In this document: positions 1-64,000 of the stretch, in pieces
Layout: the number at the start of each line of letters is the position of its first letter
How positions within the stretch are numbered: position 1 is the stretch's first letter
Sequence record: MK250029.1
Direction: 5' to 3' (one strand)
Length of the DNA stretch: 64,000 bases
Notes under the pieces: generated by a model
Told to the model about the DNA's origin: nothing
Database searches by the model: none
The model's input: the letters and a program-made list of their open reading frames with translations, nothing else
Made by a program: the position numbers and the translations under genes

Positions 1-1
1 A

Positions 2-1402
2 CAAGGAAAAGGACTTAAAATCATATCTTTAAATAACACATGTCCAGATTTTCTTACATATATAAGAAATAGATTTAATGACACTACAGGTAATGAAATG
101 GTTAGAGAATTAATTTATAGAATTGAATATGAAATAGAAGAGCATCCTAAATGTCCAGTATGTGGAAAACCTCTTGCATTTTATAAACGAGAATGGAAAT
201 ATAAAAGTTTCTGTTCTCAAGAATGTAAAAATTCAGATAAAGGTAAAGAAATAATACAATAGAAAACAGTAGAAACAAATTTAAAACGATATGGATGTGA
301 AGTTAGTTCATAGAATAAAGAAGTAAAAGAAAAAATGAAGCAAACATGTTTAGAAAAATATGGTGTTGATTGTACTCTTAAAGATAATGATATAAAAAAT
401 AAAACAATAAATACATGGTTATTAAATTATGGGGTTTCACACCCACATAAATCAGATAAAATTAAATAGAAGATTAAAGAAACATGTTNNNNNNNNNNNN
501 NNNNNNNNNNNCCATTTGAATTAAAAGAAATACGTAATAAAGCAAAATAGACATGTTTAAAAAAGTATGGTGTTGAATATGCTATGCAAAATGAACAAAT
601 TAAAAAGAAAAATAAAGATACATGTTTAAATAATTATGGTGTTGAATATGTCACTCAAACTGAATTATTTAAATAGAAATCTAAAGAATCATGTTTAAAT
701 CGATATGGTACTGAATATGTAATGTAGTCTGATTTATTTAAGAAACGCACAAAGCAAACATGTTTAGAAAAATATGGAGTTGAATATATTATGCAATCAG
801 ATATATTTAAATAGAAATCTAAGCAAACATGCATAGAAAAATATGGAGTTGAATATCCAATACAATCAGATATATTTAAATAGAAATCTAAACAAACATG
901 TTTAAATCATTTTGGATGTGAATACCCAGCGTAGAATAAAGAGATTATGTTAAAAGTATTTAATACACGTATTAAATTAAGTAAAGGAAAATGCTTTTCA
1001 AAAAAAGAAAATGAAATATATGATTATTTAATTACATTAGATAAAGATACTAAAAGATAGTATTATTCAGAATTATATCCATTTCATTGTGATTTTTATT
1101 TACCTAAATATGATTTATACATAGAATATCAAGGTATGTGGACGCATGGAAAACACCCTTTTAATAAAAATGATGAAAATGATATAGAAATACTTAATAA
1201 TTGGAAAATTAAATCAGAAGCAAGTAAATTTTATAAAAGCGCTATACAAAATTGGACTATAACCGATCCATTGAAAAGAAAAACAGCGAAAGATAATAAA
1301 TTAAATTATTTAGAACTATTTCCTAATGATTTATATAAAGATAAGATAAATAATTACTTAAATAAGTTAATATTGAAAATAAATATTAAAAATATATATT
1401 AA
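2..1402 (+). CDS. Homing-endonuclease-like protein (5' partial): Zn-binding CxxC motifs, ~22-aa TCLEKYGVEY repeats, C-terminal PD-(D/E)XK/Vsr-like nuclease domain
   Basis: Frame from base 2 is open to TAA 1402 if TAG=Q. CPVC and FCSQEC motifs; repeated KQTCLEKYGV; C-terminal YPFHCDFYLPKYDLYIEYQG. Confidence 0.75.
260..930 (+). repeat. Coding tandem repeats, ~66 bp/22 aa period (KYG repeats)
   Basis: Near-identical copies of gaaaaatatggagttgaatat...caatcagatatatttaaatagaaatct at ~775 and ~838. Confidence 0.85.
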
Positions 1403-1407
1403 CTTAA

Positions 1408-2145
1408 ATGACAAGATCTGAATTTATAGAATACCTAAAATCAGAAATTACAATGAGTNNNNNNNNNNNNNNNNNNNNNNNNNNNNNNNNNNNNNNNNNN
1501 NNNNNNNNNNNNNNNNNNNNNNNNNNNNNNNNNNNNNNNNNNNNNNNNNNNNNNNNNNNNNNNNNNNNNNNNNNNNNNNNNNNNNNNNNNNNNNNNNNNN
1601 NNNNNNNGAATAGGTGTATTAAGTTTCCGGATTGTGTTTTAAGTGTTGTTCAATTTATGGAGCTCAAACGTAAAAATTCCATGTGGGGTATTGCAGACCC
1701 GGATTTATCATGGAATCGAATGTTTCAGACAGATATGTGGATGGGACCATAGATGGCAATGGATACTGTTATGTTTAGGACTATATAGTGGTCTAATTGG
1801 GATTAGTTGAAGCAGTTTAATTTGGTTGATATAAAGCATAGATGGAATAGACCTACACATTAGTTATTTGTAACTGGACATGATCCATATAATGATGTAT
1901 ATTGTGAATTAGCAACAAAGGTAGATGATTAGGATTTATTTGAAGATCCTTGGGTTAGACAATGGATTGCAGCTAAGTGTAAATTATAGGTAGTAAAGAA
2001 ATTAGGTACATTTACAGTAACAGCGATAGGTGGTGTAACAGTAAATACTGGAACATATTCTGAAGAAGCGAATAATGATATAAATGATTGTAAGGAATAT
2101 TGGAAAAATCTTTAGTAGGCCGACTTTTTCGAAACTGGTTATTAA
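1408..2145 (+). CDS. T4 gp13-like neck protein (245 aa, code 15, spans an N gap)
   Basis: MTRSEFIEY start; C-terminal DPWVRQWIAAKCKLQVVKKLGTFTVTAIGGVTVN resembles the gp13 DRWxKxYxxAxxKxQWGxxLxKF..PGGVTLNG motif; TAA at 2143-2145. Confidence 0.7.
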
Positions 2146-2170
2146 TTTAATGATTATTAATATATGTGAT

Positions 2171-2219
2171 AATAGGATATTATATTTTAGATGATTAAAA
2201 TATAGTATCCTATATTTTT
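2171..2219 (+). terminator. Intrinsic terminator-like hairpin
   Basis: ATAGGATATTATATTTTA...TAAAATATAGTATCCTAT followed by a T-rich tract. Confidence 0.6.
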
Positions 2220-2261
2220 ATAAAATAAATAATGTAAATTTAATAATAGATTTAAATAACA

Positions 2262-3665
2262 ATGGGATATAAAAGATATGGTAGTAGTGAGTCTGTGCCA
2301 ACGTTTAATGATGATAATAATGGAGAAGCTGTTTCAAATGGCATTTTAAAAAATTCATCAAAGAAAGAAATATATTTTGGTATTAAGAAACCAAAATCTG
2401 CTGCAGATTCAGATAAACCTTGGCGAGAATTAACAACAGATGATTTTAATACATAGATAACAAGTGAAACTACTGGATGTTCTGCAACAATAACGTAGAA
2501 TACTAATGATTTGACAAATAAAACAGGTATAATAACATATACATTATCTAAAAATACAACAGGTAGTGCGAGATTAATAACATTTAAATATAATGGTACT
2601 GAATTATTTAAAATAAATTAGGATGCTGATGATAATATTTATGTGTATTTTAGAAAATGGAAAGTACCTGTCTCATATTATGAACATTATATTGTATGTA
2701 CCCAAACTGATTTTAATATAGTTTTTATACATAATTTAGATTCAATATCAGGTGCGATTATTAATACTAACAAAACAACAGATGTTGTTTTATATCATGT
2801 CACTAATAATAAAGATATTAGTAATATTTTTTTGAATAAAACAATAAAAACACTTATATCAAATAATACATTAACATATGTTACTGGGAAAGAATTTAGT
2901 AATGATGAAAATGAATTAATAGAAGCACCAATAAAAATAATACACATGTATAGAAATGTTCAACTTCAATTAAATGATGTTACAGATAATAGCAAAATGT
3001 ATGTATATGGTGGGAGACAAGATTCAACACAAGGTGATCAAATTAATTTTGATTTTTTAACCAATGAATTATATAATACTATAGATTGGTCTAATACTAA
3101 TAATGATGATGATGTTAGGTCTATTGGAAAATATAAATTAAATAGTACAACAAAGTATACAGTAATATGGGATCTTCAAAATGGTAATATAAATGGTAAT
3201 ACATCTAGTATTCAAGATATTGTTAATTCTGGAGATACTGTAAGTTTTTCAAAATATAAACCTGTTAGAACAAATTATATATTTAATGGTTGGTCTAGTA
3301 ATATTTCAGCAACATCTGGAAGTACAGTAGGAAATTCAGCACCAATTACATAGCATACAACATTTTTTGCTATTTGGAAATAGCTTAATAAAACAGTTAC
3401 ATTTAGATTTGGAAATTCAATAACTAATATTGTAATTACATGGAATGACTCTTCATTACCAGATGTTGAATTTACTATAAAAATAAAAGATATTACTAAT
3501 AACAGTACATTTAATATTACAATTCCAAAAAATTATTAGTCTTCTAGTTATACAACTAATAAAACATTTATTTCTGGACATTAGTATTAGCTTGTAAGCT
3601 GTTCACCGCCAAAATTTGGTAATACTACATATCAAGTTTTTACTGGTGTAATATCTGGAATGTAA
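2262..3665 (+). CDS. Putative virion fibre/adhesin with a Listeria-Bacteroides (Flg_new/InlB B) repeat, 467 aa
   Basis: ORFs 2262 and 2643 join through TAG; YTVIWDLQNG...PVRTNYIFNGWS...PITQHTTFFAIWK (~3150-3380) is a typical B-repeat. Confidence 0.6.
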
Positions 3666-3671
3666 TATATT

Positions 3672-3710
3672 AAATTCGTTATTCAATGTCGTTTTGAATA
3701 ACGAATTTTT
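3672..3710 (+). terminator. Intrinsic terminator
   Basis: AAATTCGTTATTCAA / TTGAATAACGAATTT stem plus T-run. Confidence 0.75.
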
Positions 3711-3732
3711 TATTTATGTAATTTAAGTTGCA

Positions 3733-3758
3733 GGATTTTATATTTAGACGTAGATATA
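3733..3758 (+). promoter_or_regulatory. 26-bp upstream motif, copy 1
   Basis: GGATTTTATATTTAGACGTAGATATA, identical to 4728-4753, 15 nt before the ATG. Confidence 0.6.
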
Positions 3759-3773
3759 TAAAATGTATTTTCC

Positions 3774-4706
3774 ATGGCAATATATAAAAAGAATGAAGTT
3801 GATTTAGTGACGACATATACAGTTGAAATTGATTATTATTTAGATGACACTGTATTTAATGGGGAGTATCTAAAAAATGAAGACGGTCAGCTTGTATATT
3901 TTGGTTTACAAAATGTAGATGGTGATTATCTGAATAAATTAAGTGATGTTGATTTAACAAATTGTATAACATCAGATGATAATAACTATACAATTAAATT
4001 AGAAAAAGTAGATAATACAGCGGCTAAAATATTTGTAAATAAGCCAAAAAAGAAATTAACTTTAGATAAAAGAAAAAAAAGTGTTAGTTTTTATTATACT
4101 AATATATTAGGTAAGAATAACGTTCTATTTAATATATTTTATCATCCAAAAATATGTCATTATTCTAGAATTTATAATATATATTAGATTTATAAAATAT
4201 CAACACCAACATTTTCATTTAATAATTTATATTATGTAATTAATTATAATGGTACTAGTGGAGTAATAGATATAGATGTATTAAAAACAGCATCAACTAT
4301 TGATATTACATCAAATGATTTAGATAAGACATTTTTGCATGATGACAATTTTACTCACGCATTACCCTCAAATATAAACAATTTAATATATACATATTAT
4401 AGTACCGACCATACCTATTGGTATTTATATGAAAGTGGTTATACACCGATAGATCTTCTTAGTAAACATTATGATAGAATATTTTCTGTTAATACAGACT
4501 TTTCTTCATTAAGAGGAATTTTTGATTATAAAATGAATAGAATAAATGGCACGTTTAATTCTGGGGATGACGGTTATGTATATTTTTGTGCAATTAATCA
4601 TACAAATAATACAGTTGTACCTGTATTTAAAATGAATGGAAACACTATTATAGAAAGAAACAAAAATGTTCCAGAAGATACATATACAACATATATTATT
4701 AAATAA
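3774..4706 (+). CDS. Hypothetical beta-rich protein, possibly virion-associated, 310 aa
   Basis: ORFs 3774 and 4335 are in frame through one TAG at 4185-4187. Confidence 0.7.
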
Positions 4707-4727
4707 CGTTATGTAAATTAAAATATG

Positions 4728-4753
4728 GGATTTTATATTTAGACGTAGATATA
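4728..4753 (+). promoter_or_regulatory. 26-bp upstream motif, copy 2
   Basis: Identical to 3733-3758, 19 nt before ATG 4773. Confidence 0.6.
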
Positions 4754-4772
4754 AAAATATATTTTAATTTTT

Positions 4773-5618
4773 ATGTCAACATATAAAGAAACAACAGAAC
4801 GAGAATTTCATATAATTAATTTTATAGATAAATCATTAGTTACATTTACGCCTGATCCAAATATAGGTACGATAGGACTATTAGTAAAAGGTGTAAGTGT
4901 AAAGGATTCAAATAAAAAAGATGTTTTTATAGGATTAACTGATGGCACAAAGTTTAAATATTTAACTAATGATGATTATAACATCTATTATCAATCTAGT
5001 GATTCAATATATATTACTAAATATGGAGGTTCACAAGGTTGGCCTATATACTTGGATGTTTATAAAGAAAATATAGGGATAACAGCACATATAAAATATT
5101 TATATAATGGAGTATCTAACTATTTTTTTACTATCAATTACATACCATATGAAGTATTGCTTATGAATATTACTTATTCTGGATATAGAGAAAATATATA
5201 CTTATTTATTGAAGAATTACCATAGTCATACAGTGTAAGTCCAAATAAACATATTGCATTATATTCTGGTGTATCTGGTGATTTATCATCATATGGAACA
5301 ACTATATATTATGATCCTATGAACATATTAGTTGAAAAAGACAAAAGTATTAAGTATTATGTTGATAGAGGCGTAATAATATATAAATCTGGTGACCCTT
5401 TAAATCTTACTCTAGAAAAGTATATAAGAGAAGTAACATTTGTAAATAAACCTTATACAAATAAGGATAAGGATACAATAGAAATAGCAGCAACGGATGA
5501 AATATATTGTTATGAATATAGTGATAATAAGTGGAAATTAAATGGTCATTGTACATTTATGAAACCAAATGGTAAAAAAGAACCATTAGTTTATAAAAGT
5601 GTTGCACATTATTAGTAA
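4773..5618 (+). CDS. Hypothetical beta-rich protein, 281 aa
   Basis: ORFs 4773 and 5319 join through TAG; ends TAG-TAA. Confidence 0.7.
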
Positions 5619-5678
5619 AATATTAATTAAAAAATATTCATGAATAAATAATAAAAAGTTATTTTTGATATATTTTTT

Positions 5679-6089
5679 ATGAAACATAATATTCCATTAA
5701 ATATACTAGATGAATATGCAAAAACAATTTCATCAAAATAGGTAAAAATGCTTTATGAATCAAAATGTAATAAAAAATTTAAGAAAGCATTATATGAAAA
5801 TATGAAATATCAAAATGATAATAGTTTTTCAATATACTTAAATGATTTTACATTAGATGAAGCTCATTCATCTGTTGATAAAGCATTAGTACGTTATGTA
5901 AGGAAACATAAACTTCAATATAATAAAGTCAGCGATGGTGTTTATTTTTATACACCTCTTGAAGAAAATTATATTTCCTTATTAGAAAATCTTGTTCAAG
6001 ACGGATTTGATATAGATTTATTAAAAGAAAATGTAGATTCACAAAAAGCTACAGTTTATTTAGAAAAATTAAAGTTAAATAAGAAATGA
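5679..6089 (+). CDS. Hypothetical protein with LYE motifs, possibly head-internal, 136 aa
   Basis: ATG 5679 is in frame with 5748 through one TAG; AATAAATA at 5643-5650. Confidence 0.65.
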
Positions 6090-6769
6090 TAAAGATTAGA
6101 AGACGTAAACCTATTTTTGAGGATGATTAGACTACATAGCAGCAACCAGCAACAACAGGTACAACAGCACAACCTACTGCAACACCTGCTCCTGCAAATA
6201 ATACAACAACTCCAGCTGCACCAACTCAGCCTCAACAACCTGCTCAACCTAATAATACTAACACACCTCAGCAACCTGCAGATCAAAATAATCAACAGCA
6301 ATAGCAACAACCTAATCCTAATGCTTAGAAAGTTGCAGATGTGTTGAAAAAAATGGAAAATACATGGTGGATGATTTCTGTTAATCTTCCTGATGAAATT
6401 CAAAAAGATATTCCAGATTTTAAACAAGGAAATCAATAGGCTGATAATGCTATTAAAGCATGGGGAACATTTAAGCAAAATCCGACAGAAGATACATTCA
6501 AACAATTCTTAGAAGGATTTAAAGCATTTGGTGGTGTAAATAATGATTAGACAAATAATCAATAGAATGGTCAACAACCAGCTGCACCAGCTCAGCCTCA
6601 ACAACCTGCATAGCAACCAGCTCAACCACAAACAAATGTTAACGCGGGATTAAAAGCTGCATATTCATTCAGAAAGAATCTTATGGAAAATCTTGAGATT
6701 GCAAATAAGAAAAAATATTATAATTCTGTTTGTGAAGATTATTTTGATAAAACTGAATTTACATTATAA
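6086..6769 (+). CDS. Q/P/T-rich low-complexity protein, 227 aa
   Basis: MIKIRRRKPIFEDDQTTQQQPA...; TAG codons sit inside CAA/CAG runs; TAA 6767-6769. Confidence 0.75.
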
Positions 6770-6791
6770 TAAAAATAAATGAATCTAAAAT

Positions 6792-7565
6792 ATGGTTAAA
6801 AAATATAAATATGTTTATAATCAAAAAACTGGACATTTTATAAAAAAACTAAATGAAGATGATTCAAATGTAAGTACAGATACACAACAATAGCAAAATA
6901 ATAATTCTAATACTACTTCATCAACAACTGATAATAAAGATACATCAACAAATAATACATCTTTTAAATCTGTTGAATCTGATGAAACAATTCAAAGTCT
7001 CAATGCAAAAATACAAGATAATGAAAATAAATTTCAATAGGATTTAAATACATAGCAGAAACTTTTAGATGCTGCTAAAGTTACTGCATCTAAAAAAACA
7101 CCAACAGGACCATATGACCCTGTTGCAACAGATGCAGACGTATTAAATATCATGAAAAAAATAAATGATATTACTAAACAACATGCTATTGATATTGCGA
7201 ATTTTCAAGATTAGAAATTAGCATAGCTATAGAAACTATCGCAAACAAATGAATCATATTATAAAATTCCAGAAAAATATAAATGGTTAAACGAATCTAA
7301 TATTCATACTGCAAAAATATATATGGGTGATCTGATAGCTCCAGATGATTAGCACATATTAAAAGGTATGGCTGATTTCAAACGTGCTTTTAAAGATACA
7401 GATTTATTATACGGGAAAGACAGAAATGGATACTTTCTTATCGCAGTTGATAAAGATGATATGACAAAAGCATTTGACACACTAGAAGAAATAGGATACC
7501 TTCGTGATGAAATAATTGATACAATGTTACCATAGGTATTAGATAGAACAAAAATGATTTTATAA
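6792..7565 (+). CDS. Hypothetical protein with N/T/S-rich linker and coiled coil, 257 aa
   Basis: Continuous frame under code 15; KKLNEDD near the N-terminus; TAA 7563-7565. Confidence 0.7.
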
Positions 7566-7605
7566 TTTATGAAAAATGAAATTTTATCATTTAATATTAT
7601 ATATA

Positions 7606-7650
7606 AAAAATAAAGGTTGATAATTTCGGAAATTATCAACCTTTATTTTT
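7606..7650. terminator. Bidirectional terminator between convergent genes
   Basis: AAAAATAAAGGTTGATAATTTC-G-GAAATTATCAACCTTTATTTTT. Confidence 0.85.
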
Positions 7651-8297
7651 TATAAACTTGCAATATATTTCTTTATACCTTCTACATGAATATCTGTAAT
7701 TATATTTCTACCTTCATTACTTAATAACCATGTAGCGTCTTCTTTATTATCCATAAACATATTTTCTGTTAAACATGCAGGACATGCAGTTTTTGATAAT
7801 ACATAGTAATTTGCTTCTTGATCAGGATCGCCATCTGAATTATCAGGACGTAATTTCTTACCCAATGGTTTTAATTTAGATTCTGCAACTTCATAGATAC
7901 ATGTTGCTAATTTATCTGCAGATGTTTGTCCTTTACTTGTATATACAGACCAACCTTGTGCATTCATCCATGAACCATTTCCAGCTGCGTTTACATGAAT
8001 AGAAATAAAAATTGCTTTATTTCCTTTTGCTTTTTCTTCTGCATATTTTGCATTTGCACGTTGTACACGAAGACTTAAATCATGTGATTGACTTGTAATC
8101 TCTTCCACTTCTGGATGAACAATATAACATCTATATCCTTCAGAAATTAACTTATTGTAAACTTCATATCCTATTGCACGAACATATGCATATTCTTTTA
8201 ACTATGTTTTACCATCGTCAAATACAGGACTGGATTTCCCTGGTGTTGAACTTCCATGCCCATTATCAAGCATTATTAAAATTTTCTCTTTATTCAT
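7650..8297 (-). CDS. N-acetylmuramoyl-L-alanine amidase (Amidase_3), candidate endolysin, 215 aa
   Basis: IMLDNGHG...LKEY, FISIHVNA and CLTENMFM Zn/catalytic motifs; N-terminus recovered through one TAG. Confidence 0.9.
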
Positions 8298-8309
8298 AAT
8301 TTAATACTT

Positions 8310-9266
8310 TTAATTATTTATTAATGTATAAGACCACCTAAAACCACCAGCAAAATTACGTTCATTTTTACATACTTTAGTTATATTACCAGTTGCCTTT
8401 AAATTAATAAATCTACCGGCTTCCTTAATACTATTAAATTCATTTAAATAATTCCAATCTTTATCATACTAATAAACTTTACGTGCATTTGTTGGCGTTC
8501 TACCATACATCCAATTATTTATACCTCTATTCTTATAATTTGGTTTTCCTTTAAGTATTTCACTTAAATGCTATTTCTATTTTTCCGATAAATGTGTACC
8601 TTTACATACATGTTCGTGTGTTTTATAATATTCTATCTTTTTCTATATTATTGTATTTCGATACTAATAATTTTGCCATAATTTAATGTGGGCATCTCTA
8701 TTTTTCTATTTTGATTCTTCTGTATGATTTCTTCCAAGCCATATATTTGTATGTGTTTTATAATATTCCGTTACAGCGTCTGATATTTTCTATTTAGTCT
8801 CTTCACTACGCTTAATACCTATCCATTTCTATGTATGTGTTTTATAATATTCTTTTAATACTTTTGATAATTTGTCTTTTGTTGACTCTGACATTTTTTT
8901 AAGCTCATGGTACGCACCTCCAGGTTGTAAATTTTCACATAAAGGGTCATTCTTATATAATTCACCGATAAATTCCTTTTCTTTTATAACATTTTCTTCT
9001 TCTGATATAGAAAAATCTAATATTATTTTATTATATGTTTCATTTAATATTTTTTTATATTTTTTAAAATAACATATAGGTATGGTTCCACTGCCTGTGT
9101 AACCATCAAAATCCGGGTGATCTATTATATACTACTATAAATCGGTAGTATTCATATTTTTTAATTCATCATTAGTTAAATGATAACAATGTTTACCTAT
9201 ATAATAATGATTAATTAATGTACCGTGTAAAAATATAATTTTATAAATATAGTATATAGTATTCAT
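8310..9266 (-). CDS. Free-standing GIY-YIG homing endonuclease with NUMOD3 repeats and a C-terminal NUMOD1-like domain, 318 aa
   Basis: YYIYKI...YYIGKH, YTGSG, NLQPGG; repeated (R/H)(S/T)EE(T/S)KQK; VYQYDKDWNYLNEFNSIKEA...AGGFRWSY; many TAG=Q. Confidence 0.85.
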
Positions 9267-9354
9267 GAAAATATAAATAATTTTATTATTTATATATCTA
9301 ATAATGATTAAATAAAAGAGTAAAGCATTATTAAAACTTTACTTTTTTCCATAA

Positions 9355-10830
9355 TTAATACATGTTATCATATAATTTGAATGTAAATACTGATAATTCT
9401 TTTAAGCAATTATTACTTAAACAAACACCATCTCCAGCAGCAGTTGGTGACAAGAAATTTTTATAATTATCAGAAATACTCTTATTTACTTTAATTGTTT
9501 TTCTATCTCTCTTTCCTTGTTTAATTTCTTCTTTACATCTATTTAAAATTGATGTTAAATTATCATATATCTATTGTACATCTTCTTTCTTCAACATATA
9601 AACAATATAATCAATATTACTTGTGCCTATATATCTAGGAAATAAAATGTATTTTATATTATCATCAGACAATATATCTAATTCTCCTTTTCTTGAAATA
9701 TTAATTCTGAAATTATCTTCACTTGATTTCTTTCTTTCTGCAACAGCAACACTAAATACAGAAGGGAAGTCCATTAAAGCATTAATATTTCTTACTATAA
9801 AATCTTGATTTCCTCTTCTTGCAGATTTATTGAAAAATGTAGATTTACCAAATTTTTTCATAAGCACGCCATTCAATCTTTCCTTTAAATGTGTAGATGA
9901 ATTATTATGTGAATAATCATATCTATCTTCATTTAAACTACGTTTAATACTAACTGCAATAGATTCAATTAATGATTTATATAACTAATTATTATTCATT
10001 TTTTCTGATACCTATTTTAATTTATTTATTGTATTTTTATCAATAATTGCATAATCATCTCCATCATATCGTATTTCAGAATTATCTGCTAATATATCAA
10101 AAAACTTAGGATTCTTTTTATCAAATTGATATATAGGTATATTATCTATACAAGTTGTACATGTATTTACAAATACTTTATTAAACTGTTTAAGTAATGA
10201 ATTAAGTAATGAAATACATGTAGTTTCATCCTATATAGATAATTGTCTTATATATACTATATCTGCAATACATTCTGATTTTATATTTAATAATTTTGGA
10301 AAATTACTGGCAAATCCATCTGATATTGTATAATCATTATTTGTCTTTACTCTTTGCTTATTATATATTACACAAAAAGAATCTCTTACATTATTATATG
10401 TAATGTCATCATAACCATATATAATTTTATCTGTTATAATATCATATTCATCATATAATATATTTGCAAATTTTATAATATAAAAATCATCATCACTTAT
10501 ACGCGTTTTATTGGTACTATACATATAAGGATAAACCTATATATATTCTATTCTTGTATAGTTATTATTAAATTTAAATGTTAAATAAATACAATCAGGA
10601 TTAAACGGTAATTTCATATTATCAAATGTTAGCTATTCTCCTTTATTATAATCCTTATAACAATCTTTATATAACATAATTAAATAATGATCATATATCT
10701 CATAGGATACTTTCATCCAATCAATTTCTTCAGCAAATCTGTGTGCGATTTTTTCTACATCATTAGATAATATAGCTGATGCTAAAATATCATTATCATC
10801 ATTAAAATCTATATCATTAAATAAATCCAT
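9355..10830 (-). CDS. Hypothetical protein, 491 aa, possibly a two-module fusion
   Basis: Track ORFs 10633-10830, 10231-10524 and 9571-9876 share one frame joined by TAG; TAA at 9355-9357. Confidence 0.65.
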
Positions 10831-10860
10831 TAAAATAAGTTACTATTTTAAATATTTATT

Positions 10861-11202
10861 TTAAAAGGGTAATTCTTCTCCAGGTTCCATAGGTAAAAAT
10901 GAAAGTGTTGGAATTATATCATGTTTTCTAAAATACTTTTTATGCATTTTCTTTGCAGTTCTCCATTCTCTTATAGATTCTCTTGAAACAGTAAAACTTG
11001 GACAATTTTCACAAATATCAAATATATTTTTATTTAATTCATTTTCAATTTCATATACTGGTCTATTATCATAATTTGGTTGTCGAGAACAACAAAACCA
11101 ATTAATATACATAGGATATGGATCATCTGTTACCATATCATCAAATGACTTATCATGTACGCATTTACAACCACAAAATTTTTTTCTTAATCTACTTTTC
11201 AT
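10861..11202 (-). CDS. Cys-rich hypothetical protein, 113 aa
   Basis: ORF track; CGCKC, CCS and CENC motifs; no TAG. Confidence 0.65.
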   Translation of the reverse strand: MKSRLRKKFCGCKCVHDKSFDDMVTDDPYPMYINWFCCSRQPNYDNRPVYEIENELNKNIFDICENCPSFTVSRESIREWRTAKKMHKKYFRKHDIIPTLSFLPMEPGEELPF

Positions 11203-11273
11203 ATCTGTTTAATTTAAAATATTATATAACATTTATATAATAATAAATCTATTAATGTTTGTTAAATTTTACT

Positions 11274-11281
11274 TATAAATA
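11274..11281 (+). promoter_or_regulatory. T4-like late promoter TATAAATA upstream of terminase
   Basis: Exact T4 late consensus 26 nt before ATG 11308. Confidence 0.5.
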
Positions 11282-11307
11282 TGTTAAATGCTAAATAATT
11301 TAATTAT

Positions 11308-13461
11308 ATGACAAGAAGAAGTTCAACTATTAGAGATATTAGAGCAAATGCATTGGATAAGCAGTCAGAGAGCGTAAAAATGTCTACTGTTTATACAACT
11401 GCAAAAATTAATTAGATATTAGACGATATAAAGAAAGGTAAAAAACCAGATCTTAACCCGTTTTATCATGGTAAAAAAGATTTAAGGGATTCTGGTATTA
11501 CTTTCGAACGTACACAAGAAGAAGATGATGAATATAAAAAATGTGCAATGGATTGCATATATTTTGTTTCAAGATATGTAAAATTCAGAAACGACAAAGG
11601 TTTTACATTGGTTAAATTAAGAGATTATTAGGAAGACGTTATTCATCTTTTTTCTGATGAAATATGGGATGAAGAACTACAAGATGTTCGTATGAAAAAT
11701 CGAAGAGTAATTCTTTTGTAGGCACGTCAAACTGCGAAATCTACAACTTGCGTCGCGTATTTTGTATGGTACTTGATTTTTCATGCAGACCGTAACTTAA
11801 TGATCACAGCTAATAAAGAGTCTACTACAAAGGAAATTCTTAAAAAATGTATGGATGTATTTAAAGCATTACCATACTTCTTGAAGCCGGGTATTGAAGA
11901 ATATTCAAAAACAACTTTAAGAACTGAGAATGGCTGTTCTTTAAGAGCAGTTGCAACTACTGGTGATTCTGCAACAGGTGATTCAATAAATATCCTTCTC
12001 ATTGATGAATGTGCACTAATATCTCAAAATGTAATTAAGGAATTCTGGGCATCAGTTTACCCAACAATGTCAAACTTCCAGTAGTCTTAGATTATTGTTT
12101 TGTCAACACCACGTGGTAGAACAGGACTTTATTATGATTTATGGGAGGGTGCATAGAATGGTAAAAATGGTTTTGTGTCAAAACGTGTAGACTGGTGGCA
12201 GGTACCAGGTAGAGATGAAAAATGGAAGCAAGATTAGATTTCTGTATTCGGACAAGATTTATGGGAACGTGAGTTTGAACTTTCATTTGATACTAATGAA
12301 TCTAGATTGTTATCAAAGAATGCATTAGAGAAAATAGATCATATAAAGAGAAAATTTGAACATGTTGAGATATATGGTGTACCTAAACGTGTAACTGATA
12401 AAATATATTGGGATCCAGAATTTCATCCAGATTAGTTAACATATGAAGATAAGATACAACGAAGATTTGTATGTATAATTGATACTGCATAGGGAACTGA
12501 AGCTGGTGAATATGGTAAAGAAGATTCAGATTATAATATTATTAATATATTTGAAATGAAACTTTTAGATCCTGAAATAATTTTAAAGAATAGACTTGGA
12601 TATAAAGCAGTTAAATATACTAACTGTATATGTTTAGAATAGGTTGGTATTTATATAGATAATAATTTTGATGAGGAAGAATGTGCAGCAGCAGCTCAAC
12701 ATATTGCATTTGATGTATTCAGTAATGGTGGTGGTTATGAAGGTGAAATAGATAATATGAGAATATTGTATGAAACTAATTTTAATGGTAAGAATTTCAA
12801 AAAGATTTTTGAAAAACATGATTAGTTTTATGATACTATATTGAAAGGTTTTTTAACTACTGGTGGAAATCACGGCAAGAAATATTTCTGTGAACTTGGT
12901 GCAAAGCTTATTGATCTTGATTAGATTATTGTTAAGTAGGATCATGAAATACCTGTATTATCTTCTGTTGAATAGTTAAAGTCATTCGGTAAAGTAAAGA
13001 ATAGTTATGCAGGTTTATCTATGCATGATGATATATCTATTACTATATTATTTGCAAGTCGTTTCTTTGAAGATGACAGTCAATTTGAATGGCTTGATGA
13101 ATGGTTTAGTCAATTACCAAATTATAATTATAATACAATAGAAGAAAGAAATAAGGTTTTACAGATATTAAATTATCTTGAAATATATGAATATACTAAA
13201 GAAGATGATGATACTGAAGCTGATAATTATTCAGAATTAGTAAGTGCAGCAACCTCAGGATTTGGACAAATAACATAGCAAGCATCTGGAACATATGGTT
13301 CATTAATGCATAATTAGAATACATCAACGCCATATCATAATAATCCTAATAATATGAATGGAAATTATTATCCGTCTCAACAGCAAACACCTATGTATTA
13401 GGGAACATACTCTAGTTTAAGCAGAAATAATTTAATGAATTCACGTTTTATCAAGCGTTAA
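11308..13461 (+). CDS. terL: Terminase large subunit, T4 gp17-like, 717 aa
   Basis: LRDYQ, ARQTAKST (Walker A), LLIDE (Walker B), STPRG, EREFE, IIDTA and HDDIS motifs; single frame under code 15. Confidence 0.95.
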
Positions 13462-13497
13462 AATAAATATATTAATAATTTAATAAAATTTAGATAC

Positions 13498-15015
13498 ATG
13501 AATAAGAAATTATATAATTCTATAGTTAGAGGAATATCAGAGTCATTATAGAAATCATTGTATGAAGGTTTGTTTGATGATGTAGATGATATATTATCAA
13601 ATGATGATATAGATTCTTCTTAGCTAATGGATGATTATTTAAAGAAAGTTATATTGGAAACATTATGTACAATTGATGCTTATCATAATGTTGAAGCAGA
13701 TGAAGATGACGGTTTACCTATGATAAAATAGAATCCTGATAATAATTTATAGTATTATATTGCTCCTTACACTACATATAAACGTGAAAAGTTAGGACCT
13801 AGAAAAAGGAAGAGATATAATTTAAATTATTTCTACAGATATATTTTGACATTTGATGAAACAGGCGGAATAATATTAGATATTACAAAATTCGGTAATA
13901 AAAGAAATTTCATTATTAATGATCAGTTATATTAGTTTATTTGTAAAACTCCATATACAATAAGTGAAATAAAATATCATTTACCATATAATGAATATAC
14001 TCCATATACAGAACAATGGGAGAAAATATGGATAATAGACAGAACACCACTTTCTAAACCAAAAAATATTCCAAATTCATTTGTTAATAATTTTCCAGAA
14101 AAAATAACACCTATGTATTCTGATGAATTAAAAGATGATATGAATCCATCTAATAATTCTATAATAGGCAGAGAATGGTTTACATCAGATGAAATGTTTT
14201 TAACATTTATACAGAAACTTGTAAATAATCAATTTGATATATCAGATGGAGATTTTTTTGTATATAATTAGAATACAATAGATGAACGTAGAAAAGAACT
14301 TTTATCAGGCAATCAGGATAAACAAATAGAAGAAGAAAATGATGCAAAATTGAATTTCAGTAGAAGTATACTGGGCGAAAAATATTATCAAAAATTTAAT
14401 CAAATTTCGCAATATTTTCAAGAAAATAACATAAAATTTTACTTAAAAACAATAAATACGTTCAGAACATGTAAAATTTGCTTAAAAGATACAGTATTGA
14501 ATTTAAGACGTTAGAATGGATATATATTTGATGAGATTGATAATATAGAAGAACCTAATAGAGTAGAACCATTTTTTGAACGATAGCTATTATATAAAAT
14601 GTTTTGTATAATGAAACATGAAAAATTAAATGACTGGAAAATTCAGCAGACTTATGATGAATGTATAAATGGTACTCTGGTAAGTTATAATTTTTATAAT
14701 ACATCAACTTCATATTATGATATAAACACATTACCTATAAAATTTGATAACAAATATGCTATATATAATTTGTATTATGTAATTGGTAAAGCTATATCAG
14801 ACAGTAAACCGATTTATGAATTAGGCGTTAAAAAATTTGACAAATATCCATATCAAAATGATGTAACATTAGGTCCAACATCTATATTAGCTGCTAATGA
14901 AATAGAAACAACAGGTAATGCATCATTTAATATGTCAATGTTCGATTATAGTTATTTAACAGATCAATTAAAGACAATTATTGATAAAGTTTGTAAAAAA
15001 TACAAAATAAAGTGA
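13498..15015 (+). CDS. Hypothetical protein with LYE/LFDD N-terminus, possibly head-internal, 505 aa
   Basis: Continuous code-15 frame that includes track ORF 14599; ends TGA. Confidence 0.65.
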
Positions 15016-15028
15016 AATTGTTATTAAT

Positions 15029-15619
15029 ATGAGAATAACTACATTAAACCAATTAAAAGAATATACTACATATACATATTATAAATTAAATAAACCTGAA
15101 TATACAAAAAAGAAAAAAGTTTATATTTGTCAACCTATTAACTATATAGATGAAGGATATACACATATGGATATATGGTCAGGATATATATTTTATAAAA
15201 CTAATGCAGTTTCCAGGAATGTAGGTTATTATGGTTTTTTATTAGATAAAGAATCAGATGAAACATATAATAATATAATTAAAAAACAACCAAAATATCT
15301 TGGTAAAATTTCACCTATGTGGTATGTAAATACTACATTGTATAATATACAATCTGAAGAAAATTGTAAGTTATATAAAAATCTGAAATTAGAAGAAAAT
15401 CTATTAACAGAAAATAATAAAGCAGTATTTACAGATAAGCATGAAATAGAACAATATATAGATGATATAAGAAATAATATCATTAAGATTCCAGAAGTAG
15501 AACATATTGTTACAATGAAAACATGGTATAATGATAAAGATGGAAATAAAATAGAAGAAACATCAGTTAGACATTTACCAAGTGGAAAAACAGATATAAT
15601 TAAAACAATAATAAAATAA
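15029..15619 (+). CDS. Hypothetical protein, 196 aa
   Basis: ORF track; no TAG. Confidence 0.7.
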   Translation: MRITTLNQLKEYTTYTYYKLNKPEYTKKKKVYICQPINYIDEGYTHMDIWSGYIFYKTNAVSRNVGYYGFLLDKESDETYNNIIKKQPKYLGKISPMWYVNTTLYNIQSEENCKLYKNLKLEENLLTENNKAVFTDKHEIEQYIDDIRNNIIKIPEVEHIVTMKTWYNDKDGNKIEETSVRHLPSGKTDIIKTIIK

Positions 15620-15630
15620 TGTTAAAATTT

Positions 15631-15663
15631 AAAGTCTTCACAATGGTATGTGAAGACTTTTTT
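15631..15663 (+). terminator. Intrinsic terminator
   Basis: AAAGTCTTCACA...TGTGAAGACTTT plus T-run. Confidence 0.75.
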
Positions 15664-15707
15664 ATTTATTATTATATAAACACTAATTAACTATATTTTT
15701 ATAAAAA

Positions 15708-16844
15708 ATGAATACTGAAAATAAATTTAATTATGTTCTTGTCGGCGGAACATTTAATGATAATAAAGGAAAAGAATCTGGTGTAGTGAATAAATTATAT
15801 CACGCATTAGGTACATTTAATTCTGTTATGTATAATGGTGGTAATTATTTCGATTTGGTTGGTAATGCTTTATCATCTATTACAGAAACAGATCTTATTA
15901 TATGGATGGCAGATGTAGATAATACTAAAGAGAAAATATATCCAGTTAAAAATACAGGTTCTGTATTAATTTGCTCAAAAGTTATTAGAGACGGTTATAC
16001 ATATAAAGATGCAATTGCACGTATATTTAAAATGCATGGTAATGCTGTTATTGCAATCGCAAAAGATAGTAAAACAAATATGTTTATGTTTGAATTTTGG
16101 GATGCATTAGCAAATTGTTGGTACAGTGGTTCTGATATTGAAAAATTAGCATTAACAATATATAGATTTTATATATTCAGTAAAGGCAGTATTCGTCGAC
16201 AAACAGCACGAGATACCTCATTAATTAAATATAATGATGGTAGACCTGATGATTTAAATGATTTTATTAGGTTGAATAATAGTCTTGCTGATTTTATTCA
16301 AACGTCGTGTGGTGATAGGTTTTTCGGTAATTTATCTACACGTTGTCAAAAGTTATTTCCATCAGAACGTGATGGTAAATTTATTTATGTAAGTCCAAGA
16401 AATGTAGATAAACATAGGTTAACTCCTTCTGATTTTGTTTTATTTAATACAGATGATTATACTTATTATTCAGTAGATGAAAAAATAAAGCCATCTGTTG
16501 ATTCTCCTGTACAATCTGAAATATATAAAGAATTCCCATCTATCAATTATATGATTCATGGACATGCATTTATATCTATTATGAAAGAGTTAGATGAAAA
16601 TAATATTCCATGTGCAAGTACAGAGAATTATTTTCCATGTGGAGACTTAAGAGAATTAACAGAAGTAAAGAAACTTATGAAACATATCATATATGATGAA
16701 TGTCATAAAGATTATGGTATAATAAATTTGAAAGGACATGGTTTTTTAATGTTCAGTCAGACTTTTGAACAAATGAAATATATGATTAATGATATATATG
16801 CATTCAAAATGAATGATGGTAAACAATTATTTAAATTTTATTAA
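15708..16844 (+). CDS. Protein with a C-terminal class II aldolase/adducin-like domain, 378 aa
   Basis: FGNLSTR, SPRNVDK, KPSVDSPVQSEIY, MIHGH and LKGHG match the aldolase II pattern, with substitutions. Confidence 0.65.
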   Translation: MNTENKFNYVLVGGTFNDNKGKESGVVNKLYHALGTFNSVMYNGGNYFDLVGNALSSITETDLIIWMADVDNTKEKIYPVKNTGSVLICSKVIRDGYTYKDAIARIFKMHGNAVIAIAKDSKTNMFMFEFWDALANCWYSGSDIEKLALTIYRFYIFSKGSIRRQTARDTSLIKYNDGRPDDLNDFIRLNNSLADFIQTSCGDRFFGNLSTRCQKLFPSERDGKFIYVSPRNVDKHRLTPSDFVLFNTDDYTYYSVDEKIKPSVDSPVQSEIYKEFPSINYMIHGHAFISIMKELDENNIPCASTENYFPCGDLRELTEVKKLMKHIIYDECHKDYGIINLKGHGFLMFSQTFEQMKYMINDIYAFKMNDGKQLFKFY

Positions 16845-16846
16845 TA

Positions 16847-17542
16847 ATGGGAAAATTCAATATTAAATCATTATTTGTTGAAGAAACAAATACAGACGAT
16901 GAAGTTAAAGATACTACAGTCGAAACTTCAAATAATTCAAATAATAAACCAAATGTAGAAAGTAATGTATCTACAACAAACGTACAATCACCAGCATCTG
17001 TTCCAGCTGATGCATCAGTTAATTCTGGAAAGGAAGAAGTAAATCAAGAACTTCTTAATAAACTATGTAATTATCTAGAAACATGTAAAATCGAAGGTGG
17101 TGATTATATGCAACTTAAAAAAGCGGCAAACAGTGATGGAATGAAAGTTATTCCAGATGAAGCTGTCAGATTCCAAGCTGCATATGCAACGCTAAAAAGT
17201 GTAAATCCAAATCTTACAAAAGATATTATTATCAATTCTATTGATACATATATTTCTGAAATGAATAAGCAATATGATATTGCTATTAAACAGATTGAGG
17301 AAAAAAGAAAGATTAATGTAGGTGATAAGAAAAGAGCACATGAGGAGAAAGCTCAACGAATTGCAATGCTTCAAAAAGAGATTGTAGAATTATCTACTGA
17401 AATGACAAAATTATCTGATGAAATTAAAGAAGGTGATGCAGAATGTGATAAGAATGTAAAGGAATTTAGAAATGCTGTAAATGTTATTGTATCTGCATTG
17501 GAATCAGATAAGAAAAAGATTTCTGAAAAGTTAGTAAATTAA
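16847..17542 (+). CDS. Coiled-coil hypothetical protein, first gene of the ABC/PspA-like module, 231 aa
   Basis: Disordered N-terminus and long C-terminal heptad region. Confidence 0.7.
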   Translation: MGKFNIKSLFVEETNTDDEVKDTTVETSNNSNNKPNVESNVSTTNVQSPASVPADASVNSGKEEVNQELLNKLCNYLETCKIEGGDYMQLKKAANSDGMKVIPDEAVRFQAAYATLKSVNPNLTKDIIINSIDTYISEMNKQYDIAIKQIEEKRKINVGDKKRAHEEKAQRIAMLQKEIVELSTEMTKLSDEIKEGDAECDKNVKEFRNAVNVIVSALESDKKKISEKLVN

Positions 17543-17546
17543 TAAT

Positions 17547-17729
17547 ATGAGAGTAATAATTAAAAATTACGATTCTACAAAAGCAAAAGATATTATTATT
17601 CCTGTAGAAAATAATATGGATAAACATGTAGACTTTTCAGGTGGTTATGTTGTATTAAATGATGCAGATGGTAATAAAGTTGTTTATGTAGATTTTATGA
17701 AATATCCTGAAGTAACATTAGATTTATAA
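17547..17729 (+). CDS. Small hypothetical protein, 60 aa
   Basis: ORF track; fills the operon gap. Confidence 0.55.
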   Translation: MRVIIKNYDSTKAKDIIIPVENNMDKHVDFSGGYVVLNDADGNKVVYVDFMKYPEVTLDL

Positions 17730-17744
17730 TAATTAAATAAAAAT

Positions 17745-18809
17745 ATGGCAGAATATAACACAAGTGATATTGTAAATGTAGCAAAAAATACAGTATCAAA
17801 ATGGGAAAAACCTGGTGGAACAACAGGTATGATTGTATTAGGTGTTGTAGTAGGTGCAATTGCAATTAATATTACACCTATTATGAATTTTATTGCAGCA
17901 GCATGCGCAAGCACACTATCTGCAATTGGTATGGCAGCAGCACTTTTTCTAGTTTTATATTGTTTATTTGATCCTCGTATTCGTAATATTGGTTCAACAA
18001 TATATTTTATGATTATGCGTAAGATTGAAGGTCTTCTTGTTGATTATGATCCAATCTCTATTGTTAAGAGAAAGATTATGCAGATGAATAAGAAGATTCA
18101 GGAAATTACCGATAATATGGGAAAGCTTCGAGGTCTTATTGATAAATCAGAAAAACGTATTCAAGATAAAAAGAAACAATGTGATCATGATTTTCAACTA
18201 TTAAATAAGTATAAAGAAACTGGTAAAGCACAAGATGCTGCTGTATATGAACGACAAGTTACTCGCCTTACTGAAGTAATTAAAAATTCAGAAGCACGAC
18301 TTATTCAGTCAAAGCAATGGTATGAAATTATGGGTAAACTGAAACACCAGGCTGAATTAACAGTACTTGATGCAACAAATGAAGTAAATGAACGTGTAGA
18401 AGAGTGGGAAATGATTAAAGCACAGCATAAGGCATTTACATCTATTGTTGGAATTATTAATGGTAAGGATGATCAGTTTAGCTTATTTACTCGTGCAATG
18501 GATCATATGGCTGATGATATTTCACAGAAACTTGGAGAAATGTCATTTATCATCGAGGAAACAGGTGGTTTGATGTCAAAGATTGATATGGATAATCTTG
18601 TGATGTCAGATAAAGCAAATGCACTTCTTGCACAATATAATTCTGGTGGTCTTGATGCTGTTCTTCTTGGAAGTTTTGCAAAGCAACCAATTGAACACGC
18701 ACCAGCAGAAAATGTAGAGTTCAAAGAAGCAGAATTTACAAATTTGAATACTATTACAAATAATAGGAATAATGTACAACAAACATTAGGTCAACCAAAT
18801 TGGTTTTAA
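17745..18809 (+). CDS. Membrane protein with two N-terminal hydrophobic helices and a PspA/IM30-like coiled coil, 354 aa
   Basis: GMIVLGVVVGAIAI and LSAIGMAAALFLVLYCLF helices, then ~200 aa of heptads. Confidence 0.55.
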   Translation: MAEYNTSDIVNVAKNTVSKWEKPGGTTGMIVLGVVVGAIAINITPIMNFIAAACASTLSAIGMAAALFLVLYCLFDPRIRNIGSTIYFMIMRKIEGLLVDYDPISIVKRKIMQMNKKIQEITDNMGKLRGLIDKSEKRIQDKKKQCDHDFQLLNKYKETGKAQDAAVYERQVTRLTEVIKNSEARLIQSKQWYEIMGKLKHQAELTVLDATNEVNERVEEWEMIKAQHKAFTSIVGIINGKDDQFSLFTRAMDHMADDISQKLGEMSFIIEETGGLMSKIDMDNLVMSDKANALLAQYNSGGLDAVLLGSFAKQPIEHAPAENVEFKEAEFTNLNTITNNRNNVQQTLGQPNWF

Positions 18810-18816
18810 TAAAATT

Positions 18817-18854
18817 AAAGAGAATTGTGTAAAAATACATGATTCTCTTTTTTT
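18817..18854 (+). terminator. Intrinsic terminator
   Basis: AAAGAGAATTGTGT...ACATGATTCTCTTTTTTT. Confidence 0.6.
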
Positions 18855-18871
18855 ATTTTAAAAAATATATG

Positions 18872-18879
18872 TATCTTTG
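18872..18879 (+). promoter_or_regulatory. Bacteroidota-type -7 promoter box (TAnnTTTG)
   Basis: TATCTTTG in a context shared by six copies, upstream of ATG 18901. Confidence 0.65.
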
Positions 18880-18900
18880 AATTAATAAAATATTTATGTT

Positions 18901-19230
18901 ATGATAAAAATAGTTGATACATCATATTATATTATTAATAATAAAGAAAAGAAAGAATTATTTATATATTACGATACAGAACATAAATTGGATTGTAATA
19001 TGGATATACTTTCTTTTCAATTAGATTTTAATCTCAAAGATATTGATAATGATAATAAAGATGAAATTATTGAACAATATTTTAAAGATAATTGGACAAG
19101 ATTTTTTATGATAAAATCAGTACCATATGGAGATTTAATGTCTATTGGTATTTCATTTGAACAAATATTAAATATGGTTAATGAAATAGCTAAATCAAAA
19201 ATAATATTTGAAGATTATAAATCAATTTAA
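18901..19230 (+). CDS. Hypothetical protein, 109 aa
   Basis: ORF track. Confidence 0.6.
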   Translation: MIKIVDTSYYIINNKEKKELFIYYDTEHKLDCNMDILSFQLDFNLKDIDNDNKDEIIEQYFKDNWTRFFMIKSVPYGDLMSIGISFEQILNMVNEIAKSKIIFEDYKSI

Positions 19231-19318
19231 TAGACTTTTTAATAAACACGATATAAAAGAAAAATAGAGAATAATATTAAACATTAATTTAAATAACTTT
19301 AATTAAGAATTAAAAATT

Positions 19319-20908
19319 ATGGCAAATGTTGTTTTGCGACCTTGGGTAAAGGTTGTTGGTGTTATTGCAGTTGTTGCTGCAATTATGTTTGGTGCTTCTA
19401 AATTTTTTGGAGGCAGTAATGATGGTGATAATAAGTCATCGAGTGACAGCGGCGGTTTTTTCAGCGGCATGTTTTCTGGTGGTGATGATGATGTAATCAC
19501 CATTGGTACAAATACTTATGCAGGTTTTCTGCCATTTATGTATTTGAATAATGGTCTTGAACCTAATGAAGATTGTCCTATTTATAAGGAATATGGACTT
19601 AAGTTGAAGATTATTGTTCAGGATGATTTTGCTGCAGGACGTGCAGCATTCAATAATGGTGATATTGACATTATTTATTGTACTGCAGATGCTCTTCCTG
19701 TCGAGATGAGTGAAGGTTCAAATATGAATGATGCTCGCTTCTTTAATGTATCAAATTGGTCACGTGGTGCTGATGCTATTGTAGTTAATAAGAGTATTCA
19801 GAATGTAAGTAACTTGATTGGTAAGGTTGTTTGTTGCTCACAGGGTACAGCATCTCATACACTGTTGTTGAATACACTTGAAACAAATGGTATTGGAGCT
19901 GATAAGGTAAATATGGGAAATTCTACAGATCCTAATAAGGTTAATATTAAGGTTGTAGATAACGGTCTTGAAGCTGCTTCTGCATTCCGTGCAGGTTCTT
20001 GTGATGCAGCTGTTGTATTCTCTCCAGATGATCAGGATTTGGTTGCAACTGTAAAGGGTGCACATGTATTGATTTCAACAAAGCAAGCATCTAATATTAT
20101 TTGTGATGGTTTGATTGCAAAGCAGAGCTACCTTGATTCTAATAAAGAGAATGTAAAGAAACTTATTTCTGCATTGTTGTATGCAAATGATAAAATGAAT
20201 AGTGACGAAGCAGCAGTAAAGATTGCAGCTAAGGCTTTTGCAAAGGCATATGGAACAGATGAGAAGTTTGCAATTGATGGTTCTAAGAATATTCATTATA
20301 TTACATTGGGAGATGCACAGAACTTCTTTGGTTTGAATAGTTCATATACAGGTATGCAGGGTGATGAGCTATATTCAAAGATGGCACGTACTTATGAAAA
20401 GTTGGGTCTTTGTAAGAAACCACTTTCATGGCGAAAAGTTTCTTATCCTGATATTATTGAATCACTTGCAGCTAATGCTGGTGAAGTAAAGGGTGATCAG
20501 GCTGCAGAAGCATCAGTAAAGTTTAAAGAAACATCTACATCTGATGCAGAAACAAAGACTGCAATTTCAGATAAGAAGGTAACTATTGAATATCCTGTTG
20601 ATAGTGATATTCTTGATAATAATGCGCAGTGTATTATTGATAGAGAGTTCGCTGGTATTGCAAAGCAGTTTGCAGGTGCAAAGATTCGTATTGTAGGAAA
20701 TACTGATAATACTGGTAATTATGCATATAATGTTGAATTGTCACGAAGACGTGCACAATCAGTTGCAAATTATCTTGTGAAGGAATATGGATTTGATAAG
20801 AATCGATTCATTATTGTTGGTAATGGTCCTAAACGTGCAGTAGAAGATAAGGTAGTAGGAAGTAATAATGCATATCGTACTACAGATTTTCAGTTGGTAA
20901 CAGAGTAA
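19319..20908 (+). CDS. ABC substrate-binding protein (NMT1/SsuA/TauA-like) fused to a C-terminal OmpA-like peptidoglycan-binding domain, 529 aa
   Basis: N-terminal TM anchor; WSRGADAIV, GTASHTLL and IICDGL SBP motifs; OmpA_C motif GNTDNTGNYAYNVELSRRRAQSVANYL...NRFIIVGNG...YRTTDF. Confidence 0.85.
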   Translation: MANVVLRPWVKVVGVIAVVAAIMFGASKFFGGSNDGDNKSSSDSGGFFSGMFSGGDDDVITIGTNTYAGFLPFMYLNNGLEPNEDCPIYKEYGLKLKIIVQDDFAAGRAAFNNGDIDIIYCTADALPVEMSEGSNMNDARFFNVSNWSRGADAIVVNKSIQNVSNLIGKVVCCSQGTASHTLLLNTLETNGIGADKVNMGNSTDPNKVNIKVVDNGLEAASAFRAGSCDAAVVFSPDDQDLVATVKGAHVLISTKQASNIICDGLIAKQSYLDSNKENVKKLISALLYANDKMNSDEAAVKIAAKAFAKAYGTDEKFAIDGSKNIHYITLGDAQNFFGLNSSYTGMQGDELYSKMARTYEKLGLCKKPLSWRKVSYPDIIESLAANAGEVKGDQAAEASVKFKETSTSDAETKTAISDKKVTIEYPVDSDILDNNAQCIIDREFAGIAKQFAGAKIRIVGNTDNTGNYAYNVELSRRRAQSVANYLVKEYGFDKNRFIIVGNGPKRAVEDKVVGSNNAYRTTDFQLVTE

Positions 20909-20917
20909 TAAAAAATA

Positions 20918-20977
20918 TAAACATGCGGTTTATAGAATAATATAATCTTAATTATATTCTATAGATCGCATGTTTTT
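20918..20977 (+). terminator. Long hairpin terminator
   Basis: AAACATGCGGTTTATAGAATA...TATTCTATAGATCGCATGTTTTT. Confidence 0.65.
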
Positions 20978-20986
20978 AATTTAGTT

Positions 20987-21439
20987 ATGAAATATAGAAA
21001 TGATTTAATAGGTAAAAAAATTTTAATTATATGTAATAGTATAGGCAACAGTTATAAAAGGTTATATTGTTCTTATGTATTAGGAAAAATAATTGAATAT
21101 AACCCAGCTACAAATAAGATTATGGTTATTAGAAATACTGGACATATTGGTTCAGCTGTTGAATTTAAAATTAATAATCATGATCCTTTTGAATATCCAT
21201 ATTATTTTGATAATCGGTTCGCAACAAGAGAACCAGAAAATGATAATGAAACATGGTGGTATGTAGCATTTGCTGATGATGAAGCTATACAATTATTAAA
21301 ACAAAATTTATTAAAACAAAATAATAGAAGACCTGTATATAAATCATACTACCTATCAACTGTTTGTTATGGTAAACATAAATCTAAAAAAGAATATTTA
21401 ACATATCTATTAAATGAATTAAACAATGAATCTAATTAA
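20987..21439 (+). CDS. Hypothetical protein inserted in the ABC module, 150 aa
   Basis: ORF track; overlaps the permease start. Confidence 0.6.
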   Translation: MKYRNDLIGKKILIICNSIGNSYKRLYCSYVLGKIIEYNPATNKIMVIRNTGHIGSAVEFKINNHDPFEYPYYFDNRFATREPENDNETWWYVAFADDEAIQLLKQNLLKQNNRRPVYKSYYLSTVCYGKHKSKKEYLTYLLNELNNESN

Positions 21440-22262
21440 ACGTCTATTTAAATTTGGTGGTGATTCTGATTTTGGAACAGTTACCAATGTAATTATTAGT
21501 ATTATTGGTGCAGTTATTATTATTATGGGATGGCATTGTATTTCAGCATATAACGTAGTACCTAGTAATATTCTTCCTGATCCTTTTAAAGTGATTGGTA
21601 GTATTCCAACATTAATTTCAGAAAATCATTTATTTGCAAATATTTGGTATACAGTAAAATTGAATTTATCATGTTATGTGTATGCTATTTTATTTTCATT
21701 TCCTATAGGATTCTTAATTGCATTGTATCCTATTAATAATATCTTATTTGGAAAATATATTAATTCAGTCCGATTTATTCCATTACCTTCTATTACAGGA
21801 ATTTTCCTTGCAATATTTGGTTTGACATTTGGAATGAAGGTATGGTTTTTGACAGTTGCAATTATGATTTATATTATTCCATCTGTTGTAAATAAAGTAA
21901 ATGATTTGCAAAACCCTGCTAATGAAAAAGATAATGTATATTTGCAAACTGCACAGACAATCGGAATGTCTTCATGGCAAAAATTCTGTTATGTATATTT
22001 CCCTTATGTAACAGGTGGTGTAGTTGATTCTTGTATTGACTTATTGGCTATTAGTTATAGTTATGTTGTTATTGCAGAAATGATTTATAAAGATGGTGCA
22101 GTAAGTGGAATGGGTGCATTGATTAATACAATGGTTAGACAATCACAAATGGCATCTGCATTTGCATTACTTTTCCTTATTATTATTATCGGTTGTGTAC
22201 AAGATTTTCTTTTTAAGAAAGGTGCAAAACTATTATTTCCTTACAAATATAAAAATGAATAA
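21426..22262 (+). CDS. ABC permease (SsuC/TauC-like), 278 aa
   Basis: ILPDPFKV, multiple TM helices, RFIPLPSI, EAA loop YLQTAQTIGMSSWQKFCYVYFP, VVIAEM...GMG. Confidence 0.9.
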   Translation: MNLIKRLFKFGGDSDFGTVTNVIISIIGAVIIIMGWHCISAYNVVPSNILPDPFKVIGSIPTLISENHLFANIWYTVKLNLSCYVYAILFSFPIGFLIALYPINNILFGKYINSVRFIPLPSITGIFLAIFGLTFGMKVWFLTVAIMIYIIPSVVNKVNDLQNPANEKDNVYLQTAQTIGMSSWQKFCYVYFPYVTGGVVDSCIDLLAISYSYVVIAEMIYKDGAVSGMGALINTMVRQSQMASAFALLFLIIIIGCVQDFLFKKGAKLLFPYKYKNE

Positions 22263-22267
22263 AAATT

Positions 22268-23212
22268 ATGAGTGATTTTAAAACATTATTCGGACAAACA
22301 AATAATAATCAAGACGAGAAAAAGAATGATATTATTTCTGAACAGAATAATACATCTGTAGATGATTCTAATATACAATCAAAGAATACAAATTCACAAG
22401 TAATTAATACTACAACTGATGGCAAATATGAATGTGAAGATGTAGATGTATTTAATTTTGTAAATATCAATAAATCATTTGGTGATTTTAAGTTATTTGA
22501 TAATCTTAATCTTACTATTAAAGACTTTAAAGATGAGGGTCAATTCATTACATTTATAGGTCAATCTGGATGTGGAAAAACTCAGCTTCTTAAGATGATC
22601 TCTGGAATCTCAAAACCAGATTCAGGTAAGATTATGTTATATGGTAAGGAAATTAAAGAATCTGATAATATACCTATGGTATTTCAGCAGTATTCAAGTT
22701 TTGAATGGATGACTGTTCTAGAAAATATCGCATTACCTATGAAACTTGCTGGCATTGATAAGAAAACACGTGAAGAAAGAGCACGTAAAATTATTAATCT
22801 TATAGGTCTAGATGGTAGTGAAAATAAGTATTGTAGATATGGTGTATTATCTGGTGGTATGTTGCAACGAGCATCAATAGGTAGAGCATTAGCATGTGAT
22901 TCGAAACTATTGATGTTAGATGAATATTCATCTGGTCTTGATTATTTTACAAAATTTGAACTTCAAGATTTGCTTCTTAAAATTTTCAATAATAGAGATG
23001 TTGACAGAACATTTCTTATGGTAACACATGATATTTCAGAGGCAGTTTACCTTTCTAATAGAATTTATATTTTGGAACCAAATCCATGTAGAATTAAGGA
23101 TATTATCGATATTAAATTCAGTCAACCACGAACACAAGCTATTCGTGAAACAGATGAATTTAAAGACTATTACGCAAAAGTTTTAAAGGCATTAAATGAA
23201 ACTGTTAAATAA
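22268..23212 (+). CDS. ABC ATPase (SsuB/TauB/NrtD-like), 314 aa
   Basis: Walker A GQSGCGKT, Q-loop VFQQ, signature LSGGM, Walker B LLMLDE, H-loop VTHD. Confidence 0.92.
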   Translation: MSDFKTLFGQTNNNQDEKKNDIISEQNNTSVDDSNIQSKNTNSQVINTTTDGKYECEDVDVFNFVNINKSFGDFKLFDNLNLTIKDFKDEGQFITFIGQSGCGKTQLLKMISGISKPDSGKIMLYGKEIKESDNIPMVFQQYSSFEWMTVLENIALPMKLAGIDKKTREERARKIINLIGLDGSENKYCRYGVLSGGMLQRASIGRALACDSKLLMLDEYSSGLDYFTKFELQDLLLKIFNNRDVDRTFLMVTHDISEAVYLSNRIYILEPNPCRIKDIIDIKFSQPRTQAIRETDEFKDYYAKVLKALNETVK

Positions 23213-23217
23213 ATTAT

Positions 23218-23529
23218 ATGGTATTTTCAGAATTAACAAATAATAATACAGTTACTATATATACAAAAAATGAGGTAAATACTTATTTTGTAAAACGAAT
23301 AGAATCTAATGATATTTCAACAAATGTCATATTAGAAGACTATAATTATATGATTACAGTTCCAAGAGATGTATCATTTTATATATTACATATAAATAAT
23401 GATATTTCTATTATCACATGTGACAATAGAATAATTGAGTTAATTAATACGGTTAAGAGATTAACAAAAAATTCTATAGGTCTTCAGCTAAATGAACTAT
23501 TTGGAAATGTATTCAAAACAAATATTTAA
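23218..23529 (+). CDS. Hypothetical protein, 103 aa
   Basis: ORF track. Confidence 0.55.
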   Translation: MVFSELTNNNTVTIYTKNEVNTYFVKRIESNDISTNVILEDYNYMITVPRDVSFYILHINNDISIITCDNRIIELINTVKRLTKNSIGLQLNELFGNVFKTNI

Positions 23530-23583
23530 TTATAAATCATGGGTATTTTTTATCCATGATTTTTTTATTTTGAATAAAATATG

Positions 23584-23591
23584 TATCTTTG
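23584..23591 (+). promoter_or_regulatory. Bacteroidota-type -7 promoter box
   Basis: TTGAATAAAATATG-TATCTTTG, just after a terminator hairpin (~23534-23567). Confidence 0.7.
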
Positions 23592-23617
23592 TATTATTAA
23601 TAAAATAATTAATTATT

Positions 23618-24142
23618 ATGAAGCAGTCTAAATTGTATACTAAGAATGAAGGAGGAAATTGTCATAGAGGTCATAATCATGGTTCTGAAAAGAAATACAG
23701 ATCTCGATATGATAGACATAAAAAGATTACAAAATTTGAAATTGATAATGAAATAACAAGGAAGAAATCTCATTATAATAAAAATAAACGAACAAATTAT
23801 GATTATGGGCCTCTATATAATTACTTACTTAAACAAGTAGGAAAGAAATGGGAAACTGTATGGAAAGATATATTTCCACGTGTTGATAATAATCCTGAAC
23901 CTATTGTATATATGGTTATAAATATAAATACACATGGAATTGTTATTACGCATGATATAAGTAATGCAGAACCTATGTTTAACTGTTCATTATACAATAA
24001 TGGTGTTCGTTCTTATTCAACATTGTATGTTGATGAAAATGATATATTACAATTTGTTGATAAAGATTTCAAACCCAATGATAGATATGAAGGTCTTGGC
24101 TTTGGACAATCTTTCAATGGAAAAGAAATTTCTACCATATAA
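23618..24142 (+). CDS. Basic hypothetical protein, 174 aa
   Basis: ORF track; YDYGPLYNYLLKQVGKKWETVW segment. Confidence 0.7.
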   Translation: MKQSKLYTKNEGGNCHRGHNHGSEKKYRSRYDRHKKITKFEIDNEITRKKSHYNKNKRTNYDYGPLYNYLLKQVGKKWETVWKDIFPRVDNNPEPIVYMVININTHGIVITHDISNAEPMFNCSLYNNGVRSYSTLYVDENDILQFVDKDFKPNDRYEGLGFGQSFNGKEISTI

Positions 24143-24166
24143 TTTTTTTATTTGGAATAAAAGGTG

Positions 24167-24174
24167 TATCTTTG
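24167..24174 (+). promoter_or_regulatory. Bacteroidota-type -7 promoter box
   Basis: GGAATAAAAGGTG-TATCTTTG. Confidence 0.65.
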
Positions 24175-24216
24175 TATTGTTAATGAAATAATAAACAATT
24201 AAAAATATAAAGAAAA

Positions 24217-24543
24217 ATGAGAGCAAATTTCACAACAGTTATCAAAAAGAGAGCAATTAAAAATGTACCAGCATTTCATGAGTTCTCTATGAGACAGATT
24301 AAGGTTATTAGTAATTCAGCTAATTATCCAAATTCTGTTACATTGTCTATGGACATTTATTGTGATAATGTTGATGGATATATTTTCAATAATGCATCTA
24401 CAAATGAGCAATATGCACTTACTGCAATTCAACTCAGTGAAGCATTACAGAAGATGATAAATAATAGAAAATGTTATAAGCCTAATAGTGAATCTGATTT
24501 GCTTAGACTTACATTTGATATTATTGAATCTTTTAAATTTTAA
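24217..24543 (+). CDS. Hypothetical protein, 108 aa
   Basis: ORF track. Confidence 0.7.
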   Translation: MRANFTTVIKKRAIKNVPAFHEFSMRQIKVISNSANYPNSVTLSMDIYCDNVDGYIFNNASTNEQYALTAIQLSEALQKMINNRKCYKPNSESDLLRLTFDIIESFKF

Positions 24544-24554
24544 TTGATTTAATG

Positions 24555-24583
24555 TAGACAATAATAAGATATTAGTATATAAT
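24555..24583 (+). promoter_or_regulatory. Sigma70-like promoter TAGACA-N17-TATAAT upstream of the tRNA
   Basis: Exact 17-nt spacing. Confidence 0.5.
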
Positions 24584-24803
24584 ATATAAATTGTTTAATG
24601 AAACAAATTAATGAATTTAAAATTAAATTTANNNNNNNNNNNNNNNNNNNNNNNNNAATTAATAATAAATAACATATAAATAATATAATAATTAAAAACA
24701 AACGCTTATTTAATTTTCGTAGCGTTATGGATAAGTTGAATGTAGAATTCAGAAATTCCTTTTAGGACGAAGATACACCACATGGCGAGGTGGTGGAATT
24801 GGT

Positions 24804-25111
24804 AAAGTGTTTGCCTGCATTAATTTGTAGAATCCATCAAATTCAGTATCAGTTAGGATTAAATTTTGAATATGAGTAGTCGCTATTGACAAAAATATTG
24901 ACAATAATTAAATTATTGTTACCTGAGGAATAAGTGTTTATTAAATAAACAACGAAGAAGCTGACTAAGAAAACCTAAGGTCTTCATAAGAAGATAGCTT
25001 GGTAATACTGAGCCAAGATAATTTTAATTATAAGGTGCAGAGACTATACGGTGGGAACTAATAGCAAGTTAAGATATAGTCCAAACTTTATAGAAATATA
25101 AAGAGTTTTTG
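24804..25111 (+). mobile_element. Group I intron in the tRNA D-loop (308 nt, no ORF)
   Basis: P1 GGUAAA/UUUGCC puts U.G at the 5' splice site; P7 GACTAT 25042-25047 pairs with ATAGTC 25076-25081; terminal G 25111. Confidence 0.85.
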
Positions 25112-25126
25112 AGACACGAGGGACTT

Positions 25127-25466
25127 AAAAAATTTGAGTGCTCTATTGAGAAATCATAGAAGTAGAATCTCCCTAACGAAACGGAAACCTAATTATTGGT
25201 GACAATAATGGTGGTGACGAACTCACTAAGTTGTTATAGAACGCGAATCTATATTAAATGTAAATTGAAGTGTTACAGCATAAATGGCGAAGAGACTATA
25301 GAGGAGATACCTAAGTTAAAGTACACAAAGAATAATCATTTTTGATTATCACTATATATGAAGAATTTATAATAAGGAATGCGCATTACTTTAATATGGT
25401 AGTAAAATAGTCCAGACTACAACATCTTAATTTTAAGGTGGCTTATGTTAAAGTAAGAGTAGTAAG
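25127..25466 (+). mobile_element. Group I intron in the anticodon, U^AA (340 nt, no ORF)
   Basis: P1 ACUUAAA/UUUGAGU with U34.G; P7 GACTAT 25294-25299 pairs with ATAGTC 25407-25412; terminal G 25466. Confidence 0.88.
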
Positions 25467-25519
25467 AAAATCCCTTGGACAGTAATGTCCGTGCCGGTTC
25501 GATCCCGGTCCTCGCTACT

Positions 25520-25556
25520 AAAGTCTGATAACTAATATAGTTATCAGACTTTTTCT
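25520..25556 (+). terminator. Intrinsic terminator after the tRNA
   Basis: AAAGTCTGATAACTA-A-TATAGTTATCAGACTTTTT. Confidence 0.8.
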
Positions 25557-25596
25557 TTTTTATAATATATATAAATTATAATTAATAATTTTAATC

Positions 25597-26733
25597 ATGA
25601 TTACAATAACAGAACAATATATAAAGGATTATAAAGATAAGTTAGATAAAATCGCAAAGTCATTCGATTTGGGTAAACAGAAAATAATCGTTGAAGAATT
25701 ATCTATTAAAGTTTCAGCACCAGATTTTTGGGATGATTTTGAAAATGCAACAACTATTACAAAGGAACTTAATACAGCAAAAGAAAAGATTAAAGATGTT
25801 TCACTTATCAATATGTTAATAGATGATCTTGAAACTGCTTTAATGTATTATAAAGAGTTTGAAGGTAAGGATGAAGAAGAACTTGTTAATCTTGCTAATG
25901 ATGAATTAATTAAAGAATTTAAAATATTTGAAAACAAATATAGATTTGTAGATCCTACTGATTCATTGGGTGCAGTATTAGATATTAATGCAGGTGCAGG
26001 TGGAACAGAAGCAAATGATTGGGCAAATATGTTATTCAGAATGTATGATATGTGGGCTAAATCAAATGGTTATAAATTTAAGATTTTATATTATTCAGAA
26101 GGTGATAAAGTAGGTATTAAAAATGTATCTATTGAAATTACCGGTAATAATGCATATGGTACATTAAAAGGTGAAACTGGTGTTCATCGTCTTGTTCGTG
26201 TTTCCCCTTATAATGCGCAGGGAAAGAGAATGACAAGTTTTGCGGCAGTTTCTGTTGTTCCGTTGGTAGATAATTCAATTAAAGTTGAAATTGATGAGTC
26301 TAAATTAACAATAGATACATTTAGATCTTCTGGTGCAGGAGGACAAAATGTTAATAAAGTTGAATCAGGTGTACGTGTAAATTATATGTATACAGATCCT
26401 GATACAGGTGAAACTGAAAAGATTCAGGTTGCAAATACAGAAACACGTGATCAACCAAAAAATAAGGAACGTGCAATGCAGATTCTTAAATCTATTCTTT
26501 ATAAAAAAGCGTTAGATAAACAACTTGCAAAGAAAAAGGAAATTGAAGATGCTAAACTAAAAAATGAATGGGGTGCACAGATTAGATCTTATGTATTTGA
26601 TGATAAGCGTGTAAAGGATCATCGTACTGGTTATCAAACAACTGATGTAGATTCTGTTATGAATGGAAATTTAAATGGATTTATAGAATCTTATAATAAT
26701 TGGATAATTGAGCAGGAAAATAATAAACTTTAA
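25597..26733 (+). CDS. prfB: Peptide chain release factor 2, 378 aa
   Basis: GAGGTEANDW, GETGVHRLVRVSPY (SPF-like specificity tripeptide), SGAGGQNVNKVES, QIRSYV; no programmed frameshift. Confidence 0.93.
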   Translation: MITITEQYIKDYKDKLDKIAKSFDLGKQKIIVEELSIKVSAPDFWDDFENATTITKELNTAKEKIKDVSLINMLIDDLETALMYYKEFEGKDEEELVNLANDELIKEFKIFENKYRFVDPTDSLGAVLDINAGAGGTEANDWANMLFRMYDMWAKSNGYKFKILYYSEGDKVGIKNVSIEITGNNAYGTLKGETGVHRLVRVSPYNAQGKRMTSFAAVSVVPLVDNSIKVEIDESKLTIDTFRSSGAGGQNVNKVESGVRVNYMYTDPDTGETEKIQVANTETRDQPKNKERAMQILKSILYKKALDKQLAKKKEIEDAKLKNEWGAQIRSYVFDDKRVKDHRTGYQTTDVDSVMNGNLNGFIESYNNWIIEQENNKL

Positions 26734-26790
26734 TATATATTCATTATATAAGTATTTAATGAATTATTTTTCTATTTAAATAAAAATGTG

Positions 26791-26798
26791 TATCTTTG
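26791..26798 (+). promoter_or_regulatory. Bacteroidota-type -7 promoter box
   Basis: TTAAATAAAAATGTG-TATCTTTG. Confidence 0.7.
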
Positions 26799-26838
26799 TA
26801 TTGTTAATAAAATAATAAACAATTAAGAATATAAAGAT

Positions 26839-27057
26839 ATGAAAATTAAGGTTGGTAGAAATAATGAGTTCGTAGAACTTGAAGAATATGATTCAATTGT
26901 AATTATTGATGATAATGGTCATGAATTTCGTATCTCTCCTACACAGAAATGTTGGGGTAAGGGTTTTGAAATTAATGATCCTGATGGAAGTTTGGTAATT
27001 CGTCCATGTGTATCTAATGAAGTAATGGTATTTTCATCTTCAGAAGTTGGTTTGTAA
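26839..27057 (+). CDS. Small hypothetical protein, 72 aa
   Basis: ORF track. Confidence 0.7.
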   Translation: MKIKVGRNNEFVELEEYDSIVIIDDNGHEFRISPTQKCWGKGFEINDPDGSLVIRPCVSNEVMVFSSSEVGL

Positions 27058-27136
27058 ATTATAACTTTCATTAATAACGCAATCACAATAATTATTATTT
27101 TACAGTTTGATTTTAAACTAAATTTAATTATTATAT

Positions 27137-27688
27137 ATGAGTTGTCATACTTGGGTTTACAAACGTATTGATTCAATGTCTCGTGAAGAGATTAATCAAG
27201 AAATTGATTGTGTTATTAATGAACGTTTATCTCGTGCATACATGAGTGAAAATGAAGAGGAATATGCAAATAAAATGGTTAAATTAACAAAAGACAGTTC
27301 AATTTCTCCATTATCATATTCAGATGCAATTAAACGATATAAAGAAGCACGATATGAAACATCACTTATTGTAAAGAAATTACAGGAAGCTAAACGTACA
27401 GGTGATTTATCTCTTATAACAGATATAAATGGATTTGATACAGCAGAAAATAATACATATCTATTTTTATGTAATGATATGCCATTTAGATGTTATGATT
27501 ATACAGATAAACAATGTTATAATAAAGATGAGCTTATTGAATTTGTACATACAGTTGAACCAAATAATATTGCAATATATGATGAAAATAATAATCAGCA
27601 TATAGGTATTCCTGTAGACATAGATGAACGAATATCTGATTTTTTTGATAAACATGGTATTAACAATTTATTAATTGAATTTGGTTGA
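27137..27688 (+). CDS. Hypothetical protein, 183 aa
   Basis: ORF track; MSCHTWVYK start. Confidence 0.75.
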   Translation: MSCHTWVYKRIDSMSREEINQEIDCVINERLSRAYMSENEEEYANKMVKLTKDSSISPLSYSDAIKRYKEARYETSLIVKKLQEAKRTGDLSLITDINGFDTAENNTYLFLCNDMPFRCYDYTDKQCYNKDELIEFVHTVEPNNIAIYDENNNQHIGIPVDIDERISDFFDKHGINNLLIEFG

Positions 27689-27689
27689 T

Positions 27690-28142
27690 ATGAGAACAAA
27701 TATAGATTTACATCCTATTGCTATAGGATATACAAATTGTGATATTGAACTTGATTCATTTTCATTACTTTGTTGTCTTGATGAAATAGGGTTTACATAT
27801 CCAAAAACAGACAAATATTTAAATGTAGGTGCATGTAGGAATTTAAGAGAATTTAATGAGATACATGATAAAATATATTATTATATGATTTATGATTTTC
27901 TATGTTCTACATATGGTATTTCTGTAACATTTTTTGAGGGTGAATCTATTTCATATAATGAACGAGGTGTAATAGAAAAAGTTGAAGTTGATGGAATGGA
28001 TAAAGAATCTGATATATACAAGATTATATCAAATATGGTATTTGATAATATTAATATTGCATATAAGACTGTTGCACATATGATCGTATCAGATTTAAAT
28101 TGGAGACATATTCAAAAGAAAAATTTTTCTAAGATAAAATAA
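27690..28142 (+). CDS. Hypothetical protein, ~150 aa
   Basis: ATG 27690 directly follows the previous stop. Confidence 0.65.
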   Translation: MRTNIDLHPIAIGYTNCDIELDSFSLLCCLDEIGFTYPKTDKYLNVGACRNLREFNEIHDKIYYYMIYDFLCSTYGISVTFFEGESISYNERGVIEKVEVDGMDKESDIYKIISNMVFDNINIAYKTVAHMIVSDLNWRHIQKKNFSKIK

Positions 28143-28212
28143 GACTTTATTATTAAACACATATATAAAGAATAATTAATTTAACATATTAACTTTTAAA
28201 TTTAGATTTAGC

Positions 28213-28776
28213 ATGGGATTATTTGAACTTTTTAATAAGAAAAATGCTGCAGATGTAAGTACATTGTTTACTGATGAAAATAAAGTTTCTATTTCAGCAG
28301 CAGATGCATATAAGAAGTCTCGCTATGGTATCTTGAAATCTGATAAGATGATGCTTGAAGAATTCTTTACAGATGTAAAACTTATGGTAGAGCAGAAGAA
28401 TATGGAGCGTAGTTATTGTGGTATGCTTCAGCTTGATGATGACATTATTAAGTTTCTTCCTCGTATTAAGGATCGGTTGATGCGTCAACTTGGATTTAAA
28501 GTAATCATTCTTGATGATAATTCTGTTATTACAAATAAAGAATTGAAGTCAGAAGATACAATTAAAACAGGTAGTACATTTGTTTTGCTTGTATGGAATA
28601 AACAGGCAATTGAGGAAGTTGAAGAAATGAAAGCAAACAATTTGTTGGAACCTATTTCAGATGACTCATCAATTGCAACAGAAACAGTAGATTCTATTAA
28701 GGATGAAAAGAAAGAGGAAATAACTCCTGCTATTTCTGGAAATTCTAATCCTATGAAGAAACATCTTAATAGTTAA
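28213..28776 (+). CDS. Hypothetical protein, 187 aa
   Basis: ORF track; AAGACT-N17-TATAAA at 28141-28169. Confidence 0.75.
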   Translation: MGLFELFNKKNAADVSTLFTDENKVSISAADAYKKSRYGILKSDKMMLEEFFTDVKLMVEQKNMERSYCGMLQLDDDIIKFLPRIKDRLMRQLGFKVIILDDNSVITNKELKSEDTIKTGSTFVLLVWNKQAIEEVEEMKANNLLEPISDDSSIATETVDSIKDEKKEEITPAISGNSNPMKKHLNS

Positions 28777-28794
28777 AAAAAAATTGTTAAAATA

Positions 28795-28823
28795 TAGACT
28801 TTTTAAATATTAAGACATATAAT
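28795..28823 (+). promoter_or_regulatory. Sigma70-like promoter TAGACT-N17-TATAAT
   Basis: Exact spacing; no ORF before the terminator at 29241. Confidence 0.5.
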
Positions 28824-28829
28824 ATATAA

Positions 28830-29280
28830 AATAAATATAGTGATACTAAATTTAAATATGTTTGATAAGTTATATATTTAAGTCATTGGAAGAATTTAAA
28901 TTATAACATACATATAAAAATTTGATTAAATTATATTTATAAAAAAGATAAGATTTAGATAATTATTTTTCTATATATTTAATATATAGTTTTCTTAGGT
29001 TAACTTCACATATATTATATGTTATTAAGTTAAATATCTAAATAATAAGAATAGAGAAAATGGTGATTATATGATTATACATAAGATGTTTTTTAATTAT
29101 CCTTAGTTTTTAAATGTATAATCATTTCCGTTTAAATGTTTTGGTTTTGGATAATTAACAATCATTTAAACAAATTAAAAAGAAGGGAGTGTTTATCACT
29201 TAGATAAACACAAAAGAAGAAAAGGAAAGATAGATGATAAGAGTGAAAGTCGTTGTGATAACGGTTTTCACTCATTTTTT
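28830..29280 (+). ncRNA. Candidate structured ncRNA of unknown class
   Basis: ORF-free unit between a promoter and a terminator; stems 29071-82/29114-25, 29130-38/29163-71 and 29189-97/29203-11; 10-bp loop-loop complementarity. Confidence 0.4.
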
Positions 29281-29281
29281 T
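29241..29281 (+). terminator. Intrinsic terminator
   Basis: GAGTGAAAGTCGTT-GTGAT-AACGGTTTTCACTC plus T-run. Confidence 0.75.
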
Positions 29282-29316
29282 ATTATTTAATATTTTTATA
29301 TTTAAATAAAAATGTG

Positions 29317-29324
29317 TATCTTTG
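29317..29324 (+). promoter_or_regulatory. Bacteroidota-type -7 promoter box
   Basis: TTAAATAAAAATGTG-TATCTTTG, same context as 26791. Confidence 0.7.
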
Positions 29325-29363
29325 TAATATACTATAATAGTAATTATTAAAATTAATTTATAT

Positions 29364-30953
29364 ATGAAATATTTGTTGAATTGGATCGAAAAAGAATTAA
29401 ATCCAGAACGGCATGTGAGTTCAAAAACAACATCATCTGAATATTATTATTTTTATGGTGCAAAAGTTCGATTTGCTGATCATATTTCAGATAGAAATGA
29501 TAGTGATTTGGAAATTATATTAGTAAAGGATTTAACTGGTCAAAATAAACATTATCTGATAAAGGAGCAGAATTATCCTGTAATGGTATCTGTTCCTGAC
29601 GTAAAAACTTTAAAAATTGTATTATCTACATTTATATTCCAATTTAAGAATAGATATTCAGATAATATAGTAAAAGAAGCAAATAAGTCAGAGGAGAATA
29701 AAAAAATATTAAATACATGTTTAAATCAGCTACGTTCAAATAATAATGCTAATTTAGATATATTTCAAACATTTGATAAATGCATTTATAGTATTATTCC
29801 TCAATGGCATAATATGAAACAAATATATAGAATTATATTCATGCATTTATTTAAATTATGTGGTGATATTGACAAGATTAAGGATATTATTGATATTGAA
29901 TTTCCGAATGATAATCAAAATGATTGGCATCATAAGAATACTAATGATATTATTAATATATTAGTAACATATTTTCCAGATGATTATAATATCAGAAATA
30001 TTATTGGATTAGACGAAACTATTAGTCCTAAAGAAAAATTTGCTAATTGTTTTAATGAATACTATAAGAATCTTGATGTTAATATAGAAGATATGAAGGA
30101 AGAAGATAAATCTAAATTCTTAAATGCATTTGGAAGTCTTCTTGCATTAGATACAAAAAATAAATATGCTAAATGTTCAGATCATCAAAAGAAGTATATC
30201 CGTTCATTACTTAATGAACATATATCATATGATAATATTTTGAAATTTGTGAATAGTATATTTGATGTTTTATTTACACCAAAGATGAAACATAAAAATG
30301 ATGCACCACAAATAAAAATTATTGTTGATAAATTCTTACGGATGTATAATATTGGAATTATTAAATTTCCAAATGAATATGACTTTGATTCTACTTATAA
30401 CAATAATTTTAATCATATTGATGTAATACAGGAAGAATCTACTGATATTGAAAAAACTACTGATGATACTACTATTAATGAAAATATAGAAGTAACGGAA
30501 AATAAGGAACCATGTAATGATATTCAATATGAAACTATAACAGATTATATTCCTGATACTGATATTACTATTAAAGATTCATATAATTATGCATCTACAG
30601 AATTTGATGATATTCAAGATATTCATGAAATGTTTGAACAGAATCAAATTAATATACTTAATGATGTAATTAAGAAAATTAATGATACCAATAAGTATAC
30701 ATCATTTGAAACTAGACGTATTACTGATATATTTGCTTCACATTATTCAGATATATGGGAGAAACTTACATGGACACAAAAAGAACTTTGTTCATCTATT
30801 ATAACAAATGAACGAATGAATTTGAGTGAAACTGATTATATTATCAATAAAATATTTGATAAAACATCGTTTAATTTCCCTGTAACGGAACTTTGTCGTA
30901 AATATATAAAAGAATATAGTCAACGTATAAAGGAGAGCCGTATGGCTGCTTAA
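29364..30953 (+). CDS. Multidomain hypothetical protein with an acidic linker, 529 aa
   Basis: ORF track; no TAG. Confidence 0.75.
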   Translation: MKYLLNWIEKELNPERHVSSKTTSSEYYYFYGAKVRFADHISDRNDSDLEIILVKDLTGQNKHYLIKEQNYPVMVSVPDVKTLKIVLSTFIFQFKNRYSDNIVKEANKSEENKKILNTCLNQLRSNNNANLDIFQTFDKCIYSIIPQWHNMKQIYRIIFMHLFKLCGDIDKIKDIIDIEFPNDNQNDWHHKNTNDIINILVTYFPDDYNIRNIIGLDETISPKEKFANCFNEYYKNLDVNIEDMKEEDKSKFLNAFGSLLALDTKNKYAKCSDHQKKYIRSLLNEHISYDNILKFVNSIFDVLFTPKMKHKNDAPQIKIIVDKFLRMYNIGIIKFPNEYDFDSTYNNNFNHIDVIQEESTDIEKTTDDTTINENIEVTENKEPCNDIQYETITDYIPDTDITIKDSYNYASTEFDDIQDIHEMFEQNQINILNDVIKKINDTNKYTSFETRRITDIFASHYSDIWEKLTWTQKELCSSIITNERMNLSETDYIINKIFDKTSFNFPVTELCRKYIKEYSQRIKESRMAA

Positions 30954-30957
30954 AATA

Positions 30958-31006
30958 AGAAATAGGATAGATATACTAATACAGTTATCTATCCTATTTT
31001 ATTTTT
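30958..31006. terminator. Bidirectional terminator
   Basis: AAATAGGATAGATA...TATCTATCCTATTT between convergent genes. Confidence 0.75.
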
Positions 31007-34000
31007 TATATTGCATAACCAGAATTTCCAGTTGATTTATTATCAGAATTTGCATTTTGTTTTGCTTGCCATGCTCTATCCATTGCAGCTTTATCAACAT
31101 CCTAAAATTTATGTATATCATCAACTATATATGTATTTCGTTTAGGTTGTTTTATTGATTGCATCTTCATATGTTTATGAGGCGGAATATGAGGCTTATT
31201 ATCCTATAACTTCATATTTTTCTATCTACTTCGTAATTCATCATATGTTGATTCTATAATATCTGCAAGAGATAACATATCTTCTGTACTTATATTATCT
31301 AATTCATTAACATCTATTGACGTTAATGCTTTTAATTTTTCTGTAAGTTTTTTATCATCTGTAATATTTACTAATTTCATTTCTGGTTTATAATCATTAT
31401 TATCAGTAATATTATCAAATAACATTGCAGAAGGAATATCATCTGTAATAACAGGTTTATTCATTACCATTTCTGATTTTTCATTAACAGATGTATTAGA
31501 AATAAATGGAATATTTGCAGTTGAACTATTATTAATATTCTATGTCATTTGCATATCAATAATACTTTCATTCTTTAATGGCTTACTCATTACCATCTTT
31601 GTTTTATATTCATTTGCATTTAATTCTGTCATACTCATACCAGGATTATTATCAACAAATTCTGTATGTGTCATCTGCATATTAGGTATAGACGAATCCA
31701 TATTTAATCTTGTCATATCCATATTAGATAATGAAGAATTTGATATTACTTCTGTCATTTTCATACTCGGATTTTCAGTAATCTAATCGATATTAGTCAT
31801 TTTCATATCAGATGTAGAAACATTCATATCAAGATGAATCATATCCATATTTGCAATAGATATATCATTATTAGGAGTTGTTAATATCATATCAGGTAAT
31901 GATGTATCAGTTATAGGGTAAATAAAATCCATATCAGAAGTAGAAGTATTCATATCAAGATGTGTCATATCCATATTTGCTATAGATGAATCTTGTATTA
32001 ACTGTAACATCTAACCATTAACAGTAGAATTATTAGATATAAGCTTAGTCATATCCATATTTGCTATAGATACATTCTAATTTAATATTGTCATATCCAT
32101 ATTTGGATTTGTCTATTGAGAATTTAACATAACCATATCAGTAGGATTTGTCTAATCTGTAATTTCTACATTATGCATTAATATAGATGGTTTAAATGTT
32201 TCATTTTCTGTTGGAATTAAACCTGGTTTTGGTTTTGAAAGATACATATCCATTGTTGTCATTTGATTATGTGCCTAAGGTCTTGCATCACCTTCTAATG
32301 GTTGTAAATTATGATGTTCTTTACTAATAGTCTATGGATTATTTACTAATACCATTGATGAATTACTTACATCCTATAATACTGGTATAAATGTCATAGA
32401 ATTATGGTCTGAATTTATATTATTAGTAACTAAATTCATTGATGCATTACTTGTATCTATATATGTTGAATCATTACTCATATTCATATCGTTATGATCC
32501 GTATTTAATTCAGGCTTTATATACTCCATTGAATTATGTTCTGTATTAATCTATGTTTCTACAAATGCCATTGAATTATGTTCTGTATTCATAACAGGTG
32601 AAATATAATTCATATCATTATGATCTAAATTCATTTCTGGTTCTACATAATTCTAATAAGACTTACTAAGATTAAATTCTGGTTCCACATAATTATGATG
32701 TTCTTTCTGTAGATTCATTTCTGGTTCTACATAATTCTAATCAGCTTTATCAAGATTAAATTCTGGTTCCACATAACTATGATGATTTTTATGTAAATTC
32801 ATTTCTGGAGAAACATAATTCATATCATTATGAACTAAATTCATTTCTGGAGAAACATAATTCTAATCAGATTTATCAAGATTAAATTCTGGTTCTACAT
32901 AATTATGTTTATTTTTGTCTAAATTCATTTCAGGTGAAACATAATTCTAATCAGCTTTATCTAAATTCATATATGGTTTAATATAATCCATAATACTATG
33001 GTCTAAATTAAACTCAGGCTCAACATATGTTTGATGTGGTTTATTAAGATTAAACTCTGGTTTAATATAATTCTATTTAAATTTATCGAGATTAAATTCT
33101 GGTTTCACATAATTCATATCATTATGATCTAAATTCATTTCTGGTGAAATATAATTCATATCATTATGTTCTAAATTAAATTCTGGAGTTATATAATCAT
33201 ATTCTGGTTTATCTAGATTTTCATCAAGCTCAGTATAATTCTATGATATTTTATCTAAGTTTTCATTCAGATGAATATAATTATGTTCAGGTTTTTCAAG
33301 ATTTTTCTAAATAGAAGGATCAATTAATCTAAAACTTGCATCACTTCCAATAATCTGAATTTTTGGTTCTAACTTAGTTACAGATGTATCTATAATACCT
33401 GGATCTATTATATTATAATATGCATTACTTCCTACAACATAAGTATTTCTTAACATATGTAATAACATTACCTTTATACGATTTTTCATCTATTGCTAAG
33501 CTTTAACAACATCTGGACCGTATAAAAGTTGCTCATGATCATATATATAAGACCATTCATATGGTCTCTATAAATCATTATAGAACTAATCTCTGTCAGG
33601 ATTTCTAGAATCACGAACTAATACAGGTCTTGAATGAATAACTTTTTTAAGATATTTTTTCAAATCCTTCCATGAACTTATAGTATAAAGATTATCTCTT
33701 ACATTTGCTTCATGCCAACTATTATCTGGTAATTGTGGACCATATACATCTGCAGTTCCATATAATTTGTCATAATCTGCATTATCACCAACTTTATGTG
33801 TAATTTCTTTATCAAAATACGCAGTATATTCAGATGGCATCATAAACATACGTCTCATCCACCTTGTTCTGAAATTCGCATGATTATCTGCGTTAGTTGA
33901 TGTATAGTCATTTCTTTCTGATATAGACTAAAAATCAGAAATCCAGTTAACTGTATTTTTTACATTCGCATTCTATTTACTATCAGTCTAATTAGGATCT

Positions 34001-35040
34001 AATGCATCTATCTTTTTCATTAAGCCGTTAGAATAGAATGTTTTTACATTTTTTACAGAAATTGTTATTTTTGTTTCGGCATCCTTATGTTCATCATATG
34101 CAGTAGCATATTCATTATCCCATATTGATTCAATATCAATTTCACATGGACCGCATTCTAACGCATATATAGGAAAATCGTTTTGCTCTACACTATATAC
34201 AGCAGTTGCATTTCCTGTTGATTTATCCCATTTATAACCAGTCTATAAAATACGTCTATCAAATACATAGATAATCATTTTGAAATATCTATATATATCT
34301 GGTAATATCCATCTTTGCCAAACATCATCATATGCAGCTTTTCTATACATTTCCAATAATGTACGAATTTTCAAATCAATCCCTTCATAACATTCTAATG
34401 TAATCTTCGCATCCTTAAGTCGTACTCCTTTTCCCGGTTCAAATGATGTCAACTTTTCTAATCCAGTAATTTTTTTGAACAGATAAGGCATACTTCTCTA
34501 TATTTCATAAAGGCCTTGAACAAAGGTTTTAATATAAGATGCGCGCGCATCTTCATTTCTGTTCATCAGATAATTATATGTATTATAATGTTCCTAATTA
34601 CTCCAATTTTCCGTATTATCAAATTCTAAAAAATTTAAATCAAGTAAACCCATTGGAAATTGATCATAATCTTCATAATATATGTTATTATAAAGACTTG
34701 TTTTCTATTGGTTCTTTATTGTTTCTGTATCAAGAACTGAACACCCCCAATCACCAAATTCAACTTTAAACATAAGTCGAGTAGGATCTTCAAAACCTGA
34801 TCTGAATACTTCAGAAGGCATATCAGCACCATATTCATTTCCCATATGAAATCGTTCCATGATTTCATTCTGTTCCATAAATCGTCCAGATGATAAAATC
34901 CACGATTCACTGTCAGTTACTTTCTACTCTAATTCATTTGTTTTAGTATCTCCAGTAAGTAATGAATTAAATCCTTTTAAAAAATTGTATGCAGAATTTG
35001 TCTTTTTATTTAAGCCTTTTAATGTACTAAAAATACCCAT
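31006..35040 (-). CDS. Large putative tail/baseplate structural protein with 14-aa tandem repeats, 1344 aa
   Basis: Track ORFs 34243, 33586, 33307, 31783, 31540 and 31222 are all one frame joined by TAG; the globular N-terminal part (FEDPTRL...CYEGIDLKIRTLLEMYRKAAYD) looks tail-tube-like, by eye only. Confidence 0.6.
32480..33300 (-). repeat. Coding tandem repeats, 42 bp/14 aa: (Q/H/M)NY(V/I)(E/S/K)PE(F/M)NLxxxx
   Basis: Recurrent aaattcatttctgg / agattaaattctgg...acataatt units with 42-bp period. Confidence 0.85.
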
Positions 35041-35056
35041 AATTTAATTAATCATT

Positions 35057-36607
35057 TTATTTTACTGGTGTAATGAATGGTGTTTTATTAGGATTATTCG
35101 GTGTATCTACCAATATCAATTTACTTTCATTCCGTGTTACTGGTGAATACATATCTAATTTATAATTATCTCCTATTTCATATTCATTTTCATATAATCT
35201 GATATTACACATCTATATATTACATCCCATATCTTCTATACTAAATTCATGTACAGAAAAATCAGATATATTCCAAGCAATATTTGTATCTGTTTTAACA
35301 ACATCTCCTATTACGCGATCACCAACTTCCTTCGGTGTACTTATTAATATTCTAGTATTATCAGGTGATATATCTAACATAATATAAGACCATATATCAA
35401 ATTCAAAATTAATAGGTATATGTTTAGATTTATTACCTACCTATATCTATAATTCATTCTATCTTATAAGAACGTCAAATGTTATTTTACTATTTTCATC
35501 ATAACCTCTGATTAATTTATAAATATTAGTTTTATAAATTTTCAAAAATTGTGAATTTTCATACCATTTTGTTAATTTCTTATTTGCTTTTGCCATATCA
35601 GAATTTTTAATGGCAATACCCAATGATTCAACACATTCATCAAGTTCAACAACAACTGCATTAACTTTTATTAATGTTCCTCTTGTTATTGTTACATTAT
35701 CTCCTAATTCTAATTTTATTGAAGTGGAAACTCTAAAATACCAATTATCAGAATCTTTAGAATAATATACCAATTTTATTACTTTACTATCTTGAATATA
35801 ACTATTGAGAAAACACCAGCATGAATATATAAGATGATTTCTTGATGATGATATTTCATATAATAATTCATCATTATATGTAATATTTTTTGATGCAATA
35901 GAAAAATCATAATACGCATTTGATATAAGATTTCCATTTGAACCAAATATCTAATTTGATACTATAGAATCTATGTCATAATCCTTCTGAGGATCTACAT
36001 AAGTTGTATTATTATATGATGTTTCTACTGGTGCATCTACATCTGCTACTTCTTCTGATATAGTATCTCCAAATAATTCTTCTTGTGATGTTGTAAGTTC
36101 TTCTACAGAATCTCTAAATTCCTATGTTTCTTTTCTAGATGCAGTTGGACTATATTTTGATAAAATAACTTTATAATATGTAGGTAATGCAGCTATTGTA
36201 TAAATTAATTCAGAAGACTACACTTCAAATAATTTATGATAAATCTATACATATACAATATCTCCTTTCTATGGCATAGTATTATTTCCAAACATATTTT
36301 GCCATTCCTATATAGTTATATTAATTTCAAGTGGCTAAACATAATTAAGACCATATAAATCAATAGTATATTCACCTGGATTATAGTCTGGGTTTGAAAC
36401 AATAACTTTAACAATTTTAGGGCATTCGAGACCTACCTATGTTAATGTATATTCCTATAAAACAACATCTTCAGAATTGATGACAGGTGTTGCACGCGCC
36501 CATAAGCAGTCTGTTCCAACAGTCTCTGTCGCAGACTGTTGGATTTCTTTTATTGTTTCATACGCGGATTTTATAATTTCATTAATATCAATTCCTAAAC
36601 CTGTCAT
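35057..36607 (-). CDS. T4 gp14-like neck protein with a C-terminal extension, 516 aa
   Basis: IDLYGLNYVQPLEINITIQEWQNMFGNNTMPQKGDIVYVQIYHKLFEVQSSE resembles gp14 FGMQVQDEVTLSI...PKEGDLIYF...LFEINWVE. Confidence 0.7.
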
Positions 36608-36609
36608 AA

Positions 36610-38319
36610 TTAATTATTTAATGTTTCATTTATTTTTTGTTCCATTGAAGATAATTCATTACATAATTCTTTAATATTACGTATACGTATCTTTATTTGA
36701 TTACTATCTTCCTGACATTTTTTTAATTTCTATTCTTTCGCCCATGTTGACATATATGTGTCTTCCTTATTATTCGCATATGTATCTTTAAATGATGATA
36801 TAGCAATCTATATATTACCATATTGTTGTAACATATTATTTAACAATTTACTATATACACCATATAACATCATAAGTGATTTAAATTTTATAACGTCATT
36901 CCTATATATATTTTTAATTTCATTACATAATACTTTACCTGTTTGTGTAAATGCCTATAACTATGGTAATATTTCCTTTAATTCTTTATTAAAATTAGAA
37001 ATGCCTATTTTTGATCTATTCTATGCAATTAATTTTTTATATCTCAAAATATTAGCTCTTGCTATTTTATTGCAATAATCATCTGTTCCATATAATTTCT
37101 CATAATCATATGATTCTAATTTTCTACCAAACGCAAAGAGTTCTGATGATTTTCCACCAGCATATGGATGATATTTTCCTAAAATATCTTTAGTCCATTT
37201 ATATATCTTTCGTTGCTATTCTTCAAAATCTAATTTTCTCTGATGTGTTTTTTCTGTATCCAATTTAAACTCATTGTATCCTTTTAAATTAGAATCATCC
37301 ATTTTTCGTTTACCATTATCTTTAGTCGATATAACATTTCCATCATAATCTTTATGTCCACTTTCTGGTATATAAACAATGAAATAATCATCATTTGAAT
37401 TTCCCCAACCTGTAAATTTATTTAACTTACTTGATTTTGAATATGGATTCGCACCGACTTTCTATAATTTCTTTTTAATGCCATTATATGTACTTATATA
37501 TTTTGATAAATCTAAAAAATTCTTCACAAAACCTATTCCACATAATTCTCGTTTATCACCACCACGAGATAAACGAGCAACAGTAGGATATGTTAATACA
37601 GTTCCGTCTTTTAATGCCTATGTTAAATTATTAACAATAAGATTATCTTTCCTGCATGCGTCTTCAATAATTTCCGGTGTTAATTTATGTGTTTGAAAAC
37701 TTTGCCAAACACGTCCATCTTCAAATGTTATATTTTCATTATCTATAGCAAATAATACCATTCTACCATATACAGAAACAACAAGAATTTTACCTTCTGA
37801 ATTAAACCAAAATATTGCATATTCATTAATGTATTGTTTTAGATCCTTATTTTTCTTTAAATCCGATACGGTATACTTTTTAAAGTTTTCATCTGTTAAA
37901 TTAAATAAATCCAATTTATTCATAGGGAAAGTTCCATCAGCATTACTTAATATTACAGAAGATAATACCTATGGATCTGGTTTAATAAACAATTTTGATG
38001 TATAATCTTTGTATAATTCTAATGTTTGCATATATTTGTTATGTAATGCTTTCTTCTATTCATCTGTTTTTATAGATTCATGTTGATAACTATACGAATC
38101 ATATGCTTCAGTTGAATATACAGGAAATGTATTAGAAATAATATCATTTAATATTTCAAATTGATCTAATGCTTTTTTATACATTGTTCCAGGATATGGT
38201 TGTTTATAATATGTAAACATCTTTCCTTTATCATTAAGAATATCATGAATAACTGTGTCTGACTATAAACGTTCAGTTAAATATTTTTCAGTAATATATT
38301 TTTTTAAACTAAATTGCAT
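36610..38319 (-). CDS. Hypothetical protein with LTE N-terminus, possibly head-internal, 569 aa
   Basis: MQFSLKKYITEKYLTERL; continuous code-15 frame that includes track ORF 37618. Confidence 0.7.
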
Positions 38320-38344
38320 AATGATAGATTTATTCTATTTTTAT

Positions 38345-38381
38345 TATTTATTTGATAATATAGTATATGTTGAAATAAATA
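38345..38381. promoter_or_regulatory. Divergent pair of AATAAATA late-promoter boxes
   Basis: Minus-strand copy 38345-38352 (ATG 38319) and plus-strand copy 38374-38381 (ATG 38410). Confidence 0.55.
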
Positions 38382-38409
38382 ATAAAACCAATATTTTATT
38401 ATTTACAAA

Positions 38410-40998
38410 ATGGGACTTAATATTAATAGTATAGGAGAACAATTCAAAAACGGTTTTATAGATAAATTTAATAAAGATATATCAAATGAGGATTTAGATA
38501 GAGTTATTTCACAAATGACAACATTGGTTAATTCATCTATGTACTCATAGGAAAACAGTCCATTATATGGTACATTTAAAGCCGCAATAGATTCATCTAA
38601 ATCATTAGATAGTTTTGAACCTGGTGGCTCAATAAATGATGAAATAACAGAATATCGTGCATGGGATCCAAGACTTGCACGTGTTGATGGTTTTGTGTCT
38701 CGCAGTTCAACAAGTGATGATCATCCTACTGTTGTTCCATTCGCTTCTGAAACAGCAGCAGGCGCATTTTATGATTTAGTATTTACTGTAGAAAAAGCAG
38801 TAGGTGATAAAATAACAGGATCTACAACGCATAAAGAAAAAACAAAAGAAACCGATAAAAATGGACAACAACAAACATCGTCATCAGAAAAATATTATAC
38901 TGTAACAAAAGATGGAGAAACAATACCAGATGTTAAGTTATCAACTAAAAACTTTTATATATCTAATAGTTCTAATGGACAAAAACTAAGAGATACTATA
39001 TTAAATGATGGTAATTCATATGGTGTTGCTTCTATTGTTAACCCATATACATTAACTAAATTATGTGGAGGACTTGTAAAAGTAAAATCAAACAGTACAG
39101 AAAAAAACAGTGATGACATATAGGTAGAAAACCATATGTATGATATACGAAATTCACGTAGATTTTATGGAGATATAATGGAAAATGGTGGAGATGTTTT
39201 AACAGTATCAAATCCTACAACTACTAATATTATTACATGGAGTAATAAAGATAAATGGGGAAGAACGCCTTATTATTTTTAGGATTTTGTATTTTGTAAA
39301 TATTGGAATGTTATACCAAATAACAGGTTAATTACATTAAGAAAGTATCATGCACCTGTATATGATAACCTTCAATTTTCTAATATGTTTGATGGAACAA
39401 CCGCAACACCATTTGCACCTATTGCTACTGTTATAACTTATTTTGGTGATGATACTGGTAATACATTATCTTCTTTATTTGGATTTACTGCAGGTACTAA
39501 ATGGAAAGAAATAACATCTGATGTATATGATGTACAAGGAGAAAGTGGTTCAGATCCTCATGCACTTATTGATGAAATGTTTACTGGAGGTGGAGGATTT
39601 CCTACAGGTGAATCGAATGTTATGAAAAATATTATTGGTGGTACTAATTTATTAACAGGAAAAATGTTTTCATTAGGTAAATTTGTTGGATTATTAAGTC
39701 CAGGTGGTTATAATATGAGTAAGGATCAGAAAACATTTGATATATTAACAAAAGCAAATGTAGATCCATCTGAAGAACTTTATAGTAACAAAATAAAAGG
39801 ACCTGTTAATAGAATTAATACAACAAAAGCAAGAGATGCAGGAATTACCTTTGATTAGAAATTCAGTTTAACATGTCAATATATAGCAAGACCTATCGGT
39901 GGTGTTAATACAAAAGCAGCAATGCTTGATATTTTATCAAACTGTATGGAAATGGCATCAGCTGATGCTGTATTCTGGGGTGGTGGATATAGGTTTAATA
40001 TACATCCACAAATGTATCCATTTAAAAATACTGCATTTAAAAATAGAATTATGGATGATTTATATGCAGGTAGAATATTCGGTAAAGATGGTGCATTATC
40101 TCATACTGTTGAAGGTATAAAAAGTTTTGGAACAGATTCAACTGGTTCATTTTCATGGAGTGAAATAGGTAAACATTTAAGTGAATATCTTGGTGAAACA
40201 TTGGGTGCGTTAGGCGAAATGTTCAACACATTACAAAACATGGTATTCGGTACAAATGGTAGTTCTATTGGCGATTGGTTAAAAGGAAAAGGTAATGATG
40301 TTGGTGATGGTGATTCTGGAGATAAAGGTGCCAAAAAATTAAATTCACTTGGTTAGAATCTTAATATGATGTGGAGATCTAAAGTTATACAAGCATCAAC
40401 AATGCCATCTATAACTGGTATGCGTGCATTATTAACTGGTGAACCTGTCGGTAACTGGCATTTAACAGTTGGAAACCCTTTAAATCCTATTATGGTAATA
40501 GGTAATCTCATATGTACTGATATGAAAGTTGAAGTAGGAGAAGAATTAGGACCAGATGATTTCCCAACAGAATTAAAAGTAGTTTATACATTAGAGCATG
40601 GTATGCCTCGTGATAAATCAGGAATTCAATCTATGTTTAATAGAGGTAGCGGACGTATATATCAGTTACCCGACTGGATAAGAGCATCATCTGATTATGA
40701 GTCAAAAGTTGATAATTTTACTGGAGGAAGTAATTTTTATCAGCCAAAATATATGAGTGCATCAAAAATGATGGCAATCGGAGGTGCTCATGGTTATTAG
40801 ACATATAAAATAGATAAAGGAAAAAATCCTGCAATGGATGAACATACATCTAATACAGTAATAGCCAAATTTACTCCACCTGACGTAGATGCAGCTATTA
40901 GCAATATTGTTGATAAATCATCTTCATTTTTTGGTTCTAATAATTCATCAAGAGCATGGATTAGAGGTACAGCAGCAACTAGAAAACTTATGAATTAA
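38410..40998 (+). CDS. Putative baseplate/tail-tube initiator-like structural protein, 862 aa
   Basis: Track ORFs 38695, 39385, 39922 and 40366 are one frame; PNNRLITLRKY and WHLTVGNPLNPIMVIGNLIC...GPDDFPTELKV segments; context next to a gp53-like gene. Confidence 0.55.
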
Positions 40999-41003
40999 TT
41001 AAA

Positions 41004-41738
41004 ATGTTTACTTATACAATAGATAAAAAACCGACAATTATAGATTCAAAAGGAAATACAATAGTTAATTTTATTACACCATTATTTACAAAAAATTCAA
41101 CAGGTGTTAAAGACTATTAGATAATGCGAATAAATGCAGATAAGTATTAGATGAGACCTGATCTTATATCGATGGCAATGTATGGTGATATTGATGAAGC
41201 TGAATATATTTTAAAGTTTTCAGGTATTTCAAATCCATTTTCATTAGATAAAGATGATGTATTAAAAATACCGAATGATTAGGAAGTATATGGTATGATG
41301 GAAGTTAATACACCAAGTGATGATAATGAAGATGCAATTGATAATGAAGCAGAAATCAGACATAGTTTTAAATATTATGATCCTACATTAAATCCTTATA
41401 ATAAAGATGGATAGTCTTATAGAGATCTTGAAAATAAGAAAATACCTTCGGGTATTATAGATAAAGGTAAGATTGTTAATAAAACTGGTAATATAATGGT
41501 ACCATATATTTCAGAAGATGGAAGAACTGCTGTTACTATCAGAAATGGTAAAGTATATTTTGGAGAAGATAGTGGTTTAAATATTGCATCATCTGAAAAA
41601 ATATCATAGGTTGCAAATATTACATCAACTATATAGAACGCTATAAATAATACAATGACAAAATTATCAGATTCGAATTGTTTATATAACGGTTCGAACT
41701 TAGCAGATTTTGTAAGAACAAATTTTAATAATAACTGA
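41004..41738 (+). CDS. gp53-like baseplate wedge protein (LysM-like), 244 aa
   Basis: YQMRPDLISMAMYGD...ILKFSGISNPFSL...VLKIP; missing from the track because of TAG codons. Confidence 0.75.
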
Positions 41739-41745
41739 TTGAAAT

Positions 41746-44700
41746 ATGAATACAAAATATCCTATAAATGGTAGAGTTGCTACATTAAATGACTTAGTAC
41801 ATGAATATGGTGCTTCTTCCATATGGCCTAAAAATACTGTTTATTCATTTATCGATACATCAAAAAATATTGTGTCTTAGCCTTTTTAGAATTTGGTATT
41901 TAAAGACACGTTAGATGCTAATAATAAATTTATTGGAGAAAGACCATATGAAATTGTTTATTTCGATAACGTATATTCAACTACAGAAAGAGATAATACA
42001 GGTAAACAAATGAAAATTATACAGCAAAGTGATTCTGTTGTATTTAGTGATTTATATCCTGGCGGAATATCTGGTCATGAATATATAAAAGCCGGTGATG
42101 TTGCAAATCCAGGAAATATAATAAGAGGTAAATATGGTTTTAAATTTATAGTCGCAAGTTAGAATGACAAAAAACAATATTATTATAATTATAGAACATC
42201 TACAGGTGAAGCTACTGTTATGTATGCATTAAGAAATATAATTAGAATATTAAAAGAATATATTTCAAATAATAATACTGATGGTACTCTTGAAAAATCT
42301 TTAATACAAAAACTAAAACAATTATTTATTCCAAAAAAAGACAAAAATAGTAATAATGAAGAATATCCTGAAATTAATAATATTATAGATAAAGATAATA
42401 ATGAGTTAAAGAGTAATGCATATAAGTATTTAGGTGATTTTATATGGACATATAAAAATATAAACATTAAAAATTATACAAGAACAGAATAGTCTATTTT
42501 AAATATTGCGGAAAATAAAGGTTATTTAACGTTAAATAATAATAGTGTAAATAGTATTAATACATTATTAAAAAATTGGTTAGGTGACAATAAAGATGAT
42601 AATTATTCGTATAATCAAAAATCTTTTTATAATCAGCTTAAATATTATTTAAATATTTTTGCGAATTCATAGAGATTTTTTGTAAGTTATGTTACTGGAT
42701 TTAGATTTGGAAAGATTTCAAATAAATCATATTTACAGATTGAACCTGTATTAAGATGTGATTTAGGAGTATTACGTATATATAAATCTCTTATTATTAT
42801 ATCAGCTGTACATGATTGGCAAACAGCATTACCTGCAGGTAAAATATTATATGATACATCGATTAATATTATATTACAATATAAGGTAAAATATAAAAAT
42901 TTACAAACATATAGTTCACCTATTACTACAACAATCGGACCTATATCATTTAATGATATTAAAAAATATAGAGAACCAACGAGTAAGAAAAAAATAGAAG
43001 ATAATAAAGAAGAGATAGAAAATGATATTTGGTATACTTTAAAAACATATGTAGGTGAAAAAGGTAATGGAGCACCAGCAATTCCATATGGTGAAAAATA
43101 TAGTGAAGATGTTAAATATTACAATAAAACATATAAGTATGGTACGACATATTTCCCTGCATTACCATCTGATGAATTTAATAATATTGATACTTCTATT
43201 AGTAACAGCTGGTATTCATTATAGGATCTACAATGGCCTTCAAAAGAAATTTTACAGTTACCATCAATAGATGATGTAAGTAATTCTAGAGGAAACCCTA
43301 AATTTATTAGTCCTGTATCAAATTTAAAAAATTATGAAGATACAAATAATAATAACATATTTGTTGGAGATGCAGAAGATGTTATTGGAAATAAAGGTAT
43401 TGCACCATTTGGTATTTTACGTATACACAGTTCTCTTGATCTATCAGATGAAAATATAAAAGTATCTTCTTATTATATTGATACGTCAATATATAGATGT
43501 AAAAATTATTATTATATTACAAAAGATAATCAAAGTAGTGAAAATGCTACTGTTACATGTTATTTTACTCCAAAATATAAAAGTTATTCTCCATATATAG
43601 AAATACCTATATTTAGGTCAAATGAAATTATACAACCAATATCTCTACAGGATGAATTTTCTAATATATTAAATGCTGGAAATTATTATTCTATACCAAG
43701 TAATTTAAATACATTATATTTTACAGTACAATCTGGTACTGCAAAAACAATAACATATGCATCTGGCGTTACAAAAAAGTTGGATAATAATGATGCAAAA
43801 TATATTACTAATAATACATTTGAATTTTACTATCAAGATCAAGATTCAGCTGATAAAGATTCATGGATTAAATATACTGGTTCAGACATTACAGTTACTA
43901 TGGCACAAGGTAATAATATAGTAAATCATTATGAAATATCATTTTATTTTTCAAAAATAGAAAGTAACTACTGGCGCATTAAATTATCAGACATTAATCA
44001 AAATTTTTACTTTAGAATTAATAAGATAAAGGAGGAAGAAACTAAAACTAAACTGTCTATATATAATTTATCTGTAACAGATAATATGGATGGTACTACA
44101 GAATATAAATTAGGTATTTATCCAGGAAAACCAAATGATTTATCATTAAAATATGCAATATTTATTGATCCATCAGATGACAAATTTTTAACTAAATAGA
44201 ATGCATTATCTATATTTGATAGTACGTTTAATAATCAATCTTATGATGTATATACTATTGATACAGATAACAAAAAATCTTTATACATATAGTTAATATC
44301 AATAAAAACTAGTGAACAATATATCTCAAATTCTACAAAGAATTTTAATAATATTAAATTATATGTTGCATATCCAGACTCGAATAATAAGTATAAGTTT
44401 TCTAATACAACTATATTTTATGGAGAATATCAAGATTCACGAGTAAAGATTGAAAATTATATAAATAAACCTAACATATATCTTTCATTTGAACCAATAT
44501 ATATAATAAAAACTGGAAAAATAACTGCAAGTAACGATGATAATGTTATTGATGACTATAAGCATTTTTTTGATCCTAAAAATTTTAAATTAAAATAGAT
44601 AACATTAAATCATTCAGGGAACATAAATACAGTAAAAAGTGATGGTACTTTTATTAATAGTATATATTCAGAAATCGTATATATAGACTCCGATTCTATA

Positions 44701-45282
44701 TATATTGGTACAAAAAAGTTATCAGATATTATATTTAGTGATAACAATGATATTAATAATTATTTATTTGAATTTTTAATTATATTTAACAATATTACTA
44801 AGAATGAAACGAATTAGATAACAATTAGCAATAATACTGATAATTTTAATAGAGATAATTTTAATAAATTACTTAAAGATAAAGCTTTTGCAGGAAATAA
44901 CGAATATTATGTTAGTATATAGTTAAAAATGTTTAGATGTTTCTCTAGTTATTATACTGTTTCTGTTGACAATACAATCGATACATCGGTTTCATTTAAT
45001 ATTACAATTAATGATTTACCTCCAGAATATCATGGTAATGATATAACTAAAGATAATACATATGATTTACCAAAGAGTGTGCCGTCTGGAACAAAAATAA
45101 CAGTTAACCATAAATTTAATTAGGAAATTAATCCAGAGCTAGTACAAATTATATTAAAAAATACAAAAAATAATGAAATAGCAAACTATAGTTATAATGA
45201 TACTATTACAATATATGTAAATTATAATATTACAATCTCAGTTACAATATCTACACCAGATACATCTAACAATAATCCTTAA
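41746..45282 (+). CDS. Large putative structural protein, 1178 aa
   Basis: Track ORFs 41893, 42220, 43780 and 44929 are one frame joined by TAG; TAA 45280-45282. Confidence 0.6.
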
Positions 45283-45328
45283 AAATAAAAAATCCAAACA
45301 ACATCAAATTGTTTGGATTTTTTATTTT
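45281..45328. terminator. Bidirectional terminator
   Basis: AAAAATCCAAACAA...TTGTTTGGATTTTT. Confidence 0.75.
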
Positions 45329-45381
45329 ATAAAATAATTTATAAAGTTAACAGTGGGAATATTCATTTTATTAAAAACATT

Positions 45382-45858
45382 TTACTCAAGACCTAACTTA
45401 ATACGGTTAGAAATAAGGTTCCATACCGTATTTGTAATAAAGTTTTCCTTAAGTTTCTTACCAACAGCAGGTTCAATATCTGATTTAAATGTTTCTACTA
45501 CATATTTACCATTTCCAGAACGATATGCTTCTGTAATAGCAACAAGATTTTTCTTAGTCTGTTTCTCTATATAAAGACGAATATCATCCTTAGTTGAATT
45601 CGCACTAAGAGTAATCATATTTTCATTTAAGAGTTTAATGCCTGCTTTATTAATTCCTGTTTTAGGTGACCAGTATTCAAATACTTTCTTGGCCATTTCT
45701 TTTTTCTGATCAGCAGGAAGATCTGACATATTTCCAGTAATCATATATGTCTCTTTAAGTACGTTAATAACGGCTACTTTCTGAGATTCATATAATTTCT
45801 CACGAGCCTCAAGTACCTATTTTTTACTATTATTATATACTGTACTAAAACTTTTCAT
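45382..45858 (-). CDS. Putative head core/internal protein, 158 aa
   Basis: MKSFSTVYNNSKKQVLEAREKLYES; AATAAATA 21 nt upstream. Confidence 0.65.
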
Positions 45859-45916
45859 TTGCTTGAATTTAAATGTTTTTATTTATTATTTTATTTATCT
45901 ATGTTTTTATAAAAAA

Positions 45917-46369
45917 TTATTTTCTGATATTCAAAACGAGCTTTGTATTTTTCGGTATTCGATTTAAAGCCCTTATTATTATTTTATTATTATCACCATC
46001 CCACATATAATCACAATTAGGATCGGGATTTGATTTACTTATAACATCATAATATTGGCAATAACCGAATGGAATAACATATTTCTCATTAGGAATAACT
46101 TCAAATACTATATCTCTCATATCTTTAGTATAAAGAGATAATTTATCTATAGATTTTGTAGGACATACTTCTATAATATCTCCTGGATAAAACTATGAAT
46201 TAGAATAAACAGATTTACCGTCAGAACAAATTTTACATTGATTTAAATTTGTCGGTATCATTGTTACTTTCTTTATGTTAGTTTTATCACGTGGTTCCTA
46301 ACCATAAAATAATCCATACCATGATTTCTCATTTACAGATTTAAACTTTTTATTTGTTCTTTGTTTCAT
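45917..46369 (-). CDS. SET-domain-like protein, 150 aa
   Basis: FYPGDIIEVCP, PFGYCQYYD, PNCDY, IIIRALNRIPKNTKLV; the canonical NHS motif and terminal Tyr are degenerate. Confidence 0.6.
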
Positions 46370-46413
46370 AATTAAANNNNNNNNNNNNNNNNNNNNNTAA
46401 TGTATTTTAAAAA

Positions 46414-48072
46414 TTAATTATGTTCTACAGCTTGTACTGTATTACTAGCTTTTTCTATTTCTGTTGGCATTCCTAAATTATTTTCAGACGGTTTATCATT
46501 ACCTTTAGTTTCGTCTTTATCGTTCTATATTTCTTCTTTATTATTTTTATATAATGAATCAGCTAAATCTTTTAATGACGCTTTTGTACCCATTTCCTGT
46601 TCTATATATTTCTTCGCTTTATCAATTAAATTTTCTGTATTATTCTATTCATCTTCAAATAAGTATATATCATTATTTCTAAAATATAAAACAGATTCTA
46701 TTTTTATTTTACTTATAAAATACATTAAACTATAAAACATTGATAAACCATCATAAGGTTTATCATTTGAAATATAATCTAATATAGTTTTATATATATC
46801 AAATATATTTAACGAACCATCTATTACTTTAAACTATTTAAAAAATGATAAAATTTCTTTATTATCATTACTTAATAACAATTTAAATGATTTAAAGAAA
46901 CTATTATCTTTATTAATTATTTGAATTTTTAAATTATTTAAATTTATATTGAATAGATCTTGTAATTCATTAATAATATGTTCACCTATACTTAGATTAT
47001 CTTTCTCTCCATTTGTTGTATCATGACCATCTAACGTTTTTATATTTGTATAAAATAATTTAAATATTTCTTTACATAATATAGTTGTTGTCTACAATTT
47101 ATTTGTTTTTTCATCTTTACCTATAACAACAGTTACTTTTGATGTATTTAATGTTTCCTTAATTTCATTTATACTATCTTCCAAATTTTCAGATTTTTTA
47201 TTTAATGATAATAACGTATCCGATAATAATGTATTCCATTTTGTAAACTATTCATTAGTTATTACATCTAAATTCTATATATTTTCTAAGAATTTACTTA
47301 CTGTTAATTTATTTGTTTTAAATACATCTTTATCTACATCAATCTGTTTTTTAAGAAATACATCTTTAATACCTTCTTTTATATCTATATTTGATATATT
47401 CTATTTGAAATATTCTATATATTCCTATTCATTATCTTTTTTTAATAATTCTAATAATGTTGAATATATATCTTTATAACGCTATGTATTTATATTATTC
47501 TAAACATCTTTATTACCTAATGTATTATATATATTAATTGGAATTTCAAACTATGAAAATTTATCATCAATTAATTTATTATAATATGAACTAAAATTAT
47601 TAGAAAAAATAAATTGTAATATACTTATTAACGTTTTTTGAGAAATCATATTATTACATGTATCAATAAACTATTTCATTTCATCATCAGTTATTGGTTC
47701 AATATTATATAATTTATCTTTATCGATTTCTGTAGTTTCATTCTATATAATATATTTTATTATAGTTTTATATGATATATTTGAAATATCATTTTGACTT
47801 AACTATATATTATTTTTAAATATATCATTTTCTATAATTTGTGAAATTTTTTCATTTATTAAATTATTTGGTTCTAAGTAAATATTTAATGGCGTTATTC
47901 CACATTTTCTTAAAAACTAATTTAATTTAATTGCCTTATTTTTTATATCTGCATTTGTATTGTTATCATCATTTAATTCATTTATAATATTACTAAATTC
48001 ATTGAATAAATCAGTTGATAACATATTATGATATACTACATTATATATTATATTATCTATTTGCTATAACAT
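46414..48072 (-). CDS. N/K/I-rich helical hypothetical protein, 552 aa
   Basis: Open only under code 15 and absent from the track; read through part of its length, frame arithmetic consistent. Confidence 0.6.
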
Positions 48073-48085
48073 AACTTATATTCAT

Positions 48086-50722
48086 TTAATTTTGATTATT
48101 TTTTGAGTTATTCAATATATTTAATAACTACGCATATGTATATAATGTTTCTTGCTCTTCTTGCTGTTTCTTTAATTCATCTGAAGATTCTTTTGTAATA
48201 GGATATTTATCAGTATATAGTTTTATAAGGTAGAATATCTGTTTATAATAAAGCATTACAGCTAGCAAATTTGGATATTGAACTGTCAAAAATTCCTATA
48301 TAGACTTATACATACAACTATTACCATTATCACCTGTAATTGAACGAATACGTGATTCTATTCTATCATCTAAATCATCTGCATATCGTGTCCATATATT
48401 TTGAAGACTTGTCGCACGAACAGGATGTTTAGACAGTGCAGCTTTAAACTTATCACCTAATGTTGACTATGCAGACTATGATGTTCTGCATATTAATCCT
48501 ATTTTTTCAGTAATTTCTTTATCTGCTGCTTCTTTTAATTTTTTCATTCGTTCACGAGCATTTTTAATTATATACCATTCTTCTGGATTACCATAACTTG
48601 TAATAATTCCTGTAATTTCTCTTGTTAAATTGACCTTAACAAACTTGTATGTTTGCTCATTTCCGTCTTCTAACTATTTAATAATTTCATCACTATTTTT
48701 AATTTGCTCATTTTCAAATAGAGAATTATATGCATAACTATACTTATCATTATAAGTAAATACTGATACTGATTCATCCTTTAAGTTTAAAGAATATGCT
48801 ACTTTTTGTAACTCGTCATATTTACTATATGGTGTATATTTTGCAATTATAAGGTCTAAATCTTTATTACGTGAATCTGTATCTTGTATTTTAGAAGTTA
48901 CACGGTCTTTAAATTCTTTTAATTTTTTCTTATCTGTTATACCTAATTTCTATATAAACTTATCAGATGATGTCCATGATAGAATTTTGCTTGATCTTCT
49001 TGCAGTTTCACTAAATTCTCGCCAACCATTTAAATCCTTTTGATATTCATTATCCATAATTTGTTTTAATACTGCATCTTCTTTCTTCATATACTTATCC
49101 ATATTACCTTCGGATGCATTATTCATATCAGATACTTTCTAAGCGAAATTACTCATCTCTTTAGTACCATTATTACCACAAATTGATTTCATTAATGTTG
49201 TTACAATAGATATACTACTACGTACATAATTATCAATTGCATCTATTAAATTACCATTAAATGCAGATGCTTCATTTTCTACACGTTTCTTTGTTTCCTA
49301 ATCTAATTCACTTCCTAATACAGAAGTTGGATCTAAATCTCCAGTTAATGGTCCACTTAATGAAACACCTTTTGTTTTATCTAATCCTTCTTCATTCTCA
49401 ACTTCAAATAATGATAATACTTTATTTAAAGATAACATATATGACTCATTTTTTAATGTTTCATATTTTACAATATCATCTAATTTCACATGTTCTTTAT
49501 TAAAATATTTAAGTCCTATATCAGAAGCTTTATCCTATATAATTTCCTTTGTAGGTTTCATGAATAATGAACCATTTGGATTTTCATTTGCTTTTGTAGG
49601 ATAATCAATATTAGACATTAACATTGCATAATTTGTTGGTAATGATGGTAACATTAATAATGACTTATTAAAACGTTTTTCATTTACCTTAATTGGTAAT
49701 AGTTTTTTTGTACCTTCATTTATATAAGCATCTTCTCCTTCTGTAGAAACACCATTTACAATATCAAAAAATTGACCTAAACCTGAATCATCTGACGGCT
49801 CATCACCTGAAGTTATACTATTAAAATTAGTTAATGAAGGTGATAAAAAACCTAATCTGTGAATACATTGTGTATATAAACATGCCATATTTCTTTCTGC
49901 AGTTTCCTGGATAGTTCTAAAACATGCTTTATTGTAATCACCTGTATTTTGTTTATTCTTTCTACCAGGTAATAAAAATGAATACCAAGGACGTTTTTTA
50001 TTTACACCTGAATCTGTTAACTCTACAAGCTTATTCATATATTGCTTAAGCTTCATCATCGCTAATCTATCTTTTCCTTTCATAAACAACCACGCAATAA
50101 TACCTAATAAACCTGTTAACAAACCAGCACTTAATTTCAAAATCCAAGAACAATCCATCCACCAATCAGCTGCATGACCTTCAGCTTCATTTAATGTATG
50201 AAGATCTGGATCATTCATAATATATTCAAAAATATTCTTTTTGATATTATTATATTCATCTAAACCAACTTCGGCAATAAGTTCCTTATCAAATAATTCA
50301 TCAAACTATGATTCGAATAACATCTCATCCATCATTTGTTTTATTTGACGTTTCTCTTCTTCACTATATTCATTAGAAAGTTTTATATCCTGAATATCTT
50401 CATATGTTATTTCATCATCTGAATTATCAATAACATCTTCAGATTCTTTAAGATTAAACGGCATTGTACCATAATATGCATCGCAGTTACTGCATACATA
50501 TACAGGTTCTCCTTGTATTTTCAAAACAACTTTACCACCGCATTTTGGACATATATTTGGAACAATATTACCTTCATCATTATATATACGTTTCTTTTTC
50601 TTAGATTCTTGAAGCTATTTCATTTCAGGACATAAACCGGAATGTTCGTATTCATATATTTTTCTATCTTCAGGACTAAGTAAACTTAAACGTTCTTTAG
50701 ATAATTTTCTTGGAAATTTCAT
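48086..50722 (-). CDS. Large protein with a Zn ribbon, several LxE sites and one TM helix, 878 aa
   Basis: Track ORFs 50306, 49535 and 49298 join through TAG; CPKC/CSNC; WILKLSAGLLTGLLGIIAWLF. Confidence 0.7.
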
Positions 50723-50788
50723 TTAATTAAAAACTTTGTTTTCATATTTATTATTGAAAATAAATTATCTCATTTTTATAAATAAAAA

Positions 50789-50830
50789 ATAAGGAATTAG
50801 AATATCAGCAAATTCTAATTCCTTATTATA
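50789..50830 (-). terminator. Terminator-like hairpin
   Basis: ATAAGGAATTAGAAT...ATTCTAATTCCTTAT. Confidence 0.6.
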
Positions 50831-50834
50831 TTTT

Positions 50835-51125
50835 TTAACGTCCACTAATCATTTTATCAATCTTTCTGAAAATTGCATTTACTTCATCATATGAAATATC
50901 ACCATCATTCAATAGTCCAACTATTTTAAGAATATCTTCTAACATCCATTGAATATTATTAATAACTTCAGCTTTCAAACTTTCGTCACCAGTTTTATCA
51001 AGACACACATTGATATTATATGCATAATCTTCATAACTTTGATTTTCATTCAAACGTCTTTTAATAGTTTTTGATACACTTCTCATGATATTCTCATAAA
51101 GTGCTTTCTTTTGCATTTTATTCAT
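50835..51125 (-). CDS. Small protein with an LYE...LNE N-terminal propeptide-like motif, 96 aa
   Basis: MNKMQKKALYENIMRSVSKTIKRRLNE. Confidence 0.75.
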   Translation of the reverse strand: MNKMQKKALYENIMRSVSKTIKRRLNENQSYEDYAYNINVCLDKTGDESLKAEVINNIQWMLEDILKIVGLLNDGDISYDEVNAIFRKIDKMISGR

Positions 51126-51208
51126 AATTTTTAATAGTTTTTTTTTTCTTATATGTTATTTATCAAATAAAACAAACAATATATTTTTTGATATAATTAA
51201 ATAATAAT

Positions 51209-51583
51209 ATGATGCAATTAAAACTTTTAGGAGTACTTCAGGATTATGATAGTCCTTATGTCTCCTTATATAGAGACGATAATAGTCAAAATTTATATTT
51301 GGCTGTGGAACAAAACTCAGATAAACCAAAAGAGTTTTGCACATTGTTACTTCATGTGTCTAAAAGATTAGTCGAATATTATTTGCAGAATAAAATTGGC
51401 CTCCGAGAAATCTATAAGAATGTGAAAAGTAAATATATTTGGTTTCACAAAAAAGATCAGATTTGTACATTGGTAGATGTAGGTAATGAAGATGTGTCTA
51501 AATACATAGATATTGATGATGATATGTTTGATCCTGATTTTTGCAATCATGAAGCTAGCATAAAGTATTATTTAAACAAGTAA
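51209..51583 (+). CDS. Hypothetical protein, 124 aa
   Basis: ORF track. Confidence 0.65.
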   Translation: MMQLKLLGVLQDYDSPYVSLYRDDNSQNLYLAVEQNSDKPKEFCTLLLHVSKRLVEYYLQNKIGLREIYKNVKSKYIWFHKKDQICTLVDVGNEDVSKYIDIDDDMFDPDFCNHEASIKYYLNK

Positions 51584-51812
51584 AATTACTAAATGTACTA
51601 GAGAGTGACTTGAAATATGATCGAACACTTGATTTCAAGAAAGCCTTAAAAATAAAGAGATAGAACTTGACGTTGGTGCAACTTTGTTACAACATAAGAA
51701 GAATGACATTTTAGTAAGGTTTTCAAAGATTTCTCGTGCTTACAGCGTATAGCTGCTTAGCACATTATTGAATTATTAACGAACTATTGATATAATATAT
51801 AACTATATTTTT

Positions 51813-52712
51813 ATGAATGCAAAACCAATTATCAAATGGGTAGGTGGAAAAACCCAATTATTAAATACAATAAATGATAATCTTCCACAAAATATATCAC
51901 ATTTTAACACATATATGGAACCATTCATTGGTGGTGCTGCAGTATTATTTTATATTGTTCCAAAATTACCTAATATAAAAAATGTGTTTATAAATGACTT
52001 AAATTATAAATTGACAAATTTATATACAGTTGTAAAAAATAAACATTTAAAATTAATTAATCAATTAAAAACAATACAGGAAGAATATAGAAAATCTGAA
52101 GATCCGAAAATGTTTTATTATAATACCCGTGATTCATTCAATATATATGATATGAATATGGAACCAGATGCAGATGTATTACATGCAGCTGAATTTATAT
52201 TCTTAAATAAGACATGTTTTAACGGATTATACAGAGAGAATTCAAAAGGTGAATTTAATGTACCATGGAATAAGAATGTAAATGTTTGTATATGTGATGA
52301 AGAAAATATTAAAGCAGTACATAATTTTTTCATTAAATACAATGTTCAAATATCTACTGGTACATATAATGATTTTTTTAAAGGTAAAGGAATGTATATG
52401 AAAAATGCGTTTGTTTATATGGATCCACCTTATAGACCTATTACTAAATCAGCTGCATTTACGTCATATACAAAATCAGGTTTTAATGATAATAATCAAA
52501 AAGAATTAAAAATTTGGGTTGATATTTTGAATAGTAGTAATGCTTATTGTATGTTAAGTAATTCAGATCCAAAAAATTATGATGTAAATGATACGTTTTT
52601 TGATGACTTATATTCAGATTATAACATAATTAGAGTAAATGCTAAAAGATCCATCAATTCAAAAGGAAATGGACGTGGTAGTATAACAGAAATATTGGTA
52701 AAAAATTATTAA
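51813..52712 (+). CDS. dam: DNA adenine methyltransferase (Dam/D12 class), 299 aa
   Basis: KWVGGK, EPFIGG, FIFLNKTCFNGLYRENSKGEFNVP and YMDPPY; TTGAAT-N17-TATAAT at 51768-51796. Confidence 0.9.
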   Translation: MNAKPIIKWVGGKTQLLNTINDNLPQNISHFNTYMEPFIGGAAVLFYIVPKLPNIKNVFINDLNYKLTNLYTVVKNKHLKLINQLKTIQEEYRKSEDPKMFYYNTRDSFNIYDMNMEPDADVLHAAEFIFLNKTCFNGLYRENSKGEFNVPWNKNVNVCICDEENIKAVHNFFIKYNVQISTGTYNDFFKGKGMYMKNAFVYMDPPYRPITKSAAFTSYTKSGFNDNNQKELKIWVDILNSSNAYCMLSNSDPKNYDVNDTFFDDLYSDYNIIRVNAKRSINSKGNGRGSITEILVKNY

Positions 52713-52743
52713 TAAAATAAATACTTAAACATATATCTGATAT

Positions 52744-53736
52744 ATGAAATTTATACATAATCTGACTGAATAGAATAATATATTGTCATATAATGAAATA
52801 TTAAATACAATTAATAACATTAATGAAGAATATCATGAAGTAACAAATTTTGATAATATGATAAAAGATGTTGCTAAACAAATATATTATTCTAATTATA
52901 CTGATTTTTATACAGGTTGGAATTGGTTTATTAAAGAACAAACATGTTTAAAAGTTAATACTGAATATAAATCAGATAATACAGTTTATAAAGATAATAT
53001 AGGATGTCCTATATATATTAAATTTGATGATTTAGAAAATAATACATATTTTGCTGTATAGATGAGAGATAATACGTATAACATACCAATATATGTTAAC
53101 AAACATTATAACTTATCTATATAGCAATATGCATATAAATTAAAACATGAAATTACACATATACGTACAATGTATTCTAAAATAGATTCAAATCCGTTAG
53201 ATTCATTAAAGAATAGATCATCAAGTATTGAATTGGATAATATAAGATTAATAAATAATAAACAATTTCCATTTATATATAATGTTTGTTATTTATTATC
53301 ACCAACTGAATAGCAAGCACGTATAAATGAATATATATTTTTTATAAAAGATTATTTAAAAGAAAATGATATAGATAATGTAAACAGTCATAAATTAATA
53401 AATGAATTAATTGAAAAAGGATATGAACATACATTATTAAAAGATTTCTTTGATATATATGAAAAATTAGAATTTATGGTAAATGCTTAGATTTATATAT
53501 AGGTAATATCATTAGGATATGTGTTATAGAAATATAATTTATTTAAATCTAATATAACAGATGCAGATTTACTGAGATTAGAATCTGATAGAACAGGAAT
53601 GATATATAAGTATATTAAATCAGATGAAGATAATTCATATAAAATATTAGAATTTTTAAAATAGAATTTATCTGATTACTATACAAAATTAAAAAACGTA
53701 ACATACAAAACATTAAAAGAAAATAACATAATTTAA
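52744..53736 (+). CDS. Putative HExxH zinc metallopeptidase, 330 aa
   Basis: LKHEITH and downstream YLLSPTEQQARINE; frame continuous through TAG. Confidence 0.55.
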
Positions 53737-53742
53737 TTATAT

Positions 53743-54216
53743 ATGAAGACTAATTTAAATGGTGGTTGTTTATTACCAAATGAAGAAATTATTGTAAAGG
53801 ATGGACTTGTATTGATGTCTGAAATTAAAGTAGGTGATAAAGTTTTATCACATGATGGTGATTACCATGAAGTAGAACATGTATGGAATTTTGAGAAACC
53901 TACATACTATGTATCACTTTCAAACGGTGATCATATCGAATGTTCAAATACACATAGATTCTTGGTAAATAAGAATAAGCTTGAGAAAGAATCATCATGG
54001 AAAACTGCTGAAGAACTTCATGATGGAGATGAAATCTTTACAATGAGTACCATTAATATGGACATTAATGAGAAAATTAAGTTTAATAAAATAAAGATTG
54101 CCCGTATATTCAAATCAGGAATTAATAATCATGTGATTGACATTACTGTTAAAGATACACATACATATATTTCTGCTAATGGTATTGTTAATCATAATTC
54201 AGGAACTAATTTCTGA
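53743..54216 (+). CDS. Free-standing mini-intein (Hint domain, residues 9-152) with 8-aa and 5-aa exteins
   Basis: Block A CLLPNEEI..DG, block B IECSNTHRF, block F VIDITV..HTY, block G HN|S; followed by TGA TAA TGA. Confidence 0.88.
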   Translation: MKTNLNGGCLLPNEEIIVKDGLVLMSEIKVGDKVLSHDGDYHEVEHVWNFEKPTYYVSLSNGDHIECSNTHRFLVNKNKLEKESSWKTAEELHDGDEIFTMSTINMDINEKIKFNKIKIARIFKSGINNHVIDITVKDTHTYISANGIVNHNSGTNF

Positions 54217-54231
54217 TAATGAATTATAATA

Positions 54232-54630
54232 ATGAATTATAAAGAAACATATTTAAAACCAGAAATTGCATTCTTACTGAAAAAGCATAACTATAATATC
54301 GATAAAACTCGATATATGGTAAACAGAGACGGAACATTAGTTGAATCTACTAATGAATTATAGAAACATTATAATCATTTAGAATTAGCTTATAATCCTA
54401 ATGCAGAAGAAGTAATCGATTATTTCAAAAAACAATCAATTTATATTAACATTAATAAAATAGATGATAATAAATGGGAATGGATTATTTCATTTGGTAA
54501 GAAATCTGTATATTCTGGTGAAACTGCAAACGGAAATATCGGGCATAATCTTCCAGAATCACGTCAATTTTTTAACAATGAAAAAGACGCGTATTATGAT
54601 GCAGTTATAGAACTTATTATTTTAATTTAA
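54232..54630 (+). CDS. Hypothetical protein, 132 aa, distant paralog of 56188-56586
   Basis: Open with one TAG; similar P..x.V.(E/D)(W/Y)..K..I.IN segment. Confidence 0.65.
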
Positions 54631-54688
54631 TATATAAGAGGATATGGATTTAATTCTATATTCTCTTTTTTCTTTCAAATAAAATATG

Positions 54689-54696
54689 TATCTTTG
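54689..54696 (+). promoter_or_regulatory. Bacteroidota-type -7 promoter box
   Basis: TCAAATAAAATATG-TATCTTTG, after a terminator hairpin (~54637-54670). Confidence 0.7.
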
Positions 54697-54726
54697 TATA
54701 AAATATGAATTAATAATTATAAGAGA

Positions 54727-55980
54727 ATGGATACAAAAACATATATGGCAATTAAAGATTGTCTTAGAATAATTATTCAAGGATCTGAATTTGAAAACAA
54801 TTTATTTGCAGTCGGTGGATGTTGTAGAGATGAGATTTTAGGAAATAATATAAAAGATTTAGACCTTGTTGTTTCATTGGAAAACGGCGGTATTAAATTT
54901 GCAGAATGGTTGGAAAAGAATCATTATACAAAAGGAACTGTTGTGACATATCCTCGATATGGAACTGCTATGTTCAGACTAAAGGATTTTCCTAATGAAG
55001 AACTTGAAGTTGTACAAACAAGAACTGAAATTTATACAACAGATTCAAGAAAGCCAGATACAACATTCGGTTCACTTAAGCAAGATTGCATGCGTAGAGA
55101 CCTTACAATCAATGCAATTTATTATGATATTTCAAACAGTAAATTTATTGATGTTACAAACAGATCATTTGATGACATTAAAAATAAAATTATTGTAACA
55201 CCATGTGAACCAGATCAGACATATATTGATGATCCTCTTCGCATTATGAGATGTGTAAGATTTGCATGTAAACTTGGTTGGAATATAGATAAAAATGTAT
55301 TCAACAGTATGAAGAAAAATATAGATAGACTATCTATTATTTCAAAAGAAAGAATACAGGATGAACTTATGAAAATATTGAATACACCAAATTCAAAATT
55401 AGGTATTGATTATCTATTTGATATTGATGCAATGAAATTTATTTTCCCTTGTATAAATCATAATATTCCTGGACATTTTATTGATTTAGATAAGACATAT
55501 AAACCTTATTTAAAATTAGCATTAATTAATATTAATAATTCTAATGTTAAAGAAGATTTAATTAATCTTAAATTTTCTACATATGAAATTAATACAATAA
55601 TGAATTATATTAATGTATATCATGATATGTCGAAAATTAATAATCAATCATCACCCAGTGATATTAGACGAATGTTATATAAATGCAAAACATTAAATAT
55701 ATTCTTTGATGTATATAACATGATAGTAATATATGAATCAAATAACAATAAATTAAAATCAATTCATGATGCTATTTCGAAAGGAATGAATTGTAATGAT
55801 TTAATTAAGATGTTTGAATATAAGTTACCGGTTAATGGTAATGATATTATGGATGTATTTAATATTAAACCAGGACCAAAAATTAAAGAATATCTTGATA
55901 AAAGTTTGGATATTGTCTTTGATAATCCTTATATAACGAAAGATGAAATTTTAAATAAGTTAAAAGAGATTAAAAATTAA
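54727..55980 (+). CDS. cca: Class II tRNA nucleotidyltransferase (CCA-adding enzyme/poly(A) polymerase family), 417 aa
   Basis: VGGCCRD, DLDLVV, RRDLTINA, DDPLRIMR and SKERIQDEL motifs. Confidence 0.88.
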   Translation: MDTKTYMAIKDCLRIIIQGSEFENNLFAVGGCCRDEILGNNIKDLDLVVSLENGGIKFAEWLEKNHYTKGTVVTYPRYGTAMFRLKDFPNEELEVVQTRTEIYTTDSRKPDTTFGSLKQDCMRRDLTINAIYYDISNSKFIDVTNRSFDDIKNKIIVTPCEPDQTYIDDPLRIMRCVRFACKLGWNIDKNVFNSMKKNIDRLSIISKERIQDELMKILNTPNSKLGIDYLFDIDAMKFIFPCINHNIPGHFIDLDKTYKPYLKLALININNSNVKEDLINLKFSTYEINTIMNYINVYHDMSKINNQSSPSDIRRMLYKCKTLNIFFDVYNMIVIYESNNNKLKSIHDAISKGMNCNDLIKMFEYKLPVNGNDIMDVFNIKPGPKIKEYLDKSLDIVFDNPYITKDEILNKLKEIKN

Positions 55981-56031
55981 AACAATTTATTGGTTAAACA
56001 TTATAAACATTAATTAAAACAGTTATTAGAT

Positions 56032-56181
56032 ATGGATTTAAATATTACACAGAGAGAAGGAATTAAGAAGTGTCTCTATGAGGATTTAAAGAAAATGTAT
56101 GATGCATTTATTTTGACTGATAGAGATAAGGTAGAAAGTGTATTTAATGAGTTTTTGAATAAATGTGAACGTTATATTTAA
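56032..56181 (+). CDS. Small hypothetical protein, 49 aa
   Basis: ATG to TAA filling the operon gap. Confidence 0.5.
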   Translation: MDLNITQREGIKKCLYEDLKKMYDAFILTDRDKVESVFNEFLNKCERYI

Positions 56182-56187
56182 TTTGAT

Positions 56188-56586
56188 ATGAATTATTTTA
56201 CTCATACAGTAGATGATAATATTTGTAAGTGGTTACTTGATAATAAGTTTCCACTTACAACGTGTATACGAAATGATCATGATGAATCATTATATTATAC
56301 ATTGCCATATGAAGATTCTGATGGATGGCAATATTGTGATGCATATTATAAACCTACATATTTTGATGTAAAAGAATGGTTATATAAAGAACATAATATA
56401 CTTATTAATTCGAATATTTATACTGATAGATTTTCTGTACAAATTAGATATAAATCAAAATCAGATAAGTATTTTGGAAATTGTTGGGAAATTGGTTATG
56501 GTTGTAAAACATTTGAAGATTGTTTAAAATCTGCAATTGAATATATTATTGAAAATAATATACTGAACGAAAAGAGTACAGAATAA
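56188..56586 (+). CDS. Hypothetical protein, 132 aa
   Basis: ORF track. Confidence 0.7.
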   Translation: MNYFTHTVDDNICKWLLDNKFPLTTCIRNDHDESLYYTLPYEDSDGWQYCDAYYKPTYFDVKEWLYKEHNILINSNIYTDRFSVQIRYKSKSDKYFGNCWEIGYGCKTFEDCLKSAIEYIIENNILNEKSTE

Positions 56587-56591
56587 TTTAA

Positions 56592-57134
56592 TTATGTTAA
56601 TGGATGAAATATTTCTTTTTGTTCTTTAATATATTTTTTTGCTTCAGGTAGATTATCAAATAAAATATCATTTTCATCTGGTTGACAGTAAACCATATTT
56701 CCATCATCTTCTATAATATAGATAATACCGAATGTATCTTGCATTGATGTTGGTTCAATTGGTTTACTGAATATGATTTTTCTTATTTGATTATCTACAA
56801 TTACATAGTAAATATTTGCATTTGCATCTATATTACTAGTCCATTTACCGATATAATTTATTTTATCATCATATGATGATAATTCATTATTCATGACATT
56901 ATCACCAAAAAATGAAGCTAAGTAATTATTATTTGCATTTACTTTATCTATGTTATCTCTAATAAGTCCATCAGATGTTAAATTAATTTGTGATTTATTA
57001 TCATCTGGATAAAAATATCCACCTATTATAATATCATCAAATTCATCATTATCTTCTTTTGGATTTAACAACATATCAGATAAGTTATTTAACTGAGGAA
57101 TATATTTATGTAATAATTTATAGGTATATTTCAT
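56592..57134 (-). CDS. Hypothetical protein, 180 aa
   Basis: ORF track; lone minus-strand gene in a plus-strand run. Confidence 0.65.
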   Translation of the reverse strand: MKYTYKLLHKYIPQLNNLSDMLLNPKEDNDEFDDIIIGGYFYPDDNKSQINLTSDGLIRDNIDKVNANNNYLASFFGDNVMNNELSSYDDKINYIGKWTSNIDANANIYYVIVDNQIRKIIFSKPIEPTSMQDTFGIIYIIEDDGNMVYCQPDENDILFDNLPEAKKYIKEQKEIFHPLT

Positions 57135-57172
57135 TTAATTTATTATATATAAACTTTAAAATATTTATTTAT

Positions 57173-57487
57173 ATGATTATAACATATACAGCATTTGATG
57201 GAAAGGTATTTAATGATCAAAAGGAATGTGAAGACTATGAATATAAATTAAAACTTTTAGGAGTTGCATATTCAGAATTCAGTAAATTTCTTGATAAAAT
57301 TCCAGAAGATTATAATGATAATCTTTGGATATGTAAAGAAAAATTAGAAATTAATGATGCATGTGGACAAGAACTTCCTACAATTGGAGATACTATAAAG
57401 GTTTTAACAAAAGATGATTTATCACATATGAGAGTAATTAAGACTCTGCTTAAAAATTTTAAATTGGATGATAATGGAAACAACTAG
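57173..57487 (+). CDS. Hypothetical protein, 104 aa
   Basis: MIITYTAFDGKVFNDQKECEDYE; start reassigned from the track's 57059. Confidence 0.7.
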   Translation: MIITYTAFDGKVFNDQKECEDYEYKLKLLGVAYSEFSKFLDKIPEDYNDNLWICKEKLEINDACGQELPTIGDTIKVLTKDDLSHMRVIKTLLKNFKLDDNGNN

Positions 57488-58022
57488 AAATGTTATAGAT
57501 AAAATTAAATATCTATATAAAAGGTTATATAAAGCCGAATTATTTTCTTCATCGTTAGCAGTTCGTATGAATGAGCGTGATGACTTTTATGAATATTCTA
57601 GACAACATCAACCAGCGTTTAAGATAGCTATGATGGAATTACTTAGTCATCCAGATGAAATGAATGCTCGTATTCCTTTTTACTGTTGTTATATATTACG
57701 TGAAAATGATTTTCTTAAATTATATGAAAATAAAAAGGATAAATTACCTTTAAATGAAGATTATGAATGGGATGAATGTAATTTATGGTTGAATCATTTT
57801 AAATCAACAAAAAATATAGATTACTACAAAGATTACAAAGAATATAAAAGATATTTAAATTTGAATTTTAAACCATTTAATCTATTTACTGGTAAAGATC
57901 CAAATCCTACATATGAAGAATATATCAGAAAAAGAGATTCTATCGATTCAATAAATAAATTTGTAACTAAATTAATAAAAGATAATAATATAAAGATAAC
58001 ATGGAAGTACGAGACGAAGTAA
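57468..58022 (+). CDS. Hypothetical protein, ~184 aa
   Basis: ORF track. Confidence 0.65.
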   Translation: MIMETTRNVIDKIKYLYKRLYKAELFSSSLAVRMNERDDFYEYSRQHQPAFKIAMMELLSHPDEMNARIPFYCCYILRENDFLKLYENKKDKLPLNEDYEWDECNLWLNHFKSTKNIDYYKDYKEYKRYLNLNFKPFNLFTGKDPNPTYEEYIRKRDSIDSINKFVTKLIKDNNIKITWKYETK

Positions 58023-58342
58023 AAAAGCGTATGGAAGAATCGTTAAAAGGATGTAAGATTATAGATAAACAAGAAACACCTAAAACTACAATACTTCCAG
58101 ATCTTTCAGATCCTGCTGAATATAAAAGATGGTTTAATATGGGTCAAAAAGAAGCAATGGTAAATCTACAGAAATATGTTGATTTAAACAAGAAAAATAA
58201 TATTAACTTTGAAACAGAGTTTAACTATCTTTATACGAATGGTGGAATTTGCGGATGGAATAAAATACCATATAAAACATTTTATAATATTATATATGGT
58301 AAACAGCGTGTTGATTTTAATGGTAATTTAACAGGTAATTAA
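58001..58342 (+). CDS. Hypothetical protein, 113 aa
   Basis: ORF track. Confidence 0.6.
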   Translation: MEVRDEVKKRMEESLKGCKIIDKQETPKTTILPDLSDPAEYKRWFNMGQKEAMVNLQKYVDLNKKNNINFETEFNYLYTNGGICGWNKIPYKTFYNIIYGKQRVDFNGNLTGN

Positions 58343-58345
58343 AAC

Positions 58346-58492
58346 ATGAATGTAGAACGAGCATTATTAAAATTAAATAAATTAAAATCTGAAATGGAAT
58401 TAGAATGCTTTTATAACACCAATGTTGAATATAAAGCAAAACCATGGTTAGAATTGGTGGAAGATATTATAGCATTCTTAGATGGTAAATAA
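58346..58492 (+). CDS. Small hypothetical protein, 48 aa
   Basis: ATG to TAA filling the operon gap. Confidence 0.5.
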   Translation: MNVERALLKLNKLKSEMELECFYNTNVEYKAKPWLELVEDIIAFLDGK

Positions 58493-58507
58493 AATTTATA
58501 TAAAGTT

Positions 58508-58861
58508 ATGTCATATAATTTAATACCAAAATATTATACATTATATCCTGAGTGTTCGAGTTCAACTTATTTATATTTTCATGATGAACCTTATGCATAT
58601 TGGTTAGAGAATAGTGAGTATAAAGTTTATGAATGGGTTTTATTTAAAGAATACAATGATTATAAATCTGTATGTCATCCAAATGATTGTATATCTGCAA
58701 TAAGTTATAATGATCTTATTGATTCATTTAAAACATATTCATTTTATGAGAATATGGATCGTGAAAAGATGTGCAGAACATTTAGACAAAGATCATTAGA
58801 AACAGAATTTGGACCTGAATCTGAACCTTATTGGGATTTTGAAGATTTTGTTGATGAATAA
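58508..58861 (+). CDS. Hypothetical protein, 117 aa
   Basis: ORF track. Confidence 0.65.
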   Translation: MSYNLIPKYYTLYPECSSSTYLYFHDEPYAYWLENSEYKVYEWVLFKEYNDYKSVCHPNDCISAISYNDLIDSFKTYSFYENMDREKMCRTFRQRSLETEFGPESEPYWDFEDFVDE

Positions 58862-58884
58862 TATATTTTATTTTTAAATAAGAA

Positions 58885-58915
58885 AATGGGAGATGAAATT
58901 CATTTCATCTCCCAT
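58885..58915. terminator. Bidirectional terminator
   Basis: ATGGGAGATGAAAT-TC-ATTTCATCTCCCAT. Confidence 0.75.
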
Positions 58916-58931
58916 ATATTTTATAAATATT

Positions 58932-59843
58932 TTATTCTCCCTGTGGAACTTCTAAAGCTAAGAAACCTAAGACAAAAAATCTATTATCCTTAATGTCTAT
59001 GTTGATGATACCAGTATTGAGATCGACAGAGTACTCACAGTCATTCTAGTAATGACCTCTACTACTACAATAATTGTAGTACTCACTAAAACCACTACCT
59101 TTTATAGCTTTACGTTTTTCGTCTATAGCTTTTTTATTTGCATGAATCTAATATAATTCACCAGGCAAAGGTAAATACCAATCACCTGGTTTAGTACCAA
59201 GTGTTGAATATGCTACGCAACAACATGCAGCAGGAGAGTAACCAGTACCTGAATTATTTGTTACACCATCACATATATGTTTATCTTGATTTGTAGCTTT
59301 AGATAAACATTGTTGTGTATCCCACTTACCTCCTATATATGATGTCTTACCAGTTCCTCCTTTTACATTACCTATTCTAGTATCATTATTACCAAAATAC
59401 ATATCTTGTGTATTATCAGAACCTGTTGCAGGTTTATTATAATTCATATAATTTAAAGACACAAATTTAGCTGTTTTAACAGCACCTATTGAATCATCAC
59501 CATTTTTGAAGTTTTCCATAACCTCAGGAATTACACAAATAGCAATAGGTGTATTATCAACGCTATTCGTCTATGCATCAAGTGTTAACTTACCATCTTT
59601 AGTTGAATAAAGAACATCTGCAACAGCAGGTTTCTTTTTACTAGATGAAGCATCCAATTTAACCGGAGACATATTTACTGAACTCAACATCAAACAATTA
59701 GGTCCTGGATGTCTCTAATCTATAAAAGACATAGATGCTGAATTATTAGATTTATATAAATAAGTAAATTCATCTTTATGATGAATCTATAAAGCAGCTT
59801 CATTCATTAGTTCATCAGTTGCAAACTATTTAATGAATTTCAT
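58932..59843 (-). CDS. CLec/DUF1566 (Lcl)-like C-terminal domain protein, candidate adhesin and DGR target, 303 aa
   Basis: GDWYLPLPGELY...YCSS...VDLNTG...KDNRFFVLGF follows the WYLPS.GEL...YWSS...V.F..G...K....VR pattern; joined through TAG. Confidence 0.7.
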
Positions 59844-60095
59844 AAATAATATATATTTTTTATTATATTTATACGTCTATTCATTAAAAACTTGCATCTT
59901 AATAAACATAACTCTAATTCTTATAAATAAAATACTATTTTATTAAAGCTCAATAATTTCAATAAAATTCTATTAAAATAACTAAAATTTTATTAGTTTT
60001 TTAATATAATTTTGATAATATTTTTCAACCAGTATATAGTATCTGTGATTAATTATTTTATACTAATTATGAATTATTTATAATTTTTTCTAGTT

Positions 60096-60470
60096 TTATA
60101 CTATACGTTTTACAGATTTTTTATCAGGCTTTATATATTCTCTATGTGGTCCATCTTCTAACGTATAACAATCAAGAAACCAATCTTTTAATTTTATTAT
60201 TTTTTCCAATTGTTGTTGTGTCGGACGCCATATATTTTGTCTAACTTTAAATCTATAAGGACCTAACTGAATCCGTACTCCTGGTATTTTAATTTTATCT
60301 GAAAACCTACCTACAGAAAAATAAAAATTAGGTAAAATTTTATTAGTAATACCTTCAAATGACATATACGGTAAAATTTTTTCTGGAGACCAAACGTCTA
60401 TATCAACATCTAATTTAATACAATTAGAAGGCAATCCAACAAAATTTATTTTTACTTTTCCATCTAATGT
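60096..60470 (-). pseudogene. Start-less diverged duplicate of an internal module of the 644-aa gene
   Basis: LDGKVKINFVG.PSNC, LPYMSFEGIT, IQLGPY and KDWFLDCY..EDGPHREY are shared with 61255-61590; in-frame TGA upstream and no ATG. Confidence 0.55.
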
Positions 60471-60471
60471 A

Positions 60472-62406
60472 TTATAAATTATTCATAATTTTTTCTACTT
60501 CTGCTCTTTTCTTTGCAGATACAATCCAACCCGGTGTTTTAACACCATTTATATTTAAGAATTTATTATATCGACAACCAATTTCTTTTAACTTATCTTT
60601 AATAGGAAGAATATCTTTATAATCGCCATATATAGCAATTGCTCTATCTGAATAATCATAAATCTTTACCTTACTATTATTTGTTACTTCAGTTCCCTTA
60701 TTATTTTCAGAATTAACTTCTGTATTATTTGTTGTAGTAATATCTGATTTACGTGGTCTTCCTCTACGTTTCTTTACCGGTTGACTTTCATCATTATTTG
60801 TTTCATCTGATGTCTGTTTAACAACATTATTTTCTTTTACTTTATTTCTTAATTCTTTCCTTAATTGTTTAGCTTCTTCTTTTCGTTGTTCAACAATTTT
60901 AGCTCTACGTTCTTCAACAGGTTTAACAATTACATCTCGTAAAGTTTCCGTACCACCTTTTTCAAGTTTAAATGATGTATGATCTAACCATTTACAGAAT
61001 GCTTCATATGTTCTATGTCCATCTGTAATAGAAAGACGTTTCATAAGAGTATATGAAATAAATCTATCACCTAATGATTTTATACGTATTACCCAGTTAT
61101 TACCAAAATATGTTGCACCAGCTTTTAAATATTTGATACAGTTTTCTTTCATTAATTCTGCATCCTCCTTCTTATCTTCTGTATGTTTATTTACAGAATC
61201 AATTTTTGCTTTTTCTTTTATAAAAGCTTCTTGTGCTTCTTTATTATCTGGTTCTACATATTCTCTATGTGGTCCATCCTTTGAACTATAGCAATCAAGG
61301 AACCAATCTTTCGATGTCAATATTGTTTTCCATTGTGGTTTTGTTGGTTTCCATCGTCTGCAATTAGCCTCAAATTTATAAGGACCTAACTGAATCATTA
61401 TTCCATAATTTTTACCAGGGAATCCACCTGCTTCAAAATTAAATTTAGATAAATTCTCCATAGTAATACCTTCAAATGACATATAAGGCAAAACTCTCCA
61501 AGGCATTTGTCTGATTCGTGCTGTTAATTCTGAACAGTTAGAAGGAAAACCAACAAAATTTATTTTAACTTTTCCGTCTAATGGTTGATATGGTTGATTA
61601 ACAGTTCTTTCATCATTAAATTCTAATTGAGCTCTATATGTTCCATTAGGTAAACCTGTAAGATTTCCTGTTTTTGGTAACCCTTTATATGAATAAACAT
61701 CATTTCTGAATGATGTATTTATTTTCTTAATAAATGAATAATCATTCATATTATAACATTCCATTAAACTTATTGAATCAGTTGATTCAATATCAACAGT
61801 TTCATTATCAATCCAACATCTTAATAAATTAATACTAACATCACCTTTATAATAATAGTTATGTTCATCAAATACAGTAGAATATAATTTCTCTTCCTTA
61901 ATATCATCACCATTAACATAAAAGTTTTTTGGATAAACGCCCTTTAAACCGGCACTAATAAAATTGATATTTTTTAAGTCTATTATATTATTAATTGCAT
62001 CTGAATCTTTTGCGTTTACATATCTTCCAACTTCTAGATTATATCTAAGCAATACATTACTGATACTGAATTCATTAAGTTCATCAATAAATTTCTGCGC
62101 ATCATTTAAACGTCTAAAAGATACATGTGTTAAATAAACTTTTGGTTCTTCTGGTTTTTTTGTTTCATAATAAAATGCTACTGTAGATCCTTCTACTTCT
62201 GAATGAACTTTTTTATCTACTGCATTTTTAATATCAATATAGCTATTACTGAAGGTTTGCTCTGTTAAATACGATTCACAATATGTTAACATATTTTTCG
62301 TTATCTTACCTGCAAGATCAGATGATAAGTCATCTCGGTTATCTACAATATCCTCAAAATCATCATCAAATAAACTTTCAATCAAACGTTTTACACATTT
62401 ATTCAT
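60472..62406 (-). CDS. Multidomain protein with LIES/LFDD N-terminus, AT-hook and a C-terminal YSDRAIA...GW domain, 644 aa
   Basis: ORF track; KRRGRPRK; YDYSDRAIAIYGD...IKDKLKEIGCRYNKFL...PGWIVS. Confidence 0.75.
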   Translation of the reverse strand: MNKCVKRLIESLFDDDFEDIVDNRDDLSSDLAGKITKNMLTYCESYLTEQTFSNSYIDIKNAVDKKVHSEVEGSTVAFYYETKKPEEPKVYLTHVSFRRLNDAQKFIDELNEFSISNVLLRYNLEVGRYVNAKDSDAINNIIDLKNINFISAGLKGVYPKNFYVNGDDIKEEKLYSTVFDEHNYYYKGDVSINLLRCWIDNETVDIESTDSISLMECYNMNDYSFIKKINTSFRNDVYSYKGLPKTGNLTGLPNGTYRAQLEFNDERTVNQPYQPLDGKVKINFVGFPSNCSELTARIRQMPWRVLPYMSFEGITMENLSKFNFEAGGFPGKNYGIMIQLGPYKFEANCRRWKPTKPQWKTILTSKDWFLDCYSSKDGPHREYVEPDNKEAQEAFIKEKAKIDSVNKHTEDKKEDAELMKENCIKYLKAGATYFGNNWVIRIKSLGDRFISYTLMKRLSITDGHRTYEAFCKWLDHTSFKLEKGGTETLRDVIVKPVEERRAKIVEQRKEEAKQLRKELRNKVKENNVVKQTSDETNNDESQPVKKRRGRPRKSDITTTNNTEVNSENNKGTEVTNNSKVKIYDYSDRAIAIYGDYKDILPIKDKLKEIGCRYNKFLNINGVKTPGWIVSAKKRAEVEKIMNNL

Positions 62407-62464
62407 ATTTTATAATTAAAAATTAACTTTTATTATTTATTAAAAAGAAAAGGTACAAGTTATA

Positions 62465-63655
62465 TTATCTAACTGTACCTTTTCCGAAAGCTTTATTAAT
62501 ATCTCGCTTAATTTCTATTATCGTATTCTTTATATATGTTTTATCATAATCCAATATATAATCTTTAAATCTACTACCATTATACTTATATCCTTTAAGT
62601 TCATGAAATAACTATAATACACGTCTTAAACAATCTGTATATGTATTATTTTCTATTTTATATACATCTAATACATCATATATTTTTTGTTTTATATCAT
62701 TAAACTATTTCTTTAATACATAAAAATCTCCTTCTGTATTATGGATTAACCTGTTAATACCTTTTGATGTATATCCTGTAGATATAAGTAATGCTCTATC
62801 TACTAATGTATTATATTTGTTAAATGGTGTTCTTATTTTTAGATTTAAGACTGTATTGAAATTCGTATCTGATTTTTGTCCAAGTTTTTTAAAGGTACCA
62901 TCTTTATTAAATTCACAATCAATTGCAATAGGTGCAGGCATAACATATGTTTTAAAATATTCAGCTTCACCTGTTTCTGAATTACAGAAATAAAAGAAAA
63001 ATACAGTAGTAATATTTCGAAGACATGTTTGACATTTATTTTCTTTTATTTCCAACTATCGCATATCATTTAAAATCTAATCAATACCTTTCATTGCATT
63101 ATTAACTTTACCCTTAAATGTATTATCATCAAAGAAACTACATAAAACTGATTTAACTTCTATATATGTTTCATCTCCATTTGGATATGTTAATTTAATA
63201 TCTGGACATTCATTCCTACCATTTGGTTCATGTTCAATTTTATAACCATCGGTTTCTGAAAATATTCTATGTACAATATATTCTGATGTATCATGACATA
63301 AAGTCATAAGCATTGAATCTTTATATAACAGTTTATTTTCATATGACATAAACTATGTTAATGAGCCATTAAATGTAATATCTTCAGTATCTTTATAGAT
63401 TTCTGTAAAATTCGGTTCTGGTAATGAAAGTGTTAAATAATAATCATCCATATAAGTATAAATGGAATTGTACAATTTATAGAACTATCGTTTATACTCA
63501 TCATCAGTAGAATACTCTAACCACTATCGAATACTTTCTTCCAAATCATTTGCTACAAAAATACTATCATCTAATGATGATAGAAACTATCGTCTTTCCT
63601 ATGGATTATTAATACATTTAAGAATACGCTACGGACTTTTTGATTTATTTAACAT
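62465..63655 (-). CDS. PD-(D/E)XK restriction-endonuclease-like protein, 396 aa
   Basis: ECPDIKLTYPNGDETYIEVKS; track ORFs 63077 and 62705 join through TAG. Confidence 0.6.
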
Positions 63656-63700
63656 TTTTTATTTTAGATTTATTTTAATACATATTATAATGAAACTGTA

Positions 63701-64000
63701 TTAAAAAGTCTTTTTAAAATTAATCAAAGATTCAGTTATATTTATAATTGTATCTCCTTTATAAACTGTTTCATTGAAATGATATTCATCTATAAGTTTC
63801 CCTTGTTTTGTCCGTATATTTAATTTCACATTAAAATTTAAAACATCATTATCTTCATCAGACACAATTAAATATTCATCATCAAATTTCATAATTACAT
63901 GATGTTCAGAATGTTCGTCTCCTATTAATACATTTAAATTGGTTATACAATAATTTTTAATTTTATTCTTTACAATAACATTAAATCTTTTATCTGATAA
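63701..64000 (-). CDS. Hypothetical protein, 5' partial
   Basis: Frame of track ORF 63701-63892 stays open to the window edge. Confidence 0.55.
   Translation of the reverse strand, partial: LSDKRFNVIVKNKIKNYCITNLNVLIGDEHSEHHVIMKFDDEYLIVSDEDNDVLNFNVKLNIRTKQGKLIDEYHFNETVYKGDTIINITESLINFKKTF

What the first reader, a model, noticed from the sequence alone, without database searches (positions are those of the whole stretch)
16847..23212. Phage-encoded five-gene envelope machine: coiled-coil, PspA-like, SBP-OmpA, permease and ATPase
Seen: a complete TauABC/SsuABC-type transporter with all ATPase motifs and the EAA loop intact, co-oriented with two coiled-coil genes, TAG-free, and interrupted by three small ORFs with their own promoters/terminators. 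Established: whole ABC importers are rare in phages. I recall a similar arrangement in bacteria with no assigned function, but cannot verify it. Inference: a phage-installed membrane system for nutrient capture, envelope stabilisation during a long megaphage infection, or superinfection exclusion. This is one of the best candidates for an undescribed system here.
Basis: partly seen in the sequence, partly recalled or inferred. Interest (0 to 1): 0.82.

Follow-up and report, generated by a model that had tools for sequence, protein, structure and literature searches.

The report
Megaphage PspA-like and wall-tethered ABC module
The Lak megaphage carries a real, strongly conserved five-gene cassette (a membrane-anchored PspA-like protein, its coiled-coil partner and an ABC importer whose binding protein is tied to the cell wall) that also exists in bacterial chromosomes and other huge phages, has been noticed in passing in two comparative-genomics papers, and still has no tested function.

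Summary
The window is Prevotella phage Lak-C1. Five form a conserved core:
- g1, a coiled-coil protein
- g3, a two-TM-anchored PspA/IM30-like protein
- g5, an NMT1/SsuA-like binding protein with an N-terminal anchor and a C-terminal OmpA-like peptidoglycan domain
- g7, the permease
- g8, the ATPase

The same five families occur in the same order in at least nine viral lineages and in bacterial chromosomes (a Candidatus Moranbacteria contig and two Bacteroidota genomes). Bacteroidota also carry the g1-g3 pair alone or next to a SpoVK-type AAA+ ATPase.

Profile-profile comparison ties g3 to PspA (96% probability; reversed controls 0.2%). g1 is not PspA.

The three small ORFs are Lak-only insertions. 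The core genes are under purifying selection (dN/dS 0.06-0.29; the ATPase is not comparable). The cassette lies in a 16-kb TAG-free block, together with RF2, inside a TAG-recoded genome, which suggests expression before the code switch.

The system is not undescribed. Ravi et al. 2024 listed a bacterial PspA/TM-Snf7/ABC/PBPb-OmpA operon, and a 2026 preprint noted PspA next to ABC transporters in huge phages.

Most likely function, untested: inner-membrane maintenance coupled to import of a small solute during infection.

The parts
16847..17542 (+). g1, 231 aa. Soluble coiled-coil partner: short conserved N-terminal motif, disordered linker (about residues 11-65), small three-helix domain (67-119) and one roughly 100-residue helix (125-228). 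Family of unknown fold; not PspA.
   Evidence: AF2 model. No fold match. Lies directly upstream of the g3 homologue in every module locus. hhalign against PspA gives 9-16%. dN/dS 0.29.
17547..17729 (+). g2, 60 aa. Small ORF found only in Lak A/B/C; an insertion, not a core part.
   Evidence: homologues only in Lak-type loci. Absent from L008, L010, L012, L002 and all bacterial loci. dN/dS 0.40.
17745..18809 (+). g3, 354 aa. Two N-terminal transmembrane helices (about residues 23-79) followed by a cytoplasmic PspA/IM30-like (ESCRT-III superfamily) domain: alpha0-like helix, conserved 'DP' motif, long hairpin 103-235 and helix 244-279.
   Evidence: AF2 model, pLDDT 78. Foldseek top hits are Vipp1/PspA, with supporting hits in the atlas and BFVD. 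hhalign against Bacteroidota PspA gives 95.9%, E 6e-9, 209 columns; reversed controls 0.2%. Family of 751 clusters at 50% identity. dN/dS 0.057. Hydropathy.
18901..19230 (+). g4, 109 aa. Small ORF found only in Lak A/B/C; an insertion.
   Evidence: dN/dS 0.35. No family hit.
19319..20908 (+). g5, 529 aa. N-terminal membrane anchor, periplasmic NMT1/SsuA-like substrate-binding domain (about residues 60-400), linker, and a C-terminal OmpA-like peptidoglycan-binding domain (about 420-525).
   Evidence: NCBIfam SsuA_fam 9e-18, plus YiaD/Pal/OmpA models, all below curated cut-offs. phrog_25518 matches full length. Closest solved structures: OmpA-like domains and SsuA 2x26, E 6e-11. The NTD..LSxxRA..R motif is conserved. 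At least 2624 relatives. dN/dS 0.14.
20919..20975 (+). Long RNA hairpin followed by a U-run, between g5 and g6. Terminator- or attenuator-like.
   Evidence: strand folding: -26.6 kcal/mol, z -6.75, 0 of 200 shuffles fold as well.
20987..21439 (+). g6, 150 aa. Lak-only small ORF overlapping the start of g7 by 14 nt. Belongs to a small family that is tandemly expanded in Lak-B.
   Evidence: dN/dS 0.54. No family hit.
21426..22262 (+). g7, 278 aa. ABC importer permease (BPD_transp_1 type, NitT/TauT-like) with a variant EAA loop.
   Evidence: NCBIfam SaoP 5e-17 and TauC 1e-8, below cut-offs. phrog_6743. At least 5 hydrophobic segments. Loop alignment. dN/dS 0.07.
22268..23212 (+). g8, 314 aa. ABC ATPase with a disordered N-terminal extension of about 60 residues. 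All catalytic motifs present.
   Evidence: NCBIfam SaoA 1e-53, NrtD-type 7e-52 and TauB 2e-49, all below cut-offs. Motifs. Replaced by a 40%-identical allele in Lak-B, which keeps a 3' remnant of the Lak-C1 type.
15631..15660 (+). Strong terminator-like hairpin plus T-run upstream of the unit. Likely the 5' boundary of the transcription unit 15708-23529.
   Evidence: -15.2 kcal/mol, z -5.9.
23534..23562 (+). Strong terminator-like hairpin plus T-run 5 nt after the 103-aa ORF that follows g8. Likely the 3' boundary of the unit.
   Evidence: -13.6 kcal/mol, z -4.1.

Best explanation
**What it is (shown).** The locus is a conserved envelope cassette with two halves.

- **Half 1, cytoplasmic face of the inner membrane.** g3 is a PspA/IM30-type (ESCRT-III superfamily) protein held permanently in the membrane by two N-terminal TM helices. 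g1 is its invariably adjacent soluble coiled-coil partner.
- **Half 2, an ABC importer.** This is a type-I, NitT/TauT-like importer made of the permease g7 and the ATPase g8. Its binding protein g5 is held at both ends: an N-terminal membrane anchor and a C-terminal OmpA-like peptidoglycan-binding domain.

The same cassette exists in bacterial chromosomes (Bacteroidota and a CPR bacterium) and in many large phages. The Lak copy belongs to an old, phage-only branch of the family.

**How it probably works (inferred).**
- The cassette is made from genes that need no TAG read-through. It could therefore be made at the start of infection, along with the phage RF2.
- g3 and g1 would assemble on the host inner membrane, as PspA/Vipp1 polymers do, and keep it sealed and energised through a long megaphage infection.
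- The wall-tethered transporter would import a small solute of the sulfonate, nitrate, phosphonate or quaternary-amine size class. The ligand is unknown.
- The genetic coupling suggests that both halves answer the same envelope stress, or act at the same membrane-wall contact sites.

The three small ORFs and the aldolase-like gene upstream are Lak-specific passengers.
For: **Conserved order.** g1-g3-g5-permease-ATPase occurs in:
- Viral loci: Lak A/B/C, L008/L011, L010, L012, LR756501 (L002), L046 and L047 from IMG/VR.
- Metagenomic contigs of unresolved origin: L014, L027 and L028 in full, plus L013, which breaks off after g5.
- Bacterial loci: L049, L071 and L080.

Identities to Lak go down to 20-25%.

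**g3 is PspA-like.**
- hhalign gives 95.9% probability and E 6e-9 over 209 columns, including the alpha0-like helix and the 'DP' motif. Reversed controls give 0.2% (weaker earlier result).
- Foldseek top hits are Vipp1/PspA.
- The g3 profile also hits true Bacteroidota PspA proteins.

**Transporter competence.** All ATPase motifs are conserved family-wide, and the OmpA motif with its invariant R and near-invariant D is conserved too.

**Selection.** dN/dS is 0.057 for g3, 0.070 for g7, 0.138 for g5 and 0.29 for g1. In Lak-B the ATPase was replaced by a functional-looking allele rather than lost.

**Timing.** There are 0 in-frame TAG codons in 17 consecutive genes (4356 codons) against 230 in 15028 codons outside. 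RF2 lies in the same block. The idea that TAG-free genes are made before the code switch comes from Borges et al. 2022, as cited in PMC11165621.

**Literature.** Ravi et al. 2024 and Yuan and Chen 2026 independently read such neighbourhoods as membrane remodelling or stress management linked to transport.
Against: - There is no experimental datum for any member of the g1, g3 or g5 families.
- The ligand is unknown, and no curated transporter model reaches its cut-off.
- Direct PspA HMMs do not hit g3. The fold match alone does not separate PspA from BAR-like three-helix domains.
- The g1-g3 complex prediction gave no answer.
- Early timing is inferred from codon usage only.
- Bacterial relatives often have the g1-g3 pair without the transporter, so the two halves may work independently.
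- Bacterial versions with a SpoVK-type AAA+ ATPase suggest an energy-dependent remodelling step. No such ATPase was found in the window or in the partial (about 61% complete) Lak-like record G001.
Confidence: 0.5

Rival explanations
1. Energy-coupled envelope machine rather than an importer. The ABC ATPase and permease would not move a nutrient. Instead they would transmit ATP-driven conformational change, or a periplasmic or wall signal sensed by the doubly tethered g5, to the membrane-anchored PspA-like polymer. In phages this would stand in for the AAA+ ATPase that accompanies the pair in some bacteria.
For: - g5 is fixed to both membrane and wall, an unusual design for a diffusing binding protein.
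- The transporter genes are welded to g1-g3 in phages, while the SpoVK-type AAA+ ATPase seen in bacterial loci L048 and L070 was not found in the Lak sequence searched.
- The permease coupling loop departs from E-A-A.
- The most distant modules (L027, L028, L080) keep the OmpA domain but have a binding domain so divergent that Pfam no longer calls NMT1.
Against: - The permease and ATPase are ordinary type-I importer proteins with every motif intact.
- Membrane-tethered binding proteins are normal in many importers (general knowledge).
- In L070 the AAA+ ATPase and the ABC genes are both present, so one does not simply replace the other.
- No interaction evidence was obtained (one search gave no answer, and only for g1-g3).
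Confidence: 0.2
2. Plain auxiliary nutrient-uptake genes. The transporter feeds phage replication with sulfur, nitrogen, phosphorus or a vitamin precursor, and the two coiled-coil genes are functionally unrelated neighbours.
For: - The best family matches are to sulfonate, taurine, nitrate and Sao-type importers.
- Bacillus phage G has the transporter with two g5 copies but no detectable g1 or g3.
- Bacteria often have g1-g3 without the transporter.
Against: - The five genes keep the same order, with tight or overlapping junctions, across lineages as low as 20-25% identical, in both phages and bacteria.
- Every transporter hit is far below the curated cut-offs.
- The peptidoglycan-binding domain has no role in simple nutrient scavenging.
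Confidence: 0.15
3. Superinfection exclusion or another anti-competitor barrier. The early-made membrane and wall proteins would change the envelope so that later phages cannot inject.
For: - The genes sit in a TAG-free block that probably allows early expression.
- All products are envelope-located or envelope-associated.
- The OmpA/MotB-type domain resembles that of ZorB at domain level.
Against: - No PADLOC system is matched beyond generic domains.
- The same cassette is chromosomal in bacteria with housekeeping neighbours, including a small CPR genome. That fits physiology better than conflict.
- Purifying selection is strong, with no sign of arms-race diversification in g3, g5 or g7.
Confidence: 0.08

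Closest known systems
Bacterial PspA / TM-anchored Snf7 / ABC ATPase / permease / PBPb-OmpA (/AAA+) operons listed by Ravi et al. 2024 (mSystems, PMC11237479, section 18 and Table S3; example OGG56892.1, Candidatus Handelsmanbacteria)
   Same: - A membrane-anchored ESCRT-III-superfamily protein.
- A binding protein with a signal or anchor, a periplasmic binding domain and an OmpA domain.
- An ABC permease and an ABC ATPase in one operon.
- An AAA+ ATPase with an inactive N-terminal half in some versions. It was found here next to g1-g3 in Bacteroidota loci L048 and L070.
   Different: - The Lak cassette has no canonical soluble PspA gene. Its second coiled-coil protein, g1, is not PspA by profile comparison.
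- No AAA+ ATPase was found.
- The gene order differs.
- It is carried by a phage and interrupted by three lineage-specific small ORFs.
- The published operon was described only as a neighbourhood. Homology between g3 and OGG56892.1 itself could not be tested here.
Huge-phage PspA neighbourhoods (Yuan and Chen, bioRxiv 10.64898/2026.10.24.761521)
   Same: PspA-type genes occur in large phages, many from the human gut. Fifteen lie next to complete ABC transporters with binding protein, ATPase and permease. The authors read this as membrane-stress management.
   Different: - That study kept proteins of 200-300 aa whose best Pfam hit is PF04012. g3 is 354 aa, has TM helices and no Pfam hit on record, so it is probably outside their set.
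- They do not describe the g1 family, the OmpA tether, the bacterial counterparts or the TAG-free placement.
- Whether their 15 loci are this cassette could not be checked, because the supplement is not held.
PspA / Vipp1 (IM30) and LiaH-LiaI membrane-protection systems
   Same: - Profile-profile homology over the whole PspA core, including the alpha0-like helix.
- Hairpin fold.
- Like LiaH-LiaI, the effector is tied to a small membrane anchor. Here the anchor is fused to the effector.
   Different: - There is no PspB, PspC or PspF and no LiaF, LiaS or LiaR partner.
- The anchor is covalent.
- TIGR02977 and a home-made PspA HMM do not score g3 directly.
- Oligomer formation was not tested.
SsuABC / TauABC / NrtABCD-type (NitT/TauT family) ABC importers
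   Same: Domain families of all three parts. The ATPase and permease score best with SaoA/SaoP, NrtD and TauB/TauC. The binding domain scores best with the SsuA family and the solved SsuA structure 2x26.
   Different: - Every score is well under the curated cut-off: 64 against 163 bits for SsuA_fam, and 182 against 360 bits for SaoA.
- The binding protein carries an OmpA-like wall-binding domain and a membrane anchor.
- The substrate is unknown.

Membership tests
PspA/IM30 (ESCRT-III superfamily), tested for g3 | Sequence profile similarity to PspA over the helical core | tested here: met
   hhalign of the g3 family (A1) against 9 Bacteroidota PspA proteins: 95.9%, E 6.4e-9, 209 columns. Against 23 PspA proteins merged: 94.8%. 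Reversed controls: 0.2%. The PspA set itself matches spirochaete PspA at 98.7%.
PspA/IM30 (ESCRT-III superfamily), tested for g3 | Direct match to the curated family models (TIGR02977 / PF04012) | tested here: not met
   No NCBIfam hit. No Pfam entry on record for any close relative. A home-made PspA HMM hits 1 of 104 family members, at E 0.007. So g3 is a distant superfamily member, not a canonical PspA.
PspA/IM30 (ESCRT-III superfamily), tested for g3 | Long alpha1/alpha2-3 hairpin followed by further helices | tested here: inconclusive
   The model has hairpin 103-158/162-235 plus helix 244-279. Foldseek ranks Vipp1/PspA first, E 9e-3 to 0.1. VIA-align scores BAR domains (Z about 11) as high as PspA 4whe (Z 10.9), all under the level that is meaningful for helical proteins.
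PspA/IM30 (ESCRT-III superfamily), tested for g3 | Forms membrane-binding rings or rods | not testable with these tools
   Needs purified protein and EM.
PspA/IM30, tested for g1 | Sequence or fold similarity to PspA | tested here: not met
   hhalign 9.5% and 15.7%. No fold match beyond single-helix coiled coils, Z at most 7.3.
Type-I ABC importer, NitT/TauT family | ATPase with Walker A, Q-loop, LSGGQ signature, Walker B plus E, D-loop and H-loop | tested here: met
   All are present in g8 and conserved in 15 family members. In Lak-C1 the signature reads LSGGM.
Type-I ABC importer, NitT/TauT family | BPD_transp_1 permease with EAA coupling loop | tested here: met
   Pfam BPD_transp_1 is on record for relatives. 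The loop has the conserved G and P in TauT-like spacing, but the first residues are Q/x-T-x rather than E-A-A.
Type-I ABC importer, NitT/TauT family | Membership of a named equivalog (SsuABC, TauABC, NrtABCD, SaoXPA, ThiXYZ) | tested here: not met
   Every hit is far below the curated cut-off. Substrate cannot be assigned.
OmpA-like peptidoglycan-binding domain (C-terminus of g5) | OmpA_C profile match and the conserved D and R that contact the peptide stem | tested here: met
   YiaD, Pal, OmpA and MotB models match at 5e-16 to 1e-5. A profile of the family matches solved OmpA-like domains at 1e-25. The R of LSxxRA is invariant. The D of the NTD motif is kept in all 12 sequences except the two phage G copies. 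Actual binding was not tested.
PspA / TM-Snf7 / ABC / PBPb-OmpA / AAA+ operon class of Ravi et al. 2024 | Membrane-anchored ESCRT-III-like protein plus a PBPb-OmpA binding protein, a permease and an ABC ATPase in one operon | tested here: met
   compared with the operon string.
PspA / TM-Snf7 / ABC / PBPb-OmpA / AAA+ operon class of Ravi et al. 2024 | Separate canonical PspA gene and a two-domain AAA+ ATPase | tested here: not met
   g1 is not PspA. No PspA HMM hit among the window ORFs, and TIGR02977 finds nothing in the partial Lak-like record G001. No SpoVK-like AAA+ in the window or G001. The AAA+ ATPase is present in bacterial relatives L048 and L070.
Known anti-phage defence systems (PADLOC) | Match of the proteins to a defence-system model set | tested here: not met
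   Only generic MotB-domain and ABC/AAA-domain hits.

The most novel reading that the evidence does not exclude
The cassette is a single machine, not a transporter with neighbours. A wall-tethered ABC module would sense or mechanically couple the peptidoglycan and periplasm to a membrane-anchored ESCRT-III/PspA-like polymer on the cytoplasmic side. The ABC ATPase would power or gate polymer assembly. This would be a bacterial and phage membrane-wall contact and repair device. Megaphages would install it early to hold the host envelope together, or to reshape it, during their long replication.
Probability: 0.2. Interest if true: 0.85.

Novelty: new variant of a known kind. Interest (0 to 1): 0.58.

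Why it matters
- **Scale.** PspA/ESCRT-III proteins are the universal membrane-repair and remodelling scaffolds, yet how bacteria couple them to other envelope functions is largely unknown. This cassette is large and widespread: 751 clusters of the PspA-like protein at 50% identity, and more than 2600 OmpA-tethered binding proteins.
- **Range.** It is shared by Bacteroidota, a CPR bacterium and many of the largest known phages, and it has never been tested.
- **A testable question.** It joins a PspA-type protein to an ABC importer and to peptidoglycan in one operon. The question of what membrane remodelling has to do with transport can therefore be asked directly.
- **A way into the lab.** The g1-g3 pair occurs in a cultured jumbo phage (Ralstonia phage RsoM2USA gp55/gp54), and the full cassette occurs in Bacteroidota chromosomes.
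- **Lak biology.** It is a candidate early function by which an uncultured 540-kb gut phage manages its Prevotella host's envelope.

Tried and rejected
- **The search for homologous proteins with g3.** The list was filled with near-identical Lak variants and was uninformative. The exhaustive representative search replaced it.
- **The search for related loci with the 104-sequence g3 alignment.** It had no stretch conserved enough to search with.
- **Scans with g1-family patterns.** The genome-collection scan found only one bacterial locus, a stand-alone g1 in a Leptospiraceae MAG. The IMG/VR scan found only two loci. The patterns were narrow, so these low counts say little.
- **Direct PspA models.** TIGR02977 on a Lak-like record and a home-made HMM on the window and on the family gave no hits. 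Homology shows only at profile-profile level.
- **VIA-align on g3.** It cannot separate PspA from BAR-like folds.
- **g1 fold searches.** No assignment.
- **Complex prediction of g3 (residues 76-320) with g1 (60-231).** No answer, which is evidence neither for nor against binding.
- **Read laying on RNA-labelled runs.** After that I sent no search-tool query containing those places and scanned on either side of them. One local script used the whole window file as a BLAST subject. The hairpin in the g3-g4 spacer was therefore not folded.
- **RNA-labelled runs.** They hold 0.32-0.44 of the sampled words, but only as assembled contigs. That shows presence, not transcription.
- **Sigma-70 promoter scan.** No excess over shuffles, and Bacteroidota promoters are of another type anyway.
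- **PADLOC.** No defence system.
- **Search for a SpoVK-type AAA+ ATPase.** None found in the window or the nearest held Lak-like record.
- **Rejected readings.**
  - Recent capture from the Prevotella host lineage: the Lak clade is a long, phage-only branch separate from the Bacteroidota clade.
  - Decaying passenger: rejected on dN/dS and the intact motifs.

Full report
**1. What is in the window**

The stretch 16847-23212 is 100% identical to Prevotella phage Lak-C1 (MK250029.1). It is 99% identical to Lak-A and about 82% identical to Lak-B.

Eight co-oriented ORFs lie there, all ending in TAA:
- g1, 231 aa
- g2, 60 aa
- g3, 354 aa
- g4, 109 aa
- g5, 529 aa
- g6, 150 aa
- g7, 278 aa
- g8, 314 aa

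Two strong hairpin-plus-T-run sites, at 15631-15660 and 23534-23562, bracket a possible transcription unit running 15708-23529. This unit also holds an aldolase-like 378-aa gene upstream and a 103-aa gene downstream. A very stable hairpin followed by a U-run sits between g5 and g6. Sigma-70-like promoter matches are not enriched.

**2. The transporter half**

- **g8 (ATPase).** It scores 1e-53 to 2e-49 with SaoA, NrtD-type and TauB ATPases, and g7 scores with SaoP and TauC permeases. All scores are below the curated cut-offs. g8 has every catalytic motif, and the motifs are conserved in 15 relatives.
- **g7 (permease).** Its coupling loop keeps the conserved G and P, but Q-T-A stands in place of E-A-A.
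- **g5 (binding protein).** It has one N-terminal hydrophobic anchor, then an NMT1/SsuA-like binding domain. The SsuA_fam model matches at 9e-18, and the closest solved binding protein is SsuA 2x26 at E 6e-11 with a family profile. The C-terminus is an OmpA-like domain whose peptidoglycan-contact motif is conserved across the family.

So the binding protein is tied to the membrane at one end and to the wall at the other. The ligand cannot be named.

**3. The coiled-coil half**

*g3.* It has no NCBIfam, PHROG or Pfam match, but it belongs to a large family: 751 clusters at 50% identity with E at most 1e-3, nearly all 320-360 aa.

- The AlphaFold model (pLDDT 78) shows two TM helices (about residues 25-75), a helix at 77-101, a long hairpin (103-158 and 162-235) and a further helix at 244-279.
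- Foldseek ranks Vipp1/PspA structures first, though weakly. The ESM-atlas and BFVD searches also bring up PspA/IM30 proteins.
- An exhaustive structural alignment cannot separate PspA from BAR-like domains.
- The deciding test was profile-profile comparison:
  - Against 14 spirochaete PspA proteins: 54% probability, E 1e-4.
  - Against 9 Bacteroidota PspA-family proteins: 95.9%, E 6e-9, over 209 columns. The alignment covers the alpha0-like helix, the conserved 'DP' motif and the whole core.
  - Reversed-sequence controls: 0.2%.
  - The Bacteroidota proteins were found because the g3 profile itself hits them.

So g3 is a distant, membrane-anchored member of the PspA/IM30 (ESCRT-III) superfamily. 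It is not a canonical PspA.

*g1.* It has a short conserved N-terminal motif, a disordered linker, a small helical domain and one helix of about 100 residues. It matches no known fold and is not PspA.

**4. Is it one unit?**

The five families occur in the order g1-g3-g5-permease-ATPase in the following places:
- All Lak clades.
- Lak-related IMG/VR contigs L008, L010 and L011.
- A 54.7-kb viral contig (L012).
- The 735-kb phage LR756501 (L002).
- IMG/VR contigs of 128 and 223 kb (L046, L047).
- Metagenomic contigs L014, L027 and L028 in full; L013 shows g1-g3-g5 and then ends.

Identities to Lak go down to 20-25%.

The small ORFs g2, g4 and g6 occur only in Lak A/B/C. L008, about 70% identical in g5, has the five genes back to back. 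So the small ORFs are insertions.

Selection between Lak-C1 and a Lak-B-type contig is purifying for the core: g3 0.057, g7 0.070, g5 0.138 and g1 0.29. It is looser for the small ORFs, at 0.35-0.54.

The ATPase is a special case. Lak-B carries a 40%-identical but motif-complete ATPase directly after a 94%-identical permease. About 1 kb downstream sits a 3' remnant that is 93% identical to the Lak-C1 ATPase. The subunit was replaced, not lost.

Exceptions also exist:
- One phage lineage has g3 alone, beside DnaJ (L015).
- One has a decayed g3 fused to an ATPase fragment (L025).
- Bacillus phage G has the transporter and two g5 copies but no detectable g1 or g3.

**5. It is also bacterial**

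Relatives of g5 number at least 2624. NCBI names them 'phosphate ABC transporter substrate-binding/OmpA family protein', in MAGs of many phyla.

- A 55.8-kb contig encodes exactly the five-gene cassette. Its g5-type protein is identical to one that NCBI assigns to a Candidatus Moranbacteria MAG. Its neighbours are housekeeping genes: topoisomerase I, DprA, HisRS, Pth and signal peptidase.
- A 784-kb Chitinophagales contig has a SpoVK/CbbX-type AAA+ ATPase followed by g1, g3 and g5.
- In a sample of 301 Bacteroidota species genomes, 10 (including the seed genome) have a full-length g3, several of them twice. Their contexts are:
  - the full cassette (L071 on a 5.97-Mb contig, and L080);
  - AAA+-g1-g3 lying divergent from g5-permease-ATPase (L070);
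  - g3 with g5 (L081);
  - the g1-g3 pair alone (five loci);
  - g3 alone (three loci).

In a g3 tree, the Lak group is a well-supported, long, phage-only branch (100/99). The Bacteroidota copies form their own clade (97/93). Recent capture from the host lineage is therefore unlikely (midpoint rooting only, and two long branches are unreliable).

**6. Prior knowledge**

- Ravi et al. 2024 (PMC11237479) describe bacterial operons with PspA, a membrane-anchored divergent Snf7, an ABC ATPase, a permease, a PBPb-OmpA binding protein and a two-domain AAA+ ATPase. They suggest a link between membrane remodelling and solute transport.
- Yuan and Chen (bioRxiv, October 2026) report 189 pspA genes in huge phages, 15 of them next to complete ABC transporters.

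Neither paper describes the g1 family, the Lak cassette, its spread in phages and bacteria, or its placement in the recoded genome. No experiment exists.

**7. Timing clue**

The window reads TAG through: ORF capacity doubles when TAG is not treated as a stop. Outside the block, 230 in-frame TAG codons fall in 15028 codons. The 17 consecutive + strand genes from 15029 to 30953 have none in 4356 codons. For the five core genes about 26 would be expected, giving P about 5e-12.

The same block holds a release factor 2 gene that scores above its curated cut-off. Recoding in such phages is thought to hold back late genes (Borges et al. 2022, as cited in PMC11165621). So the cassette can be translated by the unmodified host machinery, presumably early. 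This is an inference. I obtained no expression data.

**8. Verdict**

The best-supported reading is an envelope-maintenance cassette. A fused-anchor PspA-like scaffold and its partner act on the cytoplasmic face of the membrane. They are genetically coupled to a wall-tethered ABC importer for an unknown small solute. The megaphage would deploy it from standard-code genes.

- **Shown:** the anatomy, the homologies and the conservation.
- **Inferred:** the mode of action and the timing.

The cassette is a phage-borne variant of an operon type that comparative genomics has already flagged but nobody has tested.

Noticed in passing
window 15029-30953: A block of 17 same-strand genes has no in-frame TAG, inside a genome that otherwise uses TAG as a sense codon (1.5% of codons). 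The block includes a bona fide release factor 2 gene at 25597-26733 (404 bits, above the cut-off). No tRNA gene was found in the window.
   Followed up: partly
L005 11849-12838 and 13895-14287 (Lak-B-type IMG/VR contig): The ABC ATPase has been replaced. A 40%-identical but motif-complete ATPase follows a 94%-identical permease and keeps the same first 10 residues. A 3' remnant 93% identical to the Lak-C1 ATPase lies about 1 kb downstream.
   Followed up: partly
L005 9657-11020 and 14693-15142; window 20987-21439: The small ORF g6 belongs to a Lak-only family that is tandemly triplicated between g5 and the permease in Lak-B, with a fourth copy downstream. This explains the longer Lak-B locus. 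The 103-aa ORF after g8 also has a paralogue next to it in some Lak-A/C-type contigs.
   Followed up: partly
window 15708-16844: A 378-aa gene ends 2 nt before g1. Its C-terminal half is weakly class II aldolase/AraD-like (E 3e-8). It is found only in Lak A/B/C, inside the same terminator-bounded unit.
   Followed up: no
L082 6365-7930 (Ralstonia phage RsoM2USA MG752970, gp55 and gp54): A cultured 344-kb jumbo phage carries the g1-g3 pair (HMM E 4e-13 and 3e-80) without the transporter. Both genes are annotated as hypothetical. This is a possible laboratory model.
   Followed up: partly
L001 (Bacillus phage G gp243, gp245, gp249, gp250): Phage G, which infects a Gram-positive host, has the permease, the ATPase and two tandem binding-protein-OmpA/MotB genes, but no detectable g1 or g3. 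The two copies lack the conserved D of the OmpA motif.
   Followed up: partly
L025 8001-9332 and L026 (protein P0124): A g3 homologue (40% identity) is fused in frame to a fragment of the ABC ATPase. g1 is split into two ORFs, and the binding protein and permease are missing. This looks like a decayed cassette, seen in two independent samples.
   Followed up: partly
L028 988-1887; L014 11707-12831: In one metagenomic contig a Band_7/SPFH gene sits just upstream of the cassette. In another, a weak classical AAA+ ATPase (E 1e-5) follows it. Whether these contigs are viral or bacterial is unresolved.
   Followed up: no
L029/L031 10001-10687 (Leptospiraceae MAG): This was the only g1-family hit in the pattern scan of 185,579 species genomes. 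It is a stand-alone gene lying divergent from an NfeD/ClpP-like protease gene.
   Followed up: no
proteins P0318 and P0347: Close relatives of the OmpA-tethered binding protein are filed under archaeal MAGs (Methanofastidiosum, Nanoarchaeota). This suggests mis-binned phage or bacterial contigs rather than archaeal genes.
   Followed up: no
window about 24549-24701: A short run of N interrupts the sequence here (seen as X in a minus-strand ORF).
   Followed up: no
After that, no search-tool query contained them, and the terminator-like repeat there was not folded.
   Followed up: no

Follow-up and report, generated by a model that had tools for sequence, protein, structure and literature searches.

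The locus examined here raises the question of whether one phage tRNA gene carries two group I introns, one in the D-loop and one in the anticodon loop. The window, meaning the whole stretch of DNA that was analysed, comprised 64,000 nucleotides of one strand of sequence record MK250029.1. The source DNA was identified as Prevotella phage Lak-C1, which the 901 bases around the gene matched at 100%; the same 901 bases matched nine Lak-B genomes over their full length at 91.7-91.8%. Lak-C1 is a gut phage with a genome of 540 kb. The window had a G+C content of 26%, and its long ORFs contained 220 in-frame TAG codons, in agreement with the published TAG recoding of Lak phages (Devoto et al. 2019, PMC6784885). 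UUA accounted for 62.5% of the Leu codons in these ORFs. The evidence presented below favours one tRNA-Leu(UAA) gene that is interrupted by two independent group I introns, with splicing inferred and not shown. The gene is composed as follows.

24784..24803, plus strand: exon 1, 20 nt; acceptor 5' strand GGCGAGG, U8 G9, D-stem 5' strand and D-loop as far as GGU
24804..25111, plus strand: intron 1, 308 nt; group I, in the D-loop
25112..25126, plus strand: exon 2, 15 nt, AGACACGAGGGACUU
25127..25466, plus strand: intron 2, 340 nt; group I-type, between U34 and A35
25467..25517, plus strand: exon 3, 51 nt; A35 A36, the remaining anticodon loop and the anticodon-stem 3' strand
25520..25560, plus strand: intrinsic-terminator-like hairpin of 15 bp with a T-run, beginning 3 nt past the tRNA end

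The GGU at the end of exon 1 consists of the conserved G18 G19 and one U, and the acceptor strand of this exon pairs with 25510-25516. Exon 2 contains the end of the D-loop, the D-stem 3' strand, G26, the anticodon-stem 5' strand and C32 U33 U34. Its sequence was identical in Lak-B and in L212, a phage contig described below; the first 6 nt take part in P10 of intron 1, the last 4 nt in P1 of intron 2. Exon 3 also supplies the long variable arm, the T-arm, the acceptor 3' strand and the discriminator A, and CCA is not encoded. Joining the three exons gave 86 nt, which ARAGORN identified as tRNA-Leu(taa). This is a class II tRNA with a 7-bp acceptor stem (G1·U72), a 3-bp D-stem, G18G19, the 7-nt anticodon loop CUUAAAA, a long variable arm, the T-loop UUCGAUC and discriminator A. 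It was identical to other phage tRNA-Leu(UAA) genes at 71-72 of the 86 positions, and positions 8-48 (about 41 nt) were identical to tRNA-Leu genes of other phages with an uninterrupted D-loop. Because of this identity over about 41 nt, the same architecture in Lak-B and the clean excision in independent genomes, the reading of the joined exons as a tRNA is not attributed to chance. The exon and intron boundaries are shown. Two terminator-like sites were found against 0.2 expected, and an equivalent hairpin was located 3' of the related genes in Lak-B and L212. Neither Lak intron contained an ORF of 50 or more amino acids on the plus strand, and hence no endonuclease ORF. A twintron was considered and rejected: the introns are not nested, a 15-nt exon separates them, and each occurs alone in other genomes.

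ARAGORN with default settings detected no tRNA in the whole unedited window, and also none when only one of the introns was removed. The long-intron option led to two miscalls: Leu(gag) with one 640-nt intron for the raw DNA, and Phe(aaa) for the form lacking intron 1. The split tRNA-Leu(UAA) is missing from the published tRNA table for Lak-B and Lak-C1 (Devoto et al. 2019, PMC6784885). That table lists Leu-TAA (86 nt) in two genomes only, and the published coordinates correspond to intact tRNA-Leu(taa) genes in Lak-A2 and in one Lak-A1 genome. The absence of the gene from the published annotation is explained by its division into three parts by two introns, one of them at an undescribed D-loop site. 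Several statements of the initial annotation, which had been made from the sequence alone, can be judged at this point. The proposed phage origin held, as did the prediction that removal of 24804-25111 and 25127-25466 yields a Leu cloverleaf, for which the coordinates were exact. The middle exon of 15 nt was confirmed, the junctions GGT/AGAC and CTT/AAAA were confirmed at sequence level, and the statements that standard tRNA scanners miss the gene (true of ARAGORN and of the published table) and that UUA is a dominant Leu codon were also correct.

Intron 1 matched the group I intron model RF00028 over 24919-25103 with 41.8 bits (E 5.9e-9 in a 1.3-kb search). The gathering score of this model is 50 bits; intron 1 lies below it and is therefore not listed in the search of the whole window with Rfam gathering thresholds, which returned no match. 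The structural elements assigned to intron 1 are listed here.

24801-06 / 24810-15, plus strand: P1, GGU/AAA with UUUGCC; U24803·G24813 at the 5' splice site
25112-17 / 24807-12, plus strand: P10, AGACAC with GUGUUU
24816-19 / 24826-29, plus strand: P2
24833-38 / 25050-55, plus strand: P3, UCCAUC with GGUGGG
24839-42, plus strand: J3/4, AAAU
24843-48 / 25006-11, plus strand: P4, UCAGUA with UACUGA
24849-24964, plus strand: extra hairpin domain, closed by UCAGUU/AGCUGA
24974-25002, plus strand: P5-like hairpin with CCUAAG
25018-22 / 25027-31, plus strand: P6
25042-47 / 25076-81, plus strand: P7, GACUAU with AUAGUC
25056-59 / 25067-70, plus strand: P8
25086-25103, plus strand: P9 with GAAA loop
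25111, plus strand: terminal (omega) G

A pair-by-pair check showed every helix of intron 1 to be canonical. The insertion of a hairpin domain at 24849-24964 separates the strands of P4 by 170 nt, and long inserts of this type also occur in a few relatives. The J3/4-P4 motif A(A/U)UUCAG was present in 99 of 122 phage introns having the GAGCCAAG…AAGGUGCAGAGACUA core that is common to intron 1. P3 and P4 were set at 24833-48 because this placement fits the family motif and covaries; the placement by RF00028 at 24955-24970 was rejected, as it contains several non-canonical pairs. The helix AGUCGC/GCUGACU predicted by RNAfold was likewise rejected in favour of the conserved UCAGUU/AGCUGA. Between Lak-C1 and Lak-B seven differences were found in intron 1, none of them in core helices: the six substitutions all lie at 24868-24943 in the peripheral domain, and the one inserted base lies in the P6 loop. 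The minimum-free-energy z-scores of the two introns against shuffled controls were only -0.70 and -0.73, so thermodynamic stability gives no signal for either of them.

In three unrelated phage contigs, pattern scans revealed homologues of the D-loop intron that occupy the same GGU/…G/A site of tRNA-Leu(UAA); the lineages compared were accordingly Lak, L212, L294 and L236.

L294 (42.7 kb contig): D-loop intron at 929-1164, 236 nt, the sole intron; removal gave an ARAGORN tRNA-Leu(taa)
L236 (159 kb contig): D-loop intron at 887-1231, 345 nt, the sole intron; removal gave an ARAGORN tRNA-Leu(taa)
L212 (262 kb contig): D-loop intron at 4616-4900, 285 nt, with two further interruptions; exon 2 identical to that of Lak

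The P1 U·G pair, P10 and the terminal G are also present in the D-loop introns of L212, L294 and L236, and the core helices follow in the same order along the RNA in all four lineages. Their sequences differ as shown below.

P3: Lak UCCAUC/GGUGGG; L212 CUCCUG/CAGGAG; L294 CAACUC/GGGUUG; L236 GCUUC/GGAGC
P4: Lak UCAGUA/UACUGA; L212 UCGGU/ACCGA; L294 UCGGUA/UACCGA; L236 UCGGUA/UACCGA
Extra helix: Lak, L212 and L294 UCAGUU/AGCUGA; L236 AGAGUU/AGCUCU
P7: Lak GACUAU/AUAGUC; L212 GGAUA/UAUCC; L294 GACUUU/AAAGUC; L236 GACUU/AAGUC

Covariation in the four lineages is thus shown: P3 and P7 each occur in four complementary versions, P4 and the extra helix each in two. It gives strong comparative support to a conserved group I core and to the exact junction GGU/…G/A. 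RF00028 gave no match in the D-loop introns of L212, L294 and L236. A further copy may exist in L449, from a prokaryote genome collection, where it is cut off by the contig end; L336 was rejected as a homologue because it was a chance match. Scanning of the viral and genome collections with a short guide-sequence pattern gave 5 useful matches among 239, the rest being mostly due to chance, and the matches of an exon-2 pattern were mostly chance occurrences in coding DNA. The D-loop intron belongs to a small family, probably undescribed until now, that occurs in at least four phage lineages.

The group I nature of intron 2 is likely, although it rests on structure, covariation and homology and not on Rfam: RF00028 gave no match to intron 2 at E<=10, and none in its relatives L002-L004, L016 and L018. 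The following elements were assigned.

25123-29 / 25133-39, plus strand: P1; U25126·G25136 at the 5' splice site
25142-60, plus strand: P2 with GAAA loop
25167-72 / 25303-08, plus strand: P3, AUCUCC/GGAGAU
25188-25211, plus strand: P5 with GUGA loop
25235-53 and 25259-77, plus strand: hairpins
25294-99 / 25407-12, plus strand: P7, GACUAU/AUAGUC
25310-15 / 25395-99, plus strand: P8 with the 11-nt receptor motif CCUAAG/UAUGG
25416-20 / 25459-63, plus strand: P9
25424-39, plus strand: P9a
25442-57, plus strand: P9b
25466, plus strand: terminal (omega) G

P3 and P7 form a pseudoknot with R/S-like sequences and were invariant in an alignment of 16 sequences. Pair counts in the same alignment revealed compensatory changes in P2, P5, P9, P9a and P9b, so that covariation is shown for this family too. 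The P4-P6 region is atypical. For P4 there are two mutually exclusive candidates, 25174-77 / 25230-33 and 25181-84 / 25231-34; one of the two shows a compensatory change, and the other fits the positional homology with the tRNA-Leu intron of L097. The core pattern of intron 2 was found at 27 IMG/VR loci, and at 16 of these removal at CUU/…G/AAAA gave a single-intron tRNA-Leu(UAA). Each of the two intron types is thus shown to occur alone elsewhere. A single-intron tRNA model around the relative in Lak-A2 (L002) gave no cloverleaf and was rejected. The intron of L097 scored 63 bits with RF00028, and it has in common with intron 2 the guide, P2 and P3 on the 5' side as well as P7', P9 and the terminal G on the 3' side. 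The family of intron 2 is tied to recognised group I introns because its ends are common to this RF00028-positive intron.

By BLAST, intron 2 was homologous from end to end to the DNA primase introns of the crAss-like phages cr116_1 and IAS virus, and it was also related to an element at a second site in Lak-A. Excision at the homologous boundaries in the primase genes of cr116_1 and IAS virus gave one ORF in phase 0 (…EFKEGKVTL/KIYQPFNK…). Relatives of intron 2 therefore occupy CUU/AAAAU sites in both tRNA-Leu and primase genes, and the anticodon-site intron is a member of a common gut-phage family. HNH-type ORFs were present in the relatives L059, L097 and L130. In the alignment of 16 sequences the Lak intron 2 is the shortest, with 340 nt versus 476-650 nt; whole peripheral hairpins or hairpin tips are deleted, and every core helix is kept.

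The 734-nt architecture was present in Lak-C1, nine Lak-B genomes, four IMG/VR contigs and two metagenome contigs, and also in contigs of independent RNA libraries. Lak-A has an intronless tRNA-Leu(UAA) at the syntenic site, and a presence/absence polymorphism at this locus is thus shown. Scans of IMG/VR for Lak-type genes carrying one of the two introns without the other gave no match. The lineages differ in the acceptor stem, each version being fully complementary.

Lak-A: acceptor stem GCCAAGA/UCUUGGU; no introns
Lak-B: acceptor stem GGUCCAU/AUGGACU; two introns
Lak-C1: acceptor stem GGCGAGG/CCUCGCU; two introns

Between Lak-B and Lak-C1, which have the same architecture, there are five compensatory acceptor-stem pairs (exon 3 side 25510-14), a further compensatory pair in the variable arm (25479/25488) and one in P9b of intron 2 (25445/25454). 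All substitutions between these lineages in intron 2 and exon 3 are either loop changes or compensatory pairs. The lineage-specific acceptor stems may have been inherited from intact resident alleles through conversion. Since conversion could explain the differences, these are no proof of selection after intron insertion. A search of Lak-B1 revealed no second sequence resembling tRNA-Leu(UAA).

As far as 8 nt 5' of the tRNA and again from 25573 onward, the flanks of the Lak-C1 gene shared about 96% identity with Lak-A; their identity with Lak-B was only about 86%, whereas the split gene itself was about 98% Lak-B-like. A TAG-recoded ORF of 258 codons with two zinc fingers lies 3' of the intronless tRNA in Lak-A and is absent in Lak-B and Lak-C1; searches of Pfam and PHROGs recognised nothing in it beyond the fingers. 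The mismatch between flank and gene identities and the difference in this ORF therefore indicate that the lineages have exchanged the whole tRNA module. The flank identities and the distribution of CUU/AAAAU sites suggest that the tRNA cassette is mobile.

Six metatranscriptome runs contained the stretch, and the junctions were examined in four of them, as assembled contigs. The contigs covered every exon-intron junction in unspliced form, e.g. X14 record 9 (24746-25334) and X6 record 17 (24794-25132). No spliced joint at 24803/04, 25111/12, 25126/27 or 25466/67 was present in the four contig sets. Precursor RNA, or contaminating DNA, is present in the RNA libraries. Because such libraries and contigs would not capture short or rare products, they are uninformative on the 86-nt product, and the missing spliced joints are not evidence against splicing.

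Two loose ends were observed at 25131, where the 3' end of a related intron (…GUGGUAGG) was joined to its own 5' region, minus 2-3 bases. These joins match the expectation for a circularised group I intron; both belong to relatives other than Lak, and rearrangement at the DNA level remains possible.

The following mechanism is proposed. The locus would act as one transcription unit with the only tRNA-Leu(UAA) found in Lak-C1 and Lak-B phages, giving a precursor of about 740 nt that would end at the terminator (25520-25552). Each of the two introns is predicted to fold on its own. In intron 1 the internal guide GUGUUUGCC would pair with GGU of exon 1 (P1, U24803·G24813); after attack by guanosine, the guide would pair with AGACAC of exon 2 (P10), and G25111 would direct ligation. 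For the guide UUUGAGU of intron 2, the first partner would be ACUU in exon 2 (U25126·G25136) and the second AAA(A) in exon 3, with G25466 directing ligation. The 86-nt product would be trimmed, be given CCA and decode UUA. Catalysis in vivo, independence of protein cofactors, the order of splicing and the use of the tRNA are inferred only. Since the 15-nt exon serves P10 and P1 separately, the two reactions may proceed without disturbing each other, and the sequence dictates no order. With regard to the initial annotation, the claim of two separate group I introns held, the introns being non-nested and their splicing inferred, and the P1 U·G pair, P7 GACUAU/AUAGUC and terminal G proposed for both introns were verified pair by pair. 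The anticodon site is the classic cyanobacterial/plastid trnL position as had been claimed, but membership of intron 2 in that lineage was not shown. Of the checks it had suggested, the RF00028 search worked in part (intron 1 with 41.8 bits, below 50; intron 2 undetected), RNA data across the junctions were only unspliced metatranscriptome contigs, and the survey of relatives revealed that Lak-A is intronless, that Lak-B has both introns and that each type occurs alone in other phages. The suggestion that two splicing events gate the tRNA remains an inference.

Three other readings of the locus must be weighed. It could be a dead or dying tRNA gene in which one or both insertions, most plausibly that in the D-loop, no longer splice, the locus being kept only because the cassette is recent or selfish. 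In favour of this are the RNA contigs without spliced joints, the score of intron 1 under the Rfam cut-off and the lack of detection of intron 2, the loss by the Lak intron 2 of most peripheral domains of its relatives, and the possibility that the complementarity of the acceptor stems was inherited and not selected. However, the Lak-B/C1 substitutions spare all core helices of intron 1, those in intron 2 and exon 3 are in loops or compensatory (25445/25454, 25479/25488), and the deletions in intron 2 take whole hairpin tips and leave the core helices intact. Moreover, the cores of the D-loop family covary in four lineages, in two of which the intron is the sole interruption of a perfect tRNA-Leu, and no replacement tRNA-Leu(UAA) was found in Lak-B1. 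The dead-gene reading is therefore considered very unlikely. An artefact of assembly or curation is all but excluded: the Lak genomes were assembled from metagenomes, but the same 734-nt architecture was present in independent assemblies and in contigs of RNA libraries, and the agreement of the independent assemblies refutes this reading.

It is also conceivable, but unlikely, that these are genuine group I RNAs which need a phage or host protein of the maturase or chaperone type in vivo, or which splice in an obligatory order that times the tRNA supply during infection. Many organellar and some phage group I introns depend on protein help. Both Lak introns are AU-rich (about 30% GC), P1 of intron 1 is weak (6 bp with a 3-nt loop), P4 of intron 2 is atypical, and unspliced precursor was abundant enough to assemble in four RNA libraries. 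Against protein help stands the absence of an ORF in either intron, and against an obligatory order the use of different parts of the 15-nt exon by P1 and P10, so that none is forced by the sequence. One gene with two independent group I introns thus remains the preferred reading. A bolder version of it, put forward here only as a possibility, is that group I introns outside the anticodon loop, in the D-loop and perhaps the T-loop, are general and overlooked in tRNA genes of large phages and that double splicing in Lak-B and Lak-C1 is a gate. If this were true, phage tRNA repertoires would be systematically under-counted, and two ribozyme reactions on an 86-nt RNA would constitute a timer or a GTP/Mg-sensitive gate on the UUA-reading tRNA of Lak-B and Lak-C1.

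Under the preferred reading, the annotations of Lak-B and Lak-C1 gain a tRNA that had remained hidden and that would read the dominant Leu codon. The locus also shows that scanners, intron options included, miss or miscall such split genes. The D-loop family in at least four phage lineages offers ready comparative data. Two ribozymes around a shared 15-nt exon form a small natural model in which the folding of successively self-splicing introns, and the order and fidelity of their reactions, can be studied. The CUU/AAAAU sites in tRNA-Leu and primase genes, together with the different states of the locus in Lak-A and in Lak-B/C1, make it feasible to follow how introns move between gut phages.

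Among known systems, the group I intron of cyanobacterial and plastid tRNA-Leu(UAA), reportedly described by Kuhsel, Xu and Shub in 1990 and of subgroup IC3, interrupts the same tRNA at the same phosphodiester as intron 2 (U34/A35, CUU/AAAA). Intron 2 likewise has a U-1·G pair in P1 and a terminal G, and its L2 GAAA loop and P8 receptor motif correspond to a kind of tertiary contact that small tRNA introns are known to have. It differs in that RF00028 does not match it, no sequence relationship was shown, its P4-P6 region is atypical, and its relatives reside in gut phages and crAss-like primase genes. The 'enigmatic' tRNA introns reported from Lak phages are insertions of about 90 nt in the anticodon loops of Tyr, Phe, Gly and Thr tRNAs (Devoto et al. 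2019, PMC6784885). They were found with tRNAscan in eukaryote mode, were highly conserved across cohorts and were left unclassified (PMC6784885). The phage group is the same as here, but the tables for Lak-B and Lak-C1 do not contain the split tRNA-Leu(UAA).

Archaeal and Cyanidioschyzon tRNA genes resemble the Lak gene in having more than one intron per gene, D-arm positions included, and in being missed by standard scanners. Their introns, however, are short, of the bulge-helix-bulge type and cut by a protein endonuclease with subsequent action of a ligase, whereas those of Lak measure 308 and 340 nt, have group I cores and occur in a bacterial phage. The group I introns in protein genes of phages (T4 td/nrdB/sunY; crAss-like and Jug phages, PMC12880540) are the same kind of mobile ribozyme and are found in large gut phages as well. 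In Lak, by contrast, the host gene is a tRNA gene, two introns lie within 86 nt, and neither has an endonuclease gene.

A further comparison is with the bacterial tRNA group I introns surveyed by Williams (2020, bioRxiv 10.1101/2020.01.27.920355). Of the 21 settings, 4 are classical and 17 are newer, and every one lies in the anticodon loop; an intron in the T-loop of tmRNA was reported there too. The survey method examined the anticodon loop only. A cyanobacterial survey found no introns outside this loop. The introns of Williams (2020) and those of Lak are small, lack ORFs, are bounded by U-1 and a terminal G and are under-detected by the Rfam model. Intron 1 of Lak differs from them by its position in the D-loop, one base 3' of G18G19, and no tRNA gene with two group I introns was reported in that survey. 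The full-text literature searched contained no report of group I introns in the D-loop of a tRNA and none of a tRNA gene with two of them, and absence there is not proof. Within the limits of that literature, the D-loop introns probably represent the first family of group I introns outside the anticodon loop of a tRNA, and the Lak gene is likely to be the first example of a tRNA gene that contains a pair of such introns. The insertion sites of group I introns in tRNAs would thereby be extended from the anticodon loop to the D-loop, adjoining the G18G19 elbow contact.

The core pattern GAGCCAAG…AAGGUGCAGAGACUA was matched by 122 introns in IMG/VR, and 12 of these were located in the anticodon loops of phage tRNA genes, which ARAGORN identified as genes for Thr, Asn, Asp, Lys, Gln, Leu and Gly. 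Others of the 122, namely the tRNA introns at L059, L097 and L130, contain HNH-type ORFs. Lak-type genomes contained further matches to the Rfam group I intron model RF00028, away from the tRNA-Leu locus, with scores of 29-61 bits.

Introns in phage tRNA genes and RF00028 matches in Lak-type genomes
L052, L054, L063, L080, L092, L093, L100, L102, L104, L115, L119, L135: the 12 anticodon-loop introns
L005-L008: RF00028 matches, in Lak-B1 at 163.7-165.1 kb and in G001 at 20.5-22.8 kb

A related tRNA gene with apparently three interruptions was present at 4596-5316 of L212, an IMG/VR contig of 262,727 nt. ARAGORN yielded a class-II cloverleaf only after all three insertions had been removed. The anticodon loop then read CUAACAA, or CUUAACAA if counted as 8 nt. 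The insertion in the anticodon loop is too short to be a group I intron.

Apparent interruptions of the tRNA gene in L212
4616-4900: D-loop intron, homologous to intron 1 of Lak
About 4916-4998: 83-nt insertion in the anticodon loop
5033-5296: 264-nt insertion in the T-loop, with ends U|…G|

Another candidate, L461 (G002:C121:1-1538, the same place as L449), came from a collection of prokaryote genomes. The contig stops 16 nt past GGCCCCGUGGUGGAAUUGGU|AAAUUGUUUGCC… and appears to represent a tRNA-Leu gene with an interrupted D-loop that was truncated by the assembly.

In the Lak-C1 window, a masked run of N occupies positions 24632-24656, 130 nt upstream of the tRNA-Leu gene; reads were aligned from 24660 onward, beyond this run. 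Loose ends were observed at position 25131 in RNA-library contigs of X6 and X14, where …AAGUGUGGUAGG was joined directly to GGAACAC…AAUUUGAG. In this joint, a related tRNA-Leu intron has its 3' end linked to its own 5' region, which lacks about 2 nt, as would be expected for a circularised intron RNA.

Downstream of the intronless tRNA-Leu gene of Lak-A, a 258-codon ORF was found (L009:1140-1916 in Lak-A2; L010 in Lak-A1). It contains five in-frame TAG codons and encodes two C2H2/C2HC zinc fingers and a C-terminal domain without a recognised match; more than 360 unnamed relatives occur in metagenomes. The ORF is missing from the corresponding stretch of the Lak-C1 window (25518-25573). Because it alternates with the intron-bearing allele, it could be a free-standing homing endonuclease, but this is only a guess.

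An additional member of the intron-2 family was detected in Lak-A2 (L002:1390-1880; record of about 443.5 kb). Its P7 (GACUUU/AAAGUU) is compensated, and the copy is flanked by tRNA-like ends, with AGCUUAG…, the intron after about 22 nt, and then …AUGAGUUCGAUUCUCAUCUAAGCU. Its guide region offers no G for the U·G pair, and excision of this one intron gave no cloverleaf. Other relatives of intron 2 split primase genes of crAss-like phages (L003:2504-3072 and L004:2495-3099; likewise L024, L026 and L034), where the insertion site is CUCUU|AAAAUUUACC. This site and the anticodon loop of tRNA-Leu have CUU|AAAAU in common, which is compatible with the possibility that a short guide sequence chooses the target of this intron family.

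Follow-up and report, generated by a model that had tools for sequence, protein, structure and literature searches.

Group I introns in bacterial-type tRNAs have been described only in the anticodon loop; here, a 308-nt insert lies in the D-loop of a phage tRNA-Leu(UAA) gene. The window analyzed here is a 64,000-nt stretch of Prevotella phage Lak-C1 (MK250029.1; window base 24700 = record base 331905; GC content, about 25%), a 540-kb megaphage assembled from a human fecal metagenome. Lak phages read TAG as Gln (PMC6784885, PMC8346664), and many open reading frames (ORFs) in the window need that reading. The gene lies in a block of about 16 kb (15029-30953) that has no in-frame TAG, also holds an RF2-like gene (25597-26733), and is flanked by genes with many TAG=Gln codons, including structural and lysis genes, which fits the idea of early standard-code genes and late recoded genes. 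An intergenic stretch upstream of a 108-amino-acid (aa) ORF (about 24138-24240) is a dispersed repeat with about 30 copies (74 to 96% identity) scattered over the Lak-A1 genome, and may be a regulatory element of the "highly expressed intergenic regions" noted for Lak phages.

The gene was first delimited by reading the sequence and splicing it in silico. Exon 1 (24784-24803; acceptor 5' strand, U8 G9, D-stem 5' strand, and D-loop up to G18 G19 U20), exon 2 (25112-25126; a 15-nt micro-exon with the end of the D-loop, D-stem 3' strand, anticodon stem 5' strand, and C32 U33 U34), and exon 3 (25467-25517; rest of the anticodon loop and stem, long variable arm, T arm, acceptor 3' strand, and A73, with no encoded CCA), all on the plus strand, join into an 86/87-nt class II tRNA-Leu(UAA). 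ARAGORN found no tRNA in the raw window, none after removal of the second insert only, and just a spurious intron-containing tRNA-Phe after removal of the first only; it accepted the canonical tRNA-Leu(UAA) once both inserts were removed. Insert 1 (24804-25111) lies exactly where the preliminary description had placed a D-loop group I intron, between ...GGAATTGGT and AGACACG..., and insert 2 (25127-25466, 340 nt) occupies the classical U34/A35 site. The boundaries of insert 1 are ambiguous by one base on sequence alone, because A starts both the insert and exon 2, but are settled by the group I rules of a U before the 5' splice site and a G as the last intron base. An intrinsic terminator (25520-25562; 15-pair stem followed by a T run) directly follows the tRNA.

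The insertion site is defined by alleles that lack the insert. The 27 nt spanning the exon 1/exon 2 joint (GGTGGAATTGGT followed by AGACACGAGGGACTT) are uninterrupted in 92 IMG/VR phage contigs, about 78 of which are plain tRNA-Leu(UAA) genes; one of them, a 176-kb non-Lak contig, has the same acceptor stem as Lak-C1. Across these 92 contigs, the same 27-nt core sits under about 30 different acceptor stems. Lak-A1 carries an intronless, somewhat different tRNA-Leu(UAA) (...AATAGGT/AGAC...) at the syntenic locus, between the same upstream ORFs and the RF2-like gene. Insert 1 therefore lies between the U that follows G18-G19 and the AGA that closes the D-loop, 3 nt before the 3' strand of the D-stem. 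The same split gene is present in Lak-B1 to B9, four IMG/VR contigs, and two further metagenome assemblies. Sixteen public runs contain at least half of the sampled words of the stretch, and the 20 runs containing it come from 10 studies.

To ask whether insert 1 is a group I intron, we compared it with Rfam and with related phage sequences. Searched alone as a 343-nt stretch, it matched RF00028 (Intron_gpI) at 24919-25103 over model positions 1-253 (41.8 bits; E 1.6e-9), below the gathering score of 50 bits, and the match was missed in searches of 2.5 kb, the 64-kb window, or the whole genome. Further RF00028 matches lie elsewhere in Lak-type genomes (Lak-A1, 209334-209571; Lak-B1, 163701-165063; and the Lak-type sequence G001, 20575-22812), one above the family cutoff at 61 bits; Lak phages therefore carry several group I introns. 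By BLAST, the P4-P6 region of insert 1 is 71 to 79% identical to inserts in the split nrdD of Fusobacterium phage Fnu1 (with a GIY-YIG gene), in a split dnaE-like gene of Bacillus phage G (with a homing endonuclease gene), and next to I-HmuI-like genes in Enterocloster phages, and its S/P9 region resembles annotated group I introns of Staphylococcus, Lactococcus, and Bacillus phages. A conserved 22-nt motif retrieved more than 115 related loci from IMG/VR. Rfam gave no hit on three homologous loci with ORF-bearing introns.

A helix model was then proposed and checked base by base. In P1 (24801-24815), exon GGU plus intron AAA pairs with UUUGCC (the guide sequence), with U20·G at the 5' splice site, and GUUU (24809-24812), immediately 5' of the guide, pairs with exon 2 AGAC (25112-25115) as P10; P1 was also recovered by the minimum-energy fold, although it has only 3 exon base pairs. 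A short P2 and P3 (24833-24838 with 25050-25055) rest on complementarity alone. J3/4 is AAA. The Rfam alignment deletes the P4 5' strand and pairs AGCUGACU with the P3' region, but comparison of relatives showed that P4 is UUCAGUAU (24842-24849) with AUACUGAG (25005-25012). A family-specific peripheral hairpin domain (24850-24963; closing stem CAGUU/AGCUG) is inserted between P4 and P5; the GTATCAG-to-CTGAC spacing runs from 24 to 87 nt in other members and is 115 nt in Lak, the hairpin itself ranges from about 17 to about 105 nt with the Lak copy the longest, and we know of no named counterpart in standard group I subgroup schemes. The 3' half of the core (24964-25111) comprises J4/5, P5/P5a (24973-25003), P6/P6a (25013-25035), P7 (25040-25046 with 25077-25082, with a bulged A), P8 (25056-25070), J8/7 AAGAUA, a 7-bp P9 capped by GAAA (25086-25103), and the terminal G at 25111. 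The R and S elements are CAGAGACUAUA and AAGAUAUAGUCC, respectively.

Covariation across 62 distinct relatives supports P4 to P9. Three positions of P4 covary (A-U/U-A, C-G/U-A, and G-C/A-U), with 100% pairing in 43 distinct members, and the closing stem of the peripheral hairpin also covaries. A covariance model of the 3' half (J4/5 to the terminal G) gave 77 matches in 100 sources; in the resulting alignment, 90.6% of cells were paired against 31 to 45% for slid controls, all 36 pairs showed changes on both sides, and the covariation score was 0.403 against 0.055 or less for the controls, although the alignment was fitted to the structure of the model, which biases it toward that structure. 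The RNA is very AT rich, and its folding energy is not clearly better than that of shuffled sequences (z −1.77).

Several lines of evidence argue that the mature tRNA is made and hence that both introns are removed. Between the Lak-C1 and Lak-B1 sequences, intron 1 is 97.7% and intron 2 is 93% identical, and the D-arm and anticodon-arm exons are identical, yet the acceptor stem (24784-24790 with 25510-25516 in Lak-C1) differs at 5 of its 7 pairs (GGCGAGG/CCTCGCT and GGTCCAT/ATGGACT), every change being compensated on the other strand about 700 nt away; the variable arm also changed compensatorily. Five Lak variants splice in silico to tRNA-Leu(UAA). The nine variable sites of intron 1 among Lak variants lie in the P1 loop, the peripheral domain (six of the nine), hairpin loops, or the nonconserved terminal P4 pair, and none lies in a core helix. 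TTA makes up 63% of leucine codons in the ORFs of the window, and no other uninterrupted Leu(UAA)-type D-loop-to-anticodon segment exists in Lak-C1 or Lak-B1. The window also encodes a tRNA nucleotidyltransferase (CCA-adding enzyme; 54727-55980; PHROG 2244, E 3e-51). No spliced junction was seen in contigs from four metatranscriptome runs, which cover only unspliced exon-intron borders, together with many fragments of other members of the intron 2 family, but this is uninformative rather than negative, because tRNAs are poorly captured and the contigs may be DNA or precursor.

We therefore consider it likely (probability about 0.8) that intron 1 is a complete, ORF-less group I ribozyme located in the D-loop directly after G18-G19-U20, with catalysis itself inferred. 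In the inferred mechanism, the primary transcript runs to the terminator, the guide GCC pairs with exon GGU, external guanosine attacks after U20, GUUU aligns exon 2 as P10, and the terminal G docks in the P7 pocket before exon ligation. The 3-bp D-stem that flanks the insertion probably helps to hold the two splice sites together, the role that the anticodon stem plays for classical tRNA introns. Intron 2 would be removed likewise from the anticodon loop, so that exon 2 serves as the 3' exon for one intron and the 5' exon for the other. The product, after CCA addition, would be the only phage tRNA for TTA, its commonest leucine codon.

Among alternatives, it is possible, though unlikely, that the intron is a genuine group I RNA that cannot splice alone and needs a phage or host protein (maturase or chaperone) or prior removal of intron 2. 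The weak predicted stability, the short P1 and P3, and the large 114-nt peripheral domain of unknown role are in its favor, and many organellar and phage group I introns probably depend on proteins in vivo. However, all core elements are present, including a GAAA L9 and a receptor-like CCUAAG motif in P5 that normally stabilize compact self-splicing introns, and no maturase-like ORF lies in or next to the gene. A more doubtful idea is that the two introns are kept because, by interrupting the D-loop and anticodon-loop DNA, they make the gene immune to a selfish nuclease carried by competing Lak phages. At this locus, Lak-A1 (MK250015.1, 367137-368055) and Lak-A2 have an intronless tRNA-Leu followed by a multicopy ORF of 258 to 267 aa with five in-frame TAGs and two C2H2-like zinc fingers, which is absent from this locus in Lak-C1 and Lak-B; a free-standing nuclease targeting an intron insertion site appears to exist in cyanophage psbA, and T4 SegB acts in a tRNA gene cluster (PMC13096335). 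Yet the ORF had no match in PHROGs, NCBIfam, or PDB sequences beyond weak C2H2 fingers, its PD-(D/E)XK-like C-terminal motif was seen by eye only, and nuclease activity and target are conjecture. Similarly improbable is that the split gene is dead, intron 1 being a decaying remnant and the phage relying on host tRNA-Leu(UAA): the lack of observed spliced RNA, the subthreshold Rfam score, and the short P1 would fit, but the compensated acceptor stem and variable arm, the absence of substitutions in core helices, the terminator and A73 kept in both lineages, and the status of the gene as the sole Leu(UAA) gene argue against it. An assembly chimera can be all but dismissed, because, although this is a metagenome-assembled genome with a masked run about 130 nt upstream of the gene (24633-24656), the same architecture appears in more than 15 independent assemblies and single contigs span exon 1 to intron 2.

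That known tRNA group I introns sit in the anticodon loop, as the preliminary description held, agrees with published reviews (PMC4033280, PMC3984707, PMC8450103), and no D-loop case was found in the literature that could be searched, which excludes most subscription journals. Like the classical anticodon-loop introns of the cyanobacterial/plastid tRNA-Leu(UAA) type, intron 1 is a small, ORF-less intron in a hairpin loop whose stem can clamp the exons, and even the isoacceptor is the same. It differs in its position after U20, in its phage host, in the hairpin between P4 and P5, and in its nearest relatives; those checked all lie in phage protein genes or beside homing endonuclease genes, and none of 38 family 3' flanks carries a T-loop motif. 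With phage protein-gene introns (for example, those in Fnu1 nrdD, the phage G dnaE-like gene, and Staphylococcus Twort/K-like and Bacillus SPO1-like phages) it shares conserved segments (GUAUCAG...CUGACUAAGA..CCUAAGGUC; R and S elements), a covarying P4-P9, and the lineage-specific hairpin, but those relatives interrupt protein-coding genes and often carry GIY-YIG or HNH homing endonuclease ORFs, while the Lak copy is ORF-less, sits in a tRNA, and has a different 5' region (P1-P3) and the longest peripheral domain. The "enigmatic" introns previously reported in Lak tRNAs (PMC6784885) are about 90 nt long, lie 3' of the anticodon in tRNA-Tyr, Phe, Gly, and Thr, were found with tRNAscan in eukaryote mode, are highly conserved across cohorts, and were left unclassified; tRNA-Leu is not listed, Lak-B is credited with one intron only, and the split Leu(UAA) gene appears to have been missed. 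Introns at D-arm positions, and several introns in one tRNA gene, are known in Archaea and Cyanidioschyzon, but these are bulge-helix-bulge introns cut by protein endonucleases, and the plastid trnG(UCC) intron in the D-stem is likely a group II intron.

Intron 2 has a group I-like P1 (ACUU/GAGU), R/S elements, and a terminal G but no Rfam match. Its relatives lie in DNA primase genes of crAss-like phages (cr116_1, IAS virus), at a second locus in Lak-A1 and Lak-C1 (host gene in Lak-A1 unidentified), and in other phage tRNA-Leu genes. About 13 of the 92 phage tRNA-Leu(UAA) genes sampled carry inserts of 440 to 977 nt at U34/A35, from several families and all ending in G, and one of them (contig L032, 4401-4588) scores 67.8 bits on RF00028; group I introns in phage tRNA anticodon loops therefore seem widespread.

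The preliminary description was correct that neither intron encodes a nuclease, as no ORF longer than 68 aa overlaps the gene under code 11 or 15. Its three candidate endonucleases in the window were not confirmed: 40 ORFs gave no PHROG endonuclease match, and a motif scan found no GIY-YIG, LAGLIDADG, or PD-(D/E)XK-like signature. Intron 1 is single copy per genome, absent from Lak-A, and found only in this gene; its start occurs in Lak-type contexts only, in both viral and metagenome contigs, and an allele with only the D-loop intron occurs in no viral contig. It therefore appears to be a one-off capture, most likely from the pool of phage protein-gene introns, for which reverse splicing into the exposed GGU is a plausible route. 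Tentatively, and with somewhat less than even odds, this would be the first group I intron found outside the anticodon loop of any tRNA and the first tRNA gene split by two group I ribozymes sharing a 15-nt micro-exon; if it was captured by reverse splicing into the universally conserved G18-G19-U20, almost any tRNA is a potential target site, and maturation of the key TTA-decoding tRNA would be gated by two ribozymes, giving a possible timing or immunity device in a recoded megaphage.

The anticodon-loop rule has shaped both theory (exon clamping by the anticodon stem and a common "canonical" site) and software, and tRNAscan and ARAGORN miss this gene entirely. The finding that phage tRNAs can host group I introns revises the generalization in a 2014 review that all phage group I introns then known were in protein genes, corrects the published tRNA and intron inventory of Lak megaphages, and offers a compact natural case of two inferred ribozymes processing one 86-nt product. 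A D-loop ribozyme would show that another tRNA hairpin loop can host a group I intron, with the near-universal GGU as the P1 target, and split tRNAs of this kind may be hidden among tRNAs counted as absent from phage and bacterial genomes.

Follow-up and report, generated by a model that had tools for sequence, protein, structure and literature searches.

Does the ORF-free interval between a 187-aa gene and a 529-aa gene of the giant gut phage Lak-C1, which infects Prevotella, encode a structured RNA, and if so, where does that RNA begin and end? The window analysed here is a stretch of 64,000 nucleotides of this phage (sequence record MK250029.1), in which TAG is recoded to Gln. The original prediction, made from the sequence alone, placed in this interval an ORF-free transcription unit of ~450 nt, with its own promoter, three stems, two perfectly complementary hairpin loops and a strong terminator, followed by a gene with its own promoter, and inferred a novel structured non-coding RNA. 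All of these sequence features were found where they had been placed, and the observation is thus confirmed. The inference of a novel structured RNA is likewise supported, although the unit of ~450 nt proved to be composite and the conserved RNA is shorter (~240 nt in Lak-C1, ~180–250 nt in relatives).

Lak megaphages are among the largest phages of the human and animal gut; they have never been cultured, and most of their genes are without an assignment. Lak intergenic regions are reported to be among the most highly expressed parts of the A1 and A2 genomes, albeit without coordinates (bioRxiv 10.1101/356790). The present analysis defines one such region as a discrete, putative RNA gene backed by covariation. 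Labels such as L037 denote the Lak-like contigs and loci that were compared with Lak-C1.

Layout of the locus

The positions of all features are collected in Table 1. The gap 28777–29363 holds no ORF of 40 aa or more on either strand, under genetic code table 11 or with TAG read as Gln; code 4 (TGA as Trp) opens nothing useful. No tRNA or tmRNA was found in the gap. Short ORFs of 4–23 aa do exist, but they differ in frame, length and sequence between clades: those starting at the ATG of the 5' motif vary from 4 to 16 aa, this ATG is lost in Lak-B4/B1, and the ATG of an 18-aa ORF is ATT in L037. No conserved reading frame is therefore present, and a tiny peptide gene is very unlikely.

Table 1. 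Features of the putative RNA locus and its neighbours (positions within the 64,000-nt window)
Feature	Position	Strand	Remarks
Upstream 187-aa gene	28213–28776	+	Stop codon at 28774–28776
Predicted promoter	28795–28823	+	TAGACT (-35-like) 28795–28800; 17-nt spacer; TATAAT (-10) 28818–28823
Insertion of ~218 nt	28823–29040	+	Edges +/- 3 nt because of microhomology; copy of a dispersed repeat
Conserved body of the non-coding RNA	29041–29281	+	~240 nt
Single-stranded 5' motif	29057–29067	+	AAAAUGGUGAU
Hairpin P1 with loop L1	29071–29125	+	29071–29082 with 29114–29125 (12 bp); 31-nt loop
L1 kissing segment	29093–29102	+	UUAAUUAUCC; exact reverse complement (10 nt) of 29149–29158
Hairpin P2 with loop L2	29130–29171	+	29130–29138 with 29163–29171 (9 bp); 24-nt loop
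L2 kissing segment	29149–29158	+	GGAUAAUUAA
Hairpin P3	29189–29211	+	29189–29197 with 29203–29211 (9 bp); variable and dispensable
Purine-rich single-stranded motif	29219–29235	+	GAAAAGGAAAGAUAGAU
Intrinsic terminator	29241–29281	+	29241–29255 with 29259–29273 (15 bp, G+C-containing); run of 7 U 29275–29281
-7 box (TAtcTTTG) of the next gene's promoter	29317–29324	+	Bacteroidota-type motif; not part of the RNA
Downstream 529-aa gene	29364–30953	+

The promoter consensus alone is not above chance in this AT-rich DNA (14 sigma-70-like sites against 17 expected, and 3 TAGAC-N17/18-TATAA sites in the window against 1.25 expected), nor is it of the Bacteroidota TTTG/TAnnTTTG type. Its support comes instead from conservation across clades: TAGAC(A/T)-N16-17-TATAA(A/T) is kept at the equivalent place in most of the loci examined while neighbouring bases vary, with single-base variants in L037 (TAGGCT) and L057 (TAAACT), and none was found in L062, where only ~40 nt follow the gene. 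The same promoter type precedes another ORF-free RNA unit in the window, the intron-containing tRNA at 24555, as well as a copy of the inserted repeat in L016. These observations speak against the alternative that the element is merely the structured 3' untranslated region and terminator of the operon ending with the 187-aa gene, stabilising that mRNA or being released from it as a processed small RNA. Nevertheless, no terminator lies between the stop codon of that gene and the RNA, the RNA always follows the same gene, and the hexamers are not individually above chance; this alternative is thus unlikely but remains possible. Part of 28213–29400 is present in three RNA sequencing runs (38% of its sampled words), but these words cannot be assigned to any part of it.

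Conservation and genomic context

Comparison with 15 further distinct sequences from about five Lak clades showed one copy per genome of a putative RNA gene of ~180–250 nt, conserved across all Lak-like phages examined and lying directly after the 187-aa gene. In every contig that extends far enough, an ORF-free gap of 275–430 nt follows this gene (homologs down to 46% identity), whichever gene comes next. The body is as conserved between clades as the coding DNA (75% for C1 against Lak-B) and has sharp edges. A covariance model built for the RNA found exactly one copy each in Lak-C1, A1 (where the corresponding region is around positions ~371,250–371,540 of MK250015.1) and B7, BLAST likewise revealed no second copy in three complete Lak genomes, and distant clades were hit at 70 bits (E 1e-11) and 53 bits (E 5e-8); in a search of the window the match extends to 29280. 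The signature motif GGAAAGATAGAT-N11-14-GTCGTTGTGA occurs in 6 Lak-like IMG/VR contigs and in 0 of 185,579 bacterial and archaeal species genomes. A metagenome scan returned only two near-identical loci, and a protein search seeded with the most distant homolog of the 187-aa protein found nothing new.

In contrast to the upstream gene, the downstream gene is not linked to the RNA: it encodes the 529-aa protein, ClpP or a 515-aa protein with PolB-type Pfam hits, and a separate promoter-like sequence lies between the terminator and that gene in each case. In Lak-C1 this sequence belongs to a repeated promoter-like family of ~50 nt, with copies at 18848, 23546, 24129, 26753, 29279 and 54651 (direct-repeat families D6, D9 and D10), and its -7 box fits the TAnnTTTG consensus of Bacteroides promoters. 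A cis-acting leader (riboswitch or attenuator) might be suspected from an aptamer-like fold followed by a terminator upstream of a gene on the same strand, but this reading is largely refuted by the changing downstream gene; furthermore, no alternative anti-terminator pairing was seen and no Rfam riboswitch matched.

No Rfam 15 family was matched. The whole window gave 0 hits at gathering thresholds, while 28700–29400 searched at E <= 10 gave only four sub-threshold chance hits, of which the best was NrrF (18.8 bits against a threshold of 60). A ToxI-like RNA of a type III toxin-antitoxin system, with tandem direct repeats of ~36 nt next to an endoribonuclease gene, is not supported either, as no direct-repeat family lies within 28777–29281 and the flanking proteins have no family hits. 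For the 187-aa protein, Pfam, PHROGs and Atlas searches gave no lead, and the AlphaFold model was unusable (pLDDT 47.8); nothing links this protein to RNA binding.

Secondary structure and loop-loop pairing

The minimum free energy of 29040–29285 is -51.5 kcal/mol, against -36.8 +/- 4.1 for 200 dinucleotide shuffles (z = -3.6; 0 of 200 shuffles fold as well). RNAalifold on 10 sequences gave 12 of 49 pairs as compensatory. In the model-fitted alignment of 16 sequences, 26 of 49 pairs changed on both sides (15.7 +/- 1.6 in shuffles, with 0 of 500 shuffles reaching this, and 2–7 in slid controls), and 99.3% of cells are paired against 83.7% in shuffles. It must be noted that an alignment fitted to the model favours the structure and that only about five independent clades exist, so that many cells share inherited changes. 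With this limit, the helices and the loop-loop pairing withstand the covariation and shuffled-control tests that had been named in advance as capable of refuting them.

In P1, 4 of 9 modelled pairs changed on both sides and 100% of cells are paired, whereas 6 of 9 pairs changed in P2 and 9 of 9 in P3. In the L052 group only one hairpin follows P1; although the model placed it at P3, its loop carries the complement to L1, and P3 is therefore read as the missing one. The terminator stem is kept by compensatory changes in all clades (7 of 15 pairs changed on both sides, in the lower stem), while its upper part, GUCGUUGUGA(U)AACGG, is invariant except in L050/L051. Outside the helices, the GGUG core of the 5' motif is invariant among the 15 aligned sequences; AAUGGUGA is also present in L050/L051, but lies after P2 there. 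Within the purine-rich motif, GGAAAGAUAGAU is identical in the 15 aligned sequences, and L050/L051 have GAAAGAUGGUA instead.

The complement between L1 and L2 is kept (7–10 nt, perfect) in five different sequence versions across the clades, with the sequences UUAAUUAUCC, UAAUUAACC, AUUACCCA, UUACCCA and CACAUUAUCA. Loop shuffles give p of 0–0.003 for each version; the 10-nt complement of Lak-C1 arises in 0.1–0.3% of them. The duplex energy is -8.7 kcal/mol for the Lak-C1 pair, and -7 to -11 kcal/mol overall.

The kissing loop is established as base pairing, but covariation cannot separate pairing within one molecule from pairing between molecules. P1 and P2 are adjacent (4–6-nt linker) and of similar length in each clade (12/9–13, 13/11, 11/12, 12/10 and 12/12 bp), which fits side-by-side packing within one molecule. 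Alternatively, L1 of one copy could pair with L2 of the next, giving dimers, closed rings or cages as in phi29 packaging RNA or the ROOL/GOLLD homo-oligomers, in which case the function would be scaffolding or encapsulation rather than regulation. The long loops and the long complement are consistent with this view, the Lak-B L2 segment is also self-complementary (GUUAAUUAAC), and in ROOL a conserved kissing loop first read as tertiary proved to be quaternary (PMC12286853). Since the adjacent, length-matched hairpins and the absence of any match to the pRNA, ROOL or GOLLD models speak against it, the intermolecular reading is considered unlikely.

Both strands fold well (z = -3.6 and -5.7), as expected for DNA palindromes. 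However, a DNA-level element (replication origin, packaging site or protein-binding palindromes) is very unlikely: the G.U pairs conserved in the helices (in 15 of 16 and 13 of 16 sequences in the terminator) would be A-C mismatches on the other strand or in a cruciform, and the loop-loop covariation has no DNA rationale. Together with a U-run present only on the + strand, these pairs assign the RNA to that strand.

The insertion in Lak-C1

The originally proposed length of ~450 nt includes ~218 nt inserted between the -10 box and the RNA body. The nested stems predicted at ~28990–29060 are real, but they lie in this insertion, which is specific to the C1 lineage, and not in the conserved RNA. 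The insertion is absent from Lak-A1/A2, Lak-B and the 97–98%-identical relatives L035/L036/L037 and L059, and arose within the recent divergence of the C1 lineage, while contig L061 has a longer copy at the same site. For Lak-C1, a composite transcript of ~450 nt or a processed one is predicted.

The inserted sequence belongs to a dispersed repeat with at least 9 related copies in Lak-C1, 8 in A1 and 7 in B7, and more distant copies are the 3' ends of 393–449-aa ORFs of a multi-copy, possibly TnpB-like, gene family. As with the guide (omega/re) RNAs of TnpB/IscB, the repeat overlaps the 3' end of the ORF and continues into hairpins with a sharp 3' edge, and solo copies without the ORF are dispersed in the genome. 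The hairpins of the repeat were seen by eye only and are not established, as RNAalifold on 11 copies gave almost no consensus (-0.3 kcal/mol). The protein gave no Pfam TnpB domain and nothing in PDB, only a sub-threshold IS605-OrfB N-terminal hit (TIGR01765, E 0.01), with RuvC-like motifs seen by eye. The repeat can thus only be called possibly guide-RNA-like.

Proposed function and comparison with other RNAs

The locus is best explained (with a probability of roughly 0.6) as a single-copy gene for a structured non-coding RNA restricted to Lak-like Prevotella megaphages, read from its own predicted promoter and ending at the intrinsic terminator. In this view, the kissing interaction would lock P1 and P2 side by side into a compact core, displaying the 5' AAAAUGGUGA stretch, the GGAAAGAUAGAU stretch and the apex of the terminator as recognition surfaces for a partner, and the RNA would then act in trans as a regulator or ribonucleoprotein scaffold. 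It would act in the early, standard-code phase of infection, because it closes the conserved early block that begins with the phage release factor 2, and the product of the adjacent 187-aa gene is the first candidate partner. Conservation, single copy number, secondary structure, loop-loop pairing, lack of coding capacity, strand and the insertion rest on the analyses described above, whereas transcription itself, promoter use, action in trans, the partner and the timing are inferred.

No phage target was found beyond chance. In Lak genomes, the complement of GGAAAGAUAGAU occurs only with mismatches and at control level, and the second exact sense copy lies inside a coding frame. The complement of AAAAUGGUGAU appeared enriched (4–6 hits against 0–1 in the control), but all sites lie where the + strand has only short open frames; these were rejected as targets and are read, without inspection of the minus-strand frames, as the antisense of minus-strand genes encoding Asn-Gly-Asp with the preferred codons.

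Of related systems, the phi29-family packaging RNA (pRNA, Rfam RF00044) is, like the putative Lak RNA with its predicted promoter, a small phage-encoded RNA (~120–174 nt) made from its own promoter, with two mutually complementary loops whose complementarity is kept by covariation between related phages. However, there is no covariance-model match even at E <= 10, the pRNA loop pairing is 4 bp and intermolecular (7–10 bp here), and pRNA closes its 5' and 3' ends into a helix, whereas the Lak RNA ends in an intrinsic terminator; moreover, Lak phages are ~540-kb phages unrelated to phi29. The ornate ROOL, GOLLD and OLE RNAs of phages and bacteria are structured RNAs of unknown function, often phage-borne, held together by covarying kissing loops (PMC12286853). 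ROOL and GOLLD are often encoded near translation-related genes (tRNA islands), and in Lak-C1 release factor 2 and the intron-containing tRNA lie 2.5–4.5 kb upstream. Those RNAs are, however, 580–800+ nt long with many pseudoknots, compared with ~240 nt and three simple hairpins here, and no Rfam match was obtained.

The P2/P3 hairpins of purine riboswitches are also neighbours of matched length whose apical loops pair, but those contacts are a few base pairs within a ligand-binding three-way junction upstream of a regulated gene, while the Lak RNA has a complement of 7–10 bp and neither a three-way junction nor a constant downstream gene. The trans-acting small RNAs of Bacteroidota (for example, GibS and MasB) and stable phage RNAs such as T4 RNA C/D share with it an own promoter (predicted here), an intrinsic terminator, conserved single-stranded stretches that could serve as seeds and the lack of an ORF; nevertheless, no sequence or model similarity was detected, no phage target was found and the promoter is not of the Bacteroidota -7/-33 type.

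A more speculative and unlikely possibility is that the RNA is a self-assembling unit, closed by pairing between copies into a ring or cage and working in the early translation take-over module of the phage (release factor 2, the intron-containing tRNA and the 187-aa protein), for example by sequestering a host translation or termination factor while TAG is switched from stop to glutamine. The fixed place of the RNA at the end of the early block makes a role in host take-over or in the recoding switch directly testable. Furthermore, the RNA is short enough for in vitro transcription, chemical probing and cryo-EM, and the five natural versions of the loop-loop helix already serve as compensatory mutants.

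Other sequences in the window

Two pairs of equal-length ORFs (529 aa at 19319 and 29364; 378 aa at 15708 and 25597) suggested a 10-kb duplication against which the locus could be compared, but the members of each pair proved to be unrelated. The window also contains a run of N at 24633–24657.

Genomic context and genetic code

The 2.7 kb around the locus is 100% identical to Prevotella phage Lak-C1 (MK250029.1, 540 kb), 97.7% identical to Lak-A1/A2 and 74-76% identical to the baboon Lak-B genomes, with a G+C content of about 25%. Long reading frames open over much of the window only if TAG is read as glutamine, the code reported for Lak phages (PMC6784885). However, this recoding is patchy, as a block of ~16 kb uses the standard code with no in-frame TAG, while the neighbouring blocks (1-15000 and 31000-50700) have up to 32 in-frame TAG per gene. 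Further, among the 69-nt repeats near the start of the window, one copy has TAG where the sister copies have CAA. The standard-code, presumably early, block includes a release factor 2 gene (PCRF and RF-1 domains), and the locus lies near its end.

Features of the locus

The observation made in the original prediction holds, since the promoter, the three stems, the exactly complementary loop segments and the terminator are all present at the places it listed. The 587-nt gap contains no ORF of 40 aa or more under table 11 or with TAG=Q. The body folds to -51.5 kcal/mol, 3.6 standard deviations below dinucleotide shuffles, and a 10-nt complement between the two loops arises in about 0.1-0.3% of loop shuffles. 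The promoter match alone is not remarkable in DNA this AT-rich. No Rfam family matched, either at gathering thresholds over the whole window or at E <= 10 over the gap, and ARAGORN found nothing there.

Coordinates of the features of the locus and of related elements (window positions unless another sequence is named)
Feature	Position	Strand	Remarks
In-frame tandem repeats, 69-nt period	335-927		about 8 units
Standard-code block	15029-30953		no in-frame TAG
Promoter-like family of ~50 nt	18848, 23546, 24129, 26753, 29279, 54651	+	each just upstream of a gene
Second ORF-free unit	24555-25560	+	TAGAC-N17-TATAA promoter at 24555
Run of N	24633-24657
Terminator of the second ORF-free unit	~25521-25560
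Release factor 2 gene	25597-26733		PCRF and RF-1 domains
Predicted promoter of the RNA	28795-28823		TAGACT-17-TATAAT
Insertion	28823-29040		about 218 nt
Part of the gap conserved in other Lak genomes	29022-29300
Stem P1	29071-29082/29114-29125
Loop segment L1	29093-29102		exact complement of the L2 segment
Stem P2	29130-29138/29163-29171
Loop segment L2	29149-29158		exact complement of the L1 segment
Stem P3	29189-29197/29203-29211
Terminator stem	29241-29273		15 bp, followed by seven T
ORF of 1344 aa	31006-35040	-
In-frame tandem repeats, 42-nt period	32461-33303		about 20 units, inside the 1344-aa ORF
Segments 76-83% identical	60096-60476 and 61240-61590	-	spaced ~1.12 kb apart
Related repeat copy, L018	L018:1552-1726	+
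Related repeat copy, L021	L021:1552-1723	+	MK250029.1 ~384230-384550
Related repeat copy, L024	L024:1504-1672	-	MK250029.1 ~173560-173843
Related repeat copy, L030	L030:1452-1649	-
Promoter-type site, L050	L050:2422-2450		distant clade

Comparative anatomy

Apart from the promoter, which the alignment shows to be conserved as well, only one part of the gap is conserved in other Lak genomes, at 96.5% in Lak-A and about 75% in Lak-B, the same level as the flanking coding DNA. In this alignment, Lak-C1 alone carries about 218 extra bases between the -10 box and the conserved body. Relatives 97-98% identical to C1 (contigs L035/L036/L037 and L059) lack this insertion, while one other contig (L061) has a longer, diverged copy of the same element at the same point.

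To reach further, searches were carried out with the upstream 187-aa protein, which has homologs down to 46% identity, and the corresponding contigs were retrieved. In every contig that extends far enough, the gene is followed by an ORF-free gap of 275-430 nt, whereas the next gene varies: the 529-aa unknown, ClpP, or a 515-aa protein with PolB-type Pfam hits. These gaps share the predicted promoter TAGAC(A/T)-N16-17-TATAA(A/T) (with single-base variants in L037 and contig L057), an AAUGGUG motif, two hairpins with complementary loops, a purine-rich GGAAAGAUAGAU stretch and a terminator whose upper part is almost invariant. The third hairpin is missing in one clade (the L052 group), and in the most distant clade (L050/L051) the AAUGGUGA motif lies after the hairpins.

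Secondary structure and covariation

RNAalifold on ten sequences recovers P1, P2, P3 and the terminator, with 12 of 49 pairs compensatory, although it also includes a long-range A-run/U-run helix that is regarded as spurious. A covariance model built from that alignment finds exactly one copy in each of three complete Lak genomes, and detects the L052 group at about 70 bits (E 1e-11) and L051 at 53 bits (E 5e-8). On the 16-sequence model alignment, 99.3% of cells are standard pairs against 83.7% after shuffling partners, and 26 of 49 pairs show changes on both sides against 15.7 +/- 1.6 in shuffles (0 of 500 shuffles), while sliding the partners by 1-3 columns leaves 2-7 such pairs. Since this alignment is fitted to the model and the sequences fall into only about five clades, these numbers overstate independence; nevertheless, the signal is clear in every helix. 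Conserved G.U pairs in the terminator and elsewhere, as well as the U-run, fit only the + strand.

The loop-loop helix

As the covariance model cannot represent the kissing helix, P1 and P2 were located in every sequence and the longest perfect complement between their loops was sought. It is present everywhere, with different sequences.

Complementary segments in the loops of P1 (L1) and P2 (L2), by clade
Clade	L1	L2	Length
C1/A	UUAAUUAUCC	GGAUAAUUAA	10
Lak-B	UAAUUAACC	GGUUAAUUA	9
L053	UAAUUAUCC	GGAUAAUUA	9
L052	AUUACCCA	UGGGUAAU	8
L054 group	UUACCCA	UGGGUAA	7
L050/L051	CACAUUAUCA	UGAUAAUGUG	10

Anchored on the shared AUUA core, one position shows U:A, A:U and C:G, and four further positions are doubly changed in L050/L051. 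Duplex energies are -7 to -11 kcal/mol. The loop-loop pairing, which is unusually long, is therefore established as well as covariation can establish it, although sequence alone does not separate pairing within one RNA from pairing between RNAs. The case of ROOL, where a conserved “tertiary” kissing loop proved to be quaternary, is a direct warning in this regard (PMC12286853). The matched lengths of P1 and P2 in each clade, along with their 4-6-nt linker, lean toward a side-by-side intramolecular arrangement.

Coding, cis-regulatory and DNA-level alternatives

The locus is read as non-coding, as the short ORFs in the body differ in frame, length and sequence between clades; the ATG of the 18-aa frame before the terminator is ATT in L037, and the ATG in the AAUGGUG motif is AAG in Lak-B4/B1. 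A cis-regulatory role is opposed by the downstream gene, which changes between clades and has its own promoter-like site. In C1/A/B, this site is a member of a repeated family of ~50-nt promoter-like sequences sharing ...AAAATATGTATCTTTGTA..., i.e. a Bacteroidota-type TAnnTTTG -7 box, a different class from the TAGAC/TATAA promoters that precede the RNA genes. In other clades, it is a TAAAC-N17-TATAAT site. In the distant clades (L050, and L050/L052/L054 after the terminator), the TAGAC/TAAAC-N17-TATAA(A/T) type also precedes protein genes (the 187-aa homolog, ClpP), and is therefore a general promoter class of these phages rather than one restricted to RNA genes. The G.U pairs and the loop-loop covariation argue against a DNA element.

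Distribution and inferred function

The 22-base signature GGAAAGATAGAT-N11-14-GTCGTTGTGA occurs in six Lak-like IMG/VR contigs and in none of 185,579 bacterial and archaeal species genomes. The RNA is therefore phage-specific and has no host counterpart at this level of similarity. No target was found in Lak genomes; complements of the two conserved single-stranded motifs occur there at control level or, on the present reading, as the antisense of coding DNA. The neighbouring 187-aa protein gave no family, feature or fold lead.

The interpretation of the locus as a novel structured non-coding RNA is supported: it is a conserved RNA gene with covariation support, found only in Lak megaphages and without a match in Rfam or in the papers searched. 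While the conservation, fold, loop-loop complementarity and absence of a conserved reading frame rest on the comparative evidence, independent transcription and any function are inferred. In the account favoured here, the RNA would be independently transcribed and terminator-ended, and its kissing-loop core would present invariant single-stranded segments and an invariant hairpin apex to a partner. It would act in trans during the early phase, as part of the conserved block that starts with release factor 2. The main rival, self-assembly through intermolecular kissing, differs only in the molecularity of a pairing that is itself well supported.

The insertion and its repeat family

The 218 nt peculiar to Lak-C1 belong to a dispersed family of ~170-330-nt repeats, with at least 9 copies in C1, 8 in A1 and 7 in B7. 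Several C1 copies are absent from A1, and since the copy sets differ, the element has moved recently. The more distant copies are the last ~55 codons and the 3' flank of 393-449-aa ORFs read with TAG=Q, whereas the closer copies, including this one, are solo elements that have lost the frame but keep a sharp common 3' edge. Some are followed by a short spacer and a terminator, one by a tRNA array, and one (L021) is flanked on both sides by a ~22-nt direct repeat beginning TAATATAAGTAG. In L024, the last ~21 nt of the element plus a ~47-nt spacer are tandemly duplicated, and the copy in L016 is preceded by the same TAGACT-N17-TATAAT promoter. By eye, the ORFs carry RuvC-like motifs, and a sub-threshold hit to the N-terminal domain of IS605 OrfB was obtained (E 0.01), but there is no Pfam or PDB match, and RNAalifold on 11 copies is nearly blank. 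A TnpB-like nuclease with a 3'-overlapping guide RNA, and solo guide-like remnants, is thus a lead and not a result. Consequently, the “nested stems” at 28990-29060 and the ~450-nt length proposed in the original prediction are properties of this insertion, and not of the conserved RNA.

Other features of the window

A second ORF-free unit carries the same TAGAC-N17-TATAA promoter and a terminator, and lies directly upstream of release factor 2. ARAGORN with introns allowed predicts here a long-variable-arm (type II) tRNA split by a ~640-nt intron, with the anticodon and splice sites unresolved, and the intron contains a group-I-like core (RF00028, 41.8 bits against a gathering score of 50, E 6e-9). 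The long in-frame tandem repeats of 42-nt and 69-nt period indicate repetitive protein domains. Towards the end of the window, a 112-aa ORF repeats part of the adjacent 644-aa gene, suggesting partial gene duplication.

Follow-up and report, generated by a model that had tools for sequence, protein, structure and literature searches.

Genomic setting of the intein gene

At positions 53743..54216 (+) of the DNA analysed here, a 64,000-nucleotide stretch referred to as the window, lies a gene of 157 codons plus TGA that encodes a free-standing mini-intein. The window is part of the roughly 540-kb genome of Prevotella phage Lak-C1 (MK250029.1), a gut megaphage in which TAG is recoded; in that genome the intein gene occupies about 360948-361421. 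The first eight residues of the ORF, Met1 to Gly8 (MKTNLNGG, 53743..53766, +), form an N-extein vestige and are followed by the intein proper, which extends from Cys9 to His151-Asn152 (144 aa, 53767..54198, +). Five further residues, Ser153 to Phe157 (SGTNF, 54199..54213, +), constitute a C-extein vestige and precede three consecutive stop codons, TGA TAA TGA (54214..54222, +). On the 5' side, an in-frame TAA (53734-53736) is located two codons ahead of the ATG. As TAG is absent from the ORF and the stops on either side of it are TAA and TGA, its limits hold with or without TAG recoding. A 2-kb segment containing the ORF matches Lak-C1 (MK250029.1) and Lak-A2 at 100% identity and is kept at 81-99% identity in 15 of 15 Lak-A/B/C genome records (about 540-550 kb).

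The GC content of the window is about 25%. An alternative genetic code in Lak phages is named in the literature, and reading TAG as sense raises the number of residues in ORFs of at least 150 aa from 8,548 to 18,642. This use of TAG is patchy across positions 1-64000: the block 15029-30953 and most of 51209-58861 are TAG-free, and structural-looking blocks contain 6-32 TAG per gene (17 in the large terminase gene, 11308-13461, and 32 in the ORF at 31006-35040). No tRNA genes were found within the 64-kb window. The ORF at 31006-35040 (1344 aa, minus strand) also contains 42-nt (14-residue) tandem repeats in at least 15 copies, especially at 32461-33303, with further 42/84/126-nt periodicities at 31586-32118, and a 69-nt repeat array is present at 338-927.

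Upstream of the intein gene lie a Dam-type (D12) DNA methyltransferase gene (51813..52712, +) and orf330 (52744..53736, +), in which eight TAG codons are read as Gln. The methylase gene is a conserved upstream neighbour: the intein gene usually adjoins it, and the two are immediate neighbours in five other contigs (L040, L041, L049, L050 and L051). orf330, with an HExxH motif, is an insertion that only Lak-A/B/C have; it is missing from other strains and relatives, and contigs from RNA libraries join 52741/52759 directly to 53694/53670. Downstream, orf132 (54232..54630, +; one TAG) is a recurrent neighbour (Lak-A/B/C, L040, L045, L049) and is followed by the gene for a CCA-adding tRNA nucleotidyltransferase (54727..55980, +). 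No Pfam or PHROG family matched orf330, orf132 or their homologs, and no signal for RecA or another conserved enzyme was found in either ORF. Neither orf132 nor the methylase offers a hint as to what the intein gene does.

In Lak-C1, with TAG read as Gln, orf330 and orf132 are in-frame with the intein ORF, an arrangement that, in a genome that recodes TAG, could point to a hidden host protein with longer exteins masked by stop recoding, a frameshift, an intron or an assembly error. The shared frame is a coincidence. Read-through into the neighbours was rejected, as the separating stops are TAA and TGA-TAA-TGA rather than TAG, orf330 is an indel that is not an extein, and both neighbours are in different frames in Lak-B1, an observation that already refutes a hidden host protein. 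No intron-like RNA was found in an Rfam E-value scan of 48-60 kb, which gave only a chance snoRNA-like match. Furthermore, the short boundaries (3-11 residues before Cys1, the first residue of the intein, and 2-7 after His-Asn) are seen again in each of the four Lak genomes from GenBank that were read in detail, in IMG/VR contigs and in independent Logan/ENA assemblies. Since identical boundaries are obtained from independent genomes and assemblies, the sequencing frameshift that a sequence-only reading of the locus had raised as a way of hiding longer exteins is excluded, and the probability of a hidden host protein is negligible.

Four metatranscriptome libraries, each from a different study, yielded contigs that cover the ORF (for example, a 958-nt contig that spans 53684-54640); as assembled contigs, these record presence only, not transcription, its strand or its level, and DNA carry-over is possible. 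A promoter-like motif, …AATAAAA-TATGTATCTTTGTAT… with TAnnTTTG, occurs in six intergenic copies on the + strand of the window (18848-18897, 23546-23609, 24129-24192, 26753-26816, 29279-29330 and 54651-54714), each 30-50 nt 5' of a TAG-free ORF, with the CCA-enzyme gene among them. Many unrelated RNA-library contigs stack on the last of these copies, at 54666-54699. The TAnnTTTG element, which we take to be the Bacteroidota -7 consensus, was not found upstream of the intein gene or the methylase gene, and motifs of this type are probably host-type (Bacteroidota) promoters of genes that can be read in the standard code. As the Lak-C1 intein protein has no Gln at all, TAG usage is uninformative about the timing of its expression.

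Fold and catalytic residues

The ORF matches the Pfam family Intein_splicing (PF14890) with 39.7 bits, above the curated cut-off of 35.8 (E 5.6e-10), and its scores for Hint, Hint_2 and PT-HINT are all under their cut-offs. Among PDB sequences, the gp41-1 and Pho RadA mini-inteins match it best. An AlphaFold (AF2) model, calculated with 15 family members as input, adopts an all-beta HINT fold (pLDDT 82, pTM 0.74). In a Foldseek search, this model is matched by the NpuDnaB and gp41-1 mini-inteins (E 6e-9 to 9e-9, TM 0.7-0.8), and it also superposes on the Ssp DnaB mini-intein and on BIL and Hedgehog domains. The sole internal segment of low confidence is a linker loop at residues about 101-112 (54043..54078, +), the place at which larger inteins carry an endonuclease. 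In agreement with the earlier reading, an endonuclease domain is absent from both ORF and model, as 144 aa leave no room for one.

The Lak-C1 protein has the full class-1 set of residues: Cys9, which is Cys1 of the intein (codon 53767-53769, +), Ser68-x-x-His71 in block B (His71 codon 53953-53955, +), Asp133 and His140 in block F, the terminal His151-Asn152 pair, and Ser153 at the +1 position. The ORF is a complete, endonuclease-free class-1 HINT domain or mini-intein, exactly as the sequence-only reading had described it: canonical and free-standing, with 8+5 flanking residues, three stops and all splicing residues. A host protein in which it would lie in-frame, with exteins ligated to a functional product, is missing, because only 8+5 residues flank the intein, TAA and TGA-TAA-TGA bound the ORF, the neighbours are in other frames in Lak-B1, and an intact recombinase is encoded elsewhere.

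Descent from a recombinase intein

Relatives were collected with a word-indexed protein search and an exhaustive HMMER search of 1.84 billion cluster representatives. The word-indexed search returned 14 proteins of 149-160 aa, 56-84% identical and with the same architecture as the ORF; the homologs with equally short exteins for which the sequence-only reading had proposed a search do exist and are conserved. In the HMMER search, the next relatives (40-58% identity) are embedded in proteins of roughly 300-650 aa. The full-length embedding proteins that were scanned (P0022, P0024, P0031 and P0044) match PF00154 (RecA), and the proteins that embed the nearest relatives are, as judged from such matches, phage UvsX-type recombinases. 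Their junctions read …PTN(I/V)xxGG↓C … HN↓SG-x-x-Y (arrows mark the junctions). With MKTNLNGG homologous to …PTN(I/V)xxGG and SGTNF to SG-x-x-Y, the stubs KTNLNGG and SGTNF are identified by alignment as remnants of the recombinase insertion site. Four proteins (P0007, P0015, P0016 and P0018) join an intein part to unrelated sequence; they look frameshifted or chimeric (short contigs) rather than like natural fusions and were left out of the analyses.

In Lak phages the recombinase gene lies 122 kb from the intein gene (in Lak-C1, about 482.7-484.0 kb versus about 360.9 kb of MK250029.1). In Lak-C1 (L028, MK250029.1:481817-485509) and Lak-A1, the recombinase is one intact, intein-less ORF of 430 aa, and the empty site in Lak-C1 reads …GNVVSGG↓SGIIYNSS. 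In Lak-B1 (L038, MK250020.1:523500-527800, minus strand) and Lak-B4, the recombinase gene is fractured by a split intein. The pieces in Lak-B1 are an N-part with IntN (324 aa), a free-standing ORF of 463 aa and IntC with the C-part (245 aa). We infer that the 463-aa ORF is a putative homing endonuclease; it gave no Pfam match. The split and the intervening ORF map to the position of the 101-112 loop described above, and identity between the free-standing protein and the two intein halves is 55-56%.

A maximum-likelihood tree computed from 31 HINT domains groups the free-standing proteins as one clade (support 98/93), places the Lak-B split intein as sister to that clade (96/91) and nests both among recombinase inteins. 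HMM scores are 187 bits for the Lak-B intein and at most 114 for the others. The ORF belongs to the recombinase-intein clade but does not lie in the recombinase gene at the site GG↓SG.

Several other inteins were encountered in Lak and related phages. Many related recombinase genes in metagenomic data (P0019, P0021, P0026, P0037, P0042) hold two inteins about 10-14 residues apart, with the junction …HN↓SVGAYVPxxxxxGG↓C…; P0019 (147 aa) looks like the middle of a three-piece fractured recombinase, in which a 14-aa extein separates IntC of the first intein from IntN of the second. A second stand-alone intein of about 190 aa, P0027/P0028 (L046:3949-4533, L047, L048), is built from the degenerate C-part of an upstream intein, followed by a linker and then a complete intein that ends in HN↓SL. 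It belongs to another phage lineage, where a family-B DNA polymerase gene lies downstream of it, and is independently derived: its placement on another branch of the tree implies that orphaning happened more than once. The Lak-C1 genome is intein-rich. Outside the window it encodes a fractured DNA polymerase (L009/L014, MK250029.1 about 390.9-393.6 kb), the pieces of which are …GDTDS with IntN, a free-standing ORF of 378 aa and IntC with the C-part, and an NrdD-like protein with a contiguous mini-intein (L020, about 423 kb).

Purifying selection on the free-standing gene

The free-standing copies (149-160 aa) form one clade and are at least 55% identical. Every copy examined is intact, five IMG/VR contigs included, and the ORF is intact in 17 of the 17 sequences analysed despite dS values of 0.65 to more than 3. 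Pairwise dN/dS was calculated by NG86 for a genome of 25% GC, and dS is near saturation in the deeper pairs. Between Lak-C1 and Lak-B1, dN is 0.094 and dS 0.648 (omega 0.146); omega is 0.09-0.25 for pairs with usable dS and 0.19-0.51 within a subclade that lacks Asn152, described below. For comparison, the 56 reciprocal-best ORF pairs between the window and Lak-B1 have a median dS of 0.75 and a median omega of 0.25. Within this set the intein gene ranks 17th by omega and 19th by identity (83% versus a median of 72%), and among the six genes of the immediate neighbourhood it has the lowest omega and the highest identity. The recombinase exteins, by the same Lak-C1 to Lak-B1 comparison, are 74% and 59% identical. 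The intein gene is under strong protein-level constraint across lineages with saturated synonymous sites, whether a recombinase intein is present or not.

The copy in Lak-B4 (L004:4044-4517) is a mosaic, in which the protein encoded by the 5' half is identical to that of Lak-C1 and the protein encoded by the 3' half to that of Lak-B1, and indicates recombination between Lak lineages inside the intein gene. A different gene order is observed on a contig of 36% GC (L043:1982-5563), which carries genes for an intein-less RecA-like protein, ribosomal protein S21, an IF1-like protein, the intein and IMPDH. This contig represents the earliest-branching free-standing subclade, and the location of its intein gene, two genes downstream of the RecA-like gene, may be the ancestral position.

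Taken with the tree, these data make it probable that the intein invading the Lak-type UvsX/RecA-like recombinase has in the ORF an orphaned, extein-less paralogue, which purifying selection keeps as an independent gene. Of the suggestion, made from the sequence alone, that the ORF is a relic of a deleted host gene, the part that concerns origin stands, with a UvsX/RecA-type recombinase intein as the source; the part that concerns decay does not, given the omega of 0.09-0.25 and the intact state of all copies.

Variable exteins and a conserved patch

Across the 17 family members, Cys9, Cys67, His71, Asp133 and His151 are invariant. With regard to the redox or metal sensor that the sequence-only reading had listed as a possibility, Cys1 and Cys67 are common to the recombinase-embedded relatives too. 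The catalytic residues could be invariant for structural rather than catalytic reasons. Asn152 is lost in four of the 17 sequences (L040, L049, L050 and L051), which end in …INHSF, …INHSL or …INHCAN and in which His140 of block F is replaced by Leu, Cys or Asn. The loss of both residues means that this subclade has lost the machinery for C-terminal cleavage. The N-terminal catalytic centre is intact in every member of the family.

The exteins are variable. The N-extein ranges from MSN to 11 residues and is not conserved in sequence, and the C-extein has 2-7 residues, with neither the terminal Asn nor a +1 nucleophile in the four Asn-less lineages. The residue at -1 is Gly or Asn, and the one before it is Gly, Ala, Tyr, Phe or Ser. 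These observations do not favour the view that the Gly-Gly before Cys1 is ubiquitin-like, as the earlier reading had it; the dipeptide is inherited from the recombinase site …SGG↓SG….

In contrast to the exteins, a patch at codons 64-97 (53932..54033, +) is specific to the family and strongly conserved, with 25 of 34 columns at least 92% conserved. It contains a basic cluster (Lys77, Lys79 and Lys82) and an acidic cluster (Glu90, Glu91, Asp94, Asp96 and Glu97) with His93. Asn76, Lys77, Lys79, Lys82, Thr88, Glu90, Glu91, His93, Asp94 and Glu97 are unlike the recombinase-embedded relatives, as are Arg121 and Phe123 outside the patch. Relative to the remainder of the gene, dN in the patch is reduced 2-8-fold in most pairs, and dS is undiminished in most, so that synonymous sites still diverge; low dN with undepressed dS indicates a constraint on the protein. 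We read the patch as a putative family-specific functional surface, with the proviso that the family is a narrower clade than the comparison set, which may explain part of its conservation.

A proposed role for the released HINT domain

The protein of Lak-A/B/C most likely self-processes by splicing. In Lak-C1, the reaction would begin with an N-S acyl shift at Gly8-Cys9, proceed by transesterification to Ser153 and end with cyclisation of Asn152, setting free the 144-aa HINT domain along with a 13-mer by-product. The Asn-less subclade would be capable of N-terminal cleavage only. Both routes would lead to the same product, a free HINT domain that starts at Cys1, and we take this domain to be the selected molecule, with the invariant surface 64-97 as its probable site of action on a partner. 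The spliced peptide is not the functional output and cannot be the selected product, because the exteins vary and one subclade has lost the C-terminal cleavage machinery. The ORF is read here as an orphaned recombinase intein that is kept by selection for the HINT domain itself and is neither a peptide generator nor a decaying relic, which suggests that the intein fold has gained a role of its own. As a tentative proposal, the ORF may be a domesticated endonuclease-free intein that benefits the phage as a bare, self-released HINT domain through its newly fixed surface 64-97 and not through restoration of a host protein. It could act, for example, by binding or modifying a partner through N-terminal Cys/thioester chemistry or by interfering with the assembly of a rival split intein.

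Inteins are usually seen as purely selfish elements that are under selection only because a failure to splice destroys the host protein. That reason is absent here, yet the domain is more conserved than the recombinase from which it came. To our knowledge, no stand-alone mini-intein with a function of its own has been known, and the domesticated HINT domain, if confirmed, would be the first. Whether inteins can have functions of their own is directly testable with this 157-aa protein. The family also provides a natural series from splicing-competent to cleavage-only forms and an example of an intein leaving its host gene, and as a compact natural HINT scaffold close to a natural split intein it may interest protein engineers.

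Persistence without benefit to the phage, for instance by concerted evolution with the recombinase intein or by hitch-hiking in a mobile methylase cassette, is unlikely. Such persistence would be in keeping with the wealth of inteins and homing-endonuclease-like ORFs in Lak genomes, with the recombinant Lak-B4 copy and with the tight linkage to the methylase gene. However, the ORF lacks an endonuclease, no recombinase intein is available as a source for conversion in Lak-A/C or L043, and the free-standing copies form a clade of their own, separate from the Lak-B split intein. DNA-level drive, moreover, does not explain low dN combined with high dS.

Domain swapping of mini-inteins is established, and the contiguous intein could in principle pair in this way with IntN or IntC of related split recombinase inteins and divert their trans-splicing, either in a co-infecting rival phage or, in Lak-B, as a form of regulation. 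The ORF is indeed the closest relative of a natural split intein that is polymorphic among Lak phages, and the exteins of the ORF are dead-end stubs. That Lak-B carries both elements, that identity to the split halves is only about 55% and that the invariant patch 64-97 differs from the split intein all make such interference, taken as the reason for which the ORF is kept, quite improbable.

The dedicated device that the sequence-only reading had put forward, which would generate a bioactive 13-mer or pass the Gly-Gly thioester to an outside nucleophile, is very unlikely. Its attractions are the complete splicing set in Lak-A/B/C, the invariance of Cys1, His71 and Asp133, which may reflect selection on thioester chemistry, and the resemblance of the fold to the BIL2 domain of the Tetrahymena BIL-ubiquitin-like locus. 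Against these stand N-exteins and C-exteins that differ in length and sequence, four lineages without the Asn and the +1 nucleophile, a -1 position that may be Gly or Asn with the Gly-Gly explained by ancestry, and the absence of any attached cargo domain.

A neutral relic would be a recombinase intein that was duplicated or mis-homed, lost its exteins by deletion, is intact by chance and is heading for decay; this reading is already largely refuted and is very improbable indeed. The extein vestiges do prove descent from the recombinase intein, junk can be tolerated in large phage genomes, and one subclade is already without Asn152 and His140. Nevertheless, a neutral relic is incompatible with intact copies at such synonymous divergence, with an omega below that of the median gene of the window, with conservation above that of the recombinase exteins and with a kept position beside the methylase gene.

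Comparison with known systems

With UvsX/RecA-like recombinase inteins, the ORF shares one HINT sequence clade (40-58% identity), the catalytic blocks and the junctions GG↓C…HN↓SG. It differs from them in that only 8+5 residues flank it, no recombinase surrounds it, and it is located 122 kb away, beside a methylase gene. By homology it would be classed as a recombinase-clade intein, yet it lacks the defining intein feature of interrupting a host protein. The Lak-B recombinase allele has the layout of the fractured genes with split inteins described by Dassa et al. (2009, PMC2677866), namely an N-part with IntN, a free-standing ORF and IntC with a C-part. Unlike split recombinase inteins, the ORF is one contiguous 144-aa intein and persists where the recombinase is intein-free. 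Stand-alone 'Intein_splicing' genes are also reported from Jug jumbo phages (PMC12880540) and are, like the ORF, small separate ORFs in huge gut phages that consist of an intein-splicing domain only. The Jug genes are described between fragments of split host genes (nrdD, polymerase) and are parts of fractured genes, whereas the ORF does not lie between fragments and has its conservation and selection documented by the present analysis. The gp41-1 split mini-intein of a cyanophage (6qaz) is the best PDB sequence match and a top structural match, with a similar size and the same block-B Cys, but it resides in the gp41 helicase, is naturally split and is only about 24% identical.

BIL and Hog domains share the HINT fold, as seen in the matches to a C. 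thermocellum BIL domain (2lwy), Tetrahymena BIL2 (6tmm) and Hedgehog (6tyy). The Asn-less subclade could perform N-terminal cleavage only, as these domains do, although the likeness is confined to losses. BIL and Hog domains process an attached cargo domain, whereas the ORF has none and retains the full splicing set in Lak-C1. In the literature searched, which had most subscription journals outside its coverage, no description of a conserved endonuclease-free, extein-less mini-intein was found. Extein-less domesticated derivatives of inteins are known in the yeast HO/WHO endonucleases (Coughlan et al. 2020, PMC7282813), for which duplication and mis-homing are the proposed origin. Like these genes, the ORF is a stand-alone, intein-derived gene without exteins that is kept by selection. 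The HO/WHO proteins have kept the LAGLIDADG endonuclease, have acquired a zinc finger, are devoid of motif G and do not splice; the ORF is set apart from them in that it has neither an endonuclease nor an extra domain and most members of its family have an intact motif G.
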